From the IMG/VR virus record IMGVR_UViG_643348546_000001: a stretch of DNA of 48,686 nt. The stretch is one strand, 5' to 3'. Positions 1 through 48,686 of this stretch are shown piece after piece. Numbering within the stretch: the stretch's first letter is position 1; every line of letters begins with the position of its first letter. The translations under genes and the position numbers were made by a program. This DNA is from a virus. Its lineage: Duplodnaviria > Heunggongvirae > Uroviricota > Caudoviricetes. The notes beneath the pieces were generated by a model that was given only the letters and a program-made list of their open reading frames with translations, searched no databases and was not told the DNA's origin.

Positions 1-1071
1 TTATTTGATTTCAATTTTGTCCCACTCCCTGCCTCTGTCATCACGATACTGTGATGCCATGGTGTCCGACTTATGCCCGAGAAGATGTTGAGCAAACTTA
101 TCGCTTATCTGCTTCTCATAGAGTCTTGCAGACAAACTGCGCAACTCGTGAAAGGTAGGCGGATCCCCTTCGAAGGAAAGACCTGATGCTTTTCGTGCGC
201 GCATAAAATACCTTGATACTGTGCCGGATGAAAGCGGTTCGCGACGAGTAGATGCAATTATGGTTTCTCCGCCAAGAATCTCTTTGCATTTATCAAGTGT
301 TTCCTTCATTGATATTCCGAGAGCATCAACATGCAATGCTGTTGGGATGGCAATTTTTACGCCTGTTTTGCTTTGCTCGACATAAAGATATCCATCTACG
401 ATATCAGACCACTTCATTTCGCATAAATCACCAACTCGTTGCCCGGTAACAACAGCCAGTTCCATTGCAAGTCTGAGCCAACATGGTAATGATTCTGCTG
501 CTTGATAAATTTTCAGGTATTCGTCAGCCGTAAGTCTTGATCTCCTTACCTCTGATTTTGCTGCGCGAGTGGCAGCGACAGGGTTTGTTGTTATATGGCC
601 TTCAGCTATTGCCTCTCGGAATGCATCGCTCAGTGTTGATCTGATTAACTTGGCTGACGCCGCCTTGCCCTCGTCTATGTATCCATTGAGCATTGCCGCA
701 ATTTCTTTTGTGGTGATGTCTTCAAGTGGAGCATCAGGCAGACCCCTCCTTATTGCTTTAATTTTGCTCATGTAATTTATGAGTGTCTTCTGCTTGATTC
801 CTCTGCTGGCCAGGATTTTTTCGTAGCGATCAAGCCATGAATGTAACGTAACGGAATTATCACTGTTGATTCTCGCTGTCAGAGGCTTGTGTTTGTGTCC
901 TGAAAATAACTCAATGTTGGCCTGTATAGCTTCAGTGATTGCGATTCGCCTGTCTCGGCCTAATCCAAACTCTTTACCCGTCCTTGGGTCCCTGTAGCAG
1001 TAATATCCATTGTTTCTTATATAAAGGTTAGGGGGTAAATCCCGGCGCTCATGACTTCGCCTTCTTCCCAT
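1..1071 (-). CDS. int: Tyrosine site-specific recombinase (integrase), lambda Int type
   Basis: 356-aa ORF; near-identical to remembered lambda Int along the whole length (N-terminal MGRRRSHERRDLPPNLYIRNNGYY, C-terminal HELRSLSARLYEKQ...LLGH...Y catalytic region). Confidence 0.97.
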   Translation of the reverse strand: MGRRRSHERRDLPPNLYIRNNGYYCYRDPRTGKEFGLGRDRRIAITEAIQANIELFSGHKHKPLTARINSDNSVTLHSWLDRYEKILASRGIKQKTLINYMSKIKAIRRGLPDAPLEDITTKEIAAMLNGYIDEGKAASAKLIRSTLSDAFREAIAEGHITTNPVAATRAAKSEVRRSRLTADEYLKIYQAAESLPCWLRLAMELAVVTGQRVGDLCEMKWSDIVDGYLYVEQSKTGVKIAIPTALHVDALGISMKETLDKCKEILGGETIIASTRREPLSSGTVSRYFMRARKASGLSFEGDPPTFHELRSLSARLYEKQISDKFAQHLLGHKSDTMASQYRDDRGREWDKIEIK

Positions 1072-1267
1072 TTCTGATCCTCTTCAAAAGGCTACCTGTT
1101 ACTGGTCGATTTAAGTCAACCTTTACCGCTGATTCGTGGAACAGATATTCTCTTCCATCCTTAACCGGAGGAGGGAATATCCTGCATTCGCGCACCCATC
1201 GACGAACTGTTTCAAGGCTTCTTGGGCGTCGCTGGCGAGCGTTCCACTCCTGAAGTGTCAAGTACAT
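1049..1267 (-). CDS. xis: Excisionase
   Basis: 72-aa ORF overlapping the int start as in lambda; sequence MYLTLQEWNARQRRPRSLETVRRWVRECRIFPPP matches lambda Xis. Confidence 0.95.
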   Translation of the reverse strand: MYLTLQEWNARQRRPRSLETVRRWVRECRIFPPPVKDGREYLFHESAVKVDLNRPVTGSLLKRIRNGKKAKS

Positions 1268-1561
1268 CGCAAAGTCTCCGCAATTACACGCAAGAAAAAA
1301 CCGCCATCAGGCGGCTTGGTGTTCTTTCAGTTCTTCAATTCGAATATTGGTTACGTCTGCATGTGCTATCTGCGCCCACAGCATCCAGTGGTCATAGCAG
1401 TCGCTGATGTTCTCGGCTTCGATAACTCTGTTGAATGGTTCTCCATTCTATTCACCTGTAACTCGGAAGTGCATTTATCATCGCCATAAAACAAAACTCG
1501 CCGTAGCGAGTTCAGATAAAAGAAAACCCGCATGACCTGCCCCCACGATTAGATACAACAC

Positions 1562-2395
1562 TCAGTTAGTAACGTCGGAATCTTCATTCTCAGAATGACC
1601 CTTTCTCCAGCCCGCTGCAAATTCAGACGGTGTCTGATAATTCAGCGTGGAGTGCGGGCGGCATTCGTTATAATCCTGCCGCCAGTCATTAATAATTTTC
1701 CTGGCATGAACGATATCGCTGAACCAGTGCTCATTCAAACATTCATCGCGAAATCGTCCGTTAAAGCTCTCAATAAATCCGTTCTGCGTTGGCTTGCCCG
1801 GCTGGATTAAGCGCAACTCAACACCATGCTCAAAGGCCCATTGATCCAGTGCACGGCAAGTGAACTCCGGCCCCTGGTCAGTTCTTATCGTCGCCGGATA
1901 GCCTCGAAACAGTGCAATGCTGTCCAGAATACGCGTGACCTGAACGCCTGAAATCCCAAAGGCAACAGTGACCGTCAGGCATTCCTTTGTGAAATCATCG
2001 ACGCAGGTAAGACACTTGATCCTGCGACCGGTGGAAAGTGCGTCCATGACGAAATCCATCGACCAGGTCAGATTGGGCGCCGCCGGACGGAGCAGCGGCA
2101 GACGTTCTGTTGCCAGCCCTTTACGACGTCTTCTGCGTTTTACGCCCAGGCCACTGAGGTGATAAAGCCGGTACACGCGCTTATGATTAACATGAAGCCC
2201 TTCACGGCGCAGCAACTGCCAAATACGACGGTAGCCAAAACGCCTGCGCTCCAGTGCCAGCTCAGTGATGCGCCCTGATAAATGCGCATCAGCAGCCGGA
2301 CGGTGAGCCTCATAGCGGCAGGTCGACAGGGATAAACCTGTAAGCCTGCAGGCACGACGTTGCGACAGACCGGTCGCATCACACATCAACATCAC
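1562..2395 (-). CDS. IS3-family transposase OrfB (DDE integrase-like catalytic domain)
   Basis: 277-aa ORF with a non-ATG (GTG) start; its frame is open upstream to about 2455 and overlaps the orfA end in the -1 frame, consistent with programmed frameshifting; DDE-type motifs ([15 protein letters not shown]). Confidence 0.85.
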
Positions 2396-2418
2396 GGCTT
2401 CCCGCTTCTGGTCTGTCG

Positions 2419-2682
2419 TCAGTACTTTCGCCCAAGAGCCACCTGAAGCGCCTCTTTATCCAGCATGGCTTCGGCAAGCAGCTTCTTGAGTCTGGCGTTC
2501 TCTTCCTCAAGCGACTTCAGGCGCTTAACTTCAGGCACCTCCATACCGCCATACTTCTTACGCCAGGTGTAAAACGTGGCATCGGAAATGGCATGCTTGC
2601 GGCAGAGTTCACGGGCGGGTACCCCAGCTTCGGCTTCGCGGAGAATACTGATGATCTGTTCGTCGGAAAAACGCTTCTTCAT
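2419..2682 (-). CDS. IS3-family transposase OrfA (HTH DNA-binding, leucine-zipper-like C-terminus)
   Basis: 87-aa ORF; HTH-like N-terminus and heptad leucines ([20 protein letters not shown]) typical of IS3-family OrfA. Confidence 0.85.
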
Positions 2683-2788
2683 GGGGATGTCCTCATGTGG
2701 CTTATGAAGACATTACTAACATCGGGGTGTACTAATCAACGGGGAGCAGGTCACGCACTCGGCGGGTTCGCATTCGTTCAAATTGCGT

Positions 2789-3070
2789 TTACTTCTTGGC
2801 GTTCTGTTCATCCATATCGATATACCATGGGTTGCTTCCCTTGGGCATGTTTAACGACTGCTCGCGATAGTATCTGATGCGCTCCATGAAATACTCGCGT
2901 GAGTGCTCAGGTTGCTCTCATGATACCTGCTCAGTGATAACAGGTATGTTAAGGCGCTCTCTGTACTCCATGCCTGATGCTGCAAGGTCAACGTTTACCT
3001 TGTTCTGTTTTTCTTTCGATTTCTCGGCGATGTTATGCCTGACATTGTCAACCCGCCTCCTTCTGAACAT
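2789..3070 (-). pseudogene. Small ORF (about 93 codons) interrupted by one in-frame TGA; divergent copy of the element at 15080-15328
   Basis: Translation [92 protein letters not shown]; aligns with the TGA-interrupted ORF at 15080-15328 but the stop lies at a different codon. Confidence 0.45.
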
Positions 3071-3332
3071 AACGGTTATAAATCAGTCCCTGAGGGCCAT
3101 AAGGAAGCGGGATGTGCAACTCCTCTGGTTCAGAAACTATCCATTCCCCGGCCATCTCCGCTGGAGAGGTAATGATAAGTTGTTTGCTAATAAAAGGACC
3201 ACTCCTCTCAACAACAAGCTTACCATCTTCATTAATAAAAGCTTGGATGTCAGGTGTGCTTCCACACTTGGTGATGCAGCGTTTGAACATTTTGTGTCCC
3301 CCCATTTTATGGACGGGGTAATTATAACACAT
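3048..3332 (-). CDS. Hypothetical protein (start uncertain)
   Basis: 94-aa ORF in the sense orientation of the leftward early operon; its C-terminus (NRYVQKEAG) resembles the C-terminus of the 250-aa protein at 14316-15068 (NNVYAPKKE). Confidence 0.3.
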   Translation of the reverse strand: MCYNYPVHKMGGHKMFKRCITKCGSTPDIQAFINEDGKLVVERSGPFISKQLIITSPAEMAGEWIVSEPEELHIPLPYGPQGLIYNRYVQKEAG

Positions 3333-3416
3333 TGAAATATAGTAATATTTGACGTAGATTTCTTTTGATCTATAAGCGATTTTTTAATGCTTTTAAGTTA
3401 TAAATACTTGTTTTCA

Positions 3417-3992
3417 TCACCCATCTTGCTGCGGTGCTACTATTGAAAAGTACTCACACCCTTTAGCCCAAATAGTTTTGATAGTTGTCCAACTGACTGG
3501 AACCTTGATTTCGATTCTTCCGCTGCCGTCACAAGTTTCGCAATCATCATCACCAAAGCATTCCGGGCAGCTTATAAACGTAGTTTCTGAAAATTCACCG
3601 GATAGCACACCCTTAGCGCCGTTCTCAGCGGTTAGTTTCTTCGGCACTATAACCCAACCATCCGGAGTTACCGGAGAGTTGCCATTTATATCGAAGTTTG
3701 GCTCTGCGTCCTGAACCAGGAGGATGTAACCATTCTTGGCAGTATCAAGTTCTAACGCCTCGGTGACGGTACCGAAATAGCGATTACCTAAATCCGCATC
3801 ACAAGTGCTTACATCAATGGAAACCTCCATGCCTTCGATTAATTCTGGCAAGTTGTAAGTTTGGCTTACAGGTTCTGCTCCCAGTGATGCCAGTGCAATT
3901 CGTGCCAGTTCCATTTGTTCGCCACGAGTAAGCCCGTTTTCAAGCGGATTTTTAATGAACAATTCAATACGTTCTTTGGTAATAGTGGTCAT
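3417..3992 (-). CDS. Hypothetical protein with C-terminal CxxC...CxxC zinc-ribbon-like motif
   Basis: 191-aa ORF in the leftward early operon; CPECFGDDDCETCDGSG near the C-terminus; no family recognised. Confidence 0.55.
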   Translation of the reverse strand: MTTITKERIELFIKNPLENGLTRGEQMELARIALASLGAEPVSQTYNLPELIEGMEVSIDVSTCDADLGNRYFGTVTEALELDTAKNGYILLVQDAEPNFDINGNSPVTPDGWVIVPKKLTAENGAKGVLSGEFSETTFISCPECFGDDDCETCDGSGRIEIKVPVSWTTIKTIWAKGCEYFSIVAPQQDG

Positions 3993-4002
3993 TTGTTAGT
4001 CC

Positions 4003-4758
4003 TTAAACTGCTAGTTGCAATTGCATTTCAAAGCGGTCGCGTTGTTCACAATACGCAAGAGAACCAGGGCTATTGTGTGCCTCAATCCGTTCTACCATTA
4101 ATGCTGCGCGTGTCTCTTTACTTGCAGGTGCATAAGCCCCAGACCAGGCTTTATCAATACCGATGTTTCGAGCGACGTTCGTACTATCTGCGCTGGCTAA
4201 GGGTAATTTTGTGAATATCAGCGGATTTAACATGCGCAATCCATGTAGTTTCGTAACCGGCTGACCATGCCCATCAACAATGTGACGAATCAGGTCTTTC
4301 ATTCTGGCTACCGCAAGAGTTGGGCGCTTTACGTCATAGTCGCCACAACTACCGATAGCCACTCGCGGAAACTCATTGCACAAATGAATAAATCGCTCGT
4401 CACTTTCATTCATGTGCCACACTGGAACGCCAGCTAGTTTTCCGTGAGGCCACTCATTCAGAAGCGCATCATTTTCCTCCTCTCCGCCATCAATAACATC
4501 CGGGATAATGGCAAAATCGAATCCTGGGTGATTCTTCCAGCGAGCAACAAAATCGTAGTAATCGCTCCAGTCGATTTTGTTTTTGCCAGCTGCTTTCCAG
4601 GCGGTGAATGCACCGTTGTCCAGCGCGAACGACTGACAGTATTCAGCCGCGAGATTGATCTGGCCTGAATGCGCAAAACTGATAAACGCATGTCGCCCTT
4701 TCCATGCTCTCATTGCGCACGTATCAGGAGTAATAGGCCCACCGTGGTAGTGAATCAT
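4003..4758 (-). CDS. Hypothetical protein (251 aa from the RBS-supported start)
   Basis: ORF 4003-4800; the internal ATG at 4758 is preceded by AAGGAG and sits 1 nt after the upstream gene's stop, so that start is preferred; no family recognised. Confidence 0.55.
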   Translation of the reverse strand: MIHYHGGPITPDTCAMRAWKGRHAFISFAHSGQINLAAEYCQSFALDNGAFTAWKAAGKNKIDWSDYYDFVARWKNHPGFDFAIIPDVIDGGEEENDALLNEWPHGKLAGVPVWHMNESDERFIHLCNEFPRVAIGSCGDYDVKRPTLAVARMKDLIRHIVDGHGQPVTKLHGLRMLNPLIFTKLPLASADSTNVARNIGIDKAWSGAYAPASKETRAALMVERIEAHNSPGSLAYCEQRDRFEMQLQLAV

Positions 4759-4759
4759 C

Positions 4760-5167
4760 TCACTCTCCTTTGATGCGAATGCCAGTAGCGCGGATTGCAT
4801 CGATGACTTCAGAAACTTTGTATGCCATTACCGTTTGGTAATCATCGTGAAAATCTGTTCGATGAAGCATGCTGCTACGTTCCGGGAGCAGTATTTCCCG
4901 CGCTTCCAATTCTGCAATGCGCTTTTTTGCTGCTTCCAGTGCATCCAGTAATTCCAGCACGGTAGCCGGATTAGCCTTGGCAACAAAATCCCGGACTGGC
5001 TTACAATCAATCTCCGCAATGGGTTGATACGATGTGTAGCCATGCTGTCTTGTATAACTACCGTGACGAATAACGAAAAAATCACCATTTATTTTTTTAG
5101 CCTGCCACTTATCTTCACCGGCTTTCTCTGCCGCTTCACGCAGTGCCTGAGAGTTAATTTCGCTCAC
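4760..5167 (-). CDS. Ea22-like protein (C-terminal Ead/Ea22 domain)
   Basis: 135-aa ORF; PATVLELLDALEAAKKRIAELEA and the C-terminal GIRIKGE match the remembered lambda Ea22 C-terminal region. Confidence 0.65.
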   Translation of the reverse strand: MSEINSQALREAAEKAGEDKWQAKKINGDFFVIRHGSYTRQHGYTSYQPIAEIDCKPVRDFVAKANPATVLELLDALEAAKKRIAELEAREILLPERSSMLHRTDFHDDYQTVMAYKVSEVIDAIRATGIRIKGE

Positions 5168-5385
5168 TTCGAACCTCTCTGTTTACTGATAAGCTCCAGA
5201 TCTTGCTGGCAACTGGCACAAGTCCGACAACCCTGAACGGCCAGTCGTCTTCGTTCATCTATCGGATCGCCACACTCACAACAATGAGTGGCAGATATAG
5301 CCTGGTGGTTCAGGCGGCGCATTTTTATTGCTGTGTTGCGCTGTAATTCTTCAATTTCTGATGCTGAATCAATTATGTCTGCCAT
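5164..5385 (-). CDS. DksA/TraR-family C4 zinc-finger protein
   Basis: 73-aa ORF with CCECGDPIDERRRLAVQGCRTCASC (CxxC-N17-CxxC); near-identical to the lambda gene at the same position. Confidence 0.8.
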   Translation of the reverse strand: MADIIDSASEIEELQRNTAIKMRRLNHQAISATHCCECGDPIDERRRLAVQGCRTCASCQQDLELISKQRGSK

Positions 5386-5483
5386 CTTTCATTAATCCCT
5401 GAATTGTTGGTTAATACGCTTGAGGGTGAATGCGAATAATAAAAAAGGAGCCTGTAGCTCCCTGATGATTTTGCTTTTCATGT

Positions 5484-5699
5484 TCACCGTTCCTTAAAGA
5501 CGCCGTTCAACATGCCGATCGCCAGGCTTAAATGAGTCGGTGTGAATCCCATCAGCGTTACCGTTTCGCGGTGCTTCTTTAGTACGCTACGGCAAATGTC
5601 ATCGACGTTTTTATCCGGAAACTGCTGTCTGGCTTTTTTGATTTCAGAATTAGCCTGACGGGCAATGCTGCGAAGGGCGTTTTCTTGCTGAGGTGTCAT
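5484..5699 (-). CDS. Lambda orf61-like small protein
   Basis: 71 aa from the ATG at 5699 (MTPQQENALRSIARQANSEIKKARQQF...); lambda-like position and sequence. Confidence 0.6.
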   Translation of the reverse strand: MTPQQENALRSIARQANSEIKKARQQFPDKNVDDICRSVLKKHRETVTLMGFTPTHLSLAIGMLNGVFKER

Positions 5700-5775
5700 T
5701 GAACAAGCCCCATGTCGGCAAGCATAAGCACACAGAATATGAAGCCCGCTGCCAGAAAAATGCATTCAGTGGTTG

Positions 5776-5967
5776 TCATACCTGGTCTCTCTCATCTGCT
5801 TCTGCTTTCGCCACCATCATTTCCAGCTTTTGTGAAAGGGATGTGGCTAACGTATGAAATTCTTCGTCTGTTTCTACTGGTATTGGCACAAACCTGACTC
5901 CAATTTGAGCAAGGCTATGTGCCATCTCAATACTCGTTCTTAACTCAACAGGAGATGCTTTGTGCAT
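5776..5967 (-). CDS. Lambda orf63-like protein (DUF1391 family)
   Basis: 63-aa [26 protein letters not shown]...; matches the lambda orf63 family. Confidence 0.65.
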   Translation of the reverse strand: MHKASPVELRTSIEMAHSLAQIGVRFVPIPVETDEEFHTLATSLSQKLEMMVAKAEADERDQV

Positions 5968-6128
5968 ACCGTCTCCCGTTTATTATTTATCTTCTCAGCC
6001 AGCCGCTGTGCTTTCAGTGGATTTCTGATAACAGAAAGGCCGGGAAATACCCAGCCTCGCTTCTTAACGGAGTAGACGAAAGTGATCGTGCCTACGCGGA
6101 TATTATCGTGAGGATGTTTCATCGCCAT
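5940..6128 (-). CDS. Lambda orf60a-like small protein
   Basis: 62-aa [34 protein letters not shown]... immediately downstream of exo in the early-left operon. Confidence 0.6.
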
Positions 6129-6799
6129 TGCTCCCCAAATACAAAACCAATTTCAGCCAGTGCCTCGTCCATTTTTTCGATGAACTCCGGCACCATCTCG
6201 TCAAAACTCGCTATATACTTTTCATTCCGCTCAATCACGACATAATGCAGGCCTTCACGCTTCATACGCGGGTCATAGTTGGCAAAGTACCAGGCATCTT
6301 TTCGCGTCACCCACATGCTGTACTGCACCTGGGCCATGTAAGCCGACTTTATGGCCTCGAAACCACCGAGCCGGAATTTCATGAAATCCCGGGAGGTAAA
6401 CGGGCATTTCAGCTCAAGGCCATTGCCGTCACTGCATAAACCATCGGGAGAGCAGGCGGTGCGCATACTTTCGTCGCGATAGATGATCGGGGATTCAATA
6501 ACATTTACGCCGGAAGTGAACTCAAACAGGGTTCTGGCGTCGTTCTCGTACTGTTTTCCCCAGGCCAGCGCTTTAGCGTTAACTTCCGGAGCCACACCGG
6601 TGCAAACCTCAGCTAGCAGGGTGTGGAAGTAGGACATTTTCATGTCAGGCCACTTCTTTCCTGATCGGGGCTTTGCTATCACGTTGTGAACTTCTGAAGC
6701 GGTGATGACGCCGAGCCGTAATTTGTGCCATGCATCATCCCCCTGTTCGACAGCTCTCACGTCGATCCCGGTACGCTGCAGGATAATGTCCGGTGTCAT
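6119..6799 (-). CDS. exo: Lambda exonuclease (Red alpha)
   Basis: 226-aa ORF near-identical to lambda Exo ([40 protein letters not shown]...). Confidence 0.97.
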
Positions 6800-7581
6800 G
6801 CTGCCACCTTCTGCTCAGTGGCTTTCTGTTTCAGGAATCCAAGAGCTTTCACTGCTTCGGCCTGTGTCAGTTCTGACGATGCGCGAATGTCGCGGCGAAA
6901 TATCTGGGAACAGAGCGGCAATAAGTCGTCATCCCATGTTTTATCCAGGGCGATCAGCAGAGTGTTAATCTCCTGCATGGTTTCATCGTTAACCGGAGTG
7001 ATGTCGCGTTCCGGCTGACGTTCTGCAGTGTATGCAGTATTTTCGACAATGCGCTCGGCTTCATCCTTGTCATAGATACCAGCAAATCCGAAGGCCAGAC
7101 GGGCACACTGAATCATGGCTTTATGCCGTAACATCCGTTTGGGATGCGACTGCCACGGTCCGGTGATTTCTCTGCCTTCGCGGGTTTTGAATGGTTCGCG
7201 GCGGCATTCATCCATCCACTCGGTAACGCAGATCGGATGATTGCGGTCTTTGCGGTAAATCCGGCATGTGCAGGATTCGTTGTCCTGTTCAAAGTCCATG
7301 CCGTCAAACTGCTGGTTTTCGTTGATGATGCGGGACCAGCCATCAACGCCCACCACCGGAACGATGCCGTTCTGCTTATCAGGGAAGGCGTAAATTTCTT
7401 TCGTCCACGGATTAAGGCCGTACTGGTTGGCGACGATCAACAATGCGATGAACTGCGCATCGCTGGCATCACCTTTAAATGCTGTCTGGCGAAGAGTGGT
7501 GATCAGTTCCTGTGGGTCGACAGAATCCATGCCGACACGTTCAGCCAGCTTCCCAGCCAGCGTTGCGAGTGCTGTACTCAT
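6796..7581 (-). CDS. bet: Recombination protein Bet (Red beta, single-strand annealing)
   Basis: 261-aa ORF near-identical to lambda Bet; 4-nt overlap with exo. Confidence 0.97.
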
Positions 7582-7586
7582 CCGTT

Positions 7587-7883
7587 TTATACCTCTGAAT
7601 CAATATCAACCTGATGGTGAGCAATGGTTTCAACCATGTACCGGATGTGTTCTGCCATGCGCTCCTGAAACTCAACATCGTCATCAAATGCACGGGTAAT
7701 GGCTTTTTTGCTGGCCCCGCAGCGTTGTAAATGATCGATGCAGAGCGATTCAAACAAATGCTGGGGCAGGCCTTTTTCCATGTCGTCTGCCAGTTCTGCC
7801 TCTTTCTCTTCACGGGCGATCTGCTGGTAGTGACGCGCCCAGCTCTGAGCCTCAAGACGATCCTGAATGTAATAAGCATTCAT
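7587..7883 (-). CDS. gam: Host-nuclease (RecBCD) inhibitor Gam
   Basis: 98-aa ORF matching lambda Gam ([21 protein letters not shown]...VDIDSEV); the lambda upstream extension (MDINTET...) is absent. Confidence 0.95.
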
Positions 7884-7959
7884 GGCTGAACTCCTGAAAA
7901 TGGCTGTGAAAATATCGCCCGCGAAATGCCAGGCTGATTAGGAAAACAGGAAAGGGGGG

Positions 7960-8250
7960 TTAGTGATTCAGGCCGTTACCGCGTCCGTCGAGAAAAACTT
8001 CCACGAGCAAATCACGGGTATAAGTGCGCTCGATGCCGCGATGCAGATAAAGCCGTCCGCGTAAATTAGCTGATGCAGTCCAGGTACCATCTTTGTGTTT
8101 GACCAGCATTCCTGGCATGACCGCACCTCGATTAACGGTCTGCGTTCCGTAATGTTGATGAACCATAAAAACTCCTGCCCGTAAGCTGGGCTGCTGAACA
8201 TATAAAGACTTCTGCGCGTATTCAGGCGGTGGATGGCCGCCGGTTGTCAT
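7960..8250 (-). CDS. Hypothetical protein at the kil/cIII position (start uncertain)
   Basis: ORF 7960-8370 begins with TTG; first ATG at 8250 gives 96 aa (MTTGGHPPPEYAQ...GRGNGLNH); C-terminus differs from lambda Kil (...SKSIH). Confidence 0.35.
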   Translation of the reverse strand: MTTGGHPPPEYAQKSLYVQQPSLRAGVFMVHQHYGTQTVNRGAVMPGMLVKHKDGTWTASANLRGRLYLHRGIERTYTRDLLVEVFLDGRGNGLNH

Positions 8251-8439
8251 AACTAAGCCGCCTCGTTGAAGCGACTGAGGTATGAAGTGTTGAGTTGATT
8301 TCAGCTGGTCACACCGACGTTCACGCGTCCGCTTCACCCCTCGCACTCCCCGGAGCCTGCTGAAATTCAAGCTGCGGATCTAAGCGGTCATCGCAACGGT
8401 GAATCAGGTGATTGCCGTATCGTTGTGTTGTTGCGACAT

Positions 8440-8500
8440 GGTGATAATAGCTATTGCTATTGATGATATCAATACTTATTGCTATTGCTAGATGTGTTTT
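8440..8500 (-). promoter_or_regulatory. Putative PL promoter with operator repeats (OL)
   Basis: On the minus strand: -35 TTGATA, 17-nt spacer TCATCAATAGCAATAGC, -10 TATTAT; spacer and flanks carry the TTGCTATTGCT / TAGC-N4-GCTA motifs also found in the cI-cro intergenic region. Confidence 0.55.
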
Positions 8501-8644
8501 GATATTAAATATTTGATAGCAAAAAGAATTAATTTTGTGACTTGCATCGCATAGCGATAACTGAAGCGGGGTTGTGGTGGTTTTTTGAACGGTGTGTGTG
8601 ATGAGGGGAGGCAAAAGAAAACCCGGCACGGTGGCCGGGACGTT

Positions 8645-9157
8645 TTATTTCAAAGAAAAATTATGACTAGCGTATCTTGGAAGAAATTCATATAGTGTTA
8701 ATGTCTTAACGCCGTGAGAAGCAGCCGCATCCGGGATCATTATTCTTTTTTTAGGTTTGCCACCGGATGGTTTCTCATGGGTAATAATAGTATATCCATG
8801 TGTCATCGCATGGGCTATTAAAAAAGCATCTGCTTTTTCATGGCTTGCAAAATCAAACTTTGCCTTTTCGGTAACATCTAATTTAGTTGACCAATTTATT
8901 AACTTTGCATAATTTTCTATTGAACTATGCTCATCTTCGAAGAATGATGATGGTAACTCTTCTTTAATCCATTTACACAATGGATCATCTTTTGCACATA
9001 GTTCTTTTTTTACAGCATTAATGCTATAAATCAGACCATTAATGTGTAAAGCGAGAAGAAAATCCCAAAATATTTTGCAATAATTGAAGTTATATGCAAA
9101 GTTTTTTGCCTCTATGAAGACATTACTATCAATTAAGAATTTTCCATTATGAATCAT
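8645..9157 (-). CDS. PIN-like nuclease-fold protein (DUF4411-like), predicted toxin/effector
   Basis: 170-aa ORF; N-terminal FLIDSNVFIE and later acidic/Thr positions (ADAFLIAHAMTHGYTIITHEK) fit a PIN-like pattern; overlaps the upstream gene's stop by 4 nt; very AT-rich. Confidence 0.6.
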   Translation of the reverse strand: MIHNGKFLIDSNVFIEAKNFAYNFNYCKIFWDFLLALHINGLIYSINAVKKELCAKDDPLCKWIKEELPSSFFEDEHSSIENYAKLINWSTKLDVTEKAKFDFASHEKADAFLIAHAMTHGYTIITHEKPSGGKPKKRIMIPDAAASHGVKTLTLYEFLPRYASHNFSLK

Positions 9158-10293
9158 AGAGATTCTCGTTTTTTATAAAATTCAACAACTGTATCTGCTT
9201 TTACATTTAGCAGTACGCCTGCTTCCCTTAATGGTAATTGTTGAGACATTGCTTTGGAAATTATTATATTCGTAAGTTTTGGACTGTTACGAACAGGTAA
9301 TGTGTTAAAGAAAGAACCACCATTAGATTCTTTTTTGGGCTTATTGTAAGCTTGATCTTTAATTATCTCCAAAGTGTTTCTTTCTATCAAATCTAATTGT
9401 AACGCTTTGATTGCACAAGCGAAATCACTAACCTTAAATAACTTAGAAACCTCTTTTACTCGATAATAATTATTATCGCTGGATGCATTAAGCCAGAAAG
9501 ATTTGAAGAGATTATCAGGCATTAAGATTTCAGCAGCAACTTTATTACAAAAAGATTCTATGTTTTTTTCTGTGTCCCACCCAGAGACTCCATCGACTCC
9601 AAGCCAAAGATGAGCCACCTCATGAAATAATGTAAATACCTGCGCAGATAACGCGTCCGAGCTATTTACAAAAATGATCGGAGCAACGCTATCAGATATA
9701 CAGAAACCACGAAACTCTCGCGTGTCAAGTTTTCTTTTATTATTATTACCCACAACACCATTCTTGAAAACTAATACGCCAGTGTCTTCTATTAATTTTG
9801 CCACTTTAGAAAAATAGCTCTCAAAAGTGACATTTTTTATCTCTTTTTGTATATCAAAATGTATTGTGTTTGCTATGTCTGTAGCAACAACCTTATAATT
9901 TAATTTTCTATTAAATTTAAATTTACCAATAAAATCGAGTGGATCATCATTACCATTTTCTCTTAAATAGTCTTTGTACCACTCAAGTTTATATTCTATA
10001 TCATAGTAAACATCAAAAAAATCTTTTCCTAACTCACGGCTATTTATAGCTTGCCTTAAGTCAGGGATCTTGGGTTTGGCTGGAGTTGGTGGCGTTTCAA
10101 GAAATAAAAAACCGAAAGGGATTCCTCCAATTTTTGCCAGTTTTTCTGCTGCGGATTTACTTACCACTCCGTTAAGAAATTTATTAATCTTTTTGGGCAT
10201 GACTTGGTCAGCAAGAGTTTCGATAGAAACTCCTTGAGAATTTGCTATCCAATCAATCATCTTCCTAGACAATTGAAATTCAACCGCTGCCAT
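9154..10293 (-). CDS. HTH-domain / ImmA-IrrE-family (COG2856-like) zinc metallopeptidase protein
   Basis: 379-aa ORF; HExxH motif (FHEVAHLWLG) in the middle, HTH-like N-terminal segment; AGGTGA RBS 4 nt before the ATG; very AT-rich. Confidence 0.65.
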   Translation of the reverse strand: MAAVEFQLSRKMIDWIANSQGVSIETLADQVMPKKINKFLNGVVSKSAAEKLAKIGGIPFGFLFLETPPTPAKPKIPDLRQAINSRELGKDFFDVYYDIEYKLEWYKDYLRENGNDDPLDFIGKFKFNRKLNYKVVATDIANTIHFDIQKEIKNVTFESYFSKVAKLIEDTGVLVFKNGVVGNNNKRKLDTREFRGFCISDSVAPIIFVNSSDALSAQVFTLFHEVAHLWLGVDGVSGWDTEKNIESFCNKVAAEILMPDNLFKSFWLNASSDNNYYRVKEVSKLFKVSDFACAIKALQLDLIERNTLEIIKDQAYNKPKKESNGGSFFNTLPVRNSPKLTNIIISKAMSQQLPLREAGVLLNVKADTVVEFYKKRESL

Positions 10294-10422
10294 GTTATCA
10301 CCTAGTTAAAAAAAACTATTATTCAACAATTATTGTTGTGCACCTGATAGCTAACGTCAAGCCTAATTTATTGCCTTACTACAGTAAGCTGAAAAGCGAA
10401 GTGCATAATTTTGTTCTGATTT

Positions 10423-11115
10423 CTACCCATGCTTTCTATATGTCTGCGGCATGCTCCCGATGACTTTCCCGAAGATGAACACGCGGTTCATCTCGTCTTT
10501 CTCGATCGGGTCCCACGGTGAGTAGCTCTTGTTATCAGAGATAACCAGCAGCTTATCCTTCATCATTTGCAGGCGTTTTACATGGGCGGTGTCGTCATAC
10601 AGAAACGCATAGATACCATCACCGTCGAAAGATTTAACCGTGATATCAACGAACAGCAGATCACCTGGTTCGATCGTTCCTGACATGCTGTCACCACGCA
10701 CGTTAATGATGCGGATATTTTCCGCCTTCCTGCCATCGAACATGTGACGAGCATCGTCAAACGAGTATTCAACCGAGCGTAGAACTTCTACAAACTCACG
10801 GTTGATTACACCCGGCCCGGCACTGACTTCTATATCAAGAACGTCAATTTTGAAGTATTTGGAATGGCTGACAGCAGGCTTCCCTGATTGTTGACCGTCA
10901 TTTCTCATCGGGCCTATGCCTGAAGAGAGCCATTCTGTTCGAACACCCAATGCATTAGCTATTTCAACAATTTTTGTTGAGCCGCGCGCGTTGCCGCTTG
11001 TCAGTCTCCAGATTGTGGGTTGAGCTACGCCAGACGCCTTTGCAAGAGCGCCTTGAGACATTCCAGATTGTTCCATCGCTAGATTTAAGCGATCAGCAAG
11101 AGTTTCTTTTTTCAT
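10423..11115 (-). CDS. cI: CI-like prophage repressor (HTH + S24 LexA-like autopeptidase domain)
   Basis: Start assigned to the ATG at 11115 (the longer ORF starts with TTG); N-terminal HTH (LADRLNLAMEQSGMSQGALAKASGVAQPTIWRL), C-terminal Ser/Lys dyad context (RGDSMSGTIEPGDLLFVD ... KRL); not lambda cI by sequence; mRNA appears leaderless from PRM. Confidence 0.85.
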   Translation of the reverse strand: MKKETLADRLNLAMEQSGMSQGALAKASGVAQPTIWRLTSGNARGSTKIVEIANALGVRTEWLSSGIGPMRNDGQQSGKPAVSHSKYFKIDVLDIEVSAGPGVINREFVEVLRSVEYSFDDARHMFDGRKAENIRIINVRGDSMSGTIEPGDLLFVDITVKSFDGDGIYAFLYDDTAHVKRLQMMKDKLLVISDNKSYSPWDPIEKDEMNRVFIFGKVIGSMPQTYRKHG

Positions 11116-11225
11116 AAGTTTTAATTTATACGCTTGCGTATTGATGGTCAAAACACGTTTTGCTATTGCTTGGATTAATACGCATTGCTATTATTCATTC
11201 ATTGCAATACCAATAGGAATTGATA
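11116..11225. promoter_or_regulatory. Divergent PRM/PR promoters with operator repeats (OR)
   Basis: PR (plus strand): -35 TTGCTT 11166-11171, 17-nt spacer, -10 TATTAT 11189-11194. PRM (minus strand): -35 TTGACC (11144-11149), 17-nt spacer, -10 TAAATT (11122-11127), placing the transcript start about at the cI ATG. Palindrome TACGCTTGCGTA 11129-11140 and TTGCTATTGCT-type repeats. Confidence 0.6.
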
Positions 11226-11453
11226 ATGACAAATCAAACCATTCAACTCGCAATCAGTATTACAGGCAGTCAAAAACGACTGGCAGATCTATGCGGTGTA
11301 GCCCAACCCACAGTTTGGCGTTGGCTACACGGTGGCGGAATTGATGCCCGCTATGTAATGAAAATTGTCTCAGCCACTGGTGGAAAGATTAAACCAGCAG
11401 ATATTCGTCCCGACCTCGCACCATTGTTTAACGCGAGTAATTCTGCCGCCTAA
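11226..11453 (+). CDS. cro: Cro/YdaS-like HTH regulator
   Basis: ATG at 11226 after AGGA; HTH-like QKRLADLCGVAQPTVWRWLHGG; first gene of the rightward operon opposite the repressor. Confidence 0.8.
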   Translation: MTNQTIQLAISITGSQKRLADLCGVAQPTVWRWLHGGGIDARYVMKIVSATGGKIKPADIRPDLAPLFNASNSAA

Positions 11454-11477
11454 ACTGCGGCGTTAACTGATAAGGCA

Positions 11478-12023
11478 ATGACTATGCAACCACTTACATA
11501 CCAACAGACTAGCGGATTTAGCCCGACTGCGGTGATAAATCGTTCTCAAACAAAACAGGTGGCAGGCCACGAAAAAATCCGTGATGCCGTCCGCGCCTGG
11601 TCGGCTGTAGATAATCAGGATGTCGTTGCCACACTCATTGTGAATGAGTATCGGGAGCAGGGCGGCGGCACCATCGATTTCCCTGATGATGTCAGCCGTG
11701 CACGCCAGAAGCTGTTCCGCTTCCTCGATAACAAATTCGATTCTGAAAAATACCGAAATAACGTGCGTGAACTGACCCCGGCAATTCTGGCGGTACTACC
11801 GCTGGAATATCGCGGTTACCTGGTTGAGCAGGATAGCTTCATGGCTAGGTTGGCTGAAATGGAAAAGGAACTCAGTGAGGCAAAACAGGCTGTCATTCTC
11901 AACGCACCACGCCACCAGAAACTGAAGGAAATTAGTGAAGGTATTGTATCGATGTTTCGTGTGGACCCAGATCTGGCTGGTCCATTGATGGCGATGGTTA
12001 CTACCATGCTGGGGGCGATATGA
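11478..12023 (+). CDS. YdaT-family protein (CII-position regulator)
   Basis: 181-aa ORF; NEYREQGGG...RELTPAILAVLPLEYR parallels remembered Rac YdaT (EEYLRQGGG...QKLIPAILAILPRELR). Confidence 0.6.
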   Translation: MTMQPLTYQQTSGFSPTAVINRSQTKQVAGHEKIRDAVRAWSAVDNQDVVATLIVNEYREQGGGTIDFPDDVSRARQKLFRFLDNKFDSEKYRNNVRELTPAILAVLPLEYRGYLVEQDSFMARLAEMEKELSEAKQAVILNAPRHQKLKEISEGIVSMFRVDPDLAGPLMAMVTTMLGAI

Positions 12024-12109
12024 CAGGTTCAGAAATGGCGAAAGCCGGTCTGCTGGAACAGAACCGACTTTCAGGTGCAAATCGTAACACACTCATTGCG
12101 GGAGGAATT

Positions 12110-13039
12110 ATGGCAAACACTGCTGAGATATTCAATTTTCCAGTGCCGGATGCGGCACAAAAGGAGCCGCGCGTGGCAGATCTCGATGATGGTTATACGC
12201 GCATTGCAAATGAGTTGCTGGAAGCTGTGATGCTGGCCGGATTAACACAGCACCAGCTTCTGGTCTTCCTGGCTGTCATGCGCAAAACATATGGCTTTAA
12301 TAAAAAACTGGATTGGGTGAGCAACGAGCAACTGTCCGGATTGACCGGGATATTACCGCACAAGTGTTCTGCTGCAAAAAGTGTTCTGGTAAAGCGTGGG
12401 ATTTTGATTCAGAGCGGGCGGAATATCGGTATTAATAATGTGGTCAGTGAATGGTCAACATTACCCGAATCAGGTAAGAAAAATAAAGTTTACCTGAAAG
12501 AGGTAAATTTACCTGAATCAGGTAAGAAAAGTTTACCCAAATCAGGTAAAGGCGTTTACCCGAATCAGGTAAACACAAAAGACAAACTAACAAAAGACAA
12601 TATAAAACCTTTTTCGTCCGAGAATTCTGGCGAATCCTCTGACCAACCAGAAAACGATCTTCCTGTGGTGAAACCAGATGCTGCAATTCAGAGCGGCAGC
12701 AAGTGGGGGACAGCAGAAGACCTGACCGCCGCAGAGTGGATGTTTGACATGGTGAAGACCATCGCACCATCAGCCAGAAAACCGAATTTTGCAGGGTGGG
12801 CTAACGATATCCGCCTGATGCGTGAACGTGACGGACGTAACCACCGCGACATGTGCGTGCTTTTCCGCTGGGCATGCCAGGACAACTTCTGGTCCGGTAA
12901 CGTGCTAAGTCCGGCCAAACTCCGCGACAAGTGGACCCAACTCGAAATCAACCGTAACAAGCAACAGGCAGGCATGATAGCCAGCAAACCAAAACTCGAC
13001 CTGACAAACACTGACTGGATTTACGGGGTGGATTTATGA
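12110..13039 (+). CDS. O: Replication initiator O (chimeric: non-lambda N-terminal origin-binding domain, lambda-like C-terminal P-interaction domain)
   Basis: ATG at 12110 after GGAGGAATT; C-terminal about 130 aa match lambda O (SENSGESSDQPENDL...TNTDWIYGVDL); N-terminal half differs; iterons embedded in the gene. Confidence 0.9.
   Translation: MANTAEIFNFPVPDAAQKEPRVADLDDGYTRIANELLEAVMLAGLTQHQLLVFLAVMRKTYGFNKKLDWVSNEQLSGLTGILPHKCSAAKSVLVKRGILIQSGRNIGINNVVSEWSTLPESGKKNKVYLKEVNLPESGKKSLPKSGKGVYPNQVNTKDKLTKDNIKPFSSENSGESSDQPENDLPVVKPDAAIQSGSKWGTAEDLTAAEWMFDMVKTIAPSARKPNFAGWANDIRLMRERDGRNHRDMCVLFRWACQDNFWSGNVLSPAKLRDKWTQLEINRNKQQAGMIASKPKLDLTNTDWIYGVDL
12461..12615 (+). repeat. Replication origin: five 18-19 bp iterons (TTTACC[C/T]GAA[A/T]CAGGTAA[A/G] type) followed by an AT-rich segment
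   Basis: Iterons at 12461-12477, 12489-12507, 12508-12526, 12532-12550, 12555-12573, each an internal inverted repeat TTACC..GGTAA, then the A-rich tract CACAAAAGACAAACTAACAAAAGACAATATAAAACC. Confidence 0.85.
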
Positions 13040-13737
13040 AAAACATCGCCGCACAGATGGTTAACTTTGACCGTGAGCAGATGCGTCGGATCGCCAACAA
13101 CATGCCGGAACAGTACGACGAAAAGCCACAGGTACAGCAGGTAGCGCAGTTCATCAACGGTGTATTCAGCCAGTTGCTGGCAACTTTCCCGGCGAGCCTG
13201 GCTAACCGTGACCAGAATGAACTGAACGAAATCCGCCGCCAGTGGGTGCTGGCTTTTCGGGAAAACGGGATCACCACAATGGAACAGGTTAACGCTGGAA
13301 TGCGCGTAGCCCGTCGGCAGAATCGACCATTCCTGCCATCACCCGGGCAGTTTGTCGCCTGGTGCCGGGAAGAAGCATCCGTTAACGCCGGGCTGCCAAA
13401 CGCCAGCGAGCTGGTTGATATGGTTTACGAGTATTGCCGGAAGCGTGGCCTTTATCCGGATGCAGAGTCTTATCCATGGAAATCAAACGCGCACTACTGG
13501 TTGGTTACCAACCTGTATCAGAACATGCGGGCCAATGCGCTGACTGATGCGGAATTACGGCGCAAGGCTGCCGATGAACTGACTTGTATGACCGCGCGAA
13601 TTAATCGTGGTGAGGCGATACCTGAACCAGTAAAACAACTTCCTGTCATGGGCGGTAGACCACTTAACCGGGCTCAGGCTCTGGCGAAGATCGCAGAAAT
13701 CAAAGCTAAGTTCGGACTGAAAGGAGCCAGTGTATGA
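13036..13737 (+). CDS. P: Replication protein P (DnaB helicase loader)
   Basis: 233-aa ORF near-identical to lambda P (MKNIAAQMVNFDREQMRRIANNMPEQYDEKPQVQQ...). Confidence 0.96.
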   Translation: MKNIAAQMVNFDREQMRRIANNMPEQYDEKPQVQQVAQFINGVFSQLLATFPASLANRDQNELNEIRRQWVLAFRENGITTMEQVNAGMRVARRQNRPFLPSPGQFVAWCREEASVNAGLPNASELVDMVYEYCRKRGLYPDAESYPWKSNAHYWLVTNLYQNMRANALTDAELRRKAADELTCMTARINRGEAIPEPVKQLPVMGGRPLNRAQALAKIAEIKAKFGLKGASV

Positions 13738-14027
13738 CAGGCAAAGAGGCAATTCTTCACTACCTGAAAACGCACCGGACTTTCTGCGCGCCGGATGTAG
13801 CTGCGGCAACAGGCGTGACTGTAACCAGCATCAATCAGGCAGCAGCCAAAATGGCACGGGCAGGAATCCTGGTCGTTGATCGCAAGGTCTGGCGAACGGT
13901 GTATTACCGGTTCGCTACCAGGGAGGAGCGGGAAGGAAAGGTGAGCACGAACCTGATTTTCAAGGAGTGTCGCCAGAGTGCCGTGATGAAACGGGTATTG
14001 ATGTTTTGGGGGAGGGGAGGGGTATAA
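13734..14027 (+). CDS. ren: Ren exclusion protein
   Basis: 97-aa ORF matching lambda Ren (MTGKEAI.HYL.TH..FCAPDVAA.TG.TVTSINQAAAKMARAG...). Confidence 0.9.
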   Translation: MTGKEAILHYLKTHRTFCAPDVAAATGVTVTSINQAAAKMARAGILVVDRKVWRTVYYRFATREEREGKVSTNLIFKECRQSAVMKRVLMFWGRGGV

Positions 14028-14315
14028 GCGAAACGTTATGAGTGTGTGGGTATTCGTGCCATTGCGATGTGGTAGAGAGTGCTGAGGGCGTCATGGTTGT
14101 GTTGCGAAAACTACGTTGCACTTGAGCAGGATCTTGCAGAATTTGAGCGCGAGTTCCGTGTTGCTGATGCGACTATACCCTCGATGTAGAGGAACTTAAT
14201 TAGCTGATTGTAATTCAATATGCCTACTAAGACCGGTTGGGTATGAACTAGTAAAGGCTGCAAAATCCTATAGAGTGTTAACGCAACCAAAAACGTTAAG
14301 CACGGAGAAAAAAAT

Positions 14316-15068
14316 ATGGATCCTAAATTACTGTATGCCACGTTTAAACGAAATGACGCACCAGCTTGGCGCTGCCCGAACTGTATGAATGAAACACTGG
14401 AGATTGTCGCTGATAGTTTTGTAGAAACTGATTCAAGCGCAACAACTCAGTTTAGAGATGAAGTATGGTTTGATGAGGAAATGTCGGGAGGAGTATTCAG
14501 TTGCGTGCTGCGCTGTACCCGCCAAGCCTGCCAGGAGAAGGTTGCTTTGTCTGGGCAGGTTGTTGCTGTAGAATGCTTCAATGACGAAATGACGGAGCGT
14601 TGGTATGTTTCTGGTTTCCGTCCTAAGTATTTCTATCCACCACTTCCTCTATTCCTGTTTCCTGAAAAGTGCCCTGAAGATATAGCTGATCTCTTGGCGG
14701 AAGTATCAGCTCTGATCCCCTCGCACCCAGCTTCAGCGGTGAACACCATGAGAACCATACTGGAGATGATGCTTGATAGTCTTGATGTACCAAGAGAGAA
14801 AACAGTTAAAGGCAAGATAATACGTCTTTCTACGCATGAAAGAATCACAAATTATTCAGATAAACTGGGACCAAATAAAGATGCATTCATGGCGTTAAAG
14901 TGGTTGGGGAATCACGGCAGTCATGGAGGGATTAAAGTCACAAGGTCCTCTATTAATGATGCCTGCATTCTCATTGGTCATTTGATTGACTTCTTATTCT
15001 TAGAAAGCCCGGATGTAACTATTCATATTGAACGGATAAACAACGTGTATGCACCCAAAAAGGAGTAA
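14316..15068 (+). CDS. Hypothetical protein with N-terminal zinc-ribbon-like CxxC motifs (cargo gene)
   Basis: 250-aa ORF; GGAG RBS before the ATG at 14316; WRCPNCMNE...SCVLRCTRQACQEK cysteine cluster; lies in an insertion between ren and the nin block; inverted repeat TTAACG-N10-CGTTAA just upstream. Confidence 0.7.
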   Translation: MDPKLLYATFKRNDAPAWRCPNCMNETLEIVADSFVETDSSATTQFRDEVWFDEEMSGGVFSCVLRCTRQACQEKVALSGQVVAVECFNDEMTERWYVSGFRPKYFYPPLPLFLFPEKCPEDIADLLAEVSALIPSHPASAVNTMRTILEMMLDSLDVPREKTVKGKIIRLSTHERITNYSDKLGPNKDAFMALKWLGNHGSHGGIKVTRSSINDACILIGHLIDFLFLESPDVTIHIERINNVYAPKKE

Positions 15069-15079
15069 AACGTAACGCC

Positions 15080-15328
15080 ATGTCGAAGCGGAATATTGCC
15101 GCTAAAACACAAGAAGAGCGCGAGAAGGTTAACGTTGACCTTGCTGTCTCCTGAGTTACCTACAAAGAGCGCCTTAATATACCGGTTATTGCCGAAGCGG
15201 TGATGCGTGAGCAGCCTGAGCATTTGCGGGACTATTTTTTGGAGCGGCCACGACATTACCGCGAGCAGAGCATCGCGCTGCCCAAGGCATCCGCTCCTCG
15301 ACATCTTAAGCAGGAAGGTGAAAAATGA
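15080..15328 (+). pseudogene. Small ORF (83 codons) interrupted by one in-frame TGA; its terminal TGA overlaps the ATG of the downstream gene
   Basis: [81 protein letters not shown]; internal TGA at 15152-15154; ATGA overlap with the next gene at 15325-15328. Confidence 0.45.
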
Positions 15329-15807
15329 TAAGTGCAGAAGGACTGCAGCGGTTACTTAATTTATCGGAGCCTCCATCTGATGAACTGATTGATGTTTATC
15401 TTCAATTCTGCATGATTTTTCCTAGGGTCGAGCAAAGTTTTTTTGGTGGCTTTGCTAAGGGGGAAGACAGTTTAAATTATGCGCGAACGTTACTTGACGC
15501 CGGGATAAAGGTGCCCAACGAACTTTTTCACGATTTTAAGCAGAGATACATTTTGAATGGGGATGCGCAGGAAAGACTTGACGCCCTCTGTGTCGGTCGA
15601 GAGAGAGATAGGCGGGGAATAGTTAATGGACTTCAAAATGACGCAGCAACAGATCTAAACACCATGTCTACAGTATTAAAGATAGTTATAAGGATAAGAA
15701 ATAACCTTTTCCACGGAAATAAAGACGCTTATCTTTTTGTTGATTCTCAAGAGCAAGCGCAACTATTGAGGTGGTGCGTGAGATTTCTCCAAGGATTATT
15801 AAATTAA
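15325..15807 (+). CDS. Hypothetical protein with HEPN-like R-x4-H motif (candidate RNase effector)
   Basis: 160-aa ORF; C-terminal region carries [15 protein letters not shown] (R-N-x-x-x-H) as in HEPN-superfamily RNases; start overlaps the upstream small ORF stop. Confidence 0.6.
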
Positions 15808-15996
15808 TCTACCTTTGATTTTCCATAATCAACCAGCAATAATAATGTCACCGGAGCCTGAACAACATCGGTGACTTCTGCGCTAAACGGGGACGTTTAT
15901 GCGCACATACAATCTAAACTCTCTTTTGCTGTCACAGATGCAGAAATGCACCTGCGATTTTTTGCATCCAGCGTTTGACCTCTGCGGAGGTGAATC

Positions 15997-16452
15997 GTGA
16001 ACCTCCTACAAGATGGCATCAAATTGCATCGTGGTAACTTCACCGCTATCGGTCAGCAGATCCAGCCTTATCTGGAGGACGGCAAATGCTTTCGCATGGT
16101 GCTTAAACCGTGGCGCGAGAGACGCAGTCTTTCCCAGAATGCACTCAGCCACATGTGGTACAGCGAAATCAGTGAATACCTCATCAGCAGGGGTAAAACG
16201 TTCGCCACTCCACCTTGGGTAAAAGATGCTCTCAAACACACTTATCTCGGTTATGAAACCAAAGAACTGGTTGATGTCGTAACCGGTGAAATCACCACCA
16301 TTCAGTCATTACGTCATACCTCCGATCTCGATACCGGAGAGATGTATGTCTTCCTGTGTAAGGTTGAAGCCTGGGCGATGAATATTGGCTGCCACCTGAC
16401 TATTCCGCAGAGCTGCGAGTTCCAGCTGCTCCGCGACAAGCAGGAGGCGTAA
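15997..16452 (+). CDS. ybcN: YbcN-like protein of the nin region (DLP12 YbcN family)
   Basis: 151-aa ORF, GTG start after GGAGG; placement and length match DLP12 ybcN preceding ninE-ybcO-rusA. Confidence 0.7.
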
Positions 16453-16622
16453 TGGCTACACCGCTTATTCGTGTCATGAACGGACACATCTACAGAGTAT
16501 CTAATCGTCGTAAGCGTAAGCCTGAGCTGAAGCCATCCGAAATACCAACACTGCTCGGATATACCGCTAGCCTGGTTGATAAAAAATGGTTGCGACTGGC
16601 AGCAAGGAGGAATCATGGCTGA
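16452..16622 (+). CDS. ninE: NinE-like small protein
   Basis: 56-aa ORF not on the supplied track ([56 protein letters not shown]); resembles lambda NinE (RNKRKPIPKE...WLRRRARK); start overlaps the ybcN stop (TAATG). Confidence 0.6.
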   Translation: MATPLIRVMNGHIYRVSNRRKRKPELKPSEIPTLLGYTASLVDKKWLRLAARRNHG

Positions 16623-16905
16623 TTTGAGAAAAGCAGCGCGTGGTCGGGAATGCCAGGTAAGAATCCCTGGCGTATGTAATGGCAATTCTGAGACGTCTGT
16701 ACTGGCACATATCCGGCTGGCTGGATTGTGCGGTACCGGTATCAAACCGCCAGACCTGATTGCCACCATTGCATGTTCTGCCTGCCACGACGAAATCGAC
16801 CGCCGCACGCATTTTGTTGACGCTGGATATGCAAAAGAATGCGCGCTGGAAGGTATGGCGAGAACGCAGGTTATCTGGCTGAAAGAGGGGGTAATTAAGG
16901 CGTGA
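16615..16905 (+). CDS. ybcO: YbcO-like protein (DUF1364; predicted nuclease of the nin region)
   Basis: Start at the ATG at 16615 after AGGAGG; sequence [24 protein letters not shown]...[11 protein letters not shown] matches remembered DLP12 YbcO. Confidence 0.85.
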
Positions 16906-17264
16906 ATACTTACCACATCACACTACCCTGGCCGCCGAGCAATAACCGCTACTACCGCCATAATCGAGGGCGCACGCACATCAGCGCAGAAGGGCAGGCA
17001 TACCGCGATAACGTCGCCCGAATCATTAAAGGCTCAATGCTGGATATCGGTCTGGCTATGCCTGTGAAAATCCGCATTGAGTGCCACATGCCGGATCGCC
17101 GTCGCCGTGACCTGGATAATCTGCAAAAAGCCGCTTTTGACGCACTCACTAAAGCAGGTTTCTGGCTGGATGATGAGCTGGTCGTTGATTACCGCGTTGT
17201 GAAGATGCCTGTTACCAAAGGTGGGAAGCTGGAACTGACCATCACTGAACTGGGAGATGAATGA
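16902..17264 (+). CDS. rusA: Holliday-junction resolvase RusA
   Basis: 120-aa ORF matching remembered DLP12 RusA ([25 protein letters not shown]...). Confidence 0.93.
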
Positions 17265-17401
17265 TGTTTGAGTCTTATATGGCAGAACTTCTTCGCCACC
17301 GCTGGATGCGCCTGCGCTTATATCGTTTCCCCAGTTCTGTTTTGACCGATTACCGAATACTGAGGAATTACGCCAAAACCCTGACAGGAGCAGGAGTATG
17401 A
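17261..17401 (+). CDS. ylcG: YlcG-like small protein
   Basis: 46-aa ORF not on the track ([46 protein letters not shown]); matches remembered DLP12 YlcG; overlaps the rusA stop. Confidence 0.75.
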
Positions 17402-17486
17402 AGTCAGAGATAACAATCAACTAATACTGTTTTATTGATTTTTGCTTGTAATTGGCGTTCTGGTCTGATTTTTGTGGAGTAAGTTG

Positions 17487-17870
17487 ATGCGTGATATTCA
17501 GATGGTTCTTGAGCGTTGGGGAGCGTGGGCGGCTAATAATCATGAAGATGTGACCTGGTCGTCCATTGCCGCCGGTTTTAAGGGATTAATTACTTCAAAA
17601 GTAAAATCTCGCCCGCAATGTTGTGACGATGACGCTATGATCATTTGCGGGTGCATGGCCCGTCTGAAAAAGAACAACAGCGATTTGCACGATTTATTAG
17701 TAGATTATTATGTAGTCGGTATGACATTCATGTCACTGGCAGGTAAGCATTGCTGCTCTGATGGTTATATCGGGAAAAGGTTACAGAAGGCTGAGGGCAT
17801 AATTGAAGGGATGTTAATGGCATTAGATATCCGGTTAGAGATGGATATCGTTGTTAATAACTCTAATTAA
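17487..17870 (+). CDS. Q: Late-gene antiterminator Q (phage 82 / QuuD type)
   Basis: Start at the ATG at 17487; [26 protein letters not shown]... matches remembered DLP12 QuuD; cysteine-rich zinc-binding region. Confidence 0.9.
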
Positions 17871-18059
17871 TATGCCAATTGTTTACTAAAAATTATTAAA
17901 AATGGGGCGTTGAGACGCCCCCAAAAATAAAGGGTAATATATAACAGAAGGTTTATATAGTTAGAAGCAAGGTTGTGCTTCTAAAGGAAGTGGCTTGAGG
18001 GAGCCACTTATATGTTGGGGAGGCAATGCCTCCCGCAACATATCTTTTTCGTAATCAGA
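17871..18059 (+). promoter_or_regulatory. Late promoter / qut / tR' region with several hairpins
   Basis: Directly downstream of Q: hairpin GGGGCGT-TGAG-ACGCCCC (17903-17920), AGAAGCA..TGCTTCT, AGTGGCT..AGCCACT, and GGGAGGCA-A-TGCCTCCC (about 18020-18036) followed by a T-rich run; the first hairpin has a T-run on the minus strand and may also terminate the convergent porin gene. Confidence 0.5.
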
Positions 18060-19157
18060 TTAGAACTGGTAAACCAGACCTACAGCAACGATGTCATCAG
18101 TGCTTACACCGAGTGCTTTAGTGAAGTCATTTTTGTCAAGCAGGTTGATTTTGTAATCAACGAAAGTAGACATATTTTTGTTGAAGTAATAGGTTGCACC
18201 TACATCAACATATTTGACTAAGTCCTGATCGCCCCATACTCCAAGATCCTTACCTTTAGATTGCAGGTAAGCAACGGACGGACGCAGACCGAAATCGAAC
18301 TGATATTGTGCAACAGCTTCGAAGTTTTGGGCTTTATTAGCAACGAAGTGATCAGCAAATACAGTCATATTCTGGGTTTCAGAATAGGTAGTGGCCAGGT
18401 AAATGTTGTTAGCGTCATATTTCAGACCTGCGGCCCAAACTTCTGCATTTTTACCGGAAGCAAATACTTCAGGAAGAACTTTCCCTGCATTAACTTGAGT
18501 GTCGGTACGATCAGATTTTGCATAAGTTGCACCGATACCGAATCCTTCGTATTCATAGGTAGCAGAGAAACCGAAGCCATCACCGTTACCTTCGGTGTAG
18601 TTATCGAAATCGCTACGATCGTTTTTGCCTTGGTACTGAGCAGCAAAGTTCAGACCATCAACCAGGCCAAAGAAGTCGTTGTTACGATAGGTTGCAACAC
18701 CAGTGGTGCGACCAGTCATGAACACATCTGTTTGGGTCCAGGTATCGCCACCGAATTCTGGCAGAACGTCAGTCCACGCACCGATGTCGTATGCTACACC
18801 GTAGTTACGGCCGTAATCGATTGAGCCGTAGTCACCGAATTTCAGGCCTGCAAATGCAAGACGGGTTTTGTCTTTGGAGGAACCTTGAGATTCAGCGCGG
18901 TTGCCTTTGAATTCATATTCCCACTGACCGAAACCAGTCAGTTGATCGTTGATTTGGGTTTCACCTTTGAAGCCAAGACGGGCATAAGTAGTATCACCAT
19001 CATCTGCATCATTAGAGGAGAAGTAGTGCTTAGCATTAACTTTCCCGTACAGATCCAGCTTGTTACTGTCTTTATTATAAATTTCAGCTGCCTGAGCAGA
19101 CATCGCCATCAGTACTGATGCAGCTACAGCAGAAATTGCCACTGTTAATTTTTTCAT
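18060..19157 (-). CDS. nmpC: Outer-membrane general porin (OmpC/PhoE family; nmpC / phage Lc type)
   Basis: 365-aa ORF with signal peptide ([23 protein letters not shown]), AEIYNKD start of the mature protein, C-terminal aromatic VGLVYQF; lies between Q and the lysis genes on the opposite strand with an AT-rich promoter region 19158-19700. Confidence 0.92.
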
Positions 19158-19745
19158 CGTGAGCCCTTTTTTTTGAACTATTATTAAAAAATGATGTCAC
19201 TGCGCGATAAATATTCATCTAATCAATGTGATTATTTCAAGATGTAAGTTTTAGTTTCTCATTTAATTTGTGAAGTAGATCTCTATTTTTATCTGAACTT
19301 TTTCTATCGAAACCTATTTATGGCTCTTATTTGAACAAAAATAAACCTATTAGCTAATTTATATTAATGGCTGTTATTTATGGGGGTTCTATAATTCGGC
19401 AGTTTAATTTAAATCAACTAAAAATAACGTCTGAAATTATTTATTGGTTATTTGTTGAGGTTTTCTTATGTATTTGTGGTGGAGTTTTGAACACTCGGTA
19501 GCATTCTCATAAATATCATTCAGTGGTTTACGTACGTAAAAAATTGGTTATGCTGTTAAGAGTGGTTACTTCGTCACACAGCTTAAACCCGCCGTCGAGC
19601 TGGTTTTTCCATTTTTTGAGTCTCGATATTAGCTGATAACTCAATACCTGAGTTATTCACTGACTCCGAGTCTGTTACGTTTCTGCTTTTTTGCGATACG
19701 TTGTATTCCCTCAATTTACACCCGCTTTGTCTGCGAGGTGGGGTT

Positions 19746-19961
19746 ATGAAATCCATGGATAAGTTAACAACGGGTGTCGCCTATGGCACCTCAGCAGGTA
19801 GTGCCGGTTACTGGTTTTTACAGCTGCTCGATAAAGTCACGCCCTCACAGTGGGCAGCAATAGGTGTGCTGGGTAGCCTGGTATTTGGCCTGCTGACGTA
19901 CCTGACAAACCTTTATTTCAAGATTAAAGAAGATAAGCGCAAGGCTGCGAGAGGTGAATAA
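19746..19961 (+). CDS. S: Holin, phage 21 S (pinholin) type
   Basis: Start at the ATG at 19746 (MKSMDK...); matches remembered S21/EssD ([13 protein letters not shown]...[10 protein letters not shown]...[18 protein letters not shown]). Confidence 0.9.
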
Positions 19962-20458
19962 TGCCTCCATCATTACGAAAAGCCGTTGCTGCTGCTATTG
20001 GTGGCGGAGCAATTGCTATAGCATCAGTGTTAATCACTGGCCCAAGTGGTAACGATGGTCTGGAAGGTGTCAGCTACATACCATACAAAGATATTGTTGG
20101 TGTATGGACTGTATGTCACGGGCATACAGGAAAAGACATCATGCTCGGTAAAACGTATACCAAAGCAGAATGCAAAGCCCTCCTGAATAAAGACCTTGCC
20201 ACGGTCGCCAGACAAATTAACCCGTACATAAAAGTTGATATACCGGAAACAACGCGCGGCGCTCTTTACTTGTTCGTTTACAACGTGGGCGCTGGCAATT
20301 TCAGAACATCGACGCTTCTTCGCAAAATAAACCAGGGCGATATCAAAGGCGCATGTGATCAGCTACGTCGCTGGACATATGCTGGCGGTAAGCAATGGAA
20401 AGGTCTCATGACTCGTCGTGAGATTGAGCGTGAAATCTGTTTGTGGGGTCAGCAATGA
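19961..20458 (+). CDS. R: SAR endolysin (phage 21 R-type lysozyme with N-terminal signal-anchor-release segment)
   Basis: 165-aa ORF; Gly/Ala-rich weakly hydrophobic N-terminus ([20 protein letters not shown]) then a lysozyme domain; adjacent to the holin. Confidence 0.9.
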
Positions 20459-20916
20459 ACAGAGTAACCGCGATTATCTCCGCTCTGGTTATCTGCATCA
20501 TCGTTTGCCTGTCATGGGCTGTTAATCATTACCGTGATAACGCCATTACCTACAAAGCCCAGCGCGACAAAAATGCCAGAGAACTGAAGCTGGCGAACGC
20601 GGCAATTACTGACATGCAGATGCGTCAGCGTGATGTTGCTGCGCTCGATGCAAAATACACGAAGGAGTTAGCTGATGCGAAAGCTGAAAATGATGCTCTG
20701 CGTGATGATGTTGCCGCTGGTCGTCGTCGGTTGCACATCAAAGCAGTCTGTCAGTCAGTGCGTGAAGCCACCACCGCCTCCGGCGTGGATAATGCAGCCT
20801 CCCCCCGACTGGCAGACACCGCTGAACGGGATTATTTCACCCTCAGAGAGAGGCTGATCACTATGCAAAAACAACTGGAAGGAACCCAGAAGTATATTAA
20901 TGAGCAGTGCAGATAG
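20455..20916 (+). CDS. Rz: Spanin inner-membrane subunit Rz
   Basis: Start at the ATG at 20455 ([23 protein letters not shown]...); near-identical to lambda Rz. Confidence 0.92.
20675..20857 (+). CDS. Rz1: Spanin outer-membrane lipoprotein subunit Rz1 (embedded in Rz in the +1 frame)
   Basis: 60-aa ORF wholly inside Rz; lipobox LVVVGC and proline-rich stretch [15 protein letters not shown]; matches lambda Rz1. Confidence 0.9.
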
Positions 20917-20947
20917 AGCTGCCCATATCGATGGGCAACTCATGCAA

Positions 20948-21241
20948 TTATTGTGAGCAATACACACGCGCTTCCAGCGGAGTATAAATGCCTAAAGTAA
21001 TAAAACCGAGAAATCCATTTACGAATGTTTGCTGGGTTTCTGTTTTAACAACATTTTCTGCGCCGCCACAAATTTTGGCTGCATCAACAGTTTTCTCCTG
21101 TCCAATTCCCGAAACGAAGAAGTGATGGGTGATGGTTTCCTTTGGTGTTACTGCTGTCGGTTTGTTTCCAACAGTAAACGTCTGTTGAGCACATCCTGTA
21201 ATAAGCATTGCCAGAGCGGCAGAAAACAACATTTTTTTCAT
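20948..21241 (-). CDS. bor: Bor lipoprotein (serum-resistance, Iss family)
   Basis: Start at MKKMLF (21241); lipobox LITGC; near-identical to lambda Bor. Confidence 0.93.
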   Translation of the reverse strand: MKKMLFSAALAMLITGCAQQTFTVGNKPTAVTPKETITHHFFVSGIGQEKTVDAAKICGGAENVVKTETQQTFVNGFLGFITLGIYTPLEARVYCSQ

Positions 21242-21603
21242 CTTATTATCCTGCATTGTTAAAAACGGCAGAATCCTATGTGACAACAATTAAACGATAG
21301 TTAAATGGATTGATGAAAATTAAAACTATATAGGTGTACGCTCAGACTATTGGAGGAAGTTGGGGACACTCAGAATCCTGTGGAATGAAATAAACCGGTC
21401 TATCCGTCTATTACCCTTTTAGCTGCGCTGTATCGTCGCCGTATTCCCGCATTAACCATGACCGTAGCCCGACGGGGAATTCCTTCTGCGTGAGTGTGCG
21501 GGAATAATCAAAAACGATGCACACCGGGTTTTACTGTGCTGACAGACGCAGGGTTACCCTCATAGTCGCTTTTCCGGTGCGATGGTGGAAGAAACCGGGA
21601 TGT

Positions 21604-21798
21604 TCATCCATCATCACTTTGGATTGATGTATATGCTCTCTTTTCTGACGTTAGTCTCCGACGGCAGGCTTCAATGACCCAGGCTGAGAAATTCCCAGAC
21701 CCTTTTTGCTCAAGAGCGATGTTAATTTGTTCAATCATTTGGTTAGGAAAGCGGATGTTGCGGGTTGTTGTTCTGCGGGTTCTGTTCTTCGTTGACAT
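21604..21798 (-). CDS. YlcI-like small protein (DUF3950 family)
   Basis: 64-aa ORF MSTKNRTRRTTTRNIRFPNQMIEQINIALEQKGSGNFSAWVIEACRRRL...; a homologue sits in the lambda/DLP12 right-end region. Confidence 0.65.
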   Translation of the reverse strand: MSTKNRTRRTTTRNIRFPNQMIEQINIALEQKGSGNFSAWVIEACRRRLTSEKRAYTSIQSDDG

Positions 21799-21997
21799 GA
21801 GGTTGCCCCGTATTCAGTGTCGCTGATTTGTATTGTCTGAAGTTGTTTTTACGTTAAGTTGATGCAGATCAATTAATACGATACCTGCGTCATAATTGAT
21901 TATTTGACGTGGTTTGATGGCGTAGATGCACGTTGTGACATGTAGATGATAATTATTATCATTTTTCGGGTCCTTTCCGGCGATCCGACAGGTTACG

Positions 21998-22009
21998 GGG
22001 CGGCGACCT
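21998..22009 (+). other. cosN cohesive-end site (GGGCGGCGACCT) with lambda-like cosB between it and nu1
   Basis: The 12-nt lambda left cohesive end sequence is present at 21998-22009 and the following about 180 bp match the remembered lambda left end up to the Nu1 start. Confidence 0.9.
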
Positions 22010-22186
22010 CGCGGGTTTTCGCTATTTATGAAAATTTTCCGGTTTAAGGCGTTTCCGTTCTTCTTCGTCGTAACTTAATGTTTTTATTTAAAATACCCTC
22101 TGAAAAGAAAGGAAGCGACAGGTGCTGAAAGCGAGCTTTTTGGCCTCTGTCGTTTCCTTTCTCTGTTTTTGTCCGTGGAATGAACA

Positions 22187-22706
22187 ATGGAAGTCAACAA
22201 AAAGCAGCTGGCTGACATTTTCGGTGCGAGTATCCGTACCATTCAGAACTGGCAGGAACAGGGAATGCCCGTTCTGCGAGGCGGTGGCAAGGGTAATGAG
22301 GTGCTTTATGACTCTGCCGCCGTCATAAAATGGTATGCCGAAAGGGATGCTGAAATTGAGAACGAAAAGCTGCGCCGGGAAGTTGAAGAACTGCGGCAGG
22401 CCAGCGAGACAGATCTCCAGCCAGGGACTATTGAGTACGAACGCCATCGACTTACGCGTGCGCAGGCCGACGCACAGGAGCTGAAAAATGCCAGAGACTC
22501 CGCTGAAGTGGTGGAAACCGCATTCTGTACTTTCGTGCTGTCGCGGATCGCAGGTGAAATTGCCAGTATTCTCGACGGGATCCCCCTGTCGGTGCAGCGG
22601 CGTTTTCCGGAACTGGAAAACCGACATGTTGATTTCCTGAAACGGGATATCATCAAAGCCATGAACAAAGCAGCCGCGCTGGATGAACTGATACCGGGGT
22701 TGCTGA

Positions 22707-22732
<26 letters not shown>
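22187..22732 (+). CDS. nu1: Terminase small subunit Nu1
   Basis: 181-aa ORF near-identical to lambda Nu1 (MEVNKKQLADIFGASIRTIQNWQEQGMPV...). Confidence 0.97.
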
Positions 22733-26413
<3,681 letters not shown>

Positions 26414-26433
<20 letters not shown>

Positions 26434-27733
26434 TCTCCCGCATATTGCCAGCATGGCTTTTAATGAGCCGCTGATGCTTGAACCCGCCTATGCGCGGGTT
26501 TTCTTTTGTGCGCTTGCAGGCCAGCTTGGGATCAGCCGCCTGACGGATGCGGTGTCCGGCGACAGCCTGACTGCCCAGGAGGCACTCGCGACGCTGGCAT
26601 TATCCGGTGATGATGACGGACCACGACAGGCCCGCAGTTATCAGGTCATGAACGGCATCGCCGTGCTGCCGGTGTCCGGCACGCTGGTCAGCCGGACGCG
26701 GGCGCTGCAGCCGTACTCGGGGATGACCGGTTACAACGGCATTATCGCCCGTCTGCAACAGGCTGCCAGCGATCCGATGGTGGACGGCATTCTGCTCGAT
26801 ATGGACACGCCCGGCGGGATGGTGGCGGGGGCATTTGACTGCGCTGACATCATCGCCCGTGTGCGTGACATAAAGCCGGTATGGGCGCTGGCCAATGACA
26901 TGAACTGCAGCGCAGGTCAGCTGCTTGCCAGTGCCGCCTCCCGGCGTCTGGTCACGCAGACCGCCCGGACAGGCTCCATCGGCGTCATGATGGCTCACAG
27001 TAATTACGGCGCTGCACTGGAGAAACAGGGCGTGGAAATCACGCTGATTTACAGCGGCAGCCATAAGGTGGATGGCAACCCCTACAGCCATCTACCGGAT
27101 GATGTCCGGGAAACATTGCAGTCCCGGATGGATGCAACCCGCCGGATGTTTGCACAGAAGGTGTCGGCATATACCGGCCTGTCCGTGCAGGCTGTGCTGG
27201 ATACCGAGGCTGCAGTGTACAGCGGTCAGGAGGCCATTGATGCCGGACTGGCTGATGAACTTGTCAACAGCACCGATGCGATCACCGTTATGCGTGATGC
27301 ACTGGATGCACGTAAATCCCGTCTCTCAGGAGGGCGAATGACCAAAGAGACTCAATCAACAACTGTTTCAGCCACTGCTTCGCAGGCTGACGTTACTGAC
27401 GTGGTGCCAGCGACGGAGGGCGAAAACGCCAGCGCGGCGCAGCCGGACGTGAACGCGCAGATCACCGCTGCGGTTGCGGCAGAAAACAGCCGCATTATGG
27501 GGATCCTCAACTGTGAGGAGGCTCACGGACGCGAAGAACAGGCCCGCGTGCTGGCAGAAACCCCCGGTATGACCGTGGAAACGGCCCGCCGCATTCTGGC
27601 AGCTGCACCACAGAGTGCACAGGCGCGCAGTGACACTGCGCTGGATCGTCTGATGCAGGGGGCACCGGCACCGCTGGCTGCAGGTAACCCGGCATCTGAT
27701 GCCGTTAACGATTTGCTGAACACACCAGTGTAA
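26414..27733 (+). CDS. C: Head maturation protease / scaffold C (ClpP/SppA-like serine protease)
   Basis: GTG start at 26414 after GGAGGAG, overlapping the end of B by 20 nt as in lambda; translation from VTAELRNLPHIASMAF matches lambda gpC. Confidence 0.93.
27128..27733 (+). CDS. nu3: Scaffolding protein Nu3 (in-frame internal start within C)
   Basis: In-frame ATG at 27128 at the position corresponding to lambda nu3; same stop as C. Confidence 0.75.
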   Translation: MDATRRMFAQKVSAYTGLSVQAVLDTEAAVYSGQEAIDAGLADELVNSTDAITVMRDALDARKSRLSGGRMTKETQSTTVSATASQADVTDVVPATEGENASAAQPDVNAQITAAVAAENSRIMGILNCEEAHGREEQARVLAETPGMTVETARRILAAAPQSAQARSDTALDRLMQGAPAPLAAGNPASDAVNDLLNTPV

Positions 27734-27742
27734 GGGATGTTT

Positions 27743-28075
27743 ATGACGAGCAAAGAAACCTTTACCCATTACCAGCCGCTGGGCAACAGTGACCCGGCTC
27801 ATACCGCAACCGCGCCCGGCGGATTGAGTGCGAAAGCGCCTGCAATGACCCCGCTGATGCTGGACACCTCCACCCGTAAGCTGGTTGCGTGGGATGGCAC
27901 CACCGACGGTACTGCCGTTGGCATTCTGGCGGTTGATGCTGACCAGACCAGCACCACGCTGACGTTCTACAAGTCCGGCACGTTCCGTTATGAGGATGTG
28001 CTCTGGCCGGAGGCTGCCAGCGACGAGACGAAAAAACGGACCGCGTTTGCCGGAACGGCAATCAGCATCGTTTAA
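27743..28075 (+). CDS. D: Head decoration protein D
   Basis: Start at MTSKETF (27743); matches lambda gpD. Confidence 0.95.
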
Positions 28076-28130
28076 CTTTACCCTTCATCACTAAAGGCCG
28101 CCTGTGCGGCTTTTTTTACGGGATTTTTTT

Positions 28131-29156
28131 ATGTCGATGTACACAACCGCCCAGCTGCTGGCGGCAAATGAGCAGAAATTTAAGTTTGATCCGCTGTTTC
28201 TGCGTCTCTTTTTCCGTGAGAGCTATCCCTTCACCACGGAGAAAGTCTATCTCTCACAAATTCCGGGACTGGTAAACATGGCGCTGTACGTTTCGCCGAT
28301 TGTTTCCGGTGAGGTTATCCGTTCCCGTGGCGGCTCCACCTCTGAATTTACGCCGGGATATGTCAAACCCAAGCATGAGGTGAATCCGCAGATGACCCTG
28401 CGTCGCCTGCCGGATGAAGATCCGCAGAATCTGGCGGACCCGGCTTACCGCCGCCGTCGCATCATCATGCAGAACATGCGAGACGAAGAGCTGGCCATTG
28501 CTCAGGTCGAAGAGATGCAGGCAGTTTCTGCTGTGCTTAAGGGCAAATACACCATGACCGGTGAAGCCTTCGATCCGGTTGAGGTGGATATGGGCCGCAG
28601 TGCGGCGAACAACATCACACAGTCCGGTGGTACGGAGTGGAGCAAGCGTGACAAGTCCACGTATGACCCGACCGACGATATCGAAGCCTATGCGCTGAAC
28701 GCCAGCGGCGTGGTGAATATCATCGTGTTTGATCCGAAAGGCTGGGCGCTGTTCCGTTCCTTCAAAGCCGTCAAGGAGAAGCTGGATACCCGTCGCGGCT
28801 CTAATTCCGAGCTGGAGACAGCGGTAAAAGACCTGGGCGAAGCGGTGTCCTATAAGGGGATGTATGGCGATACGGCGATCGTCGTGTATTCCGGACAGTA
28901 CGTGGAAAACGACGTCAAAAAGAACTTCCTGCCGGACAACACGATGGTGCTGGGGAACACTCAGGCACGCGGTCTGCGCACCTATGGCTGCATTCAGGAT
29001 GCGGACGCACAGCGCGAAGGTATTAACGCCTCTGCCCGCTACCCGAAAAACTGGGTGACCACCGGCGATCCGGCGCGTGAGTTCACCATGATTCAGTCAG
29101 CACCGCTGATGCTGCTGGCTGATCCTGATGCGTTCGTGTCCGTACAACTGGCGTAA
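28131..29156 (+). CDS. E: Major capsid protein E
   Basis: Start at MSMYTTAQLL (28131); matches lambda gpE. Confidence 0.97.
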   Translation: MSMYTTAQLLAANEQKFKFDPLFLRLFFRESYPFTTEKVYLSQIPGLVNMALYVSPIVSGEVIRSRGGSTSEFTPGYVKPKHEVNPQMTLRRLPDEDPQNLADPAYRRRRIIMQNMRDEELAIAQVEEMQAVSAVLKGKYTMTGEAFDPVEVDMGRSAANNITQSGGTEWSKRDKSTYDPTDDIEAYALNASGVVNIIVFDPKGWALFRSFKAVKEKLDTRRGSNSELETAVKDLGEAVSYKGMYGDTAIVVYSGQYVENDVKKNFLPDNTMVLGNTQARGLRTYGCIQDADAQREGINASARYPKNWVTTGDPAREFTMIQSAPLMLLADPDAFVSVQLA

Positions 29157-29197
29157 TCATGGCCCTTCGGGGCCATTTTCTCTCTGTGGAGGAGTCC

Positions 29198-29593
29198 ATG
29201 ACGAAAGATGAACTGATTGCCCGTCTTCAGGTGCTGGGTGAGCAACTGAACCGTGATGTCAGCCTGACGGGGACGAAAGAAGAACTGGCGCTCCGTGTGG
29301 CAGAGCTGGAAGAGGAGCTTGATGACACGGATGACGCAGCCGGTCAGGACACGTCTGTCAGCCCGGAAAATGCGCTGACCGGACATGAAAATGAGGTGGT
29401 ATCAGCACAGACGGATACCGTGACTGATACGGCTGCTCTGGTCACGGTTGTGGCACTGGTGACGCTGCATACTGATGCACTTCACGCCACGCGGGATGAG
29501 GCTGTGGCATTTGTGCTGCCGGGAACGGCGTTCCGTGTCTCTGCCGGTGTGGCAGCCGAAATGACAGCGCGCGGCCTGGCCAGAATGCAATAA
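29198..29593 (+). CDS. FI: DNA-packaging / head assembly protein FI
   Basis: Start at MTKDELIARL (29198); matches lambda FI. Confidence 0.92.
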   Translation: MTKDELIARLQVLGEQLNRDVSLTGTKEELALRVAELEEELDDTDDAAGQDTSVSPENALTGHENEVVSAQTDTVTDTAALVTVVALVTLHTDALHATRDEAVAFVLPGTAFRVSAGVAAEMTARGLARMQ

Positions 29594-29604
29594 CGGGAGG
29601 CTCT

Positions 29605-29958
29605 GTGGCTGATTTCGATAACCTGTTCGATGCTGCCATTGCCTGCGCCGATGAAACGATACGCGGGTACATGGGAACGTCAGCCACCATGACATCCGGT
29701 GAGCTGTCCGGCGCAGTAATACGTGGTGTTTTTGATGACCCTGAAAATATCAGCTATGCCGGACAGGGCGTGCGCGTTGAAGGCTCCAGCCCGTCCCTGT
29801 TTGTCCGGACTGATGATGTGCGGCAACTGCGGCGTGGAGACACGCTGACCATCGGTGAGGAAAACTTCTGGATAGACCGGGTTTCGCCGGATGATGGTGG
29901 AAGCTGTCATCTCTGGCTTGGGCGGGGCGTACCGCCTGCCGTTAACCGTCGCCGCTGA
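29605..29958 (+). CDS. FII: Head-tail connector protein FII
   Basis: 117-aa ORF (non-ATG start) matching lambda FII. Confidence 0.93.
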   Translation: MADFDNLFDAAIACADETIRGYMGTSATMTSGELSGAVIRGVFDDPENISYAGQGVRVEGSSPSLFVRTDDVRQLRRGDTLTIGEENFWIDRVSPDDGGSCHLWLGRGVPPAVNRRR

Positions 29959-29969
29959 AAGGGGGGTGT

Positions 29970-30548
29970 ATGGCCATAAAAGGTCTTGAGCAGGCCGTTG
30001 AAAACCTCAGCCGTATCAGCAAAACGGCGGTGCCTGGTGCCGCCGCAATGGCCATTAACCGCGTTGCGTCATCCGCGATATCGCAGTCGGTGGCACAGGT
30101 TGCCCGTGAGACAAAGGTACGCCGGAAACTGGTAAAGGAAAGGGCCAGGCTGAAAAGGGCCACGGTCAAAAATCCGCAGGCCAGAATCAGGGTTAACCGG
30201 GGGGATTTGCCCGTAATCAAGCTGGGTAACGCGCGGGTTGTCCTTTCCCGCCGCAGACGTCGTAAAAAGGGGCAGCGTTCATCCCTGAAAGGTGGCGGCA
30301 GCGTGCTTGTGGTGGGAAACCGTCGTATTCCCGGCGCGTTTATTCAGCAACTGAAAAATGGCCGGTGGCATGTCATGCAGCGTGTGGCCGGGAAAAACCG
30401 TTACCCCATTGATGTGGTGAAAATCCCGATGGCGGTGCCGCTTACCACGGCGTTTAAACAGAATATTGAACGGATACGGCGTGAACGTCTTCCGAAAGAG
30501 CTGGGCTATGCGCTGCAGCATCAACTGAGAATGGTAATAAAGCGATGA
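29970..30548 (+). CDS. Z: Tail completion protein Z
   Basis: 192-aa ORF matching lambda gpZ. Confidence 0.95.
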   Translation: MAIKGLEQAVENLSRISKTAVPGAAAMAINRVASSAISQSVAQVARETKVRRKLVKERARLKRATVKNPQARIRVNRGDLPVIKLGNARVVLSRRRRRKKGQRSSLKGGGSVLVVGNRRIPGAFIQQLKNGRWHVMQRVAGKNRYPIDVVKIPMAVPLTTAFKQNIERIRRERLPKELGYALQHQLRMVIKR

Positions 30549-30940
30549 AACATACTGAACTCCGTGCAGCCGTACTGGATGCACTGGAGAAGCATGACAC
30601 CGGGGCGACGCTTTTTGATGGTCGCCCCGCTGTTTTTGATGAGGCGGATTTTCCGGCAATTGCCGTTTATCTCACCGGCGCTGAATACACGGGCGAAGAG
30701 CTGGACAGCGATACCTGGCAGGCGGAGCTGCATATTGAAGTTTTCCTGCCTGCTCAGGTGCCGGATTCAGAGCTGGATTCGTGGATGGAGTCCCGGATTT
30801 ATCCGGTGATGAGCGATATCCCGGCACTGTCAGATTTGATCACCAGTATGGTGGCCAGCGGCTATGACTACCGGCGCGACGATGATGCGGGCCTGTGGAG
30901 TTCAGCCGATCTGACTTATGTCATTACCTATGAAATGTGA
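30545..30940 (+). CDS. U: Tail terminator protein U
   Basis: 131-aa ORF matching lambda gpU. Confidence 0.95.
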
Positions 30941-30947
30941 GGACGCT

Positions 30948-31688
30948 ATGCCTGTACCAAATCCTACAATGCCGGTGAAAGGTGCCGGGACCACCCTGTG
31001 GGTTTATAAGGGGAGCGGTGACCCTTATGCGAATCCGCTTTCAGACGTTGACTGGTCGCGTCTGGCAAAAGTTAAAGACCTGACGCCCGGCGAACTGACC
31101 GCTGAGTCCTATGACGACAGCTATCTCGATGATGAAGATGCAGACTGGACTGCGACCGGGCAGGGGCAGAAATCTGCCGGAGATACCAGCTTCACGCTGG
31201 CGTGGATGCCCGGAGAGCAGGGGCAGCAGGCGCTGCTGGCGTGGTTTAATGAAGGGGATACCCGAGCCTATAAAATCCGCTTCCCGAATGGCACGGTCGA
31301 TGTGTTCCGCGGCTGGGTCAGCAGTATCGGTAAGGCGGTGACGGCGAAGGAAGTGATCACCCGCACGGTGAAGGTCACCAATGTGGGCCGTCCGTCGATG
31401 GCAGAAGATCACAGCACGGTCACAGCGGCAACCGGCATGACCGTGACGCCTGCCAGCACCTCGGTGGTGAAAGGGCAGAGCACCACGCTGACCGTGGCAT
31501 TCCAGCCGGAAGGCGCAACCGACAAGAGCTTCCGTGCGGTGTCAGCGGATAAAACAAAAGCCACCGTGTCGGTCAGTGGTATGACCATCACCGTGAAAGG
31601 TGTTGCTGCAGGCAAGGTCAACATTCCGGTCGTATCCGGTAATGGTGAACTTGCTGCGGTTGCAGAAATCAACGTCACCGCCAGTTAA
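30948..31688 (+). CDS. V: Major tail tube protein V (with C-terminal Ig-like domain)
   Basis: Start at [14 protein letters not shown] (30948); matches lambda gpV. Confidence 0.96.
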
Positions 31689-31703
31689 TCCGGAGAGTCA
31701 GCG

Positions 31704-32126
31704 ATGTTCCTGAAAACCGAATCATTTGAACATAACGGTGTGACCGTCACGCTTTCTGAACTGTCAGCCCTGCAGCGTATTGAGCATCTCGCCCTGATGA
31801 AACGGCAGGCAGAACAGGCGGAGTCAGACAGCAACCGGAAGTTTACTGTGGAAGACGCCATCAGAACCGGTGCTTGTGTGGTGGCGATGTCCCTGTGGCA
31901 TAACCATCCGCAGAAGACAAAGCTGCCTTCCATGAATGAAGCCGTTAAACAGATTGAGCAGGAAGTGCTTACCACCTGGCCTACAGAGGCAATTTCTCAT
32001 GCTGAAAACGTGGTGTACCGGCTGTCCGGTATGTATGAGTTTGTGGTGAATGATGCCCCTGAACAGGCAGAGGATGCCGGGCCTGCAGAGCCTGTTTCTG
32101 CGGGAAAGTGTTCGACGGTGAGCTGA
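31704..32126 (+). CDS. G: Tail assembly chaperone G
   Basis: 140-aa ORF matching lambda gpG. Confidence 0.95.
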   Translation: MFLKTESFEHNGVTVTLSELSALQRIEHLALMKRQAEQAESDSNRKFTVEDAIRTGACVVAMSLWHNHPQKTKLPSMNEAVKQIEQEVLTTWPTEAISHAENVVYRLSGMYEFVVNDAPEQAEDAGPAEPVSAGKCSTVS

Positions 32127-32542
32127 GTTTTGCCCTGAAACTGGCGCGCGAGATGGGGCGACCCGACTGGCGTGCCATGCTTGCCGGGATGTCATCCACG
32201 GAGTATGCCGACTGGCACCGCTTTTACAGTACCCATTATTTTCATGATGTTCTGCTGGATATGCACTTTTCCGGGCTGACGTACACCGTGCTCAGCCTGT
32301 TTTTCAGCGATCCGGATATGCATCCGCTGGATTTCAGTCTGCTGAACCGGCGCGAGGCTGACGAAGAGCCTGAAGATGATGTGCTGATGCAGAAAGCGGC
32401 AGGGCTTGCCGGAGGCGTTCGTTTTGGCCCGGACGGGAATGAAGTTATCCCCGCTTCCCCGGATGTGGCGGACATGACGGAGGATGACGTAATGCTGATG
32501 ACAGTATCAGAAGGGATCGCAGGAGGAGTCCGGTATGGCTGA
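31704..32542 (+). CDS. GT: Tail assembly chaperone G-T fusion made by programmed -1 ribosomal frameshift
   Basis: Slippery heptamer GGGAAAG at 32102-32108 at the 3' end of G; the T frame (32108-32542) continues in -1 and matches the lambda gpT portion. Confidence 0.85.
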
Positions 32543-35114
32543 ACCGGTAGGCGATCTGGTCGTTGATTTAAGTCTGGATGCGGCCAGATTTGACGAGCAG
32601 ATGGCCAGAGTCAGGCGTCATTTTTCCGGTACGGAAACTGATGCGAAAAAAACAGCGGCAGTCGTTGAACAGTCGCTGGGCCGACAGGCGCTGGCTGCAC
32701 AGAAAGCGGGGATTTCCGTCGGGCAGTATAAAGCCGCCATGCGTATGCTGCCTGCACAGTTCACCGACGTGGCCACGCAGCTTGCAGGCGGGCAAAGTCC
32801 GTGGCTGATCCTGCTGCAACAGGGTGGTCAGGTTAAGGACTCCTTCGGCGGGATGATCCCCATGTTCAGGGGGCTTGCCGGTGCGATCACCCTGCCGATG
32901 GTGGGGGCCACCTCGCTGGCGGTGGCGACCGGTGCGCTGGCGTATGCCTGGTATCAGGGCAACTCAACCCTGTCCGATTTCAACAAAACGCTGGTCCTTT
33001 CCGGCAATCAGGCGGGACTGACGGCAGATCGTATTCTGGCCCTGTCCAGAGCCGGGCAGGCGGCAGGGCTGACGTTTAACCAGACCAGCGAGTCACTGAC
33101 GGCGCTGGTGAATGCCGGTGTGCGTGGTGGTGAGCAGTTTGAGGCGATCAGCCAGAGTGTGGCGCGTTTCTCCTCTGCATCCGGCGTGGAGGTGGACAAG
33201 GTCGCTGAAGCCTTCGGGAAGCTGACCACAGACCCGACGTCGGGACTGACAGCGATGGCACGTCAGTTCCATAACGTGACGGCGGAGCAGATTGCGTATG
33301 TTGCTCAGTTGCAGCGTTCCGGAGATGAAGCCGGGGCATTGCAGGCGGCGAACGAGGCCGCAACGAAAGGGTTTGATGACCAGACCCGCCGCCTGAAAGA
33401 GAACATGGGCACGCTGGAGACCTGGGCAGACAGGACAGCACGGGCATTCAAATCCATGTGGGATTCGGTGCTGGATATTGGTCGCCCGGACACTGCCCAG
33501 GGAATGCTGGAGAAAGCAGAAAAGGCTTTTGATGAGGCGGACAAAAAATGGCAGTGGTATCAGAGCCGAAGCCACCGGCGCGGTAAAACCTCAGCATTTC
33601 TTGCCAATCTCCGGGGAGCATGGGAGGACAGAGCGAATGCGCAACTTGGGCTTTCAGCCGCCACGTTGCAGGCCGATCTTGAAAAGGCCAGAGAGATGGC
33701 AGCAAAGGACTGGGCCGAGTCTGAGGCATCACGGCTGAAATATACCGAAGAGGCGCAGAAGGCTTACGAACGCCTGCAGACGCCGCTGGAGAAATATACC
33801 GCCCGTCAGGAAGAACTGAACAAGGCACTGAAAGACGGGAAAATCCTGCAGGCAGATTACAACACGCTGATGGCGGCGGCGAAAAAGGATTATGAAGCGA
33901 CGCTGAAAAAGCCGAAACAGTCCGGCGTGAAAGTGTCTGCGGGCGATCGTCAGGAAGACAGTGCTCATGCTGCCCTGCTGACGCTTCAGGCTGAACTCCG
34001 GACGCTGGAGAAGCATGCCGGAGCAAATGAGAAAATCAGCCAGCAGCGCCGGGATTTGTGGAAGGCGGAGAGTCAGTTCGCGGTACTGGAGGAGGCGGCG
34101 CAACGTCGCCAGCTGTCCGCACAGGAGAAATCCCTGCTGGCGCATAAAGATGAGACGCTGGAGTACAAACGCCAGCTGGCTGCACTTGGCGACAAGGTTA
34201 CGTATCAGGAGCGCCTGAACGCGCTGGCGCAGCAGGCGGATAAGTTCGCACAGCAACAACGGGCAAAACGGGCAGCCATTGAGGCGAAAAACCGGGGGCT
34301 TACTGACCGGCAGGCAGCGCGGGAAGCCACAGAACAGCGCCTGAAGGAACAGTATGGCGATAATTCGCTGGCGCTGAATAACGTCATGTCAGAGCAGAAA
34401 AAGACCTGGGCGGCTGAAGACCAGCTTCGCGGGAGCTGGATGGCAGGCCTCAGGTCCGGCTGGAGTGAGTGGGAAGAGAGCGCCACGGACAGTATGTCGC
34501 AGGTTAAAAGTGCAGCCACGCAGACCTTTGATGGTATTGCGCAGAATATGGCGGCGATGCTGACCGGCAGTGAGCAGAACTGGCGCAGCTTCACCCGTTC
34601 CGTGCTGTCCATGATGACAGAAATTCTGCTTAAGCAGGCAATGGTGGGGATTGTCGGGAGTATCGGTAGCGCCATTGGCGGGGCTGTTGGTGGCGGCGCA
34701 TCCGCATCAGGCGGTACAGCCATTCAGGCAGCTGCGGCGAAATTCCATTTTGCAACCGGAGGATTTACGGGAACCGGCGGCAAATATGAGCCAGCGGGGA
34801 TTGTTCACCGTGGTGAATTTGTCTTCACGAAGGAGGCAACCAGCCGAATTGGTGTCGGCAACCTGTACCGCCTGATGCGCGGCTATGCCACCGGCGGTTA
34901 TGTCGGTACACCGGGCAGCATGGCAGACAGCCGGTCGCAGGCGTCCGGGACGTTTGAGCAGAATAACCATGTGGTGATTAACAACGACGGCACGAACGGG
35001 CAGATAGGTCCGGCTGCTCTGAAGGCGGTGTATGACATGGCCCGCAAGGGTGCCCGTGATGAAATTCAGACACAGATGCGTGATGGTGGCCTGTTCTCCG
35101 GAGGTGGACGATGA
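32535..35114 (+). CDS. H: Tail tape-measure protein H
   Basis: 859-aa ORF in the lambda H position, lambda-like N-terminus and coiled-coil-rich centre. Confidence 0.96.
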   Translation: MAEPVGDLVVDLSLDAARFDEQMARVRRHFSGTETDAKKTAAVVEQSLGRQALAAQKAGISVGQYKAAMRMLPAQFTDVATQLAGGQSPWLILLQQGGQVKDSFGGMIPMFRGLAGAITLPMVGATSLAVATGALAYAWYQGNSTLSDFNKTLVLSGNQAGLTADRILALSRAGQAAGLTFNQTSESLTALVNAGVRGGEQFEAISQSVARFSSASGVEVDKVAEAFGKLTTDPTSGLTAMARQFHNVTAEQIAYVAQLQRSGDEAGALQAANEAATKGFDDQTRRLKENMGTLETWADRTARAFKSMWDSVLDIGRPDTAQGMLEKAEKAFDEADKKWQWYQSRSHRRGKTSAFLANLRGAWEDRANAQLGLSAATLQADLEKAREMAAKDWAESEASRLKYTEEAQKAYERLQTPLEKYTARQEELNKALKDGKILQADYNTLMAAAKKDYEATLKKPKQSGVKVSAGDRQEDSAHAALLTLQAELRTLEKHAGANEKISQQRRDLWKAESQFAVLEEAAQRRQLSAQEKSLLAHKDETLEYKRQLAALGDKVTYQERLNALAQQADKFAQQQRAKRAAIEAKNRGLTDRQAAREATEQRLKEQYGDNSLALNNVMSEQKKTWAAEDQLRGSWMAGLRSGWSEWEESATDSMSQVKSAATQTFDGIAQNMAAMLTGSEQNWRSFTRSVLSMMTEILLKQAMVGIVGSIGSAIGGAVGGGASASGGTAIQAAAAKFHFATGGFTGTGGKYEPAGIVHRGEFVFTKEATSRIGVGNLYRLMRGYATGGYVGTPGSMADSRSQASGTFEQNNHVVINNDGTNGQIGPAALKAVYDMARKGARDEIQTQMRDGGLFSGGGR

Positions 35115-35440
35115 AGACCTTCCGCTGGAAAGTGAAACCCGGTATGGATGTGGCTTCGGTCCCTTCTGTAAGAAAGGTGCGCTTTGGTGATGGCTATTCC
35201 CAGCGAGCGCCTGCCGGGCTGAATGCCAACCTGAAAACGTACAGCGTGACGCTTTCTGTCCCCCGTGAGGAGGCCACGGTACTGGAGTCGTTTCTGGAAG
35301 AGCACGGGGGCTGGAAATCCTTTCTGTGGACGCCGCCTTATGAGTGGCGGCAGATAAAGGTGACCTGCGCAAAATGGTCGTCGCGGGTCAGTATGCTGCG
35401 TGTTGAGTTCAGCGCAGAGTTTGAACAGGTGGTGAACTGA
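35111..35440 (+). CDS. M: Tail tip protein M
   Basis: 109-aa ORF matching lambda gpM. Confidence 0.95.
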   Translation: MKTFRWKVKPGMDVASVPSVRKVRFGDGYSQRAPAGLNANLKTYSVTLSVPREEATVLESFLEEHGGWKSFLWTPPYEWRQIKVTCAKWSSRVSMLRVEFSAEFEQVVN

Positions 35441-36138
35441 TGCAGGATATCCGGCAGGAAACACTGAATGAATGCACCCGTGCGGAGCAGTCGGCCAGCG
35501 TGGTGCTCTGGGAAATCGACCTGACAGAGGTCGGTGGAGAACGTTATTTTTTCTGTAATGAGCAGAACGAAAAAGGTGAGCCGGTCACCTGGCAGGGGCG
35601 ACAGTATCAGCCGTATCCCATTCAGGGGAGCGGTTTTGAACTGAATGGCAAAGGCACCAGTACGCGCCCCACGCTGACGGTTTCTAACCTGTACGGTATG
35701 GTCACCGGGATGGCGGAAGATATGCAGAGTCTGGTCGGCGGAACGGTGGTCCGGCGTAAGGTTTACGCCCGTTTTCTGGATGCGGTGAACTTCGTCAACG
35801 GAAACAGTTACGCCGATCCGGAGCAGGAGGTGATCAGCCGCTGGCGCATTGAGCAGTGCAGCGAACTGAGCGCGGTGAGTGCCTCCTTTGTACTGTCCAC
35901 GCCGACGGAAACGGATGGCGCTGTTTTTCCGGGACGTATCATGCTGGCCAACACCTGCACCTGGACCTATCGCGGTGACGAGTGCGGTTATAGCGGTCCG
36001 GCTGTCGCGGATGAATATGACCAGCCAACGTCCGATATCACGAAGGATAAATGCAGCAAATGCCTGAGCGGTTGTAAGTTCCGCAATAACGTCGGCAACT
36101 TTGGCGGCTTCCTTTCCATTAACAAACTTTCGCAGTAA
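35440..36138 (+). CDS. L: Tail tip protein L
   Basis: 232-aa ORF matching lambda gpL (C-terminal cysteine cluster). Confidence 0.95.
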   Translation: MQDIRQETLNECTRAEQSASVVLWEIDLTEVGGERYFFCNEQNEKGEPVTWQGRQYQPYPIQGSGFELNGKGTSTRPTLTVSNLYGMVTGMAEDMQSLVGGTVVRRKVYARFLDAVNFVNGNSYADPEQEVISRWRIEQCSELSAVSASFVLSTPTETDGAVFPGRIMLANTCTWTYRGDECGYSGPAVADEYDQPTSDITKDKCSKCLSGCKFRNNVGNFGGFLSINKLSQ

Positions 36139-36143
36139 ATCCC

Positions 36144-36887
36144 ATGACACAGACAGAATCAGCGATTCTGGCGCACGCCCGGCGATGTGCGCCAGCGGAG
36201 TCGTGCGGCTTCGTGGTAAGCACGCCGGAGGGGGAAAGATATTTTCCCTGCGTGAATATCTCCGGTGAGCCGGAGGCGTATTTCCGTATGTCGCCGGAAG
36301 ACTGGCTGCAGGCAGAAATGCAGGGTGAGATTGTGGCGCTGGTCCACAGCCACCCCGGTGGTCTGCCCTGGCTGAGTGAGGCCGACCGGCGGCTGCAGGT
36401 GCAGAGTGATTTGCCGTGGTGGCTGGTCTGCCGGGGGACGATTCATAAGTTCCGCTGTGTGCCGCATCTCACCGGGCGGCGCTTTGAGCACGGTGTGACG
36501 GACTGTTACACACTGTTCCGGGATGCTTATCATCTGGCGGGGATTGAGATGCCGGACTTTCATCGTGAGGATGACTGGTGGCGTAACGGCCAGAATCTCT
36601 ATCTGGATAATCTGGAGGCGACGGGGCTGTATCAGGTGCCGTTGTCAGCGGCACAGCCGGGCGATGTGCTGCTGTGCTGTTTTGGTTCATCAGTGCCGAA
36701 TCACGCCGCAATTTACTGCGGCGACGGCGAGCTGCTGCACCATATTCCTGAACAACTGAGCAAACGAGAGAGGTACACCGACAAATGGCAGCGACGCACA
36801 CACTCCCTCTGGCGTCACCGGGCATGGCGCGCATCTGCCTTTACGGGGATTTACAACGATTTGGTCGCCGCATCGACCTTCGTGTGA
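36144..36887 (+). CDS. K: Tail tip assembly protein K (JAB/MPN + NlpC/P60-like domains)
   Basis: 247-aa ORF matching lambda gpK; HSHPGG motif. Confidence 0.94.
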   Translation: MTQTESAILAHARRCAPAESCGFVVSTPEGERYFPCVNISGEPEAYFRMSPEDWLQAEMQGEIVALVHSHPGGLPWLSEADRRLQVQSDLPWWLVCRGTIHKFRCVPHLTGRRFEHGVTDCYTLFRDAYHLAGIEMPDFHREDDWWRNGQNLYLDNLEATGLYQVPLSAAQPGDVLLCCFGSSVPNHAAIYCGDGELLHHIPEQLSKRERYTDKWQRRTHSLWRHRAWRASAFTGIYNDLVAASTFV

Positions 36888-37456
36888 AAACGGGGGCTGA
36901 AGCCATCCGGGCACTGGCCACACAGCTCCCGGCGTTTCGTCAGAAACTGAGCGACGGCTGGTATCAGGTACGGATTGCCGGGCGGGACGTCAGCACGTCC
37001 GGGTTAACGGCGCAGTTACATGAGACTCTGCCTGATGGCGCTGTGATTCATATTGTTCCCAGAGTCGCCGGGGCCAAGTCAGGTGGCGTATTCCAGATTG
37101 TCCTGGGGGCTGCCGCCATTGCCGGATCATTCTTTACCGCCGGAGCCACCCTTGCAGCATGGGGGGCAGCCATTGGGGCCGGTGGTATGACCGGCATCCT
37201 GTTTTCTCTCGGTGCCAGTATGGTGCTCGGTGGTGTGGCGCAGATGCTGGCACCGAAAGCCAGAACTCCCCGTACACAGACAACGGATAACGGTAAGCAG
37301 AACACCTATTTCTCCTCACTGGATAACATGGTTGCCCAGGGCAATGTTCTGCCTGTTCTGTACGGGGAAATGCGCGTGGGGTCACGCGTGGTTTCTCAGG
37401 AGATCAGCACGGCAGACGAAGGGGACGGTGGTCAGGTTGTGGTGATTGGTCGCTGA
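36785..37456 (+). CDS. I: Tail tip assembly protein I
   Basis: 223-aa ORF matching lambda gpI; overlaps the end of K. Confidence 0.94.
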   Translation: MAATHTLPLASPGMARICLYGDLQRFGRRIDLRVKTGAEAIRALATQLPAFRQKLSDGWYQVRIAGRDVSTSGLTAQLHETLPDGAVIHIVPRVAGAKSGGVFQIVLGAAAIAGSFFTAGATLAAWGAAIGAGGMTGILFSLGASMVLGGVAQMLAPKARTPRTQTTDNGKQNTYFSSLDNMVAQGNVLPVLYGEMRVGSRVVSQEISTADEGDGGQVVVIGR

Positions 37457-37516
37457 TGCAAAATGTTTTATGTGAAACCGCCTGCGGGCGGTTTTGTCAT
37501 TTATGGAGCGTGAGGA

Positions 37517-40500
37517 ATGGGTAAAGGAAGCAGTAAGGGGCATACCCCGCGCGAAGCGAAGGACAACCTGAAGTCCACGCAGTTGCTGAGTGTGATCGAT
37601 GCCATCAGCGAAGGGCCGGTTGAAGGTCCGGTGGATGGATTAAAAAGCGTGCTGCTGAACAGTACGCCGGTGCTGGACACTGAGGGGAATACCAACATCT
37701 CCGGTGTCACGGTGGTGTTCCGTGCCGGTGAGCAGGAGCAGACACCGCCGGAGGGGTTTGAATCCTCCGGCTCCGAGACGGTGCTGGGTACGGAAGTGAA
37801 ATATGACACGCCGATCACCCGCACCATTACGTCTGCAAACATCGACCGTCTGCGCTTTACCTTCGGTGTACAGGCACTGGTGGAAACCACCTCAAAGGGT
37901 GACAGGAATCCGTCGGAAGTCCGTCTGCTGGTTCAGATACAACGTAACGGTGGCTGGGTGACGGAAAAAGACATCACCATTAAGGGCAAAACCACCTCGC
38001 AGTATCTGGCCTCGGTGGTGGTGGGTAGCCTGCCGCCGCGCCCGTTTAATATCCGGATGCGCAGGATGACGCCGGACAGCACCACAGACCAGCTGCAGAA
38101 CAAAACGCTCTGGTCGTCATACACCGAAATCATCGATGTGAAACAGTGCTACCCGAACACGGCACTGGTCGGCGTGCAGGTGGACTCGGAGCAGTTCGGC
38201 AGCCAGCAGGTGAGCCGTAATTATCATCTTCGCGGGCGCATTCTGCAGGTGCCGTCGAACTATAACCCGCAGACGCGGCAATACAGCGGTATCTGGGACG
38301 GAACGTTTAAGCCGGCATACAGCAACAACCCGGCCTGGTGTCTGTGGGATATGCTGACCCACCCGCGCTACGGCATGGGGAAACGTCTTGGTGCGGCGGA
38401 TGTGGATAAATGGGCGCTGTATGTCATCGGCCAGTACTGCGACCAGTCAGTGCCGGACGGTTTTGGCGGCACGGAGCCGCGCATCACCTGTAATGCCTAC
38501 CTGACCACGCAGCGTAAGGCGTGGGATGTGCTCAGTGATTTCTGCTCGGCGATGCGCTGTATGCCGGTATGGAACGGGCAGACGCTGACGTTCGTGCAGG
38601 ACCGACCATCAGATAAGGTGTGGACCTATAACCGCAGTAATGTGGTGATGCCGGATGATGGCGCGCCGTTCCGCTACAGCTTCAGCGCCCTGAAGGACCG
38701 CCATAATGCCGTTGAGGTGAACTGGATTGACCCGAACAACGGCTGGGAGACGGCGACAGAGCTTGTTGAAGATACGCAGGCCATTGCCCGTTACGGTCGT
38801 AATGTCACGAAGATGGATGCCTTTGGCTGTACCAGCCGGGGGCAGGCACACCGCGCCGGGCTGTGGCTGATTAAAACGGAACTGCTGGAGACGCAGACCG
38901 TGGATTTCAGCGTGGGTGCTGAAGGGCTTCGCCATGTACCGGGCGATGTCATTGAAATCTGCGATGATGACTATGCCGGTATCAGCACCGGTGGTCGCGT
39001 GCTGGCGGTGAACAGCCAGACCCGGACGCTGACGCTCGACCGTGAAATCACGCTGCCATCCTCCGGTACCACGCTGATAAGCCTGGTTGACGGAAGTGGT
39101 AATCCGGTCAGCGTGGAGGTTCAGCCCGTCACCGACGGACTTAAGGTGAAAGTGAACCGGGTTCCTGATGGCGTTGCAGAATACAGTGTGTGGGGGCTGA
39201 AGTTGCCGACGTTGCGTCAGCGCCTGTTCCGCTGTGTGAGTATCCGTGAGAACGATGACGGCACGTATGCCATCACTGCCGTGCAGCATGTACCGGAAAA
39301 AGAAGCCATCGTGGATAACGGGGCGCACTTTGACGGCGACCAGAGCAGCACGGTGAATGGTGTCACGCCGCCAGCGGTGCAGCACCTGACCGCCGAAGTC
39401 ACCGCAGACAGCGGGGAATATCAGGTGCTGGCGCGCTGGGACACGCCGAAGGTGGTGAAGGGCGTGAGCTTCCTGCTCCGTCTGACCGTAACAGCGGATG
39501 ACAGCAGTGAGCGGCTGGTCAGCACGGCCCGGACGACGGAAACCACATACCGCTTCACGCAACTGGCGCTGGGGAACTACAGGCTGACAGTCCGGGCGGT
39601 AAATGCGTGGGGGCAGCAGGGCGATCCGGCGTCGGTATCGTTCCGGATTGCCGCACCGGCAGCACCGTCGAGGATTGAGCTGACGCCGGGCTATTTTCAG
39701 ATAACCGCCACGCCGCATCTTGCCGTTTATGACCCGACGGTACAGTTTGAGTTCTGGTTCTCGGAAAAGCGGATTACCGATATCAGGCAGGTTGAAACCA
39801 CAGCACGCTATCTTGGCACGGCGCTGTACTGGATAGCCGCCAGTATCAATATCAAACCGGGCCATGATTATTACTTTTATATCCGCAGTGTGAACACCGT
39901 TGGCAAATCGGCATTCGTGGAGGCTGTTGGTCAGCCGAGTGATGATGCATCCGGTTATCTGGATTTTTTCAAAGGCGAGATAGGGAAAACCCATCTGGCT
40001 CAGGAGCTGTGGACGCAGATTGATAACGGTCAGCTTGCGCCTGACCTGGCTGAAATCAGGACGTCCATTACGGATGTCAGCAATGAAATCACGCAGACCG
40101 TCAATAAGAAACTGGAAGACCAGAGTGCGGCAATTCAGCAGATACAGAAGGTTCAGGTTGATACAAATAATAACCTGAACAGCATGTGGGCTGTGAAGCT
40201 GCAGCAGATGCAGGACGGACGCCTTTATATCGCGGGTATTGGTGCCGGTATTGAGAACACCCCTGACGGCATGCAGAGTCAGGTGCTGCTGGCGGCAGAC
40301 AGGATTGCGATGATTAATCCTGCGAATGGCAACACAAAGCCGATGTTTGTTGGGCAGGGCGATCAGATATTCATGAACGAAGTGTTCCTGAAACGCCTGA
40401 CGGCTCCCACCATTACCAGCGGCGGTAATCCTCCGGTATTTTCCCTGACACCGGACGGGCGGCTGACGGCGAAAAATGCCGATATCAGCGGTAACGTGAA

Positions 40501-40996
40501 TGCGAACTCCGGGACGCTCAACAACGTCACGATTAACGAGAACTGTCGGGTTCTGGGAAAACTGTCCGCGAACCAGATTGAAGGCGATCTCGTTAAAACA
40601 GTGGGCAAAGCTTTCCCCCGGGACTCCCGTGCACCGGAGCGGTGGCCATCAGGGACCATTACCGTCAGGGTTTATGACGATCAGCCGTTTGACCGGCAGA
40701 TTGTTATTCCCGCGGTGGCGTTTCGTGGCGCTAAACATGAGCGGGAGAATAACGATATTTATTCGTCATGCCGTCTGATAGTGAAGAAAAACGGTGCTGA
40801 AATTTATAACCGTACCGCGCTGGATAATACGCTGGTTTATACAGGTGTTATTGATATGCCTGCTGGTCGCGGTCACATGACGCTGGAGTTTTCGGTATCA
40901 GCGTGGCTGGTAAATGACTGGTATCCCACAGCCAGTATCAGCGATTTGCTGGTTGTGGTGATGAAGAAATCCACAGCAGGTATCACGATTAGCTGA
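37517..40996 (+). CDS. J: Central tail fibre / host-specificity protein J (divergent C-terminal receptor-binding region)
   Basis: 1159-aa ORF; lambda J-like over most of its length but longer than lambda J (1132 aa), and the last about 150 aa do not match the remembered lambda J C-terminus. Confidence 0.95.
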
Positions 40997-41064
40997 ATTT
41001 TCATAACCCATATGCGGGCGCCATTTCTGGCGCCTTTTTTATTGCAGAAAAGCGAGAGGTAATT

Positions 41065-41664
41065 ATGCGTAAACTTTATGCCGCCATTTTGTCCGCAGCC
41101 ATCTGTCTGGCCGTATCCGGTGCGCCTGCATGGGCGTCTGAACATCAGTCCACGCTGAGCGCGGGCTATCTTCGTGCCCGTACGAACGCTCCCGGCAGCG
41201 ATAATCTGAACGGGATTAACGTGAAATACCGTTATGAGTTTACGGACACGCTGGGGCTGATTACGTCATTCAGTTATGCCAACGCTGAAGATGAGCAAAA
41301 AACGCATTACAGCGATACCCGCTGGCATGAGGATTCCGTGCGTAACCGCTGGTTCAGCGTGATGGCGGGACCGTCTGTGCGCGTGAATGAATGGTTCAGC
41401 GCGTATGCGATGGCGGGTGTGGCTTACAGCCGTGTGTCGACTTTCTCCGGGGATTATCTCCGCGTAACTGACAACAAGGGGAAAACGCATGATGTGCTGA
41501 CCGGAAGTGATGACGGTCACCACAGCAACACGTCTCTGGCGTGGGGAGCTGGCGTGCAGTTTAACCCGACCGAATCGGTGGCCATTGATGTCGCTTATGA
41601 AGGCTCCGGCAGTGGTGACTGGCGCACTGACGGTTTCATCGTGGGTGTCGGTTATAAATTCTGA
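41065..41664 (+). CDS. lom: Outer-membrane protein Lom (Ail/Lom family)
   Basis: 199-aa ORF with signal peptide, near-identical to lambda Lom. Confidence 0.95.
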   Translation: MRKLYAAILSAAICLAVSGAPAWASEHQSTLSAGYLRARTNAPGSDNLNGINVKYRYEFTDTLGLITSFSYANAEDEQKTHYSDTRWHEDSVRNRWFSVMAGPSVRVNEWFSAYAMAGVAYSRVSTFSGDYLRVTDNKGKTHDVLTGSDDGHHSNTSLAWGAGVQFNPTESVAIDVAYEGSGSGDWRTDGFIVGVGYKF

Positions 41665-41722
41665 TTAGCCAGGTAACACAGTGTTATGACAGCCCGCCGG
41701 TTCAGGCGGGCTTTTTTGTGGG

Positions 41723-44700
41723 GTGAATATGGCAGTAAAGATTTCAGGTGTACTGAAAGACGGTGCAGGTAAACCGGTACAGAACTGCACAATCCAGCTG
41801 AAAGCAAAACGTAACAGCACCACGGTGGTGGTGAACACGGTGGCATCTGAAAATCCGGATGAAGCAGGGCGTTACAGCATGGACGTTGAGCACGGCCAGT
41901 ACAGCGTTATTCTGTTGGTGGAGGGATTCCCGCCGTCACATGCCGGGACCATCACCGTGTATGAAGATTCTCAACCGGGTACGCTGAATGATTTTCTCGG
42001 TGCCATGACGGAGGATGATGCCCGTCCTGAGGCACTGCGCCGTTTTGAACTGATGGTGGAAGAGGTGGCGCGTAACGCGTCCGCAGTGGCACAGAACACG
42101 GCAGCCGCGAAGAAGTCAGCCAGCGATGCCGGCACATCAGCACGTGAGGCGGCAACCCATGCGACTGATGCTGCAGGCTCAGCACGCGCAGCCAGCACGT
42201 CAGCCGGACAGGCCGCTTCGTCGGCTCAGTCAGCGTCTTCCAGCGCAGGAACGGCATCAACAAAGGCTACTGAAGCATCAAAAAGTGCTGCCGCTGCAGA
42301 GTCCTCAAAAAGCGCGGCGGCCACCAGTGCCGGTGCGGCGAAAACGTCAGAAACGAATGCTGCAGTGTCACAAAAATCTGCAGCTACTTCTGCATCCACC
42401 GCGACCACGAAAGCGTCAGAAGCTGCCACCTCAGCCCGGGATGCGGCGGCCTCAAAAGAGGTAGCGAAATCATCAGAAACGAACGCATCATCAAGTGCCA
42501 GTAGTGCAGCTTCCTCGGCAACGGCGGCAGGAAATTCCGCGAAGGCCGCAAAAACGTCTGAGACGAATGCGGATAACAGCGCACAGGCGGCAGCAGACTC
42601 ACAAACTGCATCGGCAAACTCCGCGACAGCAGCCAAAAAATCAGAAACCAACGCGAAAAATAGCGAGGCAGCAGCAAAGAGCAGCGAAACCAACGCTAAA
42701 GCCAGCGAAACTAATGCTAAATCCAGTGAAACAAACGCGGCGAAATCTGCGGCGGACGCACTTAATTATCGCAACCAGGCCCAGGGTATTGTTGGTACTA
42801 ACATCGGTTTGGGATCATCACCGCGTGATTGCTCTGACATCTCAGGAAATCCATCAGGTTATATTGGCTTTATGCGCATCATGGCTGATGCAACAGGTTT
42901 CCCGTCTATTGCATCCGGTGAAAGCAGTCTTACGGGGTTTATTAGTCAGGTAGATGGAACTCCAGCGTATACAGGTGTATTTCAGGGATGGACTACTCGC
43001 TCGCTTTATACCTATCGCTGGAGTCCGACAACAGGCCCGCAATGGACACGCCACGCAAGAAAAGATGAGGTTATCCGATTTCAGCGTTCAAGCAACACAA
43101 GAACTGTCATTTTATCTACTGACGTTCAGGCTGACGGCTGTTACTTACAGGTTGATGCTGACGGTCAGTGGGGCGCGTTTAACCCTAAAGCTGGTAGATG
43201 GCAACCGCTCGCAGTTGCACAAGGTGGCACAGGGGCGAATGATGCAAGTACAGCGCGCTCTAAACTTGAAGTCATGTTTGAAGCAAAAACTGGCCTTGAT
43301 GCGAATACGAACTTAAACGATATAAAAGGTACTACAGCCGGTTTTTATTACCAACCAATGTCTGCCAACGCAAAGCCAGAACTAAATTACCCGATACAGC
43401 TTGCGGGTGCACTGATGGTTTTAAAGGACGGGGCTAATGTTGGGTACTCATGTATTCAGATTTATTATGTATACAATAACCCAAGAATCTCATATAGCCG
43501 TACATACAATGGTGGTTCTGACACATGGTCAGACTGGGTGAAAAATGTATCAACTGAAAGGGTTGATGATTGGACTAGCGAAACATGGATATATAACCAT
43601 GATAAATCCATGCGCCTGGGTTTAACCGGATCAACGTGGGGGTGTTACAGCGACACACAAAAAAAATGGATACCGCTTGATGTTTCTCATGGTGGTACTG
43701 GTGCGGCAACTGTTGATGGTGTCAGAACGAATCTTGGCTTAGGTAGGAACAACAGCCCTCAACTTAACAGTCTATTTCTTGATAGATATAGTGATTCGAC
43801 CAATACATACACATCTAGTGGAATTCTCCATACAAGACTGTTAGCAACTGACAGCACTGTGCGTCTTGGTGCTGATATGTATGTTGAAACTTTATCAAAT
43901 GAGCCAGGTCAATTAACAATAAGGTTTACATACGATGGTTCAACTGGTGCTTCAAAATATCTAAACCTTAACTCAGAAGGTAATTTAATTGTAGATAGTG
44001 CGATACTGAAATCAACGGTTGAAAAACCTTTACAAATAAGGAGCGCTAACCCAGCAATAAGATTTAATGAAACAGATCGCCCGGCTAACACGCCTACTTA
44101 TACTCTCATTGCTAATGCTGGCGACTGGTTTATTCAGAAACGCGATTATGATGATGCCGGAAGCGTTAGTAACGCAATTGCATATAATTTCGCAAACGAC
44201 AGAATTGATGTGCAAAATCTTAAAGCGTCTGGGTTAATTACAGCTAACTCAGGAATCGCAACATTAACAGGTCATGACTGGAACGCTCAGCATACTGATA
44301 ACGTCGACAAATTTAGACCAATTGCAGGCAGTACAAACGGCCCGGCAGGCTCTATGGTTCTTGGCGGCATTCATGTTCAATTTAGTAAAAATTATGCTGT
44401 GCAGTTCGGAGGCCGCAATTCCGGTTTTTGGGGAAGAACAATTGAAAATGGAACGACGCAGGAATGGAAGAAATTACTAACAGTAGACGATCTCAATTCA
44501 TCTACCGCTCTTGCTGTCAGGTCATTAACCACATCTAACCCGATAAAATCTGGCGGAGGGCGGATTGATGTCCTTGGAAGCACGTCAGACTATAGCAAAA
44601 TGGATTGCTTTGTACGTGGGTTTGATAGCACCGGTAATTCTCTCGCGTGGGCGTTGGGTTCATCAGTCGGCGTAAGTAAGATGCTGTCGCTAAAAAATTT

Positions 44701-45484
44701 CTTTAGCGGAGCTGAGATACTGCTAAATGGTAATGACGGCGCGGTTCAACTCAAAACAGGTGCTGTTAACGGTGCTAAAGCGCAGGCGCTCACTATCAAC
44801 AAGGATGAGGTTAACTCAACTGTTGATTTAACTCTTACAAAACAAACAGGGACTGGAAATCGTTTTGTTTTACAGAACTTAGGTAATACAGAACTATCAT
44901 TTGCCGCAAAAGTATGGGGATCAAGTGATCGACAAAACGTTTTTGAGGTTGGAACGTCTGCTGCGTATCTGTTTTATGCGCAAAAAACGTCAGCAGGCCA
45001 GTTGTTTGATGTAAATGGCGCTATTAATTGCACAACGCTGAATCAGTCATCAGACCGCGACCTTAAAGACGATATTCTCGTTATCAGCGACGCGACGAAA
45101 GCAATCCGTAAAATGAACGGATACACCTACACGCTCAGGGAAAACGGGATGCCTTATGCTGGCGTTATTGCACAGGAAGTAATGGAGGCGATACCAGAAG
45201 CTGTGGGATCGTTTACTCATTATGGTGAAGAGTTGCAAGGTCCGACCGTTGACGGCAACGAGCTACGCGAAGAAACTCGCTATCTTAATGTTGACTACTC
45301 CGCCGTGACGGGTTTACTTGTTCAGGTCGCCCGTGAAACAGATGATCGCGTTACCGCGCTGGAAGAGGAAAACACAACGCTACGTCAAAATCTGGCAACA
45401 GCAGGCACCCGGATCAGCACTCTGGAAAATCAGGTAAGCGAACTGGTTGCACTTGTCCGGCAGTTAACAGGAAGCGAACATTGA
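41723..45484 (+). CDS. stf: Side tail fibre protein Stf with C-terminal intramolecular-chaperone (peptidase S74-like) domain
   Basis: 1253-aa ORF; N-terminal about 130 aa match lambda Stf (MAVKISGVLKDGAGKPVQNCTIQLKA...); long Ala/Ser/Thr-rich KxSETNA repeat region; C-terminal SDRDLKDDI...GYTYTL...LEEENTTLRQ resembles self-cleaving chaperone domains of endosialidase / L-shaped tail fibres. Confidence 0.88.
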   Translation: MNMAVKISGVLKDGAGKPVQNCTIQLKAKRNSTTVVVNTVASENPDEAGRYSMDVEHGQYSVILLVEGFPPSHAGTITVYEDSQPGTLNDFLGAMTEDDARPEALRRFELMVEEVARNASAVAQNTAAAKKSASDAGTSAREAATHATDAAGSARAASTSAGQAASSAQSASSSAGTASTKATEASKSAAAAESSKSAAATSAGAAKTSETNAAVSQKSAATSASTATTKASEAATSARDAAASKEVAKSSETNASSSASSAASSATAAGNSAKAAKTSETNADNSAQAAADSQTASANSATAAKKSETNAKNSEAAAKSSETNAKASETNAKSSETNAAKSAADALNYRNQAQGIVGTNIGLGSSPRDCSDISGNPSGYIGFMRIMADATGFPSIASGESSLTGFISQVDGTPAYTGVFQGWTTRSLYTYRWSPTTGPQWTRHARKDEVIRFQRSSNTRTVILSTDVQADGCYLQVDADGQWGAFNPKAGRWQPLAVAQGGTGANDASTARSKLEVMFEAKTGLDANTNLNDIKGTTAGFYYQPMSANAKPELNYPIQLAGALMVLKDGANVGYSCIQIYYVYNNPRISYSRTYNGGSDTWSDWVKNVSTERVDDWTSETWIYNHDKSMRLGLTGSTWGCYSDTQKKWIPLDVSHGGTGAATVDGVRTNLGLGRNNSPQLNSLFLDRYSDSTNTYTSSGILHTRLLATDSTVRLGADMYVETLSNEPGQLTIRFTYDGSTGASKYLNLNSEGNLIVDSAILKSTVEKPLQIRSANPAIRFNETDRPANTPTYTLIANAGDWFIQKRDYDDAGSVSNAIAYNFANDRIDVQNLKASGLITANSGIATLTGHDWNAQHTDNVDKFRPIAGSTNGPAGSMVLGGIHVQFSKNYAVQFGGRNSGFWGRTIENGTTQEWKKLLTVDDLNSSTALAVRSLTTSNPIKSGGGRIDVLGSTSDYSKMDCFVRGFDSTGNSLAWALGSSVGVSKMLSLKNFFSGAEILLNGNDGAVQLKTGAVNGAKAQALTINKDEVNSTVDLTLTKQTGTGNRFVLQNLGNTELSFAAKVWGSSDRQNVFEVGTSAAYLFYAQKTSAGQLFDVNGAINCTTLNQSSDRDLKDDILVISDATKAIRKMNGYTYTLRENGMPYAGVIAQEVMEAIPEAVGSFTHYGEELQGPTVDGNELREETRYLNVDYSAVTGLLVQVARETDDRVTALEEENTTLRQNLATAGTRISTLENQVSELVALVRQLTGSEH

Positions 45485-45760
45485 TATCCTTCAAGCCCTG
45501 AAGGAGGCTGTTCCTGGTACGTTCAGACTGTTGCTGAGCTGGAGATCGCAACGGAGGAAGAGACATCGTTACTGACGGCATGGAAGACATATCGGGTGTT
45601 GCTGAACAGTGTTGATACATCAGTAGCACCGGATATTGAATGGCCAGTAGCACCTATAGGGTAAATTCGTAATGATTACCTAAATACGTTATTCTTTTGT
45701 TAAAAAAGTGATTTTGCTATAGGTAGGGAGTATGTTCTTGGATTAAGAATAAAAAATCGC

Positions 45761-45790
45761 CATGAAAGAGCTTCATGGCGAGTACATAAA
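45761..45790 (-). terminator. Putative intrinsic terminator (minus strand)
   Basis: 9-bp stem CGCCATGAA / TTCATGGCG with a 5-nt loop, followed on the minus strand by ATTTTTTATT. Confidence 0.4.
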
Positions 45791-46524
45791 CGTACAAAAT
45801 GTGATGAAAGTAGAGTGGCGTAAGCCACAATATTAAGATATGACAATAGCGAAGAAAAGTAAATAACATTTTATGGACGTTTAATTGTTAATTATAAAAA
45901 CTAGAGTGCCCGATATTGTTTATCTTGCTTTAAAATAATGTACTCAAACCAAATTTTTGAGCTAAAAGCTCAAATAATATAAATGCAATGATAATGTTTA
46001 ATAAGACAATTAGCTTGCTTTGTATTTTCATTTCGGAATACTGTTAAGTAACTTTGATGATCCTAACAATAGATCGGAATTTTCTTAGAGTCAATGGTCA
46101 CTGTTTTTGCTTGCAAAGCAAATGTTTTGGTGGTTATAAGTTGTCTTAATATAGTCACGCATGCAACTTGTTCCATGCGGAGATTAAAGATTGGAATATA
46201 ACGCGAAGATGGAATTAAATTACATTTGCAATAATCAATTTATTATTACTCAATAATTACCGATATTATTATTGTAAATTAATCATTAGAGTGCAAAAAG
46301 AAATGTAACGGCAAAATAAGAGGACGATAGCTGAGAAAAAAGCGTGCTTTCCCAATCTGGGGCAAATCACGTCTGAATGACACCTGAAAACAGGTGGTAG
46401 CCTCAAGAAGGCTTGGAATATTCTTCTTTAATGTTATGTAATTCATTGATTTTTCGTGTACAATTTTAAGACATTTATTCCAAGAGAAATTTTTAACTCT
46501 TTGATTTTTCGACTCTGTATCATC

Positions 46525-46585
46525 GGTCTCGAAAACCGGAGTAGGGGCAACTCTACCGGGGGGTCAAATCCCCCTCTCTCCGCCA
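46525..46585 (+). other. 3' segment (about 61 nt, anticodon stem to CCA-proximal end) of a tRNA-Ser gene, with one T-loop substitution; probable integration-site remnant
   Basis: GGTCTCGAAAACCGGAGTAGGGGCAACTCTACCGGGGGGTCAAATCCCCCTCTCTCCGCCA matches the remembered 3' two-thirds of E. coli serU (CGA anticodon) except GGGGGTTCAAATC to GGGGGGTCAAATC; the 5' acceptor/D-arm is absent. Confidence 0.7.
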
Positions 46586-47169
46586 CTTTATCAATGACTT
46601 ATCTCCCGACTTCCCGCCTTGCTTTTCCTAAACAGAACAATCGTAGAATATTCTTGAAGGGTTAGATCGTCACTGTTTTCTGTTCGATACTGTGACATTC
46701 AGCACTTGATTCGCTATGGATCTGACAGGAAGGTTTTGAGCGAAAATTTGCAGTTATTCAGTCGTTTTCTTATCGGTCACCATTATTCTTTTAGACATTG
46801 ATCCTACAAAGCTGCCGCAAAGTTGGTGGTGGGAACTGAAGTTGCGTAGAGAAGGGGTCAATACCCGGAGGCAAACATGGGCTGGCAAAAGTGTAGCGGT
46901 ATTAGGCGCAGCTATTTAGCCTAGTTATGTTTTATGAAAACTTGATATCATATAAGTGTCTTACTTATTGGCTGTAAATAAGTTTTTCCTAAGGAATTGT
47001 TTCTTGAGTATCATTTGTAACTGTAACGGAATTTATAATCCTTTGCTTTATTGTTACGGTATTTTTTATTACACCCTATTTTTTATGTGGTTTTTTATAC
47101 TGACGTTTGGCAAAGTGAACTTTATATGCATATACTTCATCCTGGTTTCAGTTAAGTTGGGTGGATGAT

Positions 47170-47913
47170 ATGGCAACTACATGTTCAGTTATATTGATTT
47201 TGGAGTCCTTTGATGTTTATTTCGGAAAAGAGAGTGTGTTTCTGGAGAGAGGTTCATCTGTACTTGTCGACTCTAGCTCTAGAGATTTTTTCCTGACATA
47301 TCCTGAAAGAGTGATAGTGGCGGATTTTGGCGCTGAGTTTATTAGTCGCTATTTGAAAGCTAATAACTTAAGGGATATTTCTGATTGTAGGGAATATCCA
47401 TCTTATTTAAAAATAAACTTTGCTGACTTCAGTTTAATTAAAGGATTAATTAGTTGGGCTAATCACTGTGCTGAATACATAGAAATTTTTGATGAGTCTA
47501 TTGCTTTTACATGTCTCTCTGCATTTTCTTCTGAAAAACAATTTGGAGTATTTCTGTTTGAATGTTTGAAAAGCACAGAGGCTAAAGTTAAAACGATTAT
47601 TCATACGGATTTATCTGCACCATGGCGTCTTAAGGATATATCATCAAGATTATATCTCAGCGAAAGTTTACTAAAGAGGAAATTGAAAGAAGAGGGGGTA
47701 TCATTCAGTAAGATCATACTTGATGAAAGGATGCAAATGGCTGAATATTTACTCAGCACTCGTTGTTATCCTATTAGTAAAGTAGCTAAGGTCTGTGGTT
47801 ATGCCAGTGTCTCATACTTTACTTATGTATTTAGACGTTATTTTGGTGTTTCTCCAAGTCAATACTCTCAGAGGAGTTCAGAAAGTAAAATTCTTACTCA
47901 CCAGGGAATCTGA
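47170..47913 (+). CDS. AraC/XylS-family transcriptional regulator (AppY/EnvY-like; AT-rich, horizontally acquired)
   Basis: ORF 47161-47913, ATG at 47170 preferred (GGTGGA RBS); C-terminal double HTH typical of AraC family (SKVAKVCGYASVSYFTYVFRRYFGVSPSQY); AT-rich codon usage. Confidence 0.85.
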   Translation: MATTCSVILILESFDVYFGKESVFLERGSSVLVDSSSRDFFLTYPERVIVADFGAEFISRYLKANNLRDISDCREYPSYLKINFADFSLIKGLISWANHCAEYIEIFDESIAFTCLSAFSSEKQFGVFLFECLKSTEAKVKTIIHTDLSAPWRLKDISSRLYLSESLLKRKLKEEGVSFSKIILDERMQMAEYLLSTRCYPISKVAKVCGYASVSYFTYVFRRYFGVSPSQYSQRSSESKILTHQGI

Positions 47914-47954
47914 TCATTGTTCTTGCCCCCTTATTTCCAGACAGGGGGTGTATC

Positions 47955-48420
47955 TTAAGTTAACGTTACCCGCTGACGTCGATATTCTCGCGGAGAGCGA
48001 TAACCCAACGCACTGTGCGGATGGTTTTCATTGTAATGATCGATCGCCACTGCAAGATTATGCAATGCCGTTCTTACATTCGGTTTCGGCATGAACGCGA
48101 TGTAGTCTTCCTTCATCGTTTTCACGAACCTTTCTGCCATTCCATTACTCTGAGGACTGCTGATTGCCGTTGTGCAGGGCTCCAGATTCAACTCTCTGGC
48201 GAACTGCCATGTTTCATGCGCTCTATACGCTGAACCGTTATCTGTCAGCCACTGGATGGACTGTTCCGGTACTTTATCGCCAAAGCGTTTTTCTATCGCT
48301 CCTAACATGACATCCTGCACTGTCGCTTTATCGTAACCTCCCGTGCTTGCGGCCCAGTCTATGGCTTCACGATCGCAACAGTCCAGGGCGAACGTAACAC
48401 GCAGTTTTGAATCGCCACGG
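47955..48420 (-). pseudogene. 5'-truncated IS3-family (IS2-group-like) transposase OrfB fragment
   Basis: C-terminal DDE-domain segment ([14 protein letters not shown]...[11 protein letters not shown]...[14 protein letters not shown]) resembles remembered IS2 InsD; similarity continues upstream of the first Met to about 48420 with no start codon. Confidence 0.75.
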
Positions 48421-48464
48421 GTTTAACAGACACCTCAGAGTCATTTAAGATGGCTTAAAGAGAG

Positions 48465-48686
48465 GTGCCCATGAGCGGTAAGCGTTATCCCGAAGAGTTT
48501 AAAACTGAAGCAGTCAAACAGGTTGTTGATCGCGGTTATTCTGTTGCCAGCGTTGCAACACGTCTCGATATCACCACCCACAGCCTTTATGCCTGGATAA
48601 AGAAGTACGGTCCGGATTACTCCACTTTTTCATCAAGCCAATCCGCCCACCACTGCATCATTTCTCTGCGCTTATCGAGATACTGA
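48465..48686 (+). pseudogene. IS3-family transposase OrfA, probably disrupted after about 50 codons
   Basis: N-terminal HTH region MSGKRYPEEFKTEAVKQVVDRGYSVASVATRLDITTHSLYAWIKKYGPD is typical of IS3-family OrfA; the remaining about 20 residues are atypical and end at the window edge. Confidence 0.6.

Follow-up and report, generated by a model that had tools for sequence, protein, structure and literature searches.

Gene organization of the locus

Two adjacent minus-strand genes of a lambda-like prophage, situated at the E. coli attB-lambda, lie in the early region of the window (the whole 48,686-nucleotide stretch of DNA analyzed). The first is a 251-aa gene (4003..4758) encoding a zinc-less, minimal, singleton DpdA-like member of the tRNA-guanine transglycosylase (TGT) superfamily, and the second is a 191-aa gene (3417..3992) encoding an acidic mosaic exo-xis protein that combines an EaA-type leader, an HkaE-type acidic module, and a zinc-knuckle module. 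Both open reading frames had been reported at these positions in a sequence-only reading of the same DNA. They are co-directional and flanked by xis/int and by the TraR-like/orf61/orf63/orf60a/exo genes. Immediately upstream is a 135-aa Ead/Ea22-like gene (4760..5167, minus strand; PF13935, E 1.7e-16), which is translationally coupled to the dpdA-like gene: its TGA stop (4762-4760) is separated by a single base from the ATG of the 251-aa gene (4758-4756), and the ribosome-binding site AAGGAG, read directly from the minus strand at 4765..4770 (4770-4765 in the direction of translation), lies within its last codons, 6 bases ahead of that ATG. The strong ribosome-binding site and stop-start coupling described earlier are thus borne out. 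A longer frame of 265 aa opens at the ATG at 4800, but every homolog begins with MIHYHGG. The 191-aa gene starts 10 bases past the TAA that ends the 251-aa gene, and a TAAGGA sequence overlaps this stop codon.

The Ea22-like protein resembles lambda Ea22 over its N-terminal 28 residues (E 1.9e-7), with a further weak match to the last 17 residues of lambda Ea22 (47% identity, E 0.18). For the 191- and 251-aa proteins, BLASTP against lambda p35, Ea8.5, Ea22, orf61, orf63, and orf60a returned nothing significant, in agreement with the statement that neither resembles a lambda protein. The earlier placement of the pair between the insertion sequence (IS) and the Ea22-like/TraR-like genes holds as regards the early operon, but the IS (1533-2753, with a 4-bp target duplication) is not directly adjacent, being separated from the 191-aa gene by a pseudogene, which PGAP names DNA polymerase III subunit theta and which occupies the position of lambda ea8.5, and by an 80-aa ORF (3048-3290).

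On the coding strand from 2700 to 6200 no sigma-70-like promoter was detected, which fits expression from pL and speaks against an internal promoter or moron-type expression; for structured RNA, Rfam gives only the frameshift element of the IS in this region. Both genes belong to the exo-xis portion of the pL operon, which is variable and non-essential, as had been proposed, and this placement is supported by agreement with the published layout, a conserved orf60a-orf63-orf61-orf73-ea22 block with variable genes after it (PMC8614690).

Family assignment of the 251-aa protein

The 251-aa protein is very probably a member of the phage DpdA/TGT-like family. Residues 11-262 of the 265-aa frame match PHROG 887, "queuine tRNA-ribosyltransferase", with an E value of 5e-104, and tblastn showed 92.8% identity to BTP1 gp23, which carries the same annotation, and to the SPN3UB protein, together with 68% identity to the SfI protein. 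Significant similarity also extends to DpdA proteins that have been tied experimentally to DNA modification, namely MED16 gp38 (38% identity, E 3e-34), 7-11 gp32 (36%, E 2e-24), and the Iggy DpdA (25%, E 3e-5). All 26 of the BFVD matches at E<=1e-3 are either uncharacterized or named queuine tRNA-ribosyltransferase. The family comprises 1,582 clusters at 50% identity, and the gene is considered real for this reason.

Several libraries returned no support. No Pfam or NCBIfam family reached its cut-off for either the 251-aa or the 191-aa protein, with only weak matches listed; PADLOC gave no match for the 251-aa protein; and searches of PDB sequences, with phmmer and with two profiles, yielded chance matches only, with no TGT or DpdA among them. 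These negative results do not count against membership, since the same libraries miss published DpdAs: the Iggy and Vid5 proteins are also missed by Pfam, and the Iggy protein by PADLOC as well. Alignment of the family by hhalign with E. coli TGT alone, and with an 80-sequence TGT alignment built from genome contigs, was not significant; the sole local alignment covered the DxGxF motif, its best, non-significant segment pairing D47-NGAF with D89-SGGF of E. coli TGT, so that it does not prove which residues correspond. A Foldseek search of the PDB with the predicted model was not discriminating, as generic TIM barrels ranked first and TGT appeared only at ranks 29-31.

The closest known relatives are the singleton DpdAs encoded by phages of gamma-proteobacteria (group 3 of Hutinet et al.: BTP1 SIU02687, SPN3UB YP_007011024, SfI, HK106, 7-11, and SEN1; also MED16 gp38). 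The 251-aa protein shares 93% identity with the BTP1 and SPN3UB members, 68% with SfI, and 34-39% with MED16, SEN1, and 7-11, falls in the same length class (about 235-275 aa), and carries the same D-N-G-A-F and A-D-S-T motifs, likewise with no preQ0 genes alongside. BTP1, SPN3UB, SfI, and HK106 are "DpdA only" phages in the supplementary data of Hutinet et al. 2019 (PMC6884629). Genes for preQ0 synthesis are absent both from the annotation of the STEC313 prophage, which is almost identical, and from the parts specific to the window, and this puts the 251-aa gene into the same group. In BTP1, as here, the dpdA-like gene directly follows an Ead/Ea22-like gene, whereas the downstream position is taken there by an EaA dATP/dGTP pyrophosphohydrolase protein and here by the zinc-knuckle variant. 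There is no substantive difference at the protein level from the singleton DpdAs, the carrier being in this case a lambda-like prophage at the E. coli attB-lambda.

The 251-aa gene is therefore a member of an already catalogued phage enzyme family, and the finding is real but mostly known already. Its description as "unassigned" is correct for RefSeq alone, where "hypothetical protein" is the name in every entry listed, but does not hold for the phage literature, in which its orthologs had already been tabulated (PMC6884629). The allele, whose surroundings vary, is carried by 203 of the 5,426 complete E. coli genomes, the carriers including STEC and O121/O111 strains, and a gene of the 251-aa type is present in at least one Stx1a-converting phage (LC744180). 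The homology found is not to a housekeeping phage protein, because DpdA is an accessory modification enzyme.

Predicted active site and missing zinc site

In an alignment with the Iggy and Vid5 DpdAs, MED16, 7-11, and SEN1, the residues D47, G49, A50, F51, P112, H115, G136, H172, P186, D191, and S192 are invariant; the positions invariant in both DpdA1 proteins of this alignment (Iggy and Vid5) are all retained, and D87 is almost invariant in the clade. All putative catalytic residues are unchanged over a range of carriers that extends from phages of Vibrio and Pseudomonas to prophages of E. coli. The predicted active-site codons lie on the minus strand at 4620-4618 (D47), 4500-4498 (D87), 4416-4414 (H115), 4353-4348 (G136/S137), 4245-4243 (H172), and 4188-4186 (D191). 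In the structural model, D47, H115, G136, and D191 are located at the C-terminal ends of successive beta-strands, D87 two residues past the end of its strand, and H172 inside a strand. The order of these residues parallels TGT D102/D156/Q203/G229-230/D280, bacterial DpdA D95/D130/H181/G206-207/D256, and Cap10 D73/D122/K154/H226/D248; the mapping to TGT D102/D156/D280 is based on motif order, strand-end positions, and the non-significant hhalign segment rather than on structural superposition. Sequence and model together thus predict a catalytic Asp nucleophile, an Asp general acid/base, and a base-recognition Asp. There is no Cys/His cluster after D191 that would correspond to the TGT zinc site (CxCxxC...H). 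With neither this site nor a match to a curated family model, the protein, which is slightly acidic (pI 6.3), does not qualify as a canonical Tgt (PF01702) or a bacterial DpdA.

Comparison with better characterized systems places these features in context. Homology to the Queuovirinae-type DpdA1 proteins (9g, CAjan, Iggy, and Vid5) is detectable pairwise (E 3e-5, Iggy); the D, DxGAF, H, G, H, and DS positions are invariant on both sides, and the phage DpdAs likewise have a degenerate zinc site. Identity is, however, only about 19-25%, DpdA1 is about 60 aa longer through extra N- and C-terminal segments, its genes adjoin folE/queD/queE/queC, and the DpdA1 phages measured replace about 7.5-32% of G (Iggy about 16.5%). 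With the bacterial DpdA (PDB 7UI4), which belongs to the Dpd restriction-modification system, the 251-aa protein shares the order of active-site residues, and the Dpd modification, of low frequency (<0.1% of G) and with dADG as its final mark, resembles the one expected here. The bacterial enzyme, however, is about 410 aa long, has four insertions and a zinc site, and needs the ParB-like ATPase DpdB, and DpdC makes ADG; none of these is present in the window. Cap10 of type IV CBASS (PDB 9NTN) resembles the 251-aa protein in its zinc-less TGT fold and in a similarly spaced Asp/His catalytic pair, but identity is 9%, and Cap10 is a host defense component rather than a phage gene, acting with Cap9 and a CD-NTase that has an N-terminal GG-rich tail.

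Modular composition of the 191-aa protein

The 191-aa protein matches PHROG 60 (E 1.4e-41), is strongly acidic (pI 4.2, net charge -17.5), and can be divided into three parts. The leader (MTTITKER...ELARIALASL, residues 1-39; 3876..3992, minus strand) is common to EaA, HkaE, and DUF550/DUF551 proteins, including BTP1 EaA and HK620 HkaE, and PHROGs 3323, 660, and 10451 match residues 1-46; it also heads the PF04447/DUF551 proteins whose genes come after dpdA in other prophages of E. coli. Phage matches stop at 3872 or 3878, marking a recombination junction at about 3872-3878. The second part is a strongly acidic module (residues 40-115, net -12; 3648..3875, minus strand). In tblastn it matches the equivalent stretch of HK620 HkaE at 97% identity; P22-like EaA/DUF551 proteins carry it as well, and some jumbo phages have a version with about 50% identity. 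The C-terminal zinc-knuckle module (residues 116-191; 3420..3647, minus strand) contains a CxxC-x5-CxxC site (CPEC-FGDDD-CETC-DGSG, encoded at 3519-3569) in which C142, C145, C151, and C154 are invariant in 22 homologs, corroborating the zinc ribbon noted from the sequence; phages of Enterobacter, Klebsiella, Serratia, and Vibrio carry this module separately. The modules are near-invariant across many prophages, on which basis the gene is considered real. The AlphaFold2 model has a pLDDT of 34.5, because the alignment is near-invariant.

Residues 40-191, the last 150 or so, constitute the C-terminal domain of many PF13935 (Ead/Ea22) proteins, and the protein is acidic, as are the published Ea22 C-terminal domains; a match to PF13935 itself, the Ead/Ea22 signature, is nevertheless absent. 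With the MTTITKER leader, swappable modules, and a position downstream of ea22, its features are those of an EaA/HkaE-type protein, from which, as from Ea22, it differs in having no coiled coil, PF13935, PF04447, or DUF551 and in ending with a Cys4 knuckle. By its sequence it qualifies as an acidic EaA/Ea22-type mosaic accessory protein, shuffled independently of and separate from the 251-aa gene. The knuckle would most likely bind zinc, and the protein would most likely mediate binding to a host or phage partner, although the idea of a binding module is a guess. The best Pfam match was the weak Anti-TRAP/DnaJ-type motif (Anti-TRAP, E 0.68), and PADLOC gave a single weak match, PDC-M01B (E 0.015).

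The PGAP name "molecular chaperone DnaJ" stems from the adjacent CPECFG and CETCDGSG sequences, which resemble the CxxCxGxG fingers of DnaJ and Anti-TRAP. DnaJ has four CxxCxGxG repeats forming two zinc centers, whereas the two adjacent CxxCxG-type motifs here make up one Cys4 site; moreover, there is no J domain, no HPD motif, and no match to the DnaJ or DnaJ_CXXCXGXG Pfam families at E<=1. The 191-aa protein is not a chaperone.

Proposed function of the 251-aa protein and alternative readings

The whole reading that we favor, and consider probable, is that the 251-aa protein is a singleton DpdA installing sparse marks in DNA, accompanied by a separate accessory 191-aa gene; taken alone, the proposal that it modifies DNA in this phage has a similar, perhaps marginally smaller, chance of being correct. 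Judging from its position, the gene would be transcribed from pL together with the exo-xis genes at an early stage of the lytic cycle. By analogy with characterized relatives, D191 would serve as the aspartate nucleophile and D47 as the general acid/base, so that guanine would be cut from double-stranded DNA and swapped for a 7-deazaguanine base, either preQ0 or its amide ADG. This base must be host-made, the prophage having no synthesis genes, and would come from the FolE-QueD-QueE-QueC pathway of the host. Instead of bulk replacement, sparse dPreQ0 or dADG marks would be expected, at levels like those of the two relatives tested (0.02-0.13% of G). Such marks may act as a protective or self-like epigenetic signal against some nucleases; that they are motif-specific is a guess.

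The virion DNA of 7-11 and of MED16, both with a singleton DpdA, contains dADG at 50 and 354 per 10^6 nt, respectively, so that the two tested singleton relatives are modified at 0.02-0.13% of G, and the phage 9g DpdA, when expressed in E. coli on its own, draws on the host pool to insert dPreQ0 at 790 per 10^6 nt. Several points nevertheless argue against DNA modification: mycobacteriophage Orion, also with a singleton DpdA, lacks the modification; Hutinet et al. 2019 explicitly did not decide whether the singleton clade has changed its function; dADG gave MED16 little protection against the restriction enzymes tested; the slightly acidic 251-aa protein has no zinc subdomain of the kind that aids nucleic-acid binding by TGT and bacterial DpdA; and the bacterial enzyme additionally requires DpdB. 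A literature search for experiments on the lambdoid, BTP1, or HK106 DpdA found none. The earlier suggestion of an anti-defense gene stays reasonable for the 251-aa protein, as 7-deazaguanine in DNA protects other phages from restriction, but is weakened by the very low modification in the singleton phages tested and the minimal protection of MED16. For the 191-aa protein, whose sole informative features are its strong acidity and its single zinc knuckle, the evidence speaks neither for nor against such a role.

The same low values could instead mean that the protein is a DpdA homolog without biologically meaningful modification in E. coli, either drifting exo-xis cargo or a protein with a non-catalytic role such as preQ0 sequestration. 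This we regard as unlikely. Modification levels of 0.02-0.13% of G or zero in the tested singleton phages, the minimal restriction protection in MED16, and the presence of the allele in just 203 of the 5,426 E. coli genomes, with surroundings that vary, would all suit it. Against it stand the strong purifying selection across the 1,582 clusters, with every putative catalytic residue invariant, the intact frame with its consensus ribosome-binding site and translational coupling, and the fact that bacterial Dpd is a functional restriction-modification system with <0.1% of G modified.

Alternatively, the protein could be an active TGT-superfamily enzyme whose target is not DNA, exchanging or binding 7-deazaguanine on tRNA or other RNA, or handling protein conjugates like Cap10 and in that case, for example, interfering with type IV CBASS. 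The absent zinc site is shared with Cap10, as is a His about 20 residues ahead of the nucleophile Asp (H172/D191 versus H226/D248), the near-neutral to acidic pI gives no sign of a strong DNA binder, and divergence of the singleton clade was left open in 2019. However, sequence homology points to the phage DpdAs rather than to Cap10 or Tgt, the protein has neither the insertions with which Tgt binds tRNA nor the Tgt zinc subdomain, dADG is present in the DNA of two singleton-DpdA phages, and DNA methyltransferases lie near the dpdA-like gene in several other phages. No Cap10 operon (a QueC-like Cap9 plus a CD-NTase with an M(G/S)G(G/S)GG tail) was found in the whole prophage, and PADLOC found no match for the 251-aa protein. 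A non-DNA target is accordingly judged improbable.

A more speculative joint reading, to which we assign an equally small chance, would tie these threads to host defense. In one version, the zinc-less singleton DpdA of temperate enterobacterial phages would be no bulk hypermodifier but would use host preQ0 or ADG to write sparse, motif-specific dADG or dPreQ0 as bacterial Dpd systems do, thereby mimicking Dpd "self" marks; in the other, prompted by the closest structural match of the model being Cap10, it could intercept the deazaguanine-protein conjugates of type IV CBASS. The EaA-type dATP/dGTP pyrophosphohydrolase often found downstream elsewhere and the acidic zinc-knuckle protein found here would be further interchangeable counter-defense modules in the same slot.

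Least probable by far is a two-component system in which the zinc knuckle of the 191-aa protein supplies in trans the zinc/nucleic-acid subdomain missing from the minimal DpdA, or loads DpdA as DpdB does: the genes are adjacent, co-directional, and 10 bases apart, and a DpdA-like protein without the TGT zinc site has a neighbor with a Cys4 site, but the linkage is not conserved (only 29 genomes have the pair, compared with 200 that have dpdA and 171-514 that have the zinc module, in most cases in the absence of dpdA and joined to Ea22 or other leaders), a PF04447 dATP/dGTP pyrophosphohydrolase protein more often occupies the place after dpdA (101 genomes and BTP1), unrelated neighbors stand beside the dpdA-like gene in AH07, Eeyore, D453, MED16, 7-11, Epa33, and SEN1, and the strong acidity of the 191-aa protein is unlike a DNA loader. 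On these co-occurrence counts and varied neighborhoods the zinc-ribbon protein was rejected as a DpdA partner, and it is not a DpdA cofactor.

Significance of the two genes

The annotation gap has a practical side, in that a one-line RefSeq correction would flag possible DNA modification in temperate phages, at least one of them Stx1a-converting (LC744180). The role of singleton DpdAs is a question standing since 2019, and the copy described here resides in a lambda-like E. coli phage, where it is directly testable: E. coli produces preQ0, que mutants of the host are available, and recombineering is routine. If the DNA is indeed modified, sparse 7-deazaguanine marks could influence how temperate phages evade restriction and transfer genes, sensitivity to newly described deazaguanine-targeting glycosylases could arise, and induced lysogens could give signals in nanopore or SMRT data. 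Should the mimicry of Dpd marks prove true, lambdoid and P22-like phages could enter Dpd-bearing hosts. The 191-aa protein, for its part, mainly illustrates the assembly of exo-xis proteins from portable modules and shows that its automatic chaperone name is wrong.

Assignment of the 251-Residue Protein

The 251-aa protein encoded at window 4003-4758(-) is orthologous to a singleton DpdA catalogued earlier, a phage DpdA without co-encoded preQ0 synthesis genes. It gave no match in Pfam, NCBIfam, PADLOC, or PDB sequences, and matched PHROG 887 ("queuine tRNA-ribosyltransferase") with an E value of 5e-104. A tblastn search against phage genomes matched 132 records, the closest relatives being BTP1 gp23 (already annotated as queuine tRNA-ribosyltransferase) and SPN3UB at 92.8% identity each, Pantoea phage AH07 (88%), and SfI and Eeyore (68%), with Vibrio phages (60%), MED16 gp38 (38%, E 3e-34), and 7-11 gp32 (36%) more distant; the DpdA of Pseudomonas phage Iggy shared 25% identity (E 3e-5). 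The family comprises 1,582 clusters at 50% identity (E<=1e-3). Of 5,426 complete E. coli genomes, 203 carry this allele, which RefSeq names "hypothetical protein" in every match listed. BTP1, SPN3UB, SfI, and HK106 already figure as DpdA-only phages in the supplementary data of Hutinet et al. (2019), who reported that the singleton DpdAs of gamma-proteobacterial phages cluster apart and that their function "will require more studies". The description of both early-left genes as unassigned in the sequence-only reading holds for the 191-aa gene (window 3417-3992(-)) but, outside RefSeq, not for the 251-aa gene, whose family assignment was already in the literature. The practical value lies in correcting the annotation of the dpdA-like gene, and the prophage offers a tractable lambda-like system for asking what singleton DpdAs do.

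Alignment with the DpdAs of Iggy and Vid5 and the singleton DpdAs of MED16, 7-11, and SEN1 revealed eleven invariant residues (D47, G49, A50, F51, P112, H115, G136, H172, P186, D191, and S192), while D87 is nearly invariant inside the clade. In the AlphaFold2 model, a (beta/alpha)8 barrel with pLDDT 77 and pTM 0.76, D47, H115, G136, and D191 lie at the C-terminal ends of successive beta-strands, H172 lies inside its strand, and D87 two residues past the end of its own. Order and spacing agree with the published active sites of Z. mobilis tRNA-guanine transglycosylase (TGT; D102-S103, D156, Q203, G229-G230, D280), bacterial DpdA (D95...F99, D130, H181, G206-G207, D256), and Cap10 (D73-S74, D122, K154, H226, D248). 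An hhalign comparison of the family with TGT gave no significant score; its best local segment placed D47-NGAF against E. coli TGT D89-SGGF, and a relaxed, likewise non-significant alignment paired D87 with D143 and G136-S137 with G214-G215. The zinc site of TGT and bacterial DpdA is absent from the 251-aa protein, as it is from Cap10, and is degenerate in phage 9g DpdA. Within the DpdA family we regard the residue mapping as well supported; its extension to TGT we infer. Fold evidence was mixed: Foldseek against viral predicted structures was specific, in that all 26 matches at E<=1e-3 were uncharacterised or named queuine tRNA-ribosyltransferase, whereas against the PDB generic TIM barrels ranked first and TGT appeared only at ranks 29-31. 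The predicted structure is consistent with DpdA membership, and the decisive evidence is therefore taken to be sequence homology together with the conserved catalytic residues.

Proposed DNA Modification

None of folE, queD, queE, queC, or yhhQ is present in the prophage annotation, and E. coli itself produces preQ0. Phage 9g DpdA alone in E. coli has been reported to insert dPreQ0 from the host pool into plasmid DNA at 790 per 10^6 nt. Both singleton-DpdA relatives with analysed DNA carried dADG, amounting to 0.02% of G in 7-11 (50 per 10^6 nt) and to 0.13% of G in MED16 (354 per 10^6 nt), and bacterial DpdA modifies <0.1% of G. On this basis, it is proposed that the 251-aa gene would be expressed early, driven by pL, and that its product would transglycosylate DNA guanines with preQ0 or ADG taken from the host, leaving sparse 7-deazaguanine marks, at specific sites if a guess is allowed. 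As to whether such marks would protect the phage, most of the enzymes tried on MED16 DNA still cut it, and no modification was seen in mycobacteriophage Orion, which grows on a host devoid of preQ0. An attractive idea is that the marks may mimic the bacterial Dpd self-mark.

Genomic Neighbors of the dpdA-like Gene

A single unit formed by the two genes was rejected on co-occurrence counts and varied neighbors: both occur together in only 29 E. coli genomes, the dpdA-like gene in about 200, and the zinc module of the 191-aa protein in 171-514. In 101 E. coli genomes and Salmonella phage BTP1, the slot after dpdA holds an EaA-type protein in which the same ~40-aa leader is fused to PF04447, a dATP/dGTP pyrophosphohydrolase (MazZ/MazG-like) domain that often, though not always, has DUF551 behind it (comparison loci equivalent to window 3417-3992: L096:1393-2190, L097:1393-2190, L098:1408-2190, and L002:4267-5232). 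One can imagine a functional connection between a guanine transglycosylase and an enzyme that hydrolyses dGTP.

In other phages, the dpdA-like gene has unrelated neighbors: it lies between DksA-like and exonuclease genes (Eeyore), beside a C5 methyltransferase (Epa33), ahead of a replication gene (SEN1), or between ParB-like and RusA genes (AH07). It is a self-contained cassette, and its translation is typically coupled to that of whichever gene precedes it. In AH07 (L004:1182-2504), a Pfam scan found a ParB HTH domain in the upstream 440-aa protein, whose gene overlaps the 88%-identical dpdA-like gene by four bases; this neighbor recalls DpdB, the ParB-like ATPase needed by bacterial DpdA.

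Modular Structure of the 191-Residue Protein

The 191-aa protein is a three-part mosaic, consisting of a leader (residues 1-39, MTTITKER...ELARIALASL), a module (residues 40-115) 97% identical to the matching part of HK620 HkaE and also present in P22-like EaA/DUF551 proteins, and a zinc-knuckle module (residues about 100-191) that phages of Enterobacter, Klebsiella, Serratia, and Vibrio carry as a separate unit. The zinc-type site read from the sequence is indeed there (CPEC-x5-CETC), and similarity to Salmonella and Stx phages at the nucleotide level breaks off inside the gene, at window 3872-3878. Residues 40-191 are near-invariant whichever of at least six N-terminal parts precedes them, Ead/Ea22 coiled coils among these, and behave like one of the portable C-terminal domains of Ea22 type described by Donaldson and colleagues. 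The protein is very acidic (pI 4.2, net charge -17.5; residues 40-115 alone -12), and published Ea22 C-terminal domains are likewise acidic. PGAP names the intact ORF (window 3417-3992; L001:6118-6693 in a comparison locus) inconsistently as "molecular chaperone DnaJ" or "hypothetical protein", or splits it into a 137-aa DnaJ ORF and a "missing C-terminus" leader pseudogene; EaA-type genes in L096-L098 are split likewise. A DnaJ identity was rejected: the protein lacks both a J domain and an HPD motif, and its Cys4 site is a single one. Structure prediction gave no usable model (pLDDT 34.5). Our best guess, held with low confidence, is a zinc-stabilised acidic protein-binding module with a putative host target.

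Prophage Setting and the exo-xis Region

The minus-strand gene order is int, xis, a lambda orf55-like ORF, an IS, a pseudogene, an 80-aa ORF, the 191-aa and 251-aa ORFs, Ead/Ea22-like (135 aa), TraR/orf73-like, orf61-, orf63-, and orf60a-like genes, exo, bet, and gam. This is the exo-xis region, which has been described in print as a conserved orf60a-orf63-orf61-orf73-ea22 block with variable genes after it. Both genes belong to the variable set; their earlier placement in a variable accessory region is what makes the sequence-only interpretation partly right. BLASTP of both proteins against lambda exo-xis proteins bore out their lack of resemblance to lambda. The observation itself was correct: both ORFs are present, and the 251-aa gene carries its AAGGAG site (4770-4765, sequence read) and is stop-start coupled to the Ea22-like gene (TGA 4762-4760, one base ahead of ATG 4758). 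The 191-aa ATG follows ten bases downstream of the 251-aa gene's TAA, with TAAGGA as ribosome-binding site. Since no promoter-like site was found on the coding strand in window 2700-6200, this arrangement would fit read-through expression from pL. A terminator-like hairpin with a T-run (5445-5463(-)), just upstream of the TraR/orf73-like gene within the operon, could be a terminator of the tL type that transcription passes under N antitermination.

The Ea22-like protein (window 4760-5167(-)) clearly resembles lambda Ea22 over no more than its ~28 N-terminal residues (E 1.9e-7), its last 17, ending GIRIKGE, matching weakly (E 0.18); the middle of the gene differs and its 3' end holds the next gene's ribosome-binding site, a pattern in line with published accounts of mosaic ea22 genes in Stx phages.

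The window is a lambda-like prophage, and its first 20.5 kb, IS excepted, are 99.8-99.9% identical to the E. coli STEC313 prophage, which lies at the lambda attachment site adjoining ybhC. The IS3-family element (window 1533-2753, 1,221 bp, 4-bp target duplication; IS1222-type ribosomal frameshift element, Rfam, 156.6 bits), missing from that prophage, lies between the orf55-like ORF and the pseudogene, which PGAP names DNA polymerase III subunit theta and which occupies the lambda ea8.5 position. The portal gene is uninterrupted in the window, unlike the STEC313 copy, which is broken (at about window 25654-25666) by a ~11-kb satellite-like island (L003:25740-35620) carrying integrase, primase, major capsid protein, decoration protein, and small terminase genes. 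In the immunity region, a low-GC stretch (30-37%, window about 8500-10000) encoding a DUF4411 protein (8645-9157(-)) and an ImmA/IrrE metallopeptidase adjoining an XRE-type repressor looks like a foreign cassette.

Follow-up and report, generated by a model that had tools for sequence, protein, structure and literature searches.

Early-left operons without N or put RNA: a candidate structured leader RNA precedes a predicted KilR-type gene in Bievrevirus-like phages

Early-left control in lambdoid phages

Antitermination by the N protein is the textbook model of early gene control in lambdoid phages, and the put RNA of phage HK022 is the one well-studied exception. In the N systems of lambda, P22, 21, and phi80, N is expected at the same position, as the first gene after PL. 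The window described here (the whole 48,686-nt stretch of DNA that was analysed, to which all positions refer) has no N at this position and no boxA or boxB. It nevertheless has modules in common with N-type phages, namely BTP1-type OL/PL, lambda-like gam-bet-exo genes, and Q. HK022, with putL and putR, and HK639, with a put-like RNA, likewise lack N, and both have a non-coding RNA at or near the PL start. The put RNA of HK022 works on RNA polymerase via the zinc-binding domain of its beta-prime subunit and suppresses downstream terminators. The window differs in being devoid of put motifs and stems, of Nun, and of a second RNA copy in the PR operon. A different route to N-independence is provided by the lambda nin5 deletion, which removes tR2-tR4 and allows growth without N. 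Mutants of the nin type owe their N-independence to missing terminators between P and Q, and the window likewise lacks the tR2 hairpin. However, the arrangement in the window is found in nature as the wild-type state of an entire phage lineage and concerns both early operons.

Phage phi80 and the Rac prophage have the toxin family in common with the window. The early-left order in phi80 is N - tL1A - X - tL1B - small ORF - kil, where X is the RNA element described below. Phi80 shares the Kil family (41% identity) and a homologue of X upstream of kil (101.9 bits, model R2). In phi80, however, N and nutL lie upstream, and X is flanked by two annotated terminators and sits directly upstream of tL1B, annotated as rho-dependent, whereas in the window X follows a 150-nt leader from PL, and kil follows X without a small coupled ORF. 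In Rac, the cro and cII analogues are of the YdaS/YdaT type, as they are in the window, and the record of this prophage likewise has no annotated N gene. The 5′ UTR of Rac kilR carries the non-coding RNA KilS (PMC8175672), and Rac kil is subject to Rho-dependent silencing (PMC4150792). There is no homology between KilS and X. KilS also terminates at an intrinsic terminator of its own, whereas X has none, nor is one present anywhere between PL and kil.

The interval between gam and the cI-side terminator

All results are computational. The features in and next to the interval 7884-8640 are as follows:

7587..7883, minus strand: gam, short 98-aa form (PF06064, E=4.9e-64)
7884..7966, minus strand: gam-kil spacer and final lambda-homologous bases (blastn against lambda; 83-nt match to many lambdoid phages)
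7960..8166, minus strand: predicted kil analogue encoding a 68-aa protein of the KilR/phi80-Kil family (phrog_294, PF27398 homologues, codon pattern, PGAP)
8167..8286, minus strand: element X, a candidate structured RNA cassette in the kil 5′ UTR (conservation, model R2, covariation)
8287..8437, minus strand: promoter-proximal leader, specific to the N-less lineage (polymorphic; fold z about -0.8)
8444..8500, minus strand: PL and overlapping OL operator repeats of the TTGCTATTGC type (promoter scan, OR repeats, BTP1 homology)
8541..8620, minus strand: 80-bp spacer between terminator and OL, conserved across immunity types (identity among relatives)
8622..8639, unstranded: bidirectional intrinsic terminator (terminator scan)

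A promoter scan places PL at a -35 element TTGATA (8467-8472) and a -10 element TATTAT (8444-8449) separated by 17 nt, with a predicted start at about 8437/8438. This assignment is corroborated by OL operator repeats that also occur in OR (11139-11215), by the OL/PL region of Salmonella phage BTP1, to which 8446-8536 shows 76% homology, and by immunity-module swaps among relatives, which end exactly at 8438/8439. The OL/PL block is exchanged for other immunity types in relatives. In BTP1, the homologous OL/PL drives nutL (boxA CGCTCTTTAAC, boxB GCGCTGACAAAGCGC) and a P22-type N, whereas in the window it is followed by the leader and kil. An earlier note on this DNA gave the distance between gam and PL as about 750 bp; with gam starting at 7883, it is about 555 nt. 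The remainder of 7884-8640 lies upstream of the PL start and consists of the operators, the 80-bp conserved spacer, and the bidirectional intrinsic terminator. The spacer (8541-8620) has a mean identity of about 0.90 in 51-57 of 61 relatives, and the neighbouring operators are variable. The terminator (8622-8639) pairs CCCGGC with GCCGGG across 6 nt and has T runs on both strands. It closes the cI / ImmA-like / DUF4411 transcript and insulates PL.

Lambda homology ends within the interval. Positions 5126-7966 are 96.7% identical to lambda, and the blastn match stops after 7 nt of lambda kil, counted from its 3′ end; on the right arm, lambda homology is confined to 12573-14000. Because the homology stops at 7966, lambda N and the adjoining downstream DNA are missing. 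The upstream extension of lambda gam is missing too, as had been noted before, and the 138-aa form of Gam is closed by an in-frame stop 20 codons ahead of the ATG.

The single real gene between gam (minus strand, 7587-7883) and PL is the 68-aa kil analogue (minus strand, 7960-8166). The earlier note described an ORF at 7960-8250/8370 that ends ...GRGNGLNH and is not lambda Kil. The ORF is real and both descriptions hold, but its proposed extent of 96 or 136 aa is wrong. Translation is predicted to start at the ATG at 8166, which is preceded by an AGGAG ribosome-binding site (8172-8176), and PGAP and RefSeq both annotate the gene as 207 nt. The two longer versions were rejected since conservation among homologous proteins begins only at MVHQHYGT, the 68-aa start, and the upstream frame is broken in relatives. 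Variable sites fall at the third codon position in 8 of 9 cases among 6 relatives and in 17 of 18 cases among 62 sequences, and the gene is under purifying selection among relatives.

This gene had been regarded as a different small ORF in the kil position. Its product does differ from lambda Kil, to which a tblastn search revealed no similarity, yet by family it is another kind of Kil. The product matches phrog_294 (E=2.4e-38) over residues 60-136 of the long ORF, and PF27398 is recorded on nearly all of its database homologues, although the Pfam scan itself gave no match. Kil of phi80 is 41% identical to the product, and phage proteins that carry a KilR annotation are 36% identical. A profile match over a domain of about 70 aa identifies the predicted protein as a member of the KilR / phi80 Kil family, which is also present in HK225, mEp237, phi80, HK639, and Stx phages. 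Family annotation suggests that the product may inhibit FtsZ and cell division.

The arrangement is widespread. The leader interval of the PL-leader-kil arrangement is found at an identity of at least 95% in 2230 of 5426 complete E. coli genomes (41%), including O157:H7, and the arrangement occurs in 16 sequenced phages. The lineage is Bievrevirus-like and includes 4A7, Perceval, the PhiR phages, and many E. coli prophages. An IS element in the left arm of the window, and the decay that many prophages undergo, could suggest that the region is a deletion scar in a defective prophage that lost N and is no longer viable. However, an arrangement found in 16 sequenced phages is not a dead remnant, and its frequency in complete E. 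coli genomes and the purifying selection on kil also argue against a scar. This explanation is exceedingly unlikely and is already contradicted by phage isolates. The gene content is ordinary mosaicism and is already in public records, though thinly annotated. What emerges is a third, very common early-operon design that has neither N nor put and occurs in about two-fifths of complete E. coli genomes.

N, nut sites, put RNA, and early terminators

The earlier note reported that N, cIII, and lambda Kil are absent between gam and PL. This is confirmed, and tblastn was negative throughout the window. Lambda N, cIII, Kil, Ea10, and Ral have no counterpart in the whole window by tblastn (best E above 0.1); lambda Kil gave no match, and the best cIII match had an E of 0.5 and lies elsewhere in the window. 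The N families of lambda, 21, P22, and phi80 and the HK022 Nun protein gave only chance-level matches across the 48.7-kb window (best E above 0.2). The tblastn queries were lambda N from its record and P22-type N, phi80 N, and HK022 Nun from their loci, together with additional lambda and phage-21 N sequences. A match to an N query inside bet (E=0.005) was rejected as spurious. PHROG and Pfam scans of 17 early-operon ORFs found no antiterminators other than the late antiterminator Q (PF06530). The earlier note had named an N homologue elsewhere in the prophage as evidence against N-independence, and neither tblastn nor the scans of early ORFs revealed one in the 48.7-kb window.

The sites through which N acts are likewise missing. 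A boxA consensus was sought in both early operons and was found in neither. In a search for a shared nut-like motif, the PL leader and the PR region gave a top local alignment at chance level, equalled by 128 of 200 shuffles. A boxB-like hairpin over the cro stop codon (GCCGC-CUAAACU-GCGGC, 11444-11463) was rejected, as it has no partner in the PL leader. The gap between cro and the cII analogue is 24 nt, compared with 118 nt containing nutR, rut, and tR1 in lambda. The window also has no counterpart of the tR2 hairpin that lies between ren and ninB in lambda. No strong intrinsic terminator, only weak candidates, lies on the transcribed strand from PL to the end of exo or from PR to Q, an absence that applies to the intrinsic type and not to Rho-dependent terminators. 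Taken together, the lack of N and nut and of counterparts to lambda nutR/tR1 and tR2 supports the earlier suggestion that leftward early transcription may be N-independent. Further along the PL operon, the lambda-homologous DNA contains terminator-like hairpins at 6036-6058 and at 5445-5463 (8 bp followed by a T run). Therefore, PL transcription into the TraR-like gene, xis, and int is not accounted for.

The earlier note also raised an HK022-like cis-acting RNA mechanism. This mechanism is not supported, as searches for put-like motifs gave chance-level matches only. Model R1, a covariance model based on putL and putR (12 sequences, 8 phages) and run over the whole window with filters off, gave a best E of 1.6 and no match near PL or PR or in their leaders. 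Searches for put by blastn-short returned only chance matches of 10-14 nt, and the HK022 put motifs (CGAACGGC, GUCGG, GGCG-GG, and CAAU) and the two-stem form are absent from the window. At the gathering threshold of Rfam 15, the sole match in the window is the IS1222 frameshift element, which lies outside the interval, and a permissive Rfam scan of 7800-8700 gave E values of 0.99 or more.

The preferred explanation, to which a probability of about 0.5 is assigned, is that in this lineage the lambda block N-nutL-tL1-ral-ea10-cIII-kil has been replaced at the PL start by an untranslated leader of about 270 nt and a KilR-type gene, after which lambda-like gam-bet-exo follows. None of the known early antitermination devices (N, Nun, nut sites, or put RNA) is present, and the early terminators that make lambda N-dependent are missing as well. 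The gene content, these absences, the wide conservation, and the RNA structure are what the sequence analysis shows; the dispensability of antitermination and the function of X are inferred. RNA polymerase would most likely travel unmodified through both early operons, as far as exo from PL and as far as Q from PR, as in lambda phages of the N-independent nin type, and would need no early antitermination; Q would be the only processive antiterminator. Element X would act after initiation, through translation, mRNA processing, or Rho access, and throttle the toxic gene downstream. A testable question follows from this design, namely whether these phages are simply terminator-free or use an unrecognised mechanism.

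The leader and element X

The leader between PL and kil is about 270 nt long and has no annotated gene. Its kil-proximal 120 nt constitute element X. The promoter-proximal part (8287-8437) is found only together with the kil module of the N-less lineage. The leader stays constant while the upstream immunity module is exchanged. The 5′ half of the leader is polymorphic, with a 5-nt duplication in 4 of 62 relatives and replacement of the first ~35 nt in some relatives. C is abundant and G scarce in the first 40 nt (14 C, 6 G). Structure prediction for the leader, as proposed in the earlier note, showed no gain over shuffled sequence (z -0.99 and -0.82). A covariation analysis of the 5′ half found too little variation, and the sole candidate pair, 8353/8348, is not consistently compensated.

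The absence of an Arg-rich ORF from this region, also claimed earlier, does not hold literally, as an in-frame 5′ extension reads RLRGVRGVKRTRERR; a conserved ORF is indeed absent. An unrecognised N-like protein could be an Arg-rich peptide read from a GTG at 8337 (MKRTRERRCDQLK...), or another part of the window could encode a novel one. The GTG has GGGGAG 7 nt upstream and is an ATG in one relative, and the segment KRTRERR is similar to the arginine-rich motifs in the N proteins of lambda and P22. However, the frame contains a TAG stop (8277) in 15 of 62 relatives and is shifted by the 5-nt duplication in 4 of 62. The Arg-rich segment has no homology to any annotated N and no boxB-like partner common to the PR transcript, and the peptide would be without those parts of N that bind NusA and RNA polymerase. 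When the window is translated in all six frames, 16-mers just as rich in Arg arise by chance at 20 places. The ORF at 8337 was rejected as N on account of the stops and frameshifts, the lack of homology, and this chance frequency. An N-like protein is very unlikely and already largely refuted.

Element X contains an extended hairpin of 15 bp, H-a (8284-8248), whose base encloses an AUG; a second hairpin, H-b (GGCGG-CCAUCCA-CCGCC, 8241-8225); the motif GCGCAGAAGUCUU (8217-8205); and a further hairpin, H-d (GCCC-AGCUUAC-GGGC, 8191-8177). Among 62 relatives, 3 sites in 110 nt are polymorphic, counting sites with a minor allele in at least two sequences. Model R2 scores 136.7 bits at the element. 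Pairing in H-a reaches 98.3%, with compensation in 7 pairs; covariation is 0.328 compared with 0.107 in shuffled data (0 of 500). The loops of the element are invariant and its stems covary, which is typical of an RNA recognised by a partner. Element X has no Rfam match and is unannotated in Rfam and RefSeq records, and no second copy was found in the window. It is a well-supported candidate for a conserved structured RNA motif in front of toxic early-left genes.

Element X is also found in phi80, together with N and nutL, and in HK639, together with a put-like RNA. In such phages it usually lies behind a terminator and not ahead of every one. Because it is present in N-bearing and put-bearing phages, X is not considered an antitermination device. 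Its probable role is to throttle toxic early-left genes by a post-transcriptional or Rho-linked route, and the motif could help show how prophages restrain Kil-type toxins.

The leader 5′ half, X, or both could instead be a cis-acting RNA of a new kind, a put analogue without sequence similarity that works by modifying RNA polymerase or by blocking Rho and to which the phage would owe its N-independence. Like putL, the leader begins at the PL transcription start. Its constancy across immunity-module exchange and the invariant loops and covarying stems of X are compatible with such a function, and the missing PR copy is not fatal, given that HK639 gets by with one put-like RNA, for which the only annotated site is downstream of pL. 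However, the put covariance model finds no match, the leader fold is no more stable than that of shuffles, and the 5′ half tolerates both the 5-nt duplication and, in some relatives, replacement of its first ~35 nt. No second copy exists in the window, and the occurrence of X in phi80 and HK639, usually behind a terminator, also speaks against this idea. It is quite unlikely that the leader, X especially, represents a new class of cis-acting RNA governing early-left elongation as an antiterminator or a Rho gate. If true, it would explain how a lineage present in ~40% of E. coli genomes does without N, Nun, and put.

Alternatively, X may be chiefly a Rho-dependent termination or attenuation module, equivalent to phi80 tL1B, which would hold kil, gam, bet, and exo at a low level in an early-left operon that is deliberately weak. 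The position of X relative to the rho-dependent tL1B annotated in phi80 points in this direction, as do the silencing of Rac kil by Rho/NusG (PMC4150792), the OxyS-nusG control of kilR (PMC5793797), the C-rich stretches in the leader, and the toxicity of Kil-type proteins. However, X is highly structured and rut sites are usually unstructured, the phi80 tL1B annotation rests on a database record, and the Red genes must be expressed after phage induction. Such a module is possible, if unlikely. The association of phi80 X with tL1B and the Rho-silenced kil of Rac do make it plausible that Rho acts on the 270-nt untranslated, partly C-rich leader, and a phage without N would need some way past it. 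This point counts against the preferred explanation.

Other identities considered for element X were rejected. As a leader peptide (MTTGGHPPP...), X would have to accommodate the GCGCAGAAGTCTT motif in all three frames relative to the AUG, as well as deletions of 1 nt and 3 nt after the AUG (CobraSix, ABTNLsp11242), and pairing at the base of the hairpin takes up the AUG. Homology to Rac KilS was rejected because model R2 finds nothing in Rac and the sequences are unrelated on inspection. The prophage Pas sRNAs described in a preprint concern a locus other than the PL-kil leader.

The left operon and its kil-like gene

The window represents a Bievrevirus-type lambdoid genome, phage or prophage, whose closest records are those of Escherichia phages PhiR70_1, PhiR30_1, 4A7/4C10, 1W/3W, and Perceval. 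Its left operon lies on the minus strand. The features considered are as follows.

6119-6799 (-), exo
6796-7581 (-), bet
7587-7883 (-), gam
7960-8166 (-), small gene, Kil analogue
about 8444-8500 (-), PL and OL
8622-8639, bidirectional terminator
8645-9157 (-), DUF4411 gene, part of an AT-rich two-gene cargo
9154-10293 (-), gene for an ImmA/IrrE-like protein, part of the same cargo
10423-11151, cI repressor, S24-type
between cI and cro, OR/PR
11220-11453 (ORF; likely start ATG 11226), cro, YdaS-like
11478-12023, cII analogue, YdaT-like
between the cII analogue and Q, O, P, ren, then a nin-like region
17472-17870, Q

Homology to lambda (96.7% over 5126-7966) stops 7 nt inside the 3' end of lambda kil. 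Beyond 7966, no resemblance to lambda kil, cIII, ea10, ral, or N was found (best tblastn E above 0.1), which bears out the absence of lambda Kil, cIII, and N between gam and PL described in an earlier note. That note also had the lambda gam extension missing, and the 138-aa Gam extension is indeed ended by a stop. Its gam-PL distance of about 750 bp was too long: about 555 nt separate gam from the predicted PL start, and the 757-bp interval includes operators, a conserved spacer, and the terminator besides the gam-PL stretch. This gene content is ordinary lambdoid mosaicism.

Sequence comparison makes the ORF with the GRGNGLNH ending a Kil analogue, though from a family other than lambda Kil. 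It hits phrog_294 ('Kil protein for bacterial septation inhibition'; E=2.4e-38), and nearly all database homologues carry PF27398. The protein shares 85% identity with HK225 Kil, 41% with phi80 Kil, and 36% with KilR-annotated phage proteins; the Kil analogue is already annotated in several records. The ORF reported earlier (7960-8250/8370) is real, but its starts at 8250/8370 are wrong. The start is placed at ATG 8166 (68 aa, AGGAG ribosome-binding site upstream) because cross-genus conservation begins at MVHQHYGT, with a wholly different upstream 'extension', because PGAP and RefSeq annotate 207 nt, and because 17 of 18 variable sites in 7960-8166 are third codon positions.

PL stands where the earlier note placed it. 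The strongest sigma-70 candidate in this region (TTGATA, 17-nt spacer, TATTAT; 8472-8444, -) lies among TTGCTATTGC-type repeats, also found at OR, and 8446-8536 matches the OL/PL region of Salmonella phage BTP1 at 76% identity. Block 8439-8540 is swapped in relatives of other immunity (PhiR5_1, PhiR26_1, and about half of 61 IMG/VR relatives), and sequence from 8438 downstream is conserved among relatives with different immunities. Thus, the mosaic junction coincides with the predicted transcription start. The 80-bp stretch 8541-8620, between the cI-operon terminator and OL, is about 90% identical across relatives with different operators and cargo genes, and may serve as a flank for recombination when cargo and immunity are exchanged.

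The cargo itself (8645-10293, -; 30-37% GC vs about 51% in neighbouring DNA) occupies the lambda rexAB position. The 9154-10293 product (379 aa; HTH plus ImmA/IrrE, M78) is weakly similar to CapP/RmrA-type defence regulators. Relatives carry ASCH plus a hypothetical gene, a HipD-annotated antitoxin gene (PhiR5_1), or a transmembrane protein at the same spot, which therefore resembles a defence or moron hotspot.

Searches for N, nut, and put

Five query proteins were run by tblastn against the whole window: N of P22 type (from BTP1), of phi80, of lambda (as given in the lambda record), and of phage 21, together with HK022 Nun. Only chance-level matches to N or Nun were returned, and the single low E-value (0.005) sits within bet; the check for an N homologue elsewhere in the prophage was thus negative. 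PHROG and Pfam scans of 17 early-operon ORFs found no antiterminator other than Q. BTP1 illustrates the usual cargo of this promoter type: boxA (CGCTCTTTAAC) and boxB (GCGCTGACAAAGCGC) in the leader, then a P22-type N that has the motif GNAKTRRHERRRK. All of these are absent from the window. The boxA consensus was not found in either early operon, and the PL leader and PR region share no motif above chance. A hairpin (GCCGC-CUAAACU-GCGGC; 11444-11463, +) overlaps the cro stop codon and is preceded by the faintly boxA-like UUGUUUAAC. It resembles a nutR, but the PL leader offers it no partner and the phage has no N.

A hidden N-like peptide was weighed because upstream of kil, in the same frame, runs an Arg-rich extension of the ORF (RLRGVRGVKRTRERR) whose GTG at 8337 has GGGGAG ahead of it. 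The earlier note overlooked this stretch when it reported no Arg-rich N-like ORF, but the frame is rejected as N-like. TAG at 8277 interrupts it in 15 of 62 relatives, a 5-nt duplication occurs in 4 of the 62, homology to N genes is absent across 50,697 phage records, a boxB partner is lacking, and equally Arg-rich stretches occur at 20 places in the six-frame translation. Such a peptide is very improbable. The duplication expands a CAACU/CAACA direct repeat (8287-8299, -; AAUCAACUCAACAC), a slippage-prone spot directly upstream of the conserved element described below.

Lambdoid phages without N are already known in HK022 and HK639, which use put. HK022 putL was reconstructed from the numbering of a cryo-EM study (PMC9378689), and a covariance model, R1, was built on 12 putL/putR sequences from eight phages, in which covariation confirmed the two-stem put structure. 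With filters off, R1 gave a best E of 1.6 in the window and no match near PL or PR, so the HK022-type put RNA for which the earlier note suggested a search found no counterpart; Rfam returned zero matches in the gam-PL interval. That the leader is a new put-like RNA is doubtful.

The PL-kil leader and element X

PL and kil are separated by a 270-nt leader (8167-8437). It is present at at least 95% identity in 2230 of 5426 complete E. coli genomes, O157:H7 among them, is 100% identical in E. coli strain 203740, and is common to 16 sequenced phages; no annotated feature lies under it in the E. coli genome records examined. The promoter-proximal 150 nt are moderately polymorphic, and the first ~35 nt are replaced in a few relatives. 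Across 62 unique sequences, 8167-8276 has only three sites with a minor allele in at least two, and about a quarter of kil third codon positions vary in the same set. That the arrangement is a defective remnant is next to negligible in probability.

The conservation island at the kil end is a portable cassette, named element X, with these parts.

8284-8248 (-), H-a, extended hairpin, CAUACCUCAGUCGCUUC-AAC-GAGGCGGCUUAGUUAUG
8241-8225 (-), H-b, hairpin, GGCGG-CCAUCCA-CCGCC
between H-b and H-d (-), conserved GCGCAGAAGUCUU motif
8191-8177 (-), H-d, hairpin, GCCC-AGCUUAC-GGGC

A Shine-Dalgarno sequence and the start codon of the cargo gene follow H-d. The exact 32-nt core of X occurs in at least 120 IMG/VR contigs and in species-representative genomes of 12 Enterobacter species, a Citrobacter, and a Scandinavium. 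Among the contigs listed, X precedes kil in 69 and other early-left genes in 51, and among the matches listed it mostly lies directly 3' of an intrinsic terminator.

In a 22-sequence MAFFT alignment, RNAalifold recovered both H-a and H-b, and the structure is 95.2% paired with seven compensated pairs (covariation 0.227 vs 0.094 shuffled, 0/500). A model-fitted alignment of 40 sequences, other genera included, has H-a 98.3% paired and shows double changes in 7 of 15 pairs and up to six pair types at one pair (covariation 0.328 vs 0.107 shuffled, 0/500; slid controls at most 0.06). The invariance of H-b in the first sequence set is partly a product of the search pattern; phi80, CobraSix, and ABTNLsp11242, to which the model and not the pattern led, nevertheless keep H-b in slightly altered form. 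No description of this covariation-supported leader motif, absent from Rfam, was found in the literature consulted. At the base of H-a, CAUA pairs with UAUG, which leaves an AUG buried. The mini-ORF MTTGGHPPP... was rejected as a conserved feature of X: its AUG is paired within the hairpin base, CobraSix and ABTNLsp11242 carry 1-nt and 3-nt deletions, respectively, directly after it, and the downstream motif occurs in each of the three reading frames.

R2, a covariance model of X, found the element in HK225, which has phi80-like PL and nutL, and in HK639, CobraSix, and ABTNLsp11242, all with put-like RNAs. In phi80, it places X between annotated tL1A and annotated rho-dependent tL1B, downstream of N and nutL. 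X was not found by R2 in lambda, HK022, BTP1, or the K-12 Rac prophage. Judged by this distribution, X is not the antitermination device. Rac has its own 5'-UTR sRNA, KilS, upstream of kilR (PMC8175672); its sequence is unrelated to X, and it is a precedent for non-coding control ahead of a KilR-type toxin family. In the phi80 locus (L012), an unannotated ORF starting MSDLELGLKIYALWFVG... lies directly 3' of X (4127 onward); its product is apparently a small membrane protein. The ORF is found again behind X in other contigs (also L101 and L157), and annotated rho-dependent tL1B falls within it.

Terminators and early transcription

The lambda elements behind N-dependence have no counterpart in the window. 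The gap between cro and the cII analogue is 24 nt; the 118-nt one in lambda contains rutA, nutR, rutB, and tR1. Right-arm lambda homology is confined to 12573-14000 (the 3' part of O through ren), and the strong tR2 hairpin between ren and ninB is missing. A consensus scan of the transcribed strand, covering PR through Q and PL through the end of exo, found no strong intrinsic terminator.

With N and nut absent, N-independent leftward early transcription, as the earlier note proposed, remains the favored view. Our main reading, with a probability of about 0.5, is a lineage without a dedicated early antiterminator. Because terminator-bearing lambda modules are missing, such a factor would be dispensable; Q would be the only processive antiterminator, and X would exert post-initiation control on translation, processing, or Rho access ahead of toxic early-left genes. 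All functions of the leader and X are ones that we infer. An N homologue is reported absent from phage LLS (PMC12315714). In the literature consulted, no description was found of a design with neither N nor put being this common.

Rho-dependent sites are relevant here because the long leader is untranslated and has a C-rich 5' end, and because Rac kil is silenced by Rho (PMC4150792). That X is a Rho-dependent gate equivalent to phi80 tL1B is possible but unlikely, and overlaps the main reading as to the role of X.

Terminator-like hairpins occur in lambda-homologous DNA of the PL operon at 6036-6058 (-) and 5445-5463 (-). The latter has 8 bp followed by a T run, TTTTTATTATT, just upstream of a TraR/DksA-like gene (5164-5385). 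In a phage without N, both would be expected to curb transcription from PL into the distal left arm, xis and int included.

An IS3-family insertion sequence (1562-2877) splits the left arm between int/xis and ea-type genes, with an Rfam match to the IS1222-type ribosomal frameshift element (2335-2452, -; 156.6 bits). The PL operon gene at 4003-4800 (-) matches PHROG 887, 'queuine tRNA-ribosyltransferase' (E=5e-104), which is not what a lambda-like left arm usually carries. A 365-aa ORF (18060-19157, -) occupies the opposite strand in the interval from Q to the 19961-20916 ORFs. Related phages have an OmpD-like outer-membrane porin annotated in the corresponding genome part, an analogy that suggests a lysogenic-conversion moron.

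Follow-up and report, generated by a model that had tools for sequence, protein, structure and literature searches.

The window, a 48,686-nucleotide stretch of viral DNA (IMG/VR record IMGVR_UViG_643348546_000001), carries two co-directional genes that directly follow the repressor gene in an E. coli prophage. The earlier note had described them as an AT-rich pair lying between cI and a predicted PL/OL, in the slot that holds rexA-rexB in lambda, and each part of this description agrees with our analysis: the repressor is encoded on the same strand, and the order runs from cI through the cassette to a terminator-like hairpin and OL/PL. The features of the region are as follows.

11144..11192, no strand assigned: OR region in the cI/cro intergenic sequence, partner of the OL repeat
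10423..11151, minus strand: CI-like prophage repressor (Pfam Peptidase_S24, 1.5e-18; HTH_3, 1.5e-6), context outside the cassette
10294..10422, minus strand: cI/peptidase intergenic region of 129 bp, start of the cassette, absent in same-cI prophages with other cargo
10332..10360, minus strand: sigma-70-like promoter candidate of the module itself, TTGACG-N17-AACAAT, about 40-67 nt upstream of the peptidase ATG
10323..10339, no strand assigned: perfect palindrome CAACAAT-A-ATTGTTG (CAACAATAATTGTTG), overlapping the -10 element
9154..10293, minus strand: gene for the 379-aa antitoxin/sensor candidate, an HTH-fused M78 zinc peptidase
10054..10062, minus strand: linker codons D78-L79-R80, predicted site of self-cleavage, corresponding to the 'FR' motif of VapB52 and to F82-R83 of CapH
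9556..9624, minus strand: zinc site H224-E225-x-x-H228 plus E246, with S237 at the 'cysteine switch' position of VapB52 and CapP
8645..9157, minus strand: gene for the 170-aa DUF4411 PIN-fold nuclease, toxin/effector candidate (Pfam DUF4411, 1.2e-37)
8622..8639, minus strand: intrinsic-terminator-like hairpin, six GC pairs followed by TTTTCTTTT, 5 nt past the DUF4411 stop
8438..8486, minus strand: OL/PL region, a PL-like promoter overlapped by operator-like TTGCTATTG elements
8472..8444, minus strand: PL-like promoter TTGATA-17-TATTAT (-35 at 8472, -10 at 8444)

The two reading frames overlap by 4 nt (ATGA, reading ...CTATGATT...), and the block that they form has a GC content of 33.4%, against 50.1% for the window, making it the lowest-GC stretch of 1649 bp in the whole window. 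The OL and OR assignments follow from a 49-nt repeat, containing TTGCTATTG elements, shared at 73% identity by 8438-8486 and 11144-11192, the longest direct repeat in 8380-11260; one copy lies in the cI/cro intergenic region and the other downstream of the hairpin, as expected for OL and OR. The upstream boundary of the variable slot is marked by the cI repressor, at whose stop codon homology ends among 718 E. coli genomes with the same immunity region. On the PL side, homology to sequenced lambdoid phages stops at about 8640, and the terminator-like hairpin at 8622-8639 would both close the cI-cassette transcription unit and mark the downstream edge of the slot. An Rfam scan of 7800-11600 for nut/put-type or other RNA elements returned only a sub-threshold chance match to a miRNA. 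The resident prophage shows decay: it has an IS3-family insertion close to xis and several pseudogenes, and no N gene could be recognised in it.

The 379-residue protein combines an HTH domain with a zinc peptidase

The product of the first gene comprises an XRE-type HTH domain (residues ~1-64), a flexible linker (~65-89), an M78/IrrE-type zinc peptidase (~169-268) and an all-helical C-terminal region (~275-378). It matches Pfam Peptidase_M78 as well as the PADLOC capP and RmrA models, and its AlphaFold2 model (pLDDT 88.7) resembles CapP, IrrE and PrpR together with HTH domains of the CapH/DdrO/ImmR type. The HTH assignment rests on structure, because Pfam HTH models match none of the 51 antitoxin homologues over which we counted conservation (45 homologues were used for the DUF4411 protein). 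With the HTH placed in this way, the earlier reading of an HTH-fused COG2856 metallopeptidase stands. So does the HExxH motif read from the sequence, which is H224-E-V-A-H228; H224, E225, H228, E246, C249 and N250 are invariant in all 51 homologues.

Two further positions bear on how the peptidase might be controlled. First, the linker contains a D-[L/F]-R motif that aligns with 'DFR' of VapB52, in which D78 and R80 are invariant (51/51 each) and position 79 is Leu in 35 homologues, Phe in 15 and Met in one. The surrounding residues 71-90 are unstructured and coincide with a dip in model confidence (pLDDT 67-72). In the literature, CapH is cut at an F-R bond, F82-R83. Second, S237 stands opposite the 'cysteine switch' residue C229 of VapB52 in a pairwise alignment, and this position is Ser in 48 homologues, Thr in three and Cys in none; C249, within an E-x-x-C-N motif, is the sole conserved cysteine of the family. 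Control of the peptidase may therefore differ from that of VapB52 and CapP. The missing cysteine carries limited weight, however, since the residue is also absent from IrrE and from some CapP homologues, and IrrE is nevertheless stimulated by single-stranded DNA (ssDNA).

The 170-residue protein has a PIN fold

DUF4411 belongs to the Pfam PIN clan, and the Pfam PIN_3 model itself matches the second protein only at E 0.2. Its fold is clear from the AlphaFold2 model (pLDDT 88.8), for which the best 20 Foldseek matches are all VapC/PIN toxins with probability 1.00. The predicted catalytic residues are D10, E52, D110 and E128, along with N12, D58 and T126. D10, which lies in the FLIDSN motif that had first suggested a PIN-like protein, aligns with the catalytic D6 of VapC52, and D10, N12, E52, D110 and E128 are invariant in 45 of 45 homologues. 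Profile and structure searches thus recovered both of the folds that had been predicted, metallopeptidase and PIN. The PADLOC search divided the pair: the capP and RmrA models match the antitoxin candidate, no PADLOC model matches the 170-aa protein at E <= 1, and no system would be called.

The module carries its own promoter-like element

The promoter candidate recurs in related modules. In five other enterobacterial lineages, TTGACG-N17-(C)AACAAT lies 61-71 nt before the peptidase ATG in intergenic regions that have otherwise diverged, and Morganellaceae lineages have the variant TTGACC-N17-(T)AATACT. The palindrome that overlaps the -10 element in our locus, a candidate operator through which the N-terminal HTH domain might regulate its own expression, has two matching sites in the 48.7-kb window, where none would be expected. 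The two related lineages L024 and L029-31 also show ACAAT-N1-3-ATTGT after the -10 element. The near-copy of the palindrome inside cI was also considered as a mark of cassette-bearing prophages and rejected, as it is cI backbone coding sequence and is present whatever the cargo.

No minus-strand intrinsic terminator is predicted in 10294..10422, so transcripts from the cI promoters may continue into the cassette genes. Expression from PRM, which the earlier note put forward, can only be inferred and was overstated there, as the module also has a conserved promoter-like element of its own.

The pair is a recurrent cargo of repressor-linked slots

Both genes are present in 33 of the 718 E. coli genomes with the same immunity region; these genomes come from diverse sources, and in all 33 both reading frames are intact and at least 99.7% identical. 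Beyond this group, the peptidase gene lies directly upstream of the DUF4411 gene in 70 of 75 viral contigs, usually with an overlap of 4 or 8 nt (gap -3 or -7), and the same pairing occurs in all genomic loci that we inspected, in Klebsiella, Providencia, Pasteurellaceae, a P22-like phage and a defence island. In at least 45 of the 70 viral loci, a repressor homologue is encoded on the same strand no more than 1.5 kb upstream. The module family is thus predominantly repressor-linked prophage cargo. Its peptidase adjoins at least five unrelated repressor types, or no repressor, and is always accompanied by DUF4411. In Pasteurellaceae the module lies outside prophages beside housekeeping genes, and in another context it adjoins genes of the defence-island type.

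The region between cI and N is a documented hotspot that bears RexAB and BstA (PMC8585504). Prophages with the same cI can carry different genes in the slot, among them one for a SIR2 protein that matches the PADLOC defence candidate PDC-S25 (E 1e-234). Other cassettes found downstream of cI are a DUF3037 pair, the Perceval pair of a 340-aa and a transmembrane protein, and the PhiR30_1 pair. A nucleotide search of sequenced phages found none that carries the cassette, with matches confined to the PL-side flank, and a tblastn search of 50,697 phage records with the toxin candidate found a single distant match, in an unannotated faecal phage; the pair is therefore known essentially from prophages only. 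In two E. coli genomes an IS1 element lies within the peptidase gene while the toxin gene is intact, which implies that the toxin is silenced by IS1 polarity or that the cells tolerate it.

The pair is related to VapBC52

The earlier note did not recognise the pairing as a characterised system, and this judgement has to be revised. HTH-DUF955 and DUF4411 proteins were predicted to form a three-component toxin-antitoxin (TA) system in 2017 (PMC5499597), a 2023 study noted PIN-like toxins as partners of ImmA/Rosmer-type antitoxins (PMC10440598), and a homologous pair, VapBC52 of M. tuberculosis (Rv2514c/Rv2515c), has been characterised, with crystal structures (Singh et al., Nucleic Acids Res June 2026, PMC13273310; PDB 9VZY, 9VZZ). 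VapBC52 is a 1:2 complex in which ssDNA induces self-cleavage of the antitoxin, freeing a toxin that cleaves tRNA. Self-cleavage takes place at an 'FR' motif in the VapB52 linker and is abolished by mutation of HExxH; C229 caps the zinc as a 'cysteine switch' that serves auto-inhibition, as in CapP, and that the authors treat as a mechanistic rather than a defining feature. The locus is tied to copper stress and virulence. Protection against phage D29 was seen only on over-expression of VapC52 in a surrogate host, and co-expression of toxin and antitoxin gave none (PMC13273310).

We compared the two systems by sequence and profile, taking the VapB52 and VapC52 sequences from HMMER alignments (chain residues 4-384 and 12-153, respectively). 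Our family profiles match the chains of PDB 9VZY at E 1.7e-23 over the full length for the antitoxin and at E 1.7e-13 for the toxin (9vzy_D), with pairwise identities of 27% and 26%. Both loci encode the antitoxin first and a DUF4411 PIN toxin second in overlapping genes, and both antitoxins have an XRE-type HTH, a D-[F/L]-R linker, an M78/IrrE peptidase with HExxH and Glu, a helical C-terminal domain and the same structural neighbours (CapP, IrrE, PrpR, BswR and C.Csp231I). They differ in setting, an actinobacterial chromosomal locus as opposed to a proteobacterial repressor-adjacent slot in lambdoid, Rac-like and P22-like prophages, and in the switch residue, Cys229 in VapB52 but Ser or Thr in all 51 homologues here. 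Judged by these alignments, the pair is a distant relative of VapBC52, a known kind of system and not a new one.

Comparison with other peptidase, rex-slot and VapC systems

In a broader sense the pair is Rosmer-like, a term that we use for modules with a zinc-peptidase antitoxin and a swappable toxin. RosmerTA (RmrT/RmrA) systems are anti-phage TA systems (Millman et al. 2022; Ernits et al. 2023, PMC10440598). They share the HTH and zinc-peptidase antitoxin, and 12 PADLOC RmrA models match the 379-aa protein at E 6e-8 to 8e-4, two of them spanning residues 20-314. They also share swappable toxin partners, with PIN-like partners of the ImmA node noted in the NetFlax study (PMC10440598), and carriage by prophages and phages, for example Gordonia phage Kita. 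In contrast, the DUF4411 protein is not matched by any RmrT model, which means that PADLOC would make no Rosmer call at this locus; the characterised toxins depolarise membranes or are of unknown fold, whereas the candidate here is a PIN nuclease; and the toxin comes first in ~58% of ImmA/Rosmer-node pairs (PMC10440598), whereas the antitoxin is first in our locus.

The DNA-damage-sensing pairs CapP/CapH, IrrE(PprI)/DdrO and ImmA/ImmR have a separate HTH repressor, whereas protease and substrate appear to be fused here, and those pairs de-repress an operon, whereas the output proposed here is release of a bound nuclease. [quoted passage not shown] CapP also has a cysteine switch, which IrrE, like the 379-aa protein, does not.

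Lambda RexAB and BstA of Salmonella phage BTP1 likewise follow cI in the same direction and precede OL/PL, and they share the cargo-slot behaviour and presumed expression in lysogens. The analogy is positional only, without kinship in sequence or fold (RexB is an ion channel, and BstA acts at phage replication sites); scans of four family libraries gave only peptidase, HTH-regulator and DUF4411 families, none of them related to RexA or RexB. Canonical VapBC systems share the PIN fold and acidic active site, and the top structural matches of the 170-aa protein are Rv0301, Shigella VapC, VapC15 and VapC11. They differ in having a small RHH, AbrB or Phd antitoxin of ~10 kDa rather than a 43-kDa multidomain peptidase, and the stoichiometry expected here, taken from VapBC52, would be 1:2. 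Two more specific candidates were rejected. The spr1629-family repressor/antitoxin (NCBIfam NF052239) scores 24.6 bits against a cut-off of 335 (E 1.2e-5) and matches the peptidase core only, and the Zn-peptidase antitoxin pair of Rousset et al. 2020/21 is a different prophage pair, with a domain-less toxin and ClpP dependence.

A proposed role in lysogens

Based upon these relationships, we hold with moderate confidence that the cassette (8641-10422) was acquired horizontally and is a type II TA or abortive-infection module of the VapBC52 kind, carried by the prophage. By analogy with VapBC52, the 170-aa protein would be a metal-dependent RNase, most likely a tRNase, which the 379-aa protein holds inactive in the lysogen. 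The central M78/IrrE/CapP-type peptidase domain may act as a sensor of ssDNA arising from replication of a superinfecting phage or from DNA damage. As ssDNA builds up, the peptidase would cut its own linker at D78-[L/F]79-R80, and with loss of the N-terminal domain the toxin would be freed, so that RNA cleavage halts translation and the infection is aborted. Expression in the lysogen would come from the module's conserved promoter, probably autoregulated through the palindrome over the -10 element, with probable additional read-through from the cI promoters and an end at the hairpin ahead of OL/PL. The logic of a PIN nuclease effector under a peptidase controller, suggested before any database search, is that of the closest characterised homologue (PMC13273310), and the genomic context supports a lysogen-expressed exclusion role.

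The alternative that survives best is that the module serves selfish prophage stabilisation (addiction) or a host DNA-damage or stress response and has no meaningful anti-phage function. This is unlikely in our view. In its favour, the pair is built like a type II TA system, the M. tuberculosis homologue is tied to copper stress and virulence and as an intact pair gave no protection against D29, and the Pasteurellaceae modules sit by housekeeping genes outside prophages. Against it, the module recurs in the repressor-adjacent slot of RexAB and BstA, where sibling slots hold the PDC-S25-like SIR2 protein and other cargo, and elsewhere it adjoins defence-island-type genes. Moreover, Rosmer-class peptidase-antitoxin modules do protect against phages, and carriage by 33 of 718 genomes is the turnover expected of accessory cargo and not of a maintenance function.

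An abortive-infection module of the VapBC52 kind would face a problem of self-immunity, because SOS induction of the resident prophage would likewise set off a trigger that responds to ssDNA or DNA damage, and no solution is visible in the sequence. A further reading, to which we lend rather little credence, is that the prophage-borne proteobacterial branch provides true Rex-like superinfection exclusion and is wired unlike VapBC52. Serine in place of cysteine could keep the peptidase 'primed' at all times, or make it respond to something other than bulk ssDNA, for instance an intermediate of replication or a protein that the invading phage makes. Since the module accompanies prophage repressors across many unrelated immunity types, it may be coupled to the lysis-lysogeny switch of the resident phage; such coupling could include a self-immunity that spares the resident phage in SOS, or cross-talk through the palindrome found in both the module promoter and cI.

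Very improbable, by comparison with these readings, is that the 379-aa protein acts as an anti-repressor of the ImmA type, cleaving the CI-like or another HTH repressor to control prophage induction, with the DUF4411 protein as an accessory nuclease and not a toxin. ImmA, IrrE and CapP peptidases classically cleave a separate HTH repressor upon DNA damage (PMC10440598), the gene lies directly beside a prophage repressor in most viral loci, and a near-copy of the module's upstream palindrome occurs within cI. However, the CI-like repressor has an S24 autoprotease domain of its own, and the constant partner of the peptidase across its varied repressor neighbours is DUF4411. The cI-internal palindrome is likewise independent of the cargo. 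The 379-aa protein also has its own CapH/DdrO/ImmR-like HTH domain followed by a conserved cut-site motif, which suggests that substrate and protease are fused, as in VapB52 self-cleavage. Least credible of all is that the cassette is inert or decaying cargo, a moron remnant that no longer has a function in these E. coli prophages. Although the host prophage itself shows decay and two strains tolerate IS1 in the peptidase gene, both frames are intact in all 33 genomes, every family-conserved catalytic and motif residue is retained, and the promoter-like element and terminator are intact.

VapBC52 belongs to a slow-growing pathogen, whereas the E. coli homologue is found in its native lysogenic setting, at the rexAB/bstA position and in easily manipulated strains. 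This setting would allow three questions to be tested: exclusion by the intact module, the nature of a trigger that works without the cysteine switch, and how self-killing on induction is avoided. If the Rex-like reading were true, the module would offer a tractable E. coli model of an ssDNA-type sensor that distinguishes the resident phage from an invader. The linkage to repressors of at least five types, in at least 45 of 70 viral loci, also strengthens the view that the slot after cI is a hotspot for defence genes, and it flags the SIR2 (PDC-S25), DUF3037, Perceval and PhiR30_1 cassettes as further candidates.

A two-gene cassette occupies the slot between cI and PL

The window is a complete lambdoid prophage, integrated between ybhC and ybhB (the lambda attachment site), and E. 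coli IAI1 (NC_011741.1) is 100% identical to it over the stretch tested (8300-10500). The interval of interest, read in minus-strand order, is laid out as follows.

Features of the cI-PL interval
10423-11151, minus strand: CI-like repressor (HTH_3 and Peptidase_S24)
129 bp: gap between cI and the 379-aa ORF
9154-10293, minus strand: 379-aa ORF
8645-9157, minus strand: 170-aa ORF, with an ATGA overlap with the 379-aa ORF
8622-8639: GC-rich hairpin and T-run (terminator)
8472-8444, minus strand: PL-like promoter, set within TTGCTATTG elements

A 49-nt block at 8438-8486, the region's longest direct repeat, recurs at 11144-11192 in the cI/cro interval, which fits an OL/OR pair. The GC content of the two cassette genes is 33.4%, versus 50.1% for the window, and is the lowest among all stretches of equal size. 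All elements of the earlier note's observation, among them the ORFs, their 4-nt overlap, the position between cI and OL/PL and the low GC, were borne out.

The cassette encodes an M78-type peptidase and a PIN protein

The 379-aa protein matches Pfam Peptidase_M78 (1.2e-13) and, among PADLOC models, capP (1e-14) and a dozen for the Rosmer antitoxin RmrA. H224-E225-x-x-H228, E246, C249 and N250 are invariant among 51 homologues, the most divergent of which are about 37% identical. No Pfam HTH model matches any member of the family, so the N-terminal HTH is called from structure only. Between the HTH domain and the peptidase, a linker motif, (I/L)-P-D78-(L/F)79-R80, is kept (D and R in 51/51), in a stretch that is unstructured and modelled with lower confidence. 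Because this motif is kept and CapP cuts its separate substrate, CapH, at an F-R bond, the protein looks like a CapH/DdrO/ImmR-type substrate domain and a CapP/IrrE/ImmA-type protease joined in one chain. The 170-aa protein belongs to Pfam DUF4411 (1.2e-37; PIN clan), with D10, N12, E52, D110 and E128 invariant in 45 homologues; its model has a pLDDT of 88.8, and the top 20 Foldseek matches are all VapC/PIN toxins.

The two chains of a single PDB entry, 9VZY, are matched by the profiles of the two families. The peptidase match is full-length (E 1.7e-23, positions 9-371 of 377), and the match of the DUF4411 profile has an E value of 1.7e-13. Pairwise identities are 27% and 26%, respectively. 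Both 9VZY and a second entry, 9VZZ, are structures of VapBC52 (Rv2515c/Rv2514c) from M. tuberculosis, which appeared in NAR in June 2026 (PMC13273310). VapB52, likewise a substrate domain fused to a protease, undergoes HExxH-dependent self-cleavage on ssDNA and loses its N-terminal domain near a conserved 'FR' motif (PMC13273310), comparable to D78-(L/F)79-R80. VapC52 cuts tRNAs, including those of phage D29, and over-expressed VapC52, but not the co-expressed pair, shields M. smegmatis from D29 (PMC13273310). The pairing had been predicted computationally (Matelska et al., 2017; PMC5499597), and NetFlax (2023) grouped ImmA-type antitoxins with Rosmer systems and noted PIN-like partners (PMC10440598). 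The cassette is therefore a relative of a recently characterised kind and not a new system, and the earlier note's view that the pairing was uncharacterised is out of date.

One difference from VapBC52 concerns the zinc-capping cysteine (VapB52 C229, CapP C114), which is Ser in 48/51 homologues and Thr in 3/51. This replacement weakens a strict claim of the same switch. It does not exclude ssDNA sensing: the cysteine is also missing from IrrE and some CapP homologues, and ssDNA still stimulates IrrE.

The slot carries alternative cargo in sibling prophages

The cassette is present in 33 of 5,426 complete E. coli genomes, in each case on the chromosome and with at least 99.7% identity. The same cI/cro immunity region is found in 718. 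Homology among these breaks at the cI stop codon, and the match to sequenced lambdoid phages on the PL side stops at ~8640, at the terminator; the cassette can thus be delimited to 8641-10422. Other cargo fills the slot in E. coli strains 113 (L003, 2788-4389) and XJ6.2 (L002, 2803-4427), in comparison locus L004 (4062-4442) and, beside the same or a similar immunity region, in phages Perceval (L017, 3846-5396) and PhiR30_1 (L018, 3851-5205). This cargo includes a 533-aa SIR2 protein with a ThsA-like core that matches the PADLOC candidate PDC-S25 (E 1e-234), a DUF3037 protein with a 273-aa partner, a 126-aa ORF, a 340-aa protein with a 168-aa transmembrane protein in a RexA/RexB-like layout (Perceval), and a 141-aa and 310-aa pair (PhiR30_1), most of them uncharacterised. 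Such turnover agrees with the published picture of a mosaic hotspot in the cI-N region, which carries RexAB and BstA (PMC8585504).

In E. coli ATCC 43886 (NZ_CP024256.1; L005, 2010-3926) and strain E2528-C1, an IS1 interrupts the peptidase gene, leaving pieces of about 188 and 205 aa, and the DUF4411 gene is intact and identical. The toxin must either be silenced by IS1 polarity, be neutralised by a remaining fragment or be tolerated.

The module is linked to repressors beyond E. coli

A Klebsiella Rac-like prophage has the module at the equivalent position, as do three Providencia prophages with differing repressors and replication genes (Klebsiella and Providencia copies 53-61% identical). 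The Klebsiella copy adjoins a RacR/YdaS/YdaT-type switch. An M78 gene lies immediately upstream of the DUF4411 relative in 70 of 75 IMG/VR contigs, two of the five exceptions being cut off by contig ends. Searches with five query repressors placed a homologue within 1.5 kb upstream, on the same strand, in at least 45 of these 70 loci, a lower bound over loci that are not all independent. The survey documents a strong linkage of the module family to prophage repressors. More distant copies share a Pasteurellaceae islet with Fic and IS605, lie in a P22-like immI region or adjoin DUF499/HEPN and DUF1156 genes.

IS605/IS200-family elements are found a few kb or less from the module in a Providencia prophage (L011, 9264-10394) and the Pasteurellaceae islet (L012, 252-1700); both carry an OrfB/TnpB-like gene, and L012 also a Y1 transposase gene. 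These neighbours may be relevant to cassette movement.

Expression signals

With no predicted terminator separating cI from the cassette, read-through from PRM is plausible. The module also has a promoter-like element of its own, TTGACG-N17-AACAAT. Five other enterobacterial lineages, whose intergenic sequence has otherwise diverged, share this element at 61-71 nt before the ATG; Morganellaceae carry a variant. In E. coli, a perfect palindrome, CAACAAT-A-ATTGTTG, overlaps the -10, and two other lineages have related ACAAT-N-ATTGT arrangements after their -10. We infer that the N-terminal HTH of the 379-aa protein autoregulates the module. Within the 48.7-kb window there are exactly two copies of the palindrome TCAACAAT-WW-TTGTTG, versus none expected from shuffles, and the one at 10323-10339 overlaps the -10.

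The second copy (10964-10980) lies inside the cI coding sequence, belongs to the backbone and is identical in prophages with other cargo. The resemblance of the two reflects either chance or cross-regulation.

A possible role in the lysogen

The best-supported reading is a toxin-antitoxin or abortive-infection module expressed by the lysogen, in which a PIN tRNase would be neutralised by a self-cleaving, probably ssDNA-responsive peptidase antitoxin. The earlier note's outline reading was correct, and its finding is real. That the cassette is a functional toxin-antitoxin pair of the VapBC52-like type is very probable; that it excludes phages in the lysogen we favour slightly, and the chances that ssDNA is the trigger are even. 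Competing readings are chiefly that the pair is an addiction or stress module without a defensive role, that it acts as an ImmA-like anti-repressor, or that it is inert cargo. Self-immunity is the main problem, because a trigger of the DNA-damage type would also fire when the resident prophage is induced, and nothing in the sequence shows a means of avoiding this. The cassette offers a tractable E. coli prophage model.

Other features of the prophage

The immunity region continues (11220-12023) with a Cro-like HTH protein and then a YdaT-domain protein at the cII position, a Rac-like arrangement that adjoins lambda-type O/P replication genes. Between PL and kil (8167-8644, and the ORF at 7960-8370, minus strand), neither the annotation nor the sequence reveals an N-like antiterminator gene, and an Rfam scan gave no put/nut-type RNA. 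In its long form, the kil ORF (7960-8370, minus strand) encodes 136 aa from a TTG start (Perceval is annotated with a 139-aa Kil), and its N terminus includes an arginine-rich stretch, RLRGVRGVKRTRERR, that recalls N-protein RNA-binding motifs.

Signs of decay appear at ~1562-2682 and in the neighbouring early-left region, with an IS3-family (ISSen4) insertion just downstream of xis and, in the RefSeq annotation, two pseudogenes resembling DNA polymerase III theta, along with further truncated ORFs; the prophage may be non-inducible. The sole other strong AT-rich island (~45500-47160, GC below 0.36) spans about 1.5 kb with no ORF of at least 80 aa and no annotated gene. It is flanked by a truncated tail-fibre assembly gene and an AraC-family regulator (47161-47913), which is followed by transposase fragments at the right prophage end.

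Follow-up and report, generated by a model that had tools for sequence, protein, structure and literature searches.

What does the 110-bp gap between the divergent cI and cro genes of this caudoviricete phage encode (positions 11116-11225 of the 48,686-nucleotide stretch analysed as a whole, termed the window below), and to which operators would its repressor bind? An earlier, sequence-only reading had taken the gap for an immunity region with a cI gene and the divergent promoters PRM and PR, matched by a predicted left operator region. This is essentially correct: the gap separates cI from cro in a lambdoid phage, and a cI repressor with HTH and Peptidase_S24 domains, a small divergently encoded HTH protein (Cro), PR, PRM and PL are all present. 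The features concerned are as follows.

10423..11115, minus strand: cI, 230 aa, N-terminal domain a 434-like HTH, C-terminal domain of S24 (LexA-like) type
11226..11453, plus strand: cro, 75 aa, YdaS family
11123..11151, minus strand: PRM, with -35 TTGACC (11151..11146), a 17-nt spacer and -10 TAAATT (11128..11123)
11166..11194, plus strand: PR, with -35 TTGCTT (11166-11171), 17 nt and -10 TATTAT (11189-11194)
11201..11225, plus strand: cro leader from the predicted PR start at A 11201, with AGGA at 11215-11218
8444..8472, minus strand: PL, with -35 TTGATA (8472..8467), 17 nt and -10 TATTAT (8449..8444)

The gap is within the length range of lambdoid switches (approximately 80-110 bp) and holds PRM and PR back to back, operator repeats lie over both of these promoters with a second set over PL, and the repressor combines an N-terminal HTH with a C-terminal S24 self-cleaving domain. 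The cI protein is recovered by the Pfam Peptidase_S24 (1.3e-18) and HTH_3 models, and its nearest solved structures are the N-terminal domain of the 434 repressor (E 1.6e-5 to 1e-4) and UmuD. By analogy with LexA and lambda cI, its sequence shows putative cleavage and catalytic motifs at Ala99-Gly100, Ser143 and Lys180. The Cro protein belongs to the YdaS_toxin family (PF15943; 9.6e-15, 54.6 bits against a cut-off of 30), the structures nearest to it are all-alpha Cro proteins, and its HTH has a recognition helix (GVAQPTVWR) nearly the same as that of cI (GVAQPTIWR); a BLASTP comparison of the two proteins gives 40% identity over 48 aa (E 2e-8). The cII slot is occupied by a YdaT-family protein (PF06254; 103.6 bits against a cut-off of 21). 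This succession of YdaS and YdaT is that of the switches of CP-933P and Rac, whose small PaaR2/RacR-type repressors are without a protease domain; the repressor encoded here has a full S24 domain.

The PRM hexamers TTGACC/TAAATT lie where the sequence-only reading had placed them, separated by a 17-nt spacer, and form the sole promoter-like match on the minus strand within the intergenic region in a promoter scan. They are effectively invariant in a phylogenetic footprint of OR comprising 33 haplotypes from 88 loci in five genera, with a single haplotype differing, at 11146. The proposed PR hexamers TTGCTT/TATTAT were likewise found facing the opposite way, at 11166-11194. The -35 of PR is weak and partly variable: it matches TTGACA at only 3 of 6 positions, and PR is missing from the promoter-scan list for this reason. 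Across the relatives the TTG(C) of the -35 and the TATTAT are kept, and the last two to three bases of the -35 vary. PL, which is conserved in relatives, has the same geometry as PR and an identical -10 hexamer, as had been predicted for the left operator region.

Predicted operators and the probable working of the switch

The best-supported operator unit is a predicted 14-bp pseudo-palindrome (16 bp with flanks) with the consensus (A)ATASSNWWNSSTAT(T), to which the following sites and candidate sites conform to differing degrees.

11128..11141: predicted operator ORx ('OR3-like'), ATACGCTTGCGTAT, with perfect 6-bp arms, in the PRM spacer, extending 1 bp into the -10 of PRM
11153..11166: predicted operator ORm ('OR2-like'), ACACGTTTTGCTAT, 1 bp from the PRM -35 and overlapping the PR -35 by 1 bp
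11178..11191: predicted operator ORy ('OR1-like'), ATACGCATTGCTAT, in the PR spacer and 3 bp into the PR -10
11207..11220: possible weak fourth right site, ATACCAATAGGAAT, overlapping the cro Shine-Dalgarno sequence
8447..8460: predicted operator OLa ('OL1-like'), ATAGCTATTGCTAT, 3 bp into the PL -10
8472..8485: predicted operator OLb ('OL2-like'), ATACTTATTGCTAT, overlapping the PL -35 by 1 bp, 25 bp from OLa
8492..8505: candidate third left operator OLc, ATGTGTTTTGATAT, 20 bp from OLb, weak in this phage
8437..8527: OL specificity cassette of approximately 91 bp (PL and the left operators), exchanged as a block where the N-terminal domain of cI differs

In the footprint the operators and promoter hexamers are nearly invariant across the 33 haplotypes, and variation is found in the spacers (11116-22, 11143-46 and 11169-77) and at motif positions 5-6. 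ORx, which encloses the PRM-spacer palindrome TACGCTTGCGTA (11129-11140) pointed out in the sequence-only reading, is invariant save for one haplotype at one position; ORm is nearly invariant, with a left half (ACAC) that is off consensus, and natural variation of ORy is limited to motif positions 5-6. Most relatives have identical OR sites, so that OL provides the bulk of the independent sequence support. The OL regions of relatives from Klebsiella, Kluyvera, Citrobacter, Raoultella and Salmonella have different site sequences which still fit the consensus and the 25-bp spacing, and the arrangement of two sites 25 bp apart recurs in all seven diverged relatives.

We ranked all 48,673 positions of the window with a motif derived from these seven diverged relatives, and the top six all fell within OR or OL; ORy ranked first, OLa second (with its own sequence absent from the motif), OLb third, ORm fifth and the 11207-20 element sixth. 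With a motif trained on OR alone, OLa and OLb were third and sixth of the 48,673. OLc ranked only 44th with the relatives' motif; at the same position there is a strong site in one relative (L002, ATAGCAATGGCTAT) and a moderate one in another (L009, ATAGCAATTAGCAT). The motif discovery that had been proposed for the two intervals 8380-8640 and 11116-11225 upheld the idea of operator motifs shared by OR and OL: 65 cross-matching 14-mers (<=3 mismatches) were counted between these intervals, whereas 300 dinucleotide shuffles gave 5.2 on average and never more than 19, and unbiased seed counting picked the ORy region, with ORy as the best seed. Similarly, ATASNNNNNNSTAT has 6 matches against 1.48 expected, a count that none of 100 shuffles reached, and 4 of the 6 are in OR or OL. 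A fourth left site, ATAGCAAAAAGAAT (8516-29, rank 14), was considered and set aside; an IHF-type core with an A/T tract explains it better, though it is inside the exchangeable cassette.

The sites show a regular geometry. The centres of the three OR sites are 25 and 25 bp apart, as are those of the OL pair, and PR and PL each carry two sites in a common register, one 3 bp into the -10 and the other 1 bp into the -35, so that ORm stands to PR as OLb does to PL. We consider it likely that the region as a whole is a lambda-style bistable switch with a DNA-binding specificity of its own, working in the manner of the 434 and lambda switches. In the lysogen, cI dimers would occupy the 14-bp pseudo-palindromes of OR and OL (the order of occupancy and the cooperativity being predicted along with the binding), and the 25-bp site pairs over the -10 and -35 of PR (11178-91 and 11153-66) and of PL (8447-60 and 8472-85) would keep both early operons off. 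Since the 11153-66 site adjoins the PRM -35, the bound repressor may also stimulate PRM; such activation is uncertain, given that the centre of ORm lies 44.5 bp upstream of the predicted PRM start, as against -42 for lambda OR2. The PRM -35 is already near-consensus. ORx (11128-41), positioned in the PRM spacer and -10, would mediate negative autoregulation by cI and shut-off of PRM by Cro. The PRM transcript would begin with the A of the cI AUG or with the base preceding it, yielding a maintenance message with neither leader nor Shine-Dalgarno sequence. On RecA-stimulated self-cleavage of cI at Ala99-Gly100, PR and PL would fire, and Cro, with the same recognition helix, would then act on the same operators. 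The cI of phage HK022 (on this repressor and its operators, Carlson & Little 1993, cited in PMC8053113) binds cooperatively and loops OL to OR, which makes looping between OL and OR plausible in the present phage.

It is rather unlikely that the switch goes beyond the lambda and 434 template, with a fourth cI/Cro site, two classes of half-site and tuning variants. In that event the 11207-20 element may be a further site for cI or Cro, covering the cro ribosome-binding site. With regard to half-sites, the PRM-occluding site consists of two ATACGC halves, an ATAGCA(A/T) half is found in almost every lytic-promoter operator and ATATCAA in 2 of 35 sites of the relatives; with two such classes, cI and Cro could prefer the sites in opposite orders in spite of their nearly identical recognition helices. 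Natural operator variants, such as those of the Salmonella phage BTP1 (ORx ATACGCTTGAGTAT and ORy ATACTAATTGCTAT), could tune spontaneous induction.

We regard as slightly less probable again that some of the conserved blocks, namely CAAAACACGTTTTG (11149-62) and ATAC-N5-GGAAT (11207-20), serve other factors or the cro mRNA and so add a further input to the switch. Both are conserved across genera, and CAAAACACGTTTTG is a perfect palindrome that overlaps ORm and has the 6+2+6 geometry of ORx, yet the PRM -35, ORm and the PR -35 together explain the 24-bp invariant block at 11146-69 in full. The ATAC-N5-GGAAT element is kept in all lineages at a fixed distance from the cro ATG rather than from ORy; its GGA is, however, the cro Shine-Dalgarno sequence, and no candidate for an additional regulator was identified.

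The start of the cI message

In the lambda-style switch that we favour, the predicted start of the cI message from PRM lies in a short segment at the gene start.

11113..11122, minus strand: predicted leaderless segment, 7 variable nt with no Shine-Dalgarno sequence (11122..11116) followed by the cI ATG (11115..11113)

The seven nucleotides between the PRM -10 and the ATG read AAAACTT and contain no GGAG/AGGA-like element, in line with the absence of a Shine-Dalgarno sequence that had been remarked upon in the sequence-only reading. The cI transcript probably starts at A 11115 or T 11116, judging from the promoter register, and would be a leaderless or near-leaderless mRNA. The A of the ATG, which is preceded by a pyrimidine, is the 8th base past the -10 hexamer, unlike in lambda where it is the 7th. 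The start may instead be the T before it, which would leave a 1-nt leader. The distance from the -10 to the ATG is constant at 7 nt in the 33 haplotypes of five genera and the ATG is invariant, with none of the 33 showing a Shine-Dalgarno-like element before it; within the seven nucleotides, positions 11116-11119, 11121 and 11122 vary in 1-7 of the 33 haplotypes and 11120 does not. Such a fixed distance across changing bases lends indirect support to the leaderless reading. The combination of an AUG start, rather than GUG or UUG, with no Shine-Dalgarno sequence is that of leaderless mRNAs, for which lambda cI provides the experimental precedent among repressor messages. Relatives whose N-terminal domain and operators are of the other kind retain the arrangement of -10, 6 nt and ATG. 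For PaaR2, in the CP-933P switch of YdaS/YdaT type, 5' RACE and N-terminal sequencing likewise established a leaderless repressor mRNA (PMC8630535), and in BTP1, which has the immunity type found here, cI and bstA are reported to form a single operon with one start site (PMC7067206).

There is little likelihood that the cI message is instead leadered, with a longer reading frame from TTG 11151 and with TTGACC/TAAATT not being the maintenance promoter. The cI frame is open upstream as far as this TTG, and the D23580 and BTP1 annotations begin cI 36 nt upstream (as a 726-nt gene in D23580); however, the 12 extra codons coincide exactly with the -35/operator/-10 block, which accounts for their conservation, TTG 11151 is itself without a preceding Shine-Dalgarno sequence and other annotators place the start at the ATG. 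Promoter-like hexamers occur in the region at about the chance rate (13 against 10.3 expected), yet the minus strand of the intergenic region offers no other promoter-like site, and in the relatives of other specificity a -10 hexamer is again found 6 nt before the ATG downstream of unrelated sequence. The recurring annotation errors in this region, namely N-terminal extensions of cI and false 'Cro' genes over the operators, can be attributed to the true cI start having no Shine-Dalgarno sequence.

Specificity, related switches and distribution

Natural domain swaps show that the operators follow the 434-like N-terminal domain of the repressor and not its C-terminal domain. One relative (L011) combines the N-terminal domain found here with a different C-terminal domain, and has OR as here. 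The converse is seen in L010 and PhiR34_1, in which the C-terminal domain is as here, the recognition helix is SQAAIQKIE instead, and both OR and the 91-bp OL cassette are replaced by ACAAC-N4-GTTGT sites. PhiR5_1, too, has this C-terminal domain with another N-terminal domain and other operators. Alignment with PhiR34_1 shows the flanks of the OL cassette to be nearly identical and the replacing sites to be in the same register.

The sequence-only reading had also named TTGCTATTGCT and TAGC-N4-GCTA as repeats recurring in OR and OL, and had presented them as shared operator motifs. TTGCTATTGCT is indeed present in both, with exact copies at 11160-11170 and 8479-8489, and with <=1 mismatch it has 5 matches (1.09 expected; 4 in OR or OL; 5 reached by none of 100 shuffles), but TAGC-N4-GCTA occurs just once, in OL (8448-8459), and is missing from OR. 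As to the unit, TTGCTATTGCT amounts to an operator half plus flank, and the assignment gives way to the 14-16-bp inverted repeat. It is most improbable that tandem half-sites in a direct repeat TTGCTA/TTGCT form the unit, notwithstanding this enrichment and a 6-bp periodicity visible across 8447-8489, for the second TTGCT after OLb is lost in relatives that keep the AATAC left half 14 bp away (PhiR70_1 TTAGTTG, L006 TTTAATG, L002 TAATTG), the second TTGC in OR is the PR -35, ORx is without any TTGCT yet invariant and palindromic, and the closest structural relative of the repressor is a symmetric dimer on 14-bp sites.

That relative is the 434 repressor, whose DNA-binding domain is the closest to the cI N-terminal domain among solved structures and whose operators are 14 bp. 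The likeness to 434 extends to operators with the outer 4 bp conserved and a looser centre, to very similar recognition helices in cI and Cro, and to three OR sites between divergent PR and PRM. The present system differs in its outer half-site (ATA(C/G) against ACAA in 434), its recognition helix (AQPTIWR against QQSIEQ), its 25-bp centre spacing, its HK022-like C-terminal domain and its YdaS-family Cro. It agrees with lambda in its gene order and in its logic: PR and PRM diverge (approximately 86 bp between the predicted starts), OR has three operators, of which one lies in each promoter, PL carries a further operator set, the rexAB slot between cI and OL holds accessory genes, the cI gene has no Shine-Dalgarno sequence and the C-terminal domain is of the S24 self-cleaving type. 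In contrast to lambda, the operators are of 14-16 bp and unrelated in sequence (17 bp in lambda), the PRM -35 is near-consensus and a YdaT-family protein fills the cII slot. Scans for the lambda operators (TATCACCGC..GGTGATA, 17 bp, <=3 mismatches) within 8380-8640 and 11116-11225, and for the 434 operator ACAA-N6-TTGT in OR and OL, found none, and the single copy of the latter elsewhere in the window (10326) is at chance level; we thus rejected lambda and 434 immunity specificity, and the statement that the repressor is not lambda cI holds.

The ST104 annotation 'similar to HK022 cI' suggested HK022 immunity, which we rejected as well. The C-terminal domain for oligomerisation and cleavage is related to that of HK022 cI, with an overall identity of only 40% concentrated there, whereas the N-terminal 60 aa align poorly beyond a generic HTH and the recognition helix differs; the OL-OR distance is approximately 2.7 kb, against approximately 0.7 kb in HK022. 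CP-933P of E. coli O157:H7 is similar in having a YdaS-family Cro, a YdaT-family protein at the cII position, a repressor divergent from ydaS across approximately 100 bp and a PL-like promoter bearing the repeats of that switch (PMC8630535, PMC9986795). It is dissimilar in that PaaR2 is small (15 kDa), lacks the S24 domain and is followed by a toxin-antitoxin pair (PMC8630535), and in that its repeats GTTTAGTAA form four 18-bp palindromes of a specificity unrelated to the one here. The YdaT repeat of CP-933P, TTGATT-N6-AATCAA, occurs with one mismatch over the cro ATG and without mismatch at 15815, but neither copy is conserved in relatives and YdaT recognition helices vary (PMC9986795); the repeat was set aside.

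The specificity, which had been called distinct, is so with respect to lambda, 434 and HK022; it is neither rare nor private, being one of the common immunity types among enterobacterial prophages. The switch is of an ordinary kind, widespread among the prophages of E. coli and Salmonella, and adds nothing conceptually to the lambda and 434 paradigm. The operators of this immunity type have apparently been unmapped until now: no published operator or start-site map was found in the literature searched, and a full-text search with the operator sequences gave unrelated matches only. The map offered here comprises the 14-bp consensus, five firm predicted sites, the promoter registers, the exchangeable 91-bp OL cassette and the predicted leaderless start. 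It makes testable the superinfection immunity groups among common coliphages and Salmonella phages, the building of virulent or clear mutants and the basis of the instability of BTP1, a prophage of epidemic African S. Typhimurium ST313 with high spontaneous induction, for which its authors suspected the immunity system to be responsible (PMC5322425).

The immunity type is common to the Salmonella phages ST104, BTP1, SE1 and ST160 and to 4A7, 4C10, Perceval and PhiR30_1/68_2/70_1 of E. coli. In this set cI is 86-100% identical, the promoter geometry is identical and the OR sites show either no difference or differences at one to three motif positions, whereas the accessory genes between cI and OL differ, as do the OL site sequences in the relatives from Salmonella, Klebsiella and other genera outside E. 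coli. The type is found in 722 of 5,426 complete E. coli genomes, and the repressor has 508 confirmed matches in IMG/VR viral contigs, with 100% identity in all 80 of the matches listed.

Predicted operators common to OR and OL

Reading rightwards through this lambdoid phage, bet, gam and kil are followed by an N-like ORF and a promoter/operator cluster near 8440-8530, and thereafter by two accessory genes, a repressor gene, a gap, an HTH gene, a 181-aa gene and O-/P-like replication genes. This layout, taken with the Pfam domains of the products, identifies the interval singled out by the sequence-only reading as exactly the cI-cro intergenic region.

Features of the immunity region (promoters and operators are predicted)
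8447-60, operator OLa (OL1-like), ATAGCTATTGCTAT
8472-85, operator OLb (OL2-like), ATACTTATTGCTAT
8472..8444, minus strand, PL, TTGATA-17-TATTAT, promoter scan
8645-10293, minus strand, two accessory genes
10423-11115, minus strand, repressor gene cI, 230 aa, Pfam HTH_3 and Peptidase_S24
11116-11225, cI-cro gap, 110 bp
11128-41, operator ORx (OR3-like), ATACGCTTGCGTAT
11151..11123, minus strand, PRM, TTGACC-17-TAAATT, promoter scan
11153-66, operator ORm (OR2-like), ACACGTTTTGCTAT
11166-71 and 11189-94, plus strand, PR, TTGCTT, 17 nt, TATTAT, read from sequence
11178-91, operator ORy (OR1-like), ATACGCATTGCTAT
11226-11453, plus strand, cro, HTH gene, 75 aa, Pfam YdaS family
Downstream of cro, 181-aa gene, Pfam YdaT family

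All the hexamers earlier claimed for PRM, PR and OL were found, PR by inspection because its -35 matches at only 3/6 positions and falls under the scanner's threshold; PRM is the sole promoter-like match on the minus strand within the gap. OR and OL have in common a 14-bp pseudo-palindrome, whose centres are spaced 25 + 25 bp in OR and 25 bp in OL. PR and PL are overlapped alike: the proximal site covers 3 bp of the -10, and the distal site 1 bp of the -35. ORx lies within the PRM spacer, touching the PRM -10, and ORm stops 1 bp short of the PRM -35. Four of the five sites have an A in front and all five have a T behind, so the operator unit may be 16 rather than 14 bp.

In 48.7 kb the degenerate pattern ATASNNNNNNSTAT would be expected 1.48 times but occurs 6 times, and four of these occurrences are OR/OL sites. 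A symmetric weight matrix trained solely on the three OR sites placed OLa third and OLb sixth among 48,673 positions; with a matrix built from relatives' sites, a training set from which OLa and OLb were absent, the window's six best positions all fell in OR and OL. Motif counting in the two intervals proposed by the sequence-only reading gave 65 cross-matching 14-mers (best seed 11177); over 300 dinucleotide shuffles the mean was 5.2 and the highest count 19. The substance of that reading stands, including the palindrome TACGCTTGCGTA in the PRM spacer (11129-40) and the repeat TTGCTATTGCT, which is enriched and exact at 11160-70 and 8479-89, but its operator definition required correction, and one motif claim is wrong: TAGC-N4-GCTA, said to recur in OR, has a single copy in OL and none in OR. 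We rejected TTGCTATTGCT as the operator unit; it is the right half of ORm/OLb with four flanking bases, which in OR are the beginning of the PR -35.

The accessory genes overlap, lie between OL and cI in the rexAB slot, and encode a DUF4411 (PIN-like) protein and an HTH/M78 ImmA-IrrE-type metallopeptidase with a HEVAH motif. Both are absent from every record of the phage collection; relatives have HipA/HipD, GevT/GevA or BstA in this slot.

Conservation and immunity specificity

The cI protein is 95-100% identical in coliphages PhiR30_1, PhiR68_2, PhiR70_1, 4A7, 4C10, D2, 1W, 3W and Perceval, about 86% in Salmonella phages ST104, SE1 and ST160, and about 82% in Klebsiella phages. In IMG/VR viral contigs, 508 stretches were confirmed to encode a cI relative (the best 80 of 508 all 100% identical). 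Of 5,426 E. coli genomes that are complete, 722 have the region, and Kluyvera, Citrobacter, Raoultella and Klebsiella prophages supplied diverged copies. Comparison of 88 loci, representing 33 distinct OR haplotypes, showed the PRM -10, ORx, PRM -35, ORm, PR -35 TTG, outer ORy and PR -10 to be essentially invariant; variation falls in the 7 nt before the cI ATG, 11143-46, 11169-77 and ORy motif positions 5-6. The OL sites of relatives differ in sequence (e.g. ATAGCAATGGCTAT, ATACGTATTGCTAT, ATAGCATTGAGTAT), all matching the consensus, with 25-bp spacing on a TATTAT/TTGATA-type PL.

Natural swaps separate the two repressor domains. A Kluyvera georgiana locus has the same N-terminal 70 aa and the same OR with a different C-terminal domain. 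Conversely, a Klebsiella grimontii locus (L010) and coliphages PhiR34_1 and PhiR5_1 combine the window's C-terminal domain with another HTH (recognition helix SQAAIQKIE), and ACAAC-N4-GTTGT sites replace their OR. In PhiR34_1 the flanks of OL are nearly identical to the window's, but the 91-bp block between them (window 8437-8527) has been exchanged, and the sites of the new block keep exactly the OLa/OLb register. The motif therefore tracks the DNA-binding domain of cI, as expected of an operator. In this sister immunity type (L010 and PhiR34_1, L093 2640-2770 and 1650-1740) the operators match the 434 pattern ACAA-N6-TTGT and sit on the promoters of OR and OL in the same register.

The nearest solved structure to the window's cI N-terminal domain is 434 repressor, and 434 operators are 14 bp, as are the window's sites. 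The helix GVAQPT(I/V)WR is common to cI and Cro (40% identity over 48 aa). Consensus scans found neither lambda-type nor 434-type operators in OR or OL, bearing out the proposal of a repressor distinct from lambda cI with its own specificity. This immunity specificity is of the lambda/434 kind, very common and apparently not mapped before, and its map helps with annotation and with studies of BTP1-type prophages.

BTP1 is reported to show unusually high spontaneous induction (PMC5322425). Its cI-OR-cro DNA is 99.2% identical to that of ST104 and of the same immunity type as the window (NC_042346.1 589-680 against window 11113-11194); its ORx reads ATACGCTTGAGTAT, in which the palindrome is interrupted, and its ORy reads ATACTAATTGCTAT.

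The cI message and the proposed switch

Seven bases, AAAACTT, separate TAAATT from the cI ATG (11115), with no Shine-Dalgarno-like element. In all 33 haplotypes the start codon is ATG, the distance is 7 nt and no Shine-Dalgarno sequence precedes it, as had been claimed for the window, even though the bases differ (AAAACTT, GAATATT, TGAGATT, AAAAACC and others). The A of the ATG is the eighth base past the -10 and follows a pyrimidine, a purine after a pyrimidine being a favoured transcription-start context. Relatives of the other specificity have unrelated upstream sequence, yet a -10 hexamer again lies 6 nt before the ATG (PhiR34_1 TACATT-TGGACT-ATG; L010 TAAATT-GAAATG-ATG). Among switches with YdaS and YdaT partners that have been studied by experiment, the nearest is CP-933P, whose repressor mRNA was found to have no leader when examined by 5' RACE, N-terminal sequencing and mass spectrometry (PMC8630535). 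In BTP1, cI and bstA reportedly form one operon with a single start site (PMC7067206). We infer, with good support from sequence and analogy, that the cI message is leaderless, and predict the BTP1 cI start at FN424405 position 379527, minus strand (NC_042346.1 position 29813).

Longer annotated versions of cI, extended 36-66 nt upstream, begin inside the predicted operators (PhiR34_1 cI, L093 1963-2718; BTP1 c1, L094 1-627), and a 41-aa 'Cro' is annotated across them in PhiR70_1 (L001 4219-4344). These look like gene-caller artefacts, likely because the true ATG lacks a Shine-Dalgarno sequence.

The proposed switch mechanism is unsurprising. Repressor dimers would occupy the 25-bp site pairs on PR and PL, blocking both early promoters. 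A dimer at ORm would adjoin the PRM -35 and might assist PRM, which is uncertain because 44.5 bp separate the ORm centre from the predicted start downstream and the -35 of PRM is already TTGACC. ORx would serve autoregulation and is the likely favoured Cro target. Cooperative binding and OL-OR looping over ~2.7 kb are plausible because the C-terminal domain, the only part in common with HK022 cI, is like that of a loop-forming repressor (PMC8053113). Induction would proceed via RecA-stimulated cleavage at Ala99-Gly100.

Further candidate sites

Positions 11207-20 match ATACCAATAGGAAT (rank 6 of the window) and overlap the cro Shine-Dalgarno; the element is kept as ATAC-N5-GGAAT at a fixed distance to the cro ATG, not to ORy. 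A candidate third left site (8492-8505) is weak in the window and strong to moderate in two relatives. The perfect palindrome CAAAACACGTTTTG at 11149-62 (6+2+6, with the geometry of ORx) extends over the PRM -35 and ORm's left half and is nearly invariant, one haplotype differing at one position; the PRM -35 and ORm together cover it completely, yet it could have a separate role.

The inverted repeat TTGATT-N6-AATCAA is bound by CP-933P YdaT (PMC9986795). An exact copy lies at 15815-15832, in the intergenic gap before a NinB-like ORF, and a copy with 1 mismatch, not conserved in relatives, spans the cro start codon (11220-11237).

The sequence at 8506-8537 is consistent with an IHF core and an A/T tract: the core TATCAAATATTTA (minus strand, 8506-8518), adjoining an A/T-rich tract, precedes the predicted PL start by ~70-80 bp and is kept perfect in 7/9 lineages, a likeness to lambda, whose PL has IHF sites upstream. 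Four further matches to the IHF core consensus lie within 370 bp at 46233-46601, probably the attP region.

What the first reader, a model, noticed from the sequence alone, without database searches (positions are those of the whole stretch)
11478..12023. YdaT-like protein in the cII position
Seen: the gene after cro encodes a 181-aa protein with the segment NEYREQGGG...RELTPAILAVLPLEYR, which parallels Rac prophage YdaT as I recall it, rather than lambda CII. Established: YdaS/YdaT pairs occupy the cro/cII positions of Rac-type immunity regions and YdaT has been described as toxic when overexpressed. Inference: the lysis-lysogeny switch of this phage is of the Rac type despite the lambda-like remainder.
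Basis: partly seen in the sequence, partly recalled or inferred. Interest (0 to 1): 0.4.

Follow-up and report, generated by a model that had tools for sequence, protein, structure and literature searches.

The report
phi80-type (YdaT-family) CII lysogeny regulator
The gene after cro really does encode a YdaT-family protein, but it is the already-known phi80-type version of the phage CII lysogeny regulator, so the finding is correct and ordinary; the useful extra is that its known DNA-recognition palindrome occurs at a few conserved, testable places in this phage.

Summary
Observation confirmed. ORF 11478-12023 (+, 181 aa; conserved start probably ATG 11484) matches Pfam YdaT_toxin (E=8e-30). 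It is 35% identical to Rac YdaT, and its AlphaFold model matches only the two YdaT crystal structures. It is much closer (66%) to the genetically defined CII of phage phi80, and 95-99% identical to genes annotated cII in sequenced E. coli phages. Published work already calls YdaT a CII equivalent homologous to phi80 CII, so this is already known.

'Rac-type switch' is only partly right. cro is YdaS-family, but the repressor is a lambda/LexA-type HTH+S24 protein with no similarity to RacR, and O/P are lambda-type.

Predicted mechanism (inferred, not shown): a tetrameric HTH factor binding TTGATT-N6-AATCAA. The window has exactly two core matches (0.09 expected).
- One overlaps the cro ATG.
- One is perfect and overlaps the -35/spacer of a conserved promoter-plus-hairpin cassette 182 bp upstream of ninB. 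Its half-sites are invariant across 32 versions and it is also present in K-12 DLP12.
- A degenerate box inside cII's 5' end lies 20 nt from a conserved TAnnnT, which makes it a candidate PRE.

The ninB box also occurs in phages with lambda-type CII, so CII binding there is unproven.

The parts
11478..12023 (+). cII gene: YdaT-family, phi80-type CII transcription factor (181 aa; conserved start probably ATG 11484, giving 179 aa)
   Evidence: Pfam YdaT_toxin E=8e-30; PHROG 163 'CII-like transcriptional activator' E=7e-67; 66% identical to phi80 CII; AF2 model matches PDB 3c4r/8bt1 only.
11226..11453 (+). cro-like gene (YdaS family HTH)
   Evidence: PF15943 E=1e-14; 31% identical to Rac YdaS, E=3e-10; PHROG 35.
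10423..11115 (-). cI repressor, HTH_3 + Peptidase_S24 (lambda CI/LexA architecture; not RacR-like). The ORF extends to a TTG at 11151, but ATG 11115 coincides with the transcription start predicted from a minus-strand promoter (-35 at 11151-11146, -10 at 11128-11123).
11220..11237 (.). S1: YdaT-box-like palindrome TTGATAATGACAAATCAA overlapping the cro start codon (the ATG lies in the spacer). One mismatch to TTGATT-N6-AATCAA; perfect to the core TTGAT-N8-ATCAA.
   Evidence: Weakly constrained: 25 of 30 same-immunity loci are intact and 5 have a half-site mutation; the site is absent from the other cro allele and from phi80.
11532..11549 (.). S2: degenerate box GTGATAaatcgtTCTCAA inside the 5' end of cII (codons 19-24 of the predicted disordered N-terminus). 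A box-like sequence occurs at the same position in all lineages examined. Candidate activator site for a leftward PRE-like promoter.
   Evidence: Roughly positionally equivalent to Rac's YdaT-box over the ydaT ATG (PMC11879457). It lies in coding sequence, so conservation is confounded.
11506..11511 (-). Candidate -10 (TAGTCT on the minus strand) of a PRE-like leftward promoter, exactly 20 nt from S2 (box centre about -41.5; no -35 hexamer). Predicted start near 11499, reading antisense through cro into cI.
   Evidence: TAnnnT is present in this register in all 14 lineages; third-codon-position conservation peaks at cII codons 3-14, and codon 11's third base is T in 13 of 13 sequences despite amino-acid changes. 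This is inference only.
15815..15832 (.). S3: perfect YdaT-box TTGATTTTCCATAATCAA. The left half-site is the -35 hexamer of the ninB-leader promoter.
   Evidence: (0.003 perfect boxes expected per window). The box is always about 182 bp upstream of ninB. Half-sites are invariant while the spacer centre varies, and conservation starts exactly at 15815.
15838..15843 (+). -10 hexamer AATAAT (cATAAT in most relatives) of the ninB-leader promoter, with 17-bp spacing from TTGATT. Predicted start near 15850.
   Evidence: the only promoter-like site in 15600-16100, 9 of 12 matches; ATAAT invariant. Phage 82 record X92588 annotates putative -35 and -10 signals at the homologous positions.
15847..15875 (+). 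Conserved hairpin GTCACCGGAG-CCTGAACAA-CATCGGTGAC directly after the predicted start. The stem covaries and the loop motif YUGARC is conserved.
   Evidence: 16 variants all fold with the motif in the loop. Annotated as a 'possible regulator-binding site' in phage 82 and as IR4 in phi80. No Rfam match.
12030..12135 (-). M3/oop-like antisense RNA region with its promoter (-35 at 12135-12130, -10 at 12112-12107, TG-extended) in the cII-O spacer.
   Evidence: promoter; aligns with the phi80 and HK639 regions annotated as M3 RNA. Boundaries are approximate.

Best explanation
The ORF encodes the phage's CII, the early regulator that pushes an infected cell towards lysogeny, in its phi80-type form, which belongs to the YdaT protein family.

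Shown by sequence and structure comparison:
- An N-terminal disordered tail of about 27 aa.
- A five-helix POU-like helix-turn-helix domain (residues 31-115). It has the long loop before the recognition helix that is typical of YdaT.
- The recognition helix is residues 72-84 (SRARQKLFRFLDN), with Arg81 equivalent to Rac YdaT R57.
- A long helix (121-140) that forms the tetramer core in YdaT.
- Two further conserved C-terminal helices specific to the phi80-type subfamily.

Inferred:
- It is made from the PR transcript after cro.
- It assembles as a tetramer.
- It binds palindromes of the type TTGAT(T/A)-N6-(A/T)ATCAA, as shown experimentally for the Rac and CP-933P homologues.

Proposed targets in this phage (all inference):
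1. S2 (11532-11549), an imperfect box inside its own 5' coding region. It is centred about 41.5 bp upstream of a leftward start defined by a conserved TAnnnT with no -35. This would be a CII-dependent PRE-like promoter that reads antisense through cro into cI.
2. S3 (15815-15832), a perfect box covering -35 to -18 of a constitutive-looking rightward promoter in front of orf33-ninB and the nin/Q region. Occupancy would most simply repress it and so lower downstream nin/Q expression. That would be a functional counterpart of lambda's CII-dependent anti-Q promoter paQ.
3. S1 (11220-11237), a near-perfect box over the cro start codon. This could be a roadblock or a looping partner. It is weakly constrained and allele-specific.

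An M3/oop-like antisense RNA downstream completes the module.
For: Family and fold:
- Pfam PF06254 E=8e-30 and PHROG 163 E=7e-67.
- 35% identity to Rac YdaT.
- AF2 model with pLDDT 77.5 and the helix pattern above.
- Foldseek finds only 3c4r and 8bt1: probability 1.00, TM 0.69-0.73, rmsd about 3 A.

CII identity:
- 65.6% identity over residues 3-181 to phi80 cII, and 95-99% to genes annotated cII in 16 E. coli phage records.
- Position between cro and O.
- PMC8630535 states that CP-933P YdaT is homologous to phi80 CII and activates a PRE-like promoter.
- PMC9986795 and PMC11879457 give the tetramer, the box and the R57 requirement.
- Arg81 is invariant, and the recognition helix is closer to CP-933P's (QKIFRWLD vs QKLFRFLD) than Rac's is. 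Rac and CP-933P nevertheless cross-bind each other's boxes.

Sites:
- Exactly two core hits in 48.7 kb against 0.09 expected, P(>=2)=0.003; a perfect 12-position box is expected 0.003 times.
- S3 is conserved in register in 32 distinct leader versions. Information content jumps from about 0.2 to 2 bits at the first base of the box and dips in the spacer.
- The box is present in divergent phages with 52-72% identical CII (HK639, CobraSix, KO-TP1, HK225/phi80 variant) and in prophages of three other genera.
- 87% of E. coli-like loci with this leader (and an identifiable cII) carry the YdaT-type cII.
- S2/PRE: the box-like sequence and TAnnnT are in fixed register in 14 lineages, and synonymous-site conservation peaks at cII codons 3-14.
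Against: - No binding or expression data exist for this protein. Specificity is extrapolated from homologues that are 26-35% identical.
- The ninB-leader box is not exclusive to this CII type. Five of 8 E. coli-like loci with lambda-type CII (one with 100% lambda CII) keep a perfect box, and within E. coli there is no association (Fisher p=0.69).
- One phi80-type lineage (L173) has lost the right half-site.
- The left half-site doubles as the -35 hexamer, so part of its conservation needs no regulator.
- S1 is mutated at key bases in 5 of 30 loci, and is absent from the alternative cro allele and from phi80.
- S2 matches only 8 of 12 consensus positions and lies in coding sequence. A composite of this quality is expected about 0.08 times by chance in the cro-cII region (own estimate).
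- In Rac the box activates a promoter about 190 bp away. In CP-933P the box lies downstream of the promoter. The family's activation geometry is therefore not settled, and the -41.5 model is my own inference.
- Whether S3 occupancy represses or activates is unknown.
Confidence: 0.85

Rival explanations
1. The whole immunity region is a Rac-type switch: RacR-like repressor, YdaS, YdaT, working as in the Rac prophage.
For: cro and cII belong to the YdaS and YdaT families. A YdaT-box-like palindrome overlaps a start codon with the ATG in the spacer, as in Rac.
Against: The repressor is HTH_3+S24 with no similarity to RacR (BLASTP E=2.6). CII is 66% identical to phi80 CII against 35% to Rac YdaT and carries phi80-type extensions. 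The replication genes are lambda O/P rather than ydaU/ydaV. The Rac-style box sits on cro, not on the ydaT homologue.
Confidence: 0.08
2. The protein is the toxin (or antitoxin partner) of a YdaS/YdaT toxin-antitoxin pair, as the Pfam names suggest, rather than a transcription factor.
For: The Pfam families are named YdaT_toxin and YdaS_toxin. Rac YdaT overexpression causes filamentation and death (PMC11879457).
Against: PMC5917428, PMC8630535 and PMC11879457 argue and show that YdaS and YdaT are Cro and CII analogues. Rac YdaT's toxicity goes through transcriptional activation of rcsA, and CP-933P YdaT is not toxic. The fold is an HTH DNA-binding domain. The phi80 homologue is a genetically named cII.
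Confidence: 0.03
3. The ninB-leader palindrome (S3) is not a CII target. Either it is an operator for some other phage or host dimeric regulator, or it is simply a -35 hexamer plus a neutrally inherited flank, and the match to the YdaT-box is coincidental.
For: The box is retained in loci with lambda-type CII, and there is no association within E. coli. TTGATT serves as the -35 with ideal 17-bp spacing. The cassette is inherited as a unit with ninB and sits in DLP12, which has no immunity region.
Against: A -35 role does not explain invariance of AATCAA at -23 to -18 while neighbouring positions vary. A perfect match to an independently defined 12-position motif is expected 0.003 times per genome. 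Symmetric co-variation in phi80 and HK225 (TTGATA...TATCAA) points to a dimeric binder. In other genera the perfect box tracks the phi80-type CII: 3 of 4 against 0 of 7, p=0.024. The only alternative binder examined, HusR, binds elsewhere with another motif.
Confidence: 0.4

Closest known systems
Phage phi80 CII (gene cII, NC_021190 35671-36213) and its homologues in HK639, HK225, mEp237 and CobraSix
   Same: 66% identity over the full length. Same length (about 180 aa), and the same N-terminal tail and conserved C-terminal extension. Same position between a cro-like gene and O, and the same M3/oop-like spacer downstream. A box of the same type sits upstream of ninB.
   Different: The neighbouring cI and cro are of a different specificity (no tblastn match to phi80 cI or gene 30). 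phi80's ninB box is the symmetric variant TTGATA-N6-TATCAA. The phi80 annotation defines no PRE or CII sites, so even the reference system is mechanistically uncharacterised.
YdaT of cryptic prophage CP-933P (PDB 8bt1; PMC9986795, PMC8630535) and PDB 3c4r
   Same: Same fold (TM about 0.7) and the same long alpha2-alpha3 loop. The recognition helix is very similar (QK[IL]FR[WF]LD). It also occupies the CII position after a YdaS-type Cro. Its experimentally defined box TTGATT-N6-AATCAA occurs perfectly in this window.
   Different: Only about 26-27% identity. CP-933P YdaT lacks the N-terminal tail and the two C-terminal helices. Its box lies at the ydaS/ydaT junction, where this window has none. 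Its repressor is PaaR2 rather than an S24 repressor.
YdaT of the Rac prophage, E. coli K-12 (b1358; PMC11879457)
   Same: 35% identity over the HTH domain. Arg81 is equivalent to R57 and the neighbouring aromatic to W58. The family box is ATGATT-N6-AATCAA. S2 lies roughly where Rac's box lies relative to the aligned protein.
   Different: Rac YdaT is 140 aa. Its His56 is not conserved here (Phe80). Rac uses RacR. The Rac box acts on a promoter about 190 bp away inside ydaS. Toxicity through host rcsA is specific to the Rac protein.
Lambda CII (PF05269-type, 97 aa)
   Same: Same genetic position and presumed role. The proposed PRE geometry is similar, with the activator site inside the 5' end of cII and leftward transcription antisense to cro. 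An oop-like RNA lies downstream. The proposed S3 function parallels paQ.
   Different: No sequence similarity (no Pfam Phage_CII hit). Lambda CII recognises direct repeats TTGC-N6-TTGC, not an inverted repeat. The size and oligomerisation elements differ.

Membership tests
YdaT family (Pfam PF06254) | Significant match to the family HMM above the curated threshold | tested here: met
   E=8.1e-30, 103.6 bits against a cutoff of 21; residues 69-156 cover profile positions 1-90 of 92.
YdaT family (Pfam PF06254) | POU-like five-helix HTH domain with a long alpha2-alpha3 loop, followed by a long C-terminal helix (PMC9986795) | tested here: met
   helices 31-45, 47-60, loop 61-71, helices 72-84, 90-106, 109-115, 121-140; only 3c4r and 8bt1 match (probability 1.00, TMt 0.69-0.73). 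This rests on a predicted structure, not a solved one.
YdaT family (Pfam PF06254) | Recognition-helix arginine essential for DNA binding (Rac R57), followed by an aromatic residue (W58) | tested here: met
   R81 is invariant across 17 sequences including Rac YdaT, and position 82 is F/W/Y. Rac H56 is not conserved (F80 here, and F in CP-933P).
YdaT family (Pfam PF06254) | Tetramer through an antiparallel bundle of the long helix | not testable with these tools
   Only a monomer was modelled. Helix 121-140 aligns with alpha6, and E131, A135 and A138 are invariant.
YdaT family (Pfam PF06254) | Binds the inverted repeat TTGATT-N6-AATCAA | tested here: inconclusive
   The motif is present (perfect at 15815, core-perfect at 11220; P(>=2)=0.003) and conserved. 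Binding was not tested, and the ninB box also occurs with lambda-type CII.
YdaT family (Pfam PF06254) | Encoded directly after a YdaS-type Cro in a prophage immunity region | tested here: met
phi80-type CII subfamily (about 180-aa YdaT-family CII; PHROG 163) | Full-length similarity to phi80 CII, including the N-terminal tail and the conserved C-terminal region (APxHQKLKE.SEGI....PLM.MV..MLG) | tested here: met
   65.6% over residues 3-181; alignment; PHROG 163 E=7e-67, profile positions 1-168 of 168.
phi80-type CII subfamily (about 180-aa YdaT-family CII; PHROG 163) | Genetic CII function (clear-plaque phenotype, establishment of repression) | not testable with these tools
   Rests on the phi80 cII gene name in records X13065 and NC_021190 and on CP-933P and Rac experiments (PMC8630535, PMC11879457).
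Rac-type immunity region (racR-ydaS-ydaT) | RacR-like repressor divergent from ydaS | tested here: not met
   no similarity (best E=2.6); the repressor is HTH_3 + Peptidase_S24.
Rac-type immunity region (racR-ydaS-ydaT) | YdaT-box overlapping the ydaT start or the ydaS-ydaT junction | tested here: not met
   no match with 3 or fewer mismatches at 11440-11500. Only a degenerate box is found 54 nt inside the gene.
Lambda CII family (Pfam Phage_CII) | Match to the lambda CII HMM or sequence | tested here: not met
   One search lists only YdaT_toxin at E<=0.01. In tblastn, lambda CII detects different loci.
Type II toxin-antitoxin pair | Toxin activity neutralised by the upstream partner | not testable with these tools
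   The literature argues against it for this family (PMC5917428, PMC8630535, PMC11879457).

The most novel reading that the evidence does not exclude
The YdaT-family CII has a direct, previously unrecognised target outside the immunity region: a perfect operator built into an N-independent promoter-plus-hairpin cassette in front of orf33-ninB (the nin/Q region). The cassette is conserved across phi80-like and many E. coli lambdoid phages. CII would thereby throttle (or switch on) nin/Q-region transcription as a counterpart of lambda paQ. Because the same cassette with a perfect box sits in DLP12 of E. coli K-12, Rac YdaT would cross-regulate the ylcH-ybcN(-rusA) operon of another cryptic prophage. 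Together with the proposed PRE inside cII, this would give the first target map for the phi80-type CII.
Probability: 0.4. Interest if true: 0.5.

Novelty: already known. Interest (0 to 1): 0.27.

Why it matters
The finding itself mainly corrects annotation habits. 'YdaT_toxin' proteins in the cII slot of lambdoid phages are CII-type lysogeny regulators, and this one is the phi80 type, not evidence of an unusual switch.

Its practical value is that the binding palindrome, defined experimentally only for two cryptic-prophage homologues, can now be projected onto viable phages (this phage, phi80, HK639, 4A7 and others). That projection yields concrete, cheap tests:
- a candidate PRE inside cII;
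- a conserved operator on the ninB-leader promoter;
- a predicted Rac-to-DLP12 cross-talk in K-12.

If confirmed, these would fill the gap that the phi80 annotation still has (no PRE or CII sites) and would extend the known CII regulon logic to a second, unrelated protein family.

Tried and rejected
1. A box at the cro/cII junction, as in CP-933P and Rac. None is found with 3 or fewer mismatches.
2. A leftward, CII-activated antisense promoter at the ninB box. Rejected because nothing to the left of the box is conserved; the mosaic junction is at the first base of the box.
3. The ninB box as an exclusive marker of YdaT-type CII phages. Rejected: NinB-selected loci include lambda-type CII phages with perfect boxes. 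The association holds only in other genera, with small numbers.
4. The hairpin as a repeated nut/boxB-type site or a known RNA family. The loop motif does not recur in the early region, and Rfam has no match.
5. RNAalifold on a MAFFT alignment of the hairpins was uninformative because stem indels broke the register. It was replaced by individual folds. The strand of the hairpin could not be decided from energies.
6. Host factor HusR/YnfL as the binder of the DLP12 leader. It binds between ybcO and rusA with a different motif.
7. Enhanced synonymous-site conservation at S2 itself. Not seen; the peak lies at codons 3-14 instead.
8. NCBIfam has no model for the protein. PADLOC has nothing relevant for the ORFs next to the box.
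9. A CII-type box near int/xis (a PI analogue). None is found with 2 or fewer mismatches.
Full report
**1. Observation**

The window is a complete lambdoid phage genome of about 48.7 kb. It is 96-98% identical across the immunity/replication region to Escherichia phages PhiR68_2, PhiR70_1, 4A7, Lambda_4C10 and Perceval. ORF 11478..12023 (+, 181 aa) exists exactly as described and contains the quoted peptide stretches.

Its neighbours are:
- a 75-aa cro-like gene upstream (11226..11453);
- a divergent repressor gene (10423..11115/11151, minus strand);
- lambda-type O and P downstream (Pfam Phage_rep_O E=2e-33; Phage_lambda_P E=3e-61).

**2. Family assignment**

- Pfam gives a single strong hit, YdaT_toxin PF06254 (E=8.1e-30). 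The upstream gene hits YdaS_toxin PF15943 (E=1e-14).
- PHROGs places the protein in phrog_163, 'CII-like transcriptional activator' (E=7e-67, full profile length).
- Direct BLASTP against Rac YdaT from E. coli K-12 MG1655 (fetched) gives 35% identity over 96 residues, E=2e-12.
- The cro-like protein is 31% identical to Rac YdaS.
- phmmer against PDB sequences finds only 8bt1 (CP-933P YdaT) and 3c4r.
- An AlphaFold2 model built on 33 homologues (mean pLDDT 77.5) shows the following:
  - a disordered N-terminus (residues 1-27);
  - five helices (31-115), with a long loop (61-71) before the putative recognition helix (72-84);
  - a long helix (121-140);
  - two extra C-terminal helices (145-180).
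- Foldseek against the PDB returns only the two YdaT crystal structures as significant (probability 1.00, TM 0.69-0.73 normalised to the target, rmsd about 3 A).
- Arg81 aligns with Rac R57, the residue whose mutation (together with H56) abolishes DNA binding, and it is invariant (PMC11879457).

The observation and the YdaT-family assignment are therefore confirmed.

**3. What it is more precisely**

- tblastn against 50,697 phage records finds 50 records. Sixteen E. coli phage records carry a 95-99% identical gene, annotated cII or 'CII-like transcriptional activator' in most of them.
- The classical phage phi80 cII is 65.6% identical over residues 3-181. HK639 and HK225 are 52% identical, mEp237 67% and CobraSix 72%. 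Rac-type YdaT proteins match at only about 35% over the HTH domain.
- The alignment shows a coherent subfamily of about 180 aa. Compared with Rac YdaT it has an N-terminal tail and a strongly conserved C-terminal extension of about 45 aa.
- Most members start at the equivalent of the window's second Met, so ATG 11484 is the likelier start.
- A profile search of 1.84 billion cluster representatives finds only 145 clusters, so the family is small.
- The literature already covers the point:
  - Jobling argued that YdaS and YdaT are Cro and CII analogues (PMC5917428).
  - Jurenas et al. showed that CP-933P YdaT activates a PRE-like promoter, and state that it is homologous to phi80 CII (PMC8630535).
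  - The structure, the tetramer and the TTGATT-N6-AATCAA operator are in PMC9986795.
  - Rac YdaT's sites and its activation of racR from a reverse promoter are in PMC11879457.

The finding is therefore already known biology and, in near-identical phages, already annotated.

**4. Is the switch 'Rac type'?**

Only in part.
- The repressor is an HTH_3 + Peptidase_S24 protein of lambda CI/LexA architecture with no similarity to RacR.
- A minus-strand promoter (-35 at 11151-11146, -10 at 11128-11123) would start transcription at about the ATG at 11115. That would be a leaderless cI message, as at lambda PRM.
- The cII-O spacer aligns with the region annotated as M3 (oop-like) RNA in phi80 and HK639. 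It has its own minus-strand promoter.
- The O ORF's real start is probably ATG 12110 (the PHROG alignment begins at residue 31).

The module is best described as a phi80-type cII (with an M3-like RNA) joined to an independent cI/cro specificity and lambda-type replication genes.

**5. How it probably works: DNA sites**

I scanned the window for the experimentally defined box. The results were:
- one perfect match at 15815-15832 (TTGATTTTCCATAATCAA);
- one single-mismatch match at 11220-11237 (TTGATAATGACAAATCAA);
- nothing at the cro/cII junction.

In first-order Markov simulations a perfect box is expected 0.003 times per window. With the core TTGAT-N8-ATCAA, which also fits phi80's own variant, the window has exactly these two hits against 0.09 expected, P(>=2)=0.003. 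phi80 has exactly one hit, at the equivalent ninB-leader position.

**6. The ninB-leader site (S3)**

*A conserved cassette that begins at the box.*
- DNA homology with other phages begins exactly at the box.
- In 80 IMG/VR loci selected through cII, and about 100 further loci selected through NinB (80 IMG/VR plus 19 genome contigs), a box lies about 182 bp upstream of ninB in nearly all.
- The DNA to the left of the box is unrelated between versions.
- In 32 distinct in-register versions, information content jumps from about 0.2 to 2.0 bits at the first T of the box. It dips in the centre of the spacer and is again maximal at AATCAA. It dips once more, then is maximal at (c/a)ATAAT and through a hairpin.

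*Promoter and hairpin.*
- TTGATT and AATAAT are 17 bp apart and form the only promoter-like site in 15600-16100.
- The phage 82 record annotates a putative -35, -10 and 'possible regulator-binding site' at the homologous positions. phi80 annotates IR4 there.
- The cassette is therefore [operator overlapping -35 to -18]-[-10]-[5' hairpin]-orf33-ninB.
- Invariance of AATCAA inside the promoter spacer is not explained by sigma-70 recognition, so it argues for a dimeric DNA-binding protein. phi80 and HK225 carry the symmetric variant TTGATA-N6-TATCAA.
- A leftward promoter is not supported, because nothing to the left of the box is conserved.
- The core promoter looks competent on its own and the box covers -35 to -18, so I favour repression by occupancy (about 60:40 over activation). 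That would reduce N-independent transcription into the nin/Q region, a functional parallel to lambda paQ. This step is inference.

**7. Who binds S3?**

The YdaT-family CII is the only protein shown to bind exactly this palindrome. The window's recognition helix (RQKLFRFLD) is closer to CP-933P's (TQKIFRWLD) than Rac's is, yet Rac and CP-933P cross-recognise each other's boxes.

The association test was sobering.
- Among NinB-selected E. coli-like loci with an identifiable cII, 55 of 63 carry the YdaT-type cII.
- However, 5 of the 8 with lambda-type CII, including one with a 100% lambda CII, keep a perfect box (Fisher p=0.69).
- In other genera the perfect box accompanies the phi80-type CII in 3 of 4 loci, against 0 of 7 for lambda-type (p=0.024). 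Numbers are small, and lineages L172 and L173 show loss of the right half-site with either CII type.
- Divergent phages with 52-72% identical CII keep perfect or core-perfect boxes (HK639, CobraSix, KO-TP1, HK225, phi80). BHUENT3 has a 32%-identical YdaT-type CII and a related palindrome over its -10.

I put the probability that S3 is a genuine CII operator at about 0.5-0.6.

The same cassette with a perfect box (TTGATTTTGGGAAATCAA) lies upstream of ylcH-ybcN in DLP12 of E. coli K-12, and about half of complete E. coli genomes have the cassette. The Rac YdaT study found its host target by genetics rather than by motif search, so a Rac-YdaT/DLP12 interaction remains an open prediction. I found no paper linking the box to the ninB leader. 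HusR binds elsewhere in that operon with another motif.

**8. The immunity-region sites and a candidate PRE**

S1 overlaps the cro start codon, with the ATG in the spacer, 20-37 nt downstream of the likely PR start (my reading of the sequence). It is intact in 25 of 30 loci with this cro allele and mutated at a key G or C in 5. It is absent from the second cro allele found with the same cII, and absent from phi80. It is therefore at best an allele-specific auxiliary site.

S2 is a more general feature: a degenerate box inside cII's 5' end.

| Lineage | S2 sequence |
|---|---|
| window (11532-11549) | GTGATAaatcgtTCTCAA |
| phi80 | ATGATAaaccgcGCTCAA |
| mEp237 | ATGATAaatcgcAATCAA |
| HK639 | ATGATTtaccagAATCGC |
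| Klebsiella phages (ST974, ST16) | CTGATAaagcgaAATCAG |
| PHB10 | ATGATAttcccgTGTCAT |

- S2 lies in the segment encoding the predicted disordered N-terminus.
- It is roughly where Rac's box sits relative to the aligned proteins.
- On the minus strand, every lineage has a TAnnnT hexamer exactly 20 nt downstream of this box (window TAGTCT, 11511 to 11506). That places the box centre at about -41.5 with no recognisable -35, which is the layout of an activator-dependent promoter.
- Third-codon-position conservation peaks at cII codons 3-14, which span this hexamer and the predicted start. Codon 11's third base is T in 13 of 13 sequences although the amino acid varies.
- This would be a PRE analogue, with its activator site inside cII's 5' end as in lambda, reading antisense through cro into cI.
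- Coding constraints confound the evidence, and a composite of this quality is expected about 0.08 times by chance in the region.

I give the PRE model about 0.45.

**9. Verdict**

- The gene is the phi80-type, YdaT-family CII, a known kind that is already annotated as cII in near-identical phages. The finding itself is ordinary.
- The mechanism (a tetrameric HTH regulator of lysogeny establishment binding TTGAT-N8-ATCAA palindromes) rests on homology.
- The target map proposed here (a PRE inside cII; an operator on the ninB-leader promoter; an auxiliary site on the cro ATG) is inference. It is supported by motif statistics and comparative conservation, and it is cheap to test.

Noticed in passing
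window 15847-15875 (+); also L004 (phi80) about 38740-38770 and L191 (MG1655 DLP12) 3817-3845: A hairpin lies immediately after the predicted ninB-leader transcription start. Its stem sequence differs completely between lineages (GTCACCGGAG/CTCCGGTGAC; CTGCCAG/CTGGCAG; GGTTGTCAG/CTGACAACC), but all 16 variants fold, and a conserved YUGARC motif always sits in a loop of about 9 nt. There is no Rfam match and no second copy in the early region. Phage 82 annotates it as a 'possible regulator-binding site' and phi80 as IR4. Its function and its strand are unknown.
   Followed up: partly
L191 3785-3802 (E. coli K-12 MG1655, NC_000913.3 about 572,284-572,301, DLP12 prophage): K-12's DLP12 carries a perfect YdaT-box (TTGATTTTGGGAAATCAA) in the same promoter/hairpin cassette upstream of ylcH-ybcN. 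This predicts that Rac YdaT could bind another cryptic prophage's promoter. The cassette occurs in 2709 of 5426 complete E. coli genomes.
   Followed up: partly
window 12030-12135 (-): A likely M3/oop-like antisense RNA lies in the cII-O spacer. It has a TG-extended minus-strand promoter (-35 at 12135-12130, -10 at 12112-12107) and a hairpin at about 12044-12076 with a U-G wobble only on the minus strand. The spacer aligns with the annotated M3 RNA regions of phi80 and HK639. As a consequence, O probably starts at ATG 12110, not 12020.
   Followed up: partly
window 8645-10293 (-): There is a two-gene insert between cI and the N/PL region, in the rexAB position. One gene encodes a 379-aa HTH + Peptidase_M78 (ImmA/IrrE-like) protein that matches PADLOC capP and RmrA models (E=1e-14 and 6e-08). 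The other encodes a 170-aa DUF4411 protein. This is possibly a prophage-encoded defence or TA-like module.
   Followed up: partly
window 14316-15807 (+): Two accessory ORFs lie between the ren-like gene and the ninB-leader box: a 250-aa protein with DUF4145, and a 160-aa protein with no Pfam or PADLOC hit. This slot holds unrelated cargo in every related phage (the left flank of the box is mosaic), so it behaves as a moron insertion hotspot bounded by the box.
   Followed up: partly
window 11445-11461 (+): An inverted repeat GCCGC-CTAAACT-GCGGC overlaps the cro stop codon. A similar GCCGC..GCGGC hairpin occurs at the same place in phi80, HK639, HK225 and CobraSix. It is unique in the window. 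It is possibly a nutR boxB-like or tR1-related element.
   Followed up: partly
loci L016-L049 and others (IMG/VR), compared with window 10423-11453: The same cII allele (97-100% identical) is found joined to two different immunity alleles. In the second, cI is 82% and cro 46% identical to the window's, and it lacks the cro-ATG box. The recombination junction therefore lies between cro and cII.
   Followed up: partly
window 11129-11142 and 11177-11192: Operator-like palindromes lie in the cI-cro intergenic region (ATACGCTTGCGTAT, and the related AATACGCATTGCTATT). They are distinct from the YdaT-box and are presumably the CI/Cro operators.
   Followed up: no

Follow-up and report, generated by a model that had tools for sequence, protein, structure and literature searches.

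The ren-nin slot of a lambdoid prophage as a probable defense-cargo hotspot carrying a RAZR variant and a HEPN-like candidate

The closest described system is RAZR (ring-activated zinc-finger RNase, equivalent to PD-T7-4; PDB 9y9c), which was characterized only in 2026 (Zhang et al., Nature 2026; PMC13017515). [quoted passage not shown] In RAZR-Ec both R146 and H154 are needed for defense, which the R146A substitution abolishes, and RAZR-type proteins act as single genes (PMC13017515). A second validated single-gene defense protein of E. coli, DS-38 (HEP2, WP_001313577.1), found with DefensePredictor, also combines HEPN with zinc fingers; according to its authors, the HEPN domain is all that it has in common with PD-T7-4 (PMC13092281). 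HEPN active sites are recognized by an R-x4-6-H motif with a polar residue (N, D or H) following the Arg, placed where helix 3, the penultimate helix of an all-alpha four-helix core, passes into the loop to helix 4, and by a conserved acidic residue further upstream, in helix 2 (PMC3710099).

The window, the whole stretch of 48,686 nucleotides analyzed here, derives from a lambdoid prophage of E. coli IAI1. Homology to lambda-type P/ren genes stopped near position 14001, and homology to the nin region of phage 82 resumed near 15811–15814, defining an insert of about 1.8 kb (14002–15813, no strand assigned) relative to lambda and phage 82. The preliminary description had reported about 1.9 kb between ren and the nin genes; the insertion itself stands, between ren and the phage-82-type nin genes, with the length corrected by these homology limits. 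Its reading of the insert as cargo at a variable ren-nin site was borne out, and the sequence features that it listed (ORFs, cysteines, TGA, ATGA, R-x4-H motif and inverted repeat) were all recovered at their positions. The left flank is a ren-like winged-helix gene (13734–14027, + strand), annotated as wHTH in IAI1, whose DNA is 87–88% identical to the ren genes of many other lambdoid phages. On the right, a junction (15808–15996, +) with a terminator-like hairpin (15939–15956) and a small ORF resembling orf33 is followed by the gene in the NinB position, ybcN/orf151 (15997–16452, +), annotated as ybcN in IAI1 and with a weak Pfam NinB match. Of 5426 complete E. coli genomes, 47 carried the full insert.

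The first gene of the insert (14316–15068, +), with GGAG 8 nt 5' of its ATG, encodes a 250-aa protein matching Pfam DUF4145 (E = 7.9e-12). In the AF2 model (pLDDT 86), an N-terminal Cys-rich, beta-rich domain (residues 1–107; 14316–14636, +) formed five strands, with block pLDDT values of 85–95 for residues 11–110 and 64 for residues 1–10, and was followed by a conserved Pro-rich linker (residues 108–120) and a DUF4145-type HEPN domain (residues 121–250; linker and domain 14637–15068, +). The cysteine cluster noted earlier is present as C20-x2-C23, C63 and C67-x4-C72, and all five residues were invariant in 15 of 15 full-length homologues (32–99% identity); together with the model, this invariance makes the N-terminal domain a presumed zinc-ribbon sensor. 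A search of BFVD returned only two full-length matches, both viral and unnamed. The protein had been described as not placeable in a known family, a view that no longer holds, as Pfam and hhalign identify it as a DUF4145 HEPN protein with RAZR-like architecture. It follows that, among the products of the island, the 250-aa protein and not the third gene product (ORF160) has the best support as a HEPN RNase; zinc binding and RNase activity of the 250-aa protein are both presumed.

The kinship to RAZR was located in the C-terminal part. Alignment of the 250-aa family to three RAZR-family proteins (one annotated as PD-T7-4) gave an hhalign probability of 90.8% (E = 1.2e-6), beginning in the linker (query residues 101–120 against RAZR-family residues 72–91), continuing through the HEPN domain and aligning K195 and H203 with the RAZR Arg/His pair. 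A profile hit to PDB 9y9c covered the same linker-HEPN stretch weakly (E = 0.4). The PADLOC PD-T7-4 model gave no hit to the window protein even with an E-value limit of 10, and matched one of 18 relatives (E = 0.026). Between the N-terminal domain and the RAZR zinc-finger domain, only the CPxC knuckle aligned (hhalign probability 3%). As judged from sequence profiles, the linker and HEPN domain are homologous to those of the RAZR family, and the 250-aa protein is a distant relative, or new variant, of RAZR. Both are single polypeptides with an N-terminal Cys domain, presumed to be of zinc-ribbon type in the window protein, a conserved linker and a C-terminal divergent HEPN domain of the DUF4145 type; the spacing of the catalytic pair is equal ([R/K]-x7-H inside a GN..H motif), and both are stand-alone genes carried by mobile elements. 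The window protein is nevertheless longer (250 vs. ∼219 aa), and its N-terminal domain of ∼107 aa has five invariant Cys (CxxC…C…Cx4C), whereas that of RAZR has ∼65 aa and a Cys4 arrangement. Moreover, the ZFD of RAZR is more variable than its HEPN domain, whereas in the window family the N-terminal domain was no more variable than the HEPN domain. Given a larger sensor domain with no detectable sequence kinship to that of RAZR, the protein probably responds to another trigger. The catalytic Arg is also replaced: the position equivalent to RAZR R146 is occupied by K195 (14898–14900) and was Lys in 15 of 15 full-length family members, while the catalytic His was retained as H203 (14922–14924). 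With Lys in this position throughout the family, the chemistry or activity may differ from that of RAZR.

DS-38 was considered as the identity of the 250-aa protein and was rejected on accession, length and domain order. It has 366 aa, with an N-terminal HEPN domain (RNRVVH, R-x4-H) and multiple C-terminal zinc fingers, the reverse of the order found here, and it is not a DUF4145 protein.

By analogy with RAZR, the 250-aa protein would be held as an inactive oligomer in the resting cell. Binding of a multimeric protein of an infecting phage by the N-terminal domain would then reposition the HEPN dimers, and these could cut RNA non-specifically, stop translation and abort the infection. We infer both the defense function and this activation mechanism for the cargo. 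A natural RAZR relative whose Cys domain is different and of greater size, and in which Lys stands in for the catalytic Arg, offers a direct test of which features of ring activation are general, and bears on which other phage structures can be sensed.

The second ORF (83 codons; 15080–15328, +) matched Pfam DNA_pol3_theta (PF06440; E = 5.8e-28, positions 2–68 of 70) and phrog_1105 (E = 3.9e-31), and its identity to E. coli HolE is presumably 54%. An intact orthologue on the Klebsiella-derived contig L005 was ∼76% identical to P1 Hot. The window ORF spans the whole theta domain; it differs from P1 Hot and HolE in being inactivated at codon 25, where a TGA (15152–15154) replaces the Gly codon, GGA or GGC, of intact orthologues (GGA→TGA). 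The preliminary description had observed this single in-frame TGA, and also the overlap of the terminal TGA with the ATG of the next gene (ATGA, 15325–15328), and both were confirmed. Recoding of the TGA by selenocysteine insertion or read-through was rejected in favor of a nonsense mutation, because the codon aligns to a Gly GGA, related copies have independent lesions of their own (an additional frameshift, a TAA stop codon or loss of the 5' end), and no Rfam hit such as SECIS was obtained. In at least two lineages besides this one, the gene has lost its function independently with ORF160 intact, and NCBI PGAP annotates the window copy as 'DNA polymerase III subunit theta, internal stop.' The TGA-interrupted ORF is a decayed theta (HolE/Hot) pseudogene, and neither an unusual coding feature nor a component of a module. 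A theta gene is commonly found directly upstream of ninB in lambdoid phages. The window copy would have no remaining role other than to provide the downstream gene with its ribosome-binding site: the Shine-Dalgarno sequence of ORF160 (AGGAAGGTGA) lies within the 3' end of the pseudogene.

ORF160 (15325–15807, +) encodes a small protein of 160 aa, predicted to be all-alpha, from an uncharacterized family. Its R-x4-H motif, proposed earlier as a HEPN-type active site, is present as R125-N-N-L-F-H130 (15697–15714), does not vary within a large family and agrees with the HEPN signature. The protein matched phrog_27260 (E = 1.8e-93), and ORF160 itself had no match in Pfam, NCBIfam, PADLOC or PDB. 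The family is absent from Pfam and NCBIfam and has the invariant pattern E…RY…RxRNNxxHGxK; it counts 174 representatives, and clustering at 90% identity yields no fewer than 891 clusters. In 61 family sequences (19–41% identity), E36, R74, R123, R125, N127, H130 and K133 were invariant, and position 126 was N in 52, H in seven and C in two. The upstream acidic residue of HEPN proteins is thus represented by E36 (61/61), although its typical E-x3-[KR] context was unconserved. An AF2 prediction from a nine-sequence alignment was of low confidence (pLDDT 43) and all-helical; there, the motif ended the penultimate helix (residues 108–129), ahead of the last helix (residues 142–159). Two of the 61 members weakly matched Pfam HEPN_RiboL-PSP (E = 1e-4), and the best remote match of ORF160 was to PD-T4-2_B, a RiboL-PSP-HEPN protein, with a published HH probability of 59.5. 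With hhalign, the family showed no match to one RiboL-PSP-HEPN protein or to the DUF4145 family, and kinship between the two HEPN candidates of the island was rejected on the latter result. Given the low-confidence model and the lack of a direct Pfam or PDB match, the HEPN assignment rests on the motif and the weak hits: ORF160 is HEPN-like by motif, and probably a second defense gene of RNase type.

ORF160 shares an R-[N/H]-x3-H motif, an upstream Glu, small size and a predicted all-alpha composition with the HEPN toxins (HepT/DUF86, and RiboL-PSP-HEPN including PD-T4-2_B). It differs from them in having neither a significant profile or structure match nor an MNT or other cognate antitoxin gene, and the additional invariant residues R74-Y75, R123 and K133 set it apart as a separate family. 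In DefensePredictor, the log-odds of ORF160 averaged 12.94 (cut-off 7.2), ranking it as a novel defense candidate. It would act as a minimal HEPN-type RNase working alone, as a second abortive-infection or toxin-type gene. This large non-Pfam family is among the strongest E. coli defense candidates of a machine-learning screen; a length of 160 aa would place ORF160 among the smallest single-gene systems, and invites one to ask what keeps a bare HEPN domain silent.

The replacement of the catalytic Arg allows a different reading, in which the insert holds catalytically dead or decaying passengers, the Lys marking an inactive HEPN domain and ORF160 being a structural or regulatory protein with a coincidental R-x4-H. 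The Arg is required for RAZR function, the neighboring theta gene is visibly in decay, ORF160 has no available fold, and about 20% of DUF4145 proteins lack a canonical motif (PMC3710099). Nevertheless, K195, H203, R146 and E150 of the 250-aa protein were invariant among full-length homologues of 32–99% identity, contrary to what relaxed constraint would produce. The dN/dS ratio was 0.12 for the 250-aa gene and 0.10–0.16 (about 0.13) for ORF160, with synonymous sites near saturation in both cases, indicating strong purifying selection on both genes, and the ORF160 motif was invariant in the 61 sequences down to 19% identity to the window protein. Such a reading is, in our view, improbable.

The ORF160 family recurs directly behind a theta homologue in enterobacterial temperate phages, and this pairing occurred in two different phage backgrounds with ORF160 identities of only 33–41%. 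The family might accordingly consist of widespread minimal, stand-alone HEPN-like effectors functionally tied to theta, a replisome accessory protein, with theta or host HolE neutralizing ORF160, or ORF160 monitoring phage interference with the Pol III core. If true, such a link would amount to a new trigger logic for abortive infection, but we give it only a small chance of being correct. Theta as an obligate partner is weakened by its having been broken in at least three ways with ORF160 intact, and by theta-less ORF160-like genes in the same slot.

The three genes could also be envisaged as one addiction or defense operon, in which the zinc-ribbon protein and the small ORF regulate or neutralize a 160-aa HEPN toxin. 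They have the same orientation, a gap of 11 bp separates the first two genes and an ATGA overlap joins the last two, and the trio was at least 99% identical in the 47 E. coli genomes. Nevertheless, obligate co-occurrence was not observed, the genes being found apart and with different divergence histories. The 250-aa gene occurred alone in a chromosomal island and in a cargo hotspot of a Serratia P2-like prophage, where the homologue, 70% identical, adjoined a Septu-like AAA_15/21+HNH pair and lay on the strand opposite to the structural genes. Conversely, ORF160 accompanied theta in four other backgrounds that had no DUF4145 gene: prophages of Klebsiella, Salmonella and Enterobacter, and another E. 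coli strain, in which a different cargo preceded it. In a comparison of two E. coli prophages, the 250-aa gene differed at 0 of 753 nt, the theta pseudogene at 2.8% and ORF160 at 1.7% of positions, while the flanks differed by 4.6–10.5% (ren 10.5%, right-junction segment 9.5%). In addition, the middle gene is dead here and, independently, in at least two others of the lineages with ORF160 intact, and RAZR-type proteins need no partner gene. A single operon is largely refuted by these comparative data, and we regard it as very improbable. The insert is instead a mosaic of three unrelated pieces, assembled by recombination and inherited independently, and the compact three-ORF defense or addiction module suggested previously did not survive the comparison. 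What persists of that suggestion is a cargo that is probably defense-related.

The non-coding leader of 288 bp (14028–14315, +) moves together with the 250-aa gene, diverging by 0.7% between the same two E. coli prophages against 10.5% for their ren genes. This shared movement suggests autonomous regulation, although any promoter is putative: a scan of the leader revealed no match to the sigma-70 consensus. The inverted repeat TTAACG-N10-CGTTAA pointed out previously is present (14278–14283/14294–14299), but its 6-bp arms are at chance level, with about three such pairs estimated to occur per 330 bp at spacings of up to 40. Nine further 6-bp inverted repeats or palindromes lie in the same 330-bp stretch, and the repeat was not conserved upstream of homologues of the 250-aa gene; its role as an operator was therefore rejected. 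An RNA element in the leader was likewise rejected, as a search of Rfam gave no match and the z-score of the RNA fold was only -2.3. All three cargo genes are co-directional with the pR early operon. Prophage-encoded defense needs expression in the lysogen, which for these genes is putative.

The slot has received other cargo. A related E. coli prophage has a homologue of DS-32 here (identities of 51% to DS-32A and 82% to DS-32B), with the P/ren genes on one side and the theta-ORF160 pair on the other. DS-32 (PRTase + NADAR) is a validated defense system, which shares the slot with the window's cargo and is unrelated to it in proteins and mechanism. With this homologue in the same place, the slot behaves as a defense hotspot, and we read it as a defense-cargo hotspot with a RAZR variant and a HEPN-like candidate. 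The locus documents the ren-ninB junction as an exchangeable defense slot, holding a DS-32 homologue, a RAZR-like gene or a NACHT gene, the last adjoining ORF160 in an Enterobacter prophage. On balance, the explanation that we consider rather likely is a defense slot occupied by a RAZR-type gene, a dead theta gene and a stand-alone, minimal HEPN-type ORF160.

One or both proteins may, conversely, serve the phage, as early-lytic nin genes that degrade RNA of the host or of competitors, or defense signals, in counter-defense or host takeover. The genes lie in the pR-transcribed early region, a promoter of their own is not recognizable, and the neighboring cargo of the nin region includes the host-modulating theta/Hot and DinI. 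Distant relatives of ORF160 on ICEs adjoin relaxases and UmuDC, a context that would fit counter-defense and takeover as well. A wealth of anti-defense genes is reported for such regions. A phage-serving role is nonetheless unlikely, in our assessment. The only relative of the 250-aa protein to have been characterized acts in host immunity, the homologue beside the Septu-like pair of the P2-like prophage is antisense to the structural genes, the leader travels with the gene, the homologue of validated DS-32 occupies the same slot, and DefensePredictor scores ORF160 as defensive. ORF160 was absent from 50,697 phage records; two unverified Klebsiella phage records contain no more than a distant relative. 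Distant members of the ORF160 family were found on ICEs and also beside a TIR gene.

E. coli IAI1 carries a lambdoid prophage to which the window was 100% identical (NC_011741, starting at 807310); its early-right genes followed the order P, ren-like gene, insert, ybcN, ninE, ybcO, rusA, ylcG, quuD, porin gene and lysis genes, and its nin region is of the phage-82/DLP12 type. DNA homology to lambda-type P/ren stopped near 14001, and the phage 82 nin region was matched again from near 15811, so that about 1.8 kb is extra (14002–15813). The complete insert was present in 47 of 5426 complete E. coli genomes, in every case on the chromosome, and no part of it was matched at the DNA level among 50,697 phage records. 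All ORFs, motifs and overlaps listed in the preliminary description were found in the window. The inverted repeat reported before the gene of the 250-aa protein was also present (6 bp), but it was read as a chance occurrence rather than a meaningful element, since 331 bp contained ten 6-bp inverted repeats or palindromes in all and the repeat was not found upstream of the homologues.

The 250-aa protein (14316–15068) contained DUF4145 at residues 132–216 (Pfam, E 7.9e-12), a domain of the HEPN family (PMC3710099). In the AlphaFold2 model (pLDDT 86, 18-sequence alignment), a Pro-rich linker joined a beta-rich domain at the N terminus (to about residue 107) to a helical one at the C terminus. 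Five Cys, R146, E150, K195, G198, N199 and H203 were invariant in 15 full-length relatives (32–99% identity), and dN/dS against a Serratia copy was 0.12, the same in both domains. In RAZR (PD-T7-4), described in 2026, a conserved linker connects a Cys4 zinc ribbon at the N terminus with a DUF4145 HEPN RNase; this single-gene abortive-infection system surrounds ring-shaped phage proteins as a 24-mer, whereupon it cuts ssRNA, with its own R146 and H154 essential and specificity set by the zinc-finger domain (PMC13017515). Plasmid and phage records supplied three RAZR-family proteins of full length, one annotated as PD-T7-4, and their profile matched the window-family profile at 90.8% (E 1.2e-6) over the linker and HEPN domain (window residues 101–228), with K195 aligned to the RAZR Arg and H203 to the RAZR His. 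The 250-aa protein is therefore a divergent RAZR relative that is under constraint. Unlike RAZR, it has Lys at the catalytic Arg position and a sensor domain that is larger and of another kind, the N-terminal domains aligning at the CPxC knuckle only; the PADLOC PD-T7-4 model did not detect it. The gene in the island is a new variant of RAZR-like type. DS-38, the other published HEPN and zinc-finger defence protein (PMC13092281), was rejected as its identity, being 366 aa long with the domain order reversed. Two unnamed viral proteins in BFVD, A0A482IIS2 (310 aa) and U3PE05 (236 aa), matched the model over nearly its full length at 15% identity (Foldseek E 6e-7 and 1e-4, respectively), so similar two-domain proteins are also carried by other phages.

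The middle ORF (15080–15328, 83 codons) was homologous to DNA polymerase III theta (HolE/P1 Hot; Pfam PF06440, E 5.8e-28; phrog_1105, E 3.9e-31). Intact orthologues in Klebsiella and Salmonella prophages had Gly (GGA/GGC) at the position of the window TGA, PGAP annotated the ORF with an "internal stop", and the in-frame TGA is a nonsense mutation. Independent damage was seen in relatives, namely an extra frameshift, a CAA→TAA change in an Enterobacter prophage, and a 5′ truncation at the point where other cargo had recombined in. In lambdoid phages, for example HK639 and several Klebsiella phages, a theta/Hot gene regularly lies immediately before ninB. An invariant AGGAAGGTGA-N5-ATG was present at the 3′ end of the pseudogene, and ORF160, the 160-aa protein (15325–15807), therefore has its own ribosome-binding site.

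ORF160 had no match in Pfam, NCBIfam, PADLOC or PDB sequences, its sole match being phrog_27260 (function not assigned). Close relatives (74–99% identity) were confined to Enterobacteriaceae prophages. Searched with a profile, 1.84 billion representatives yielded 174 relatives (E up to 1e-3), each about 160–175 aa long, and a second search placed the family at no fewer than 891 clusters. The dN/dS of 0.10–0.16 (dS ∼0.8–1.5 between genera) indicates that the gene is real. Across 61 members sharing 19–41% identity with the window protein, the invariant residues were E36, R74, R123, R125, N127, H130 and K133, and the residue after R125 was N or H in 59. This set fits the published HEPN signature, in which R-x4-6-H lies where helix 3 ends, the Arg is followed by a polar residue and an acidic residue stands upstream (PMC3710099); the predicted helices put the motif where that signature has it, in an unreliable model (pLDDT 43). 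Further, likewise weak, support came from a HEPN_RiboL-PSP match in 2 of the 61 members (E 1e-4), "HEPN" in two UniRef names among the relatives, and a published HH probability of 59.5 to PD-T4-2_B (PMC13092281). In DefensePredictor, the cluster of the IAI1 protein (WP_000622057.1) is listed among predicted defence genes that are uncharacterised, with a mean log-odds of 12.94 against a cut-off of 7.2 (PMC13092281). ORF160 is regarded as an uncharacterised HEPN-like candidate.

The three ORFs had been proposed to form a single compact defence or addiction module. This was largely refuted by the occurrence of the genes apart in other prophages and islands: ORF160 and theta lacked a DUF4145 companion in prophages of Klebsiella, Salmonella and Enterobacter, a DUF4145 homologue stood alone in an S. 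plymuthica island, and another, with 70% identity to the 250-aa protein, stood alone in a Serratia marcescens P2-like prophage (L011, 5001–7813), where the tail genes gpV and gpS flank it. The earlier interpretation is thus partly supported, and the island carries a RAZR-like gene and a HEPN-like candidate, separated by a pseudogene. The Serratia homologue adjoined an AAA_15/AAA_21 ATPase and HNH pair, Septu-like in appearance. Between the window and a second E. coli prophage, the DUF4145 gene differed at 0 of 753 nt and the leader (14028–14315) at 2 of 288, against 10.5% in the flanking ren and 4.6% in ybcN, a pattern that indicates recent exchange of leader and gene (14028–15068) as a cassette.

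The pair of theta and ORF160 recurred in four genera at 74–80% ORF160 identity, and again at 33–41%. On a contig related to Yersinia myophages (L036, 442–1182), a theta homologue directly preceded an ORF160-like gene, which the sequenced members of those myophages lack although they have theta; in L035 (1–1017), one gene (74 aa) lay between them. ORF160-like genes without theta occupied the same slot in a lambdoid prophage and in Klebsiella phage Kp4856-1, and other neighbours of distant members included a TIR gene, HTH_73, relaxases and UmuDC. Because theta is repeatedly broken, the association is read as mainly positional, and a functional link is improbable. In a Pseudomonas ICE (L017, 3141–5137), three tightly packed genes on one strand, adjoining a relaxase, encoded a CAP12/Pycsar-type TIR protein, a member of the ORF160 family (165 aa) and an uncharacterised protein of 183 aa; the trio may be a multi-gene system using the ORF160-like protein.

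In E. coli OkiPb01694 (NZ_AP042564; L003, 2147–3780), the slot between P and the theta fragment with ORF160 held, in place of the DUF4145 gene, PRTase-like and NADAR genes, whose products were 51% and 82% identical to those of DS-32, an experimentally validated defence system (PMC13092281). In an Enterobacter mori prophage (L010), a 633-aa NACHT-domain protein was encoded directly downstream of ORF160 (5875–7776), and a DinI homologue also lay there (8421–8645); both are further nin-region cargo, candidates for defence or SOS modulation. With a DS-32 homologue and a NACHT gene at this site, the ren–ninB junction behaves as a defence-cargo slot.

By analogy with RAZR, the sensor domain of the 250-aa protein would bind a multimeric phage protein, changing the geometry of the oligomer and switching on HEPN sites that, with an active site modified relative to RAZR, would cut RNA and abort infection; ORF160 would act as a minimal HEPN RNase. 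The activity, its trigger and lysogenic expression are presumed here, and the leader showed no recognisable promoter. A RAZR-type sensor would have to stay unresponsive to the portal that the resident prophage itself encodes.

Between ORF160 and ybcN, small orf33-like ORFs (15871–16000) and a terminator-like hairpin with a T-run (15939–15956) fell in the phage 82-homologous segment, where promoter signals and a possible site for regulator binding are marked in X92588. The OmpC/NmpC-type porin gene (365 aa; 18060–19157, minus strand), a classic moron of lambdoid phages, separates the gene for the Q antiterminator from those for lysis. The immunity region (9154–12023) encoded an ImmA/IrrE metallopeptidase and an XRE repressor, not of lambda CI type, followed by a YdaT-toxin-domain gene (11478–12023), and an IS3-like ISSen4 element is annotated in IAI1 among the features of window positions 1–12000.
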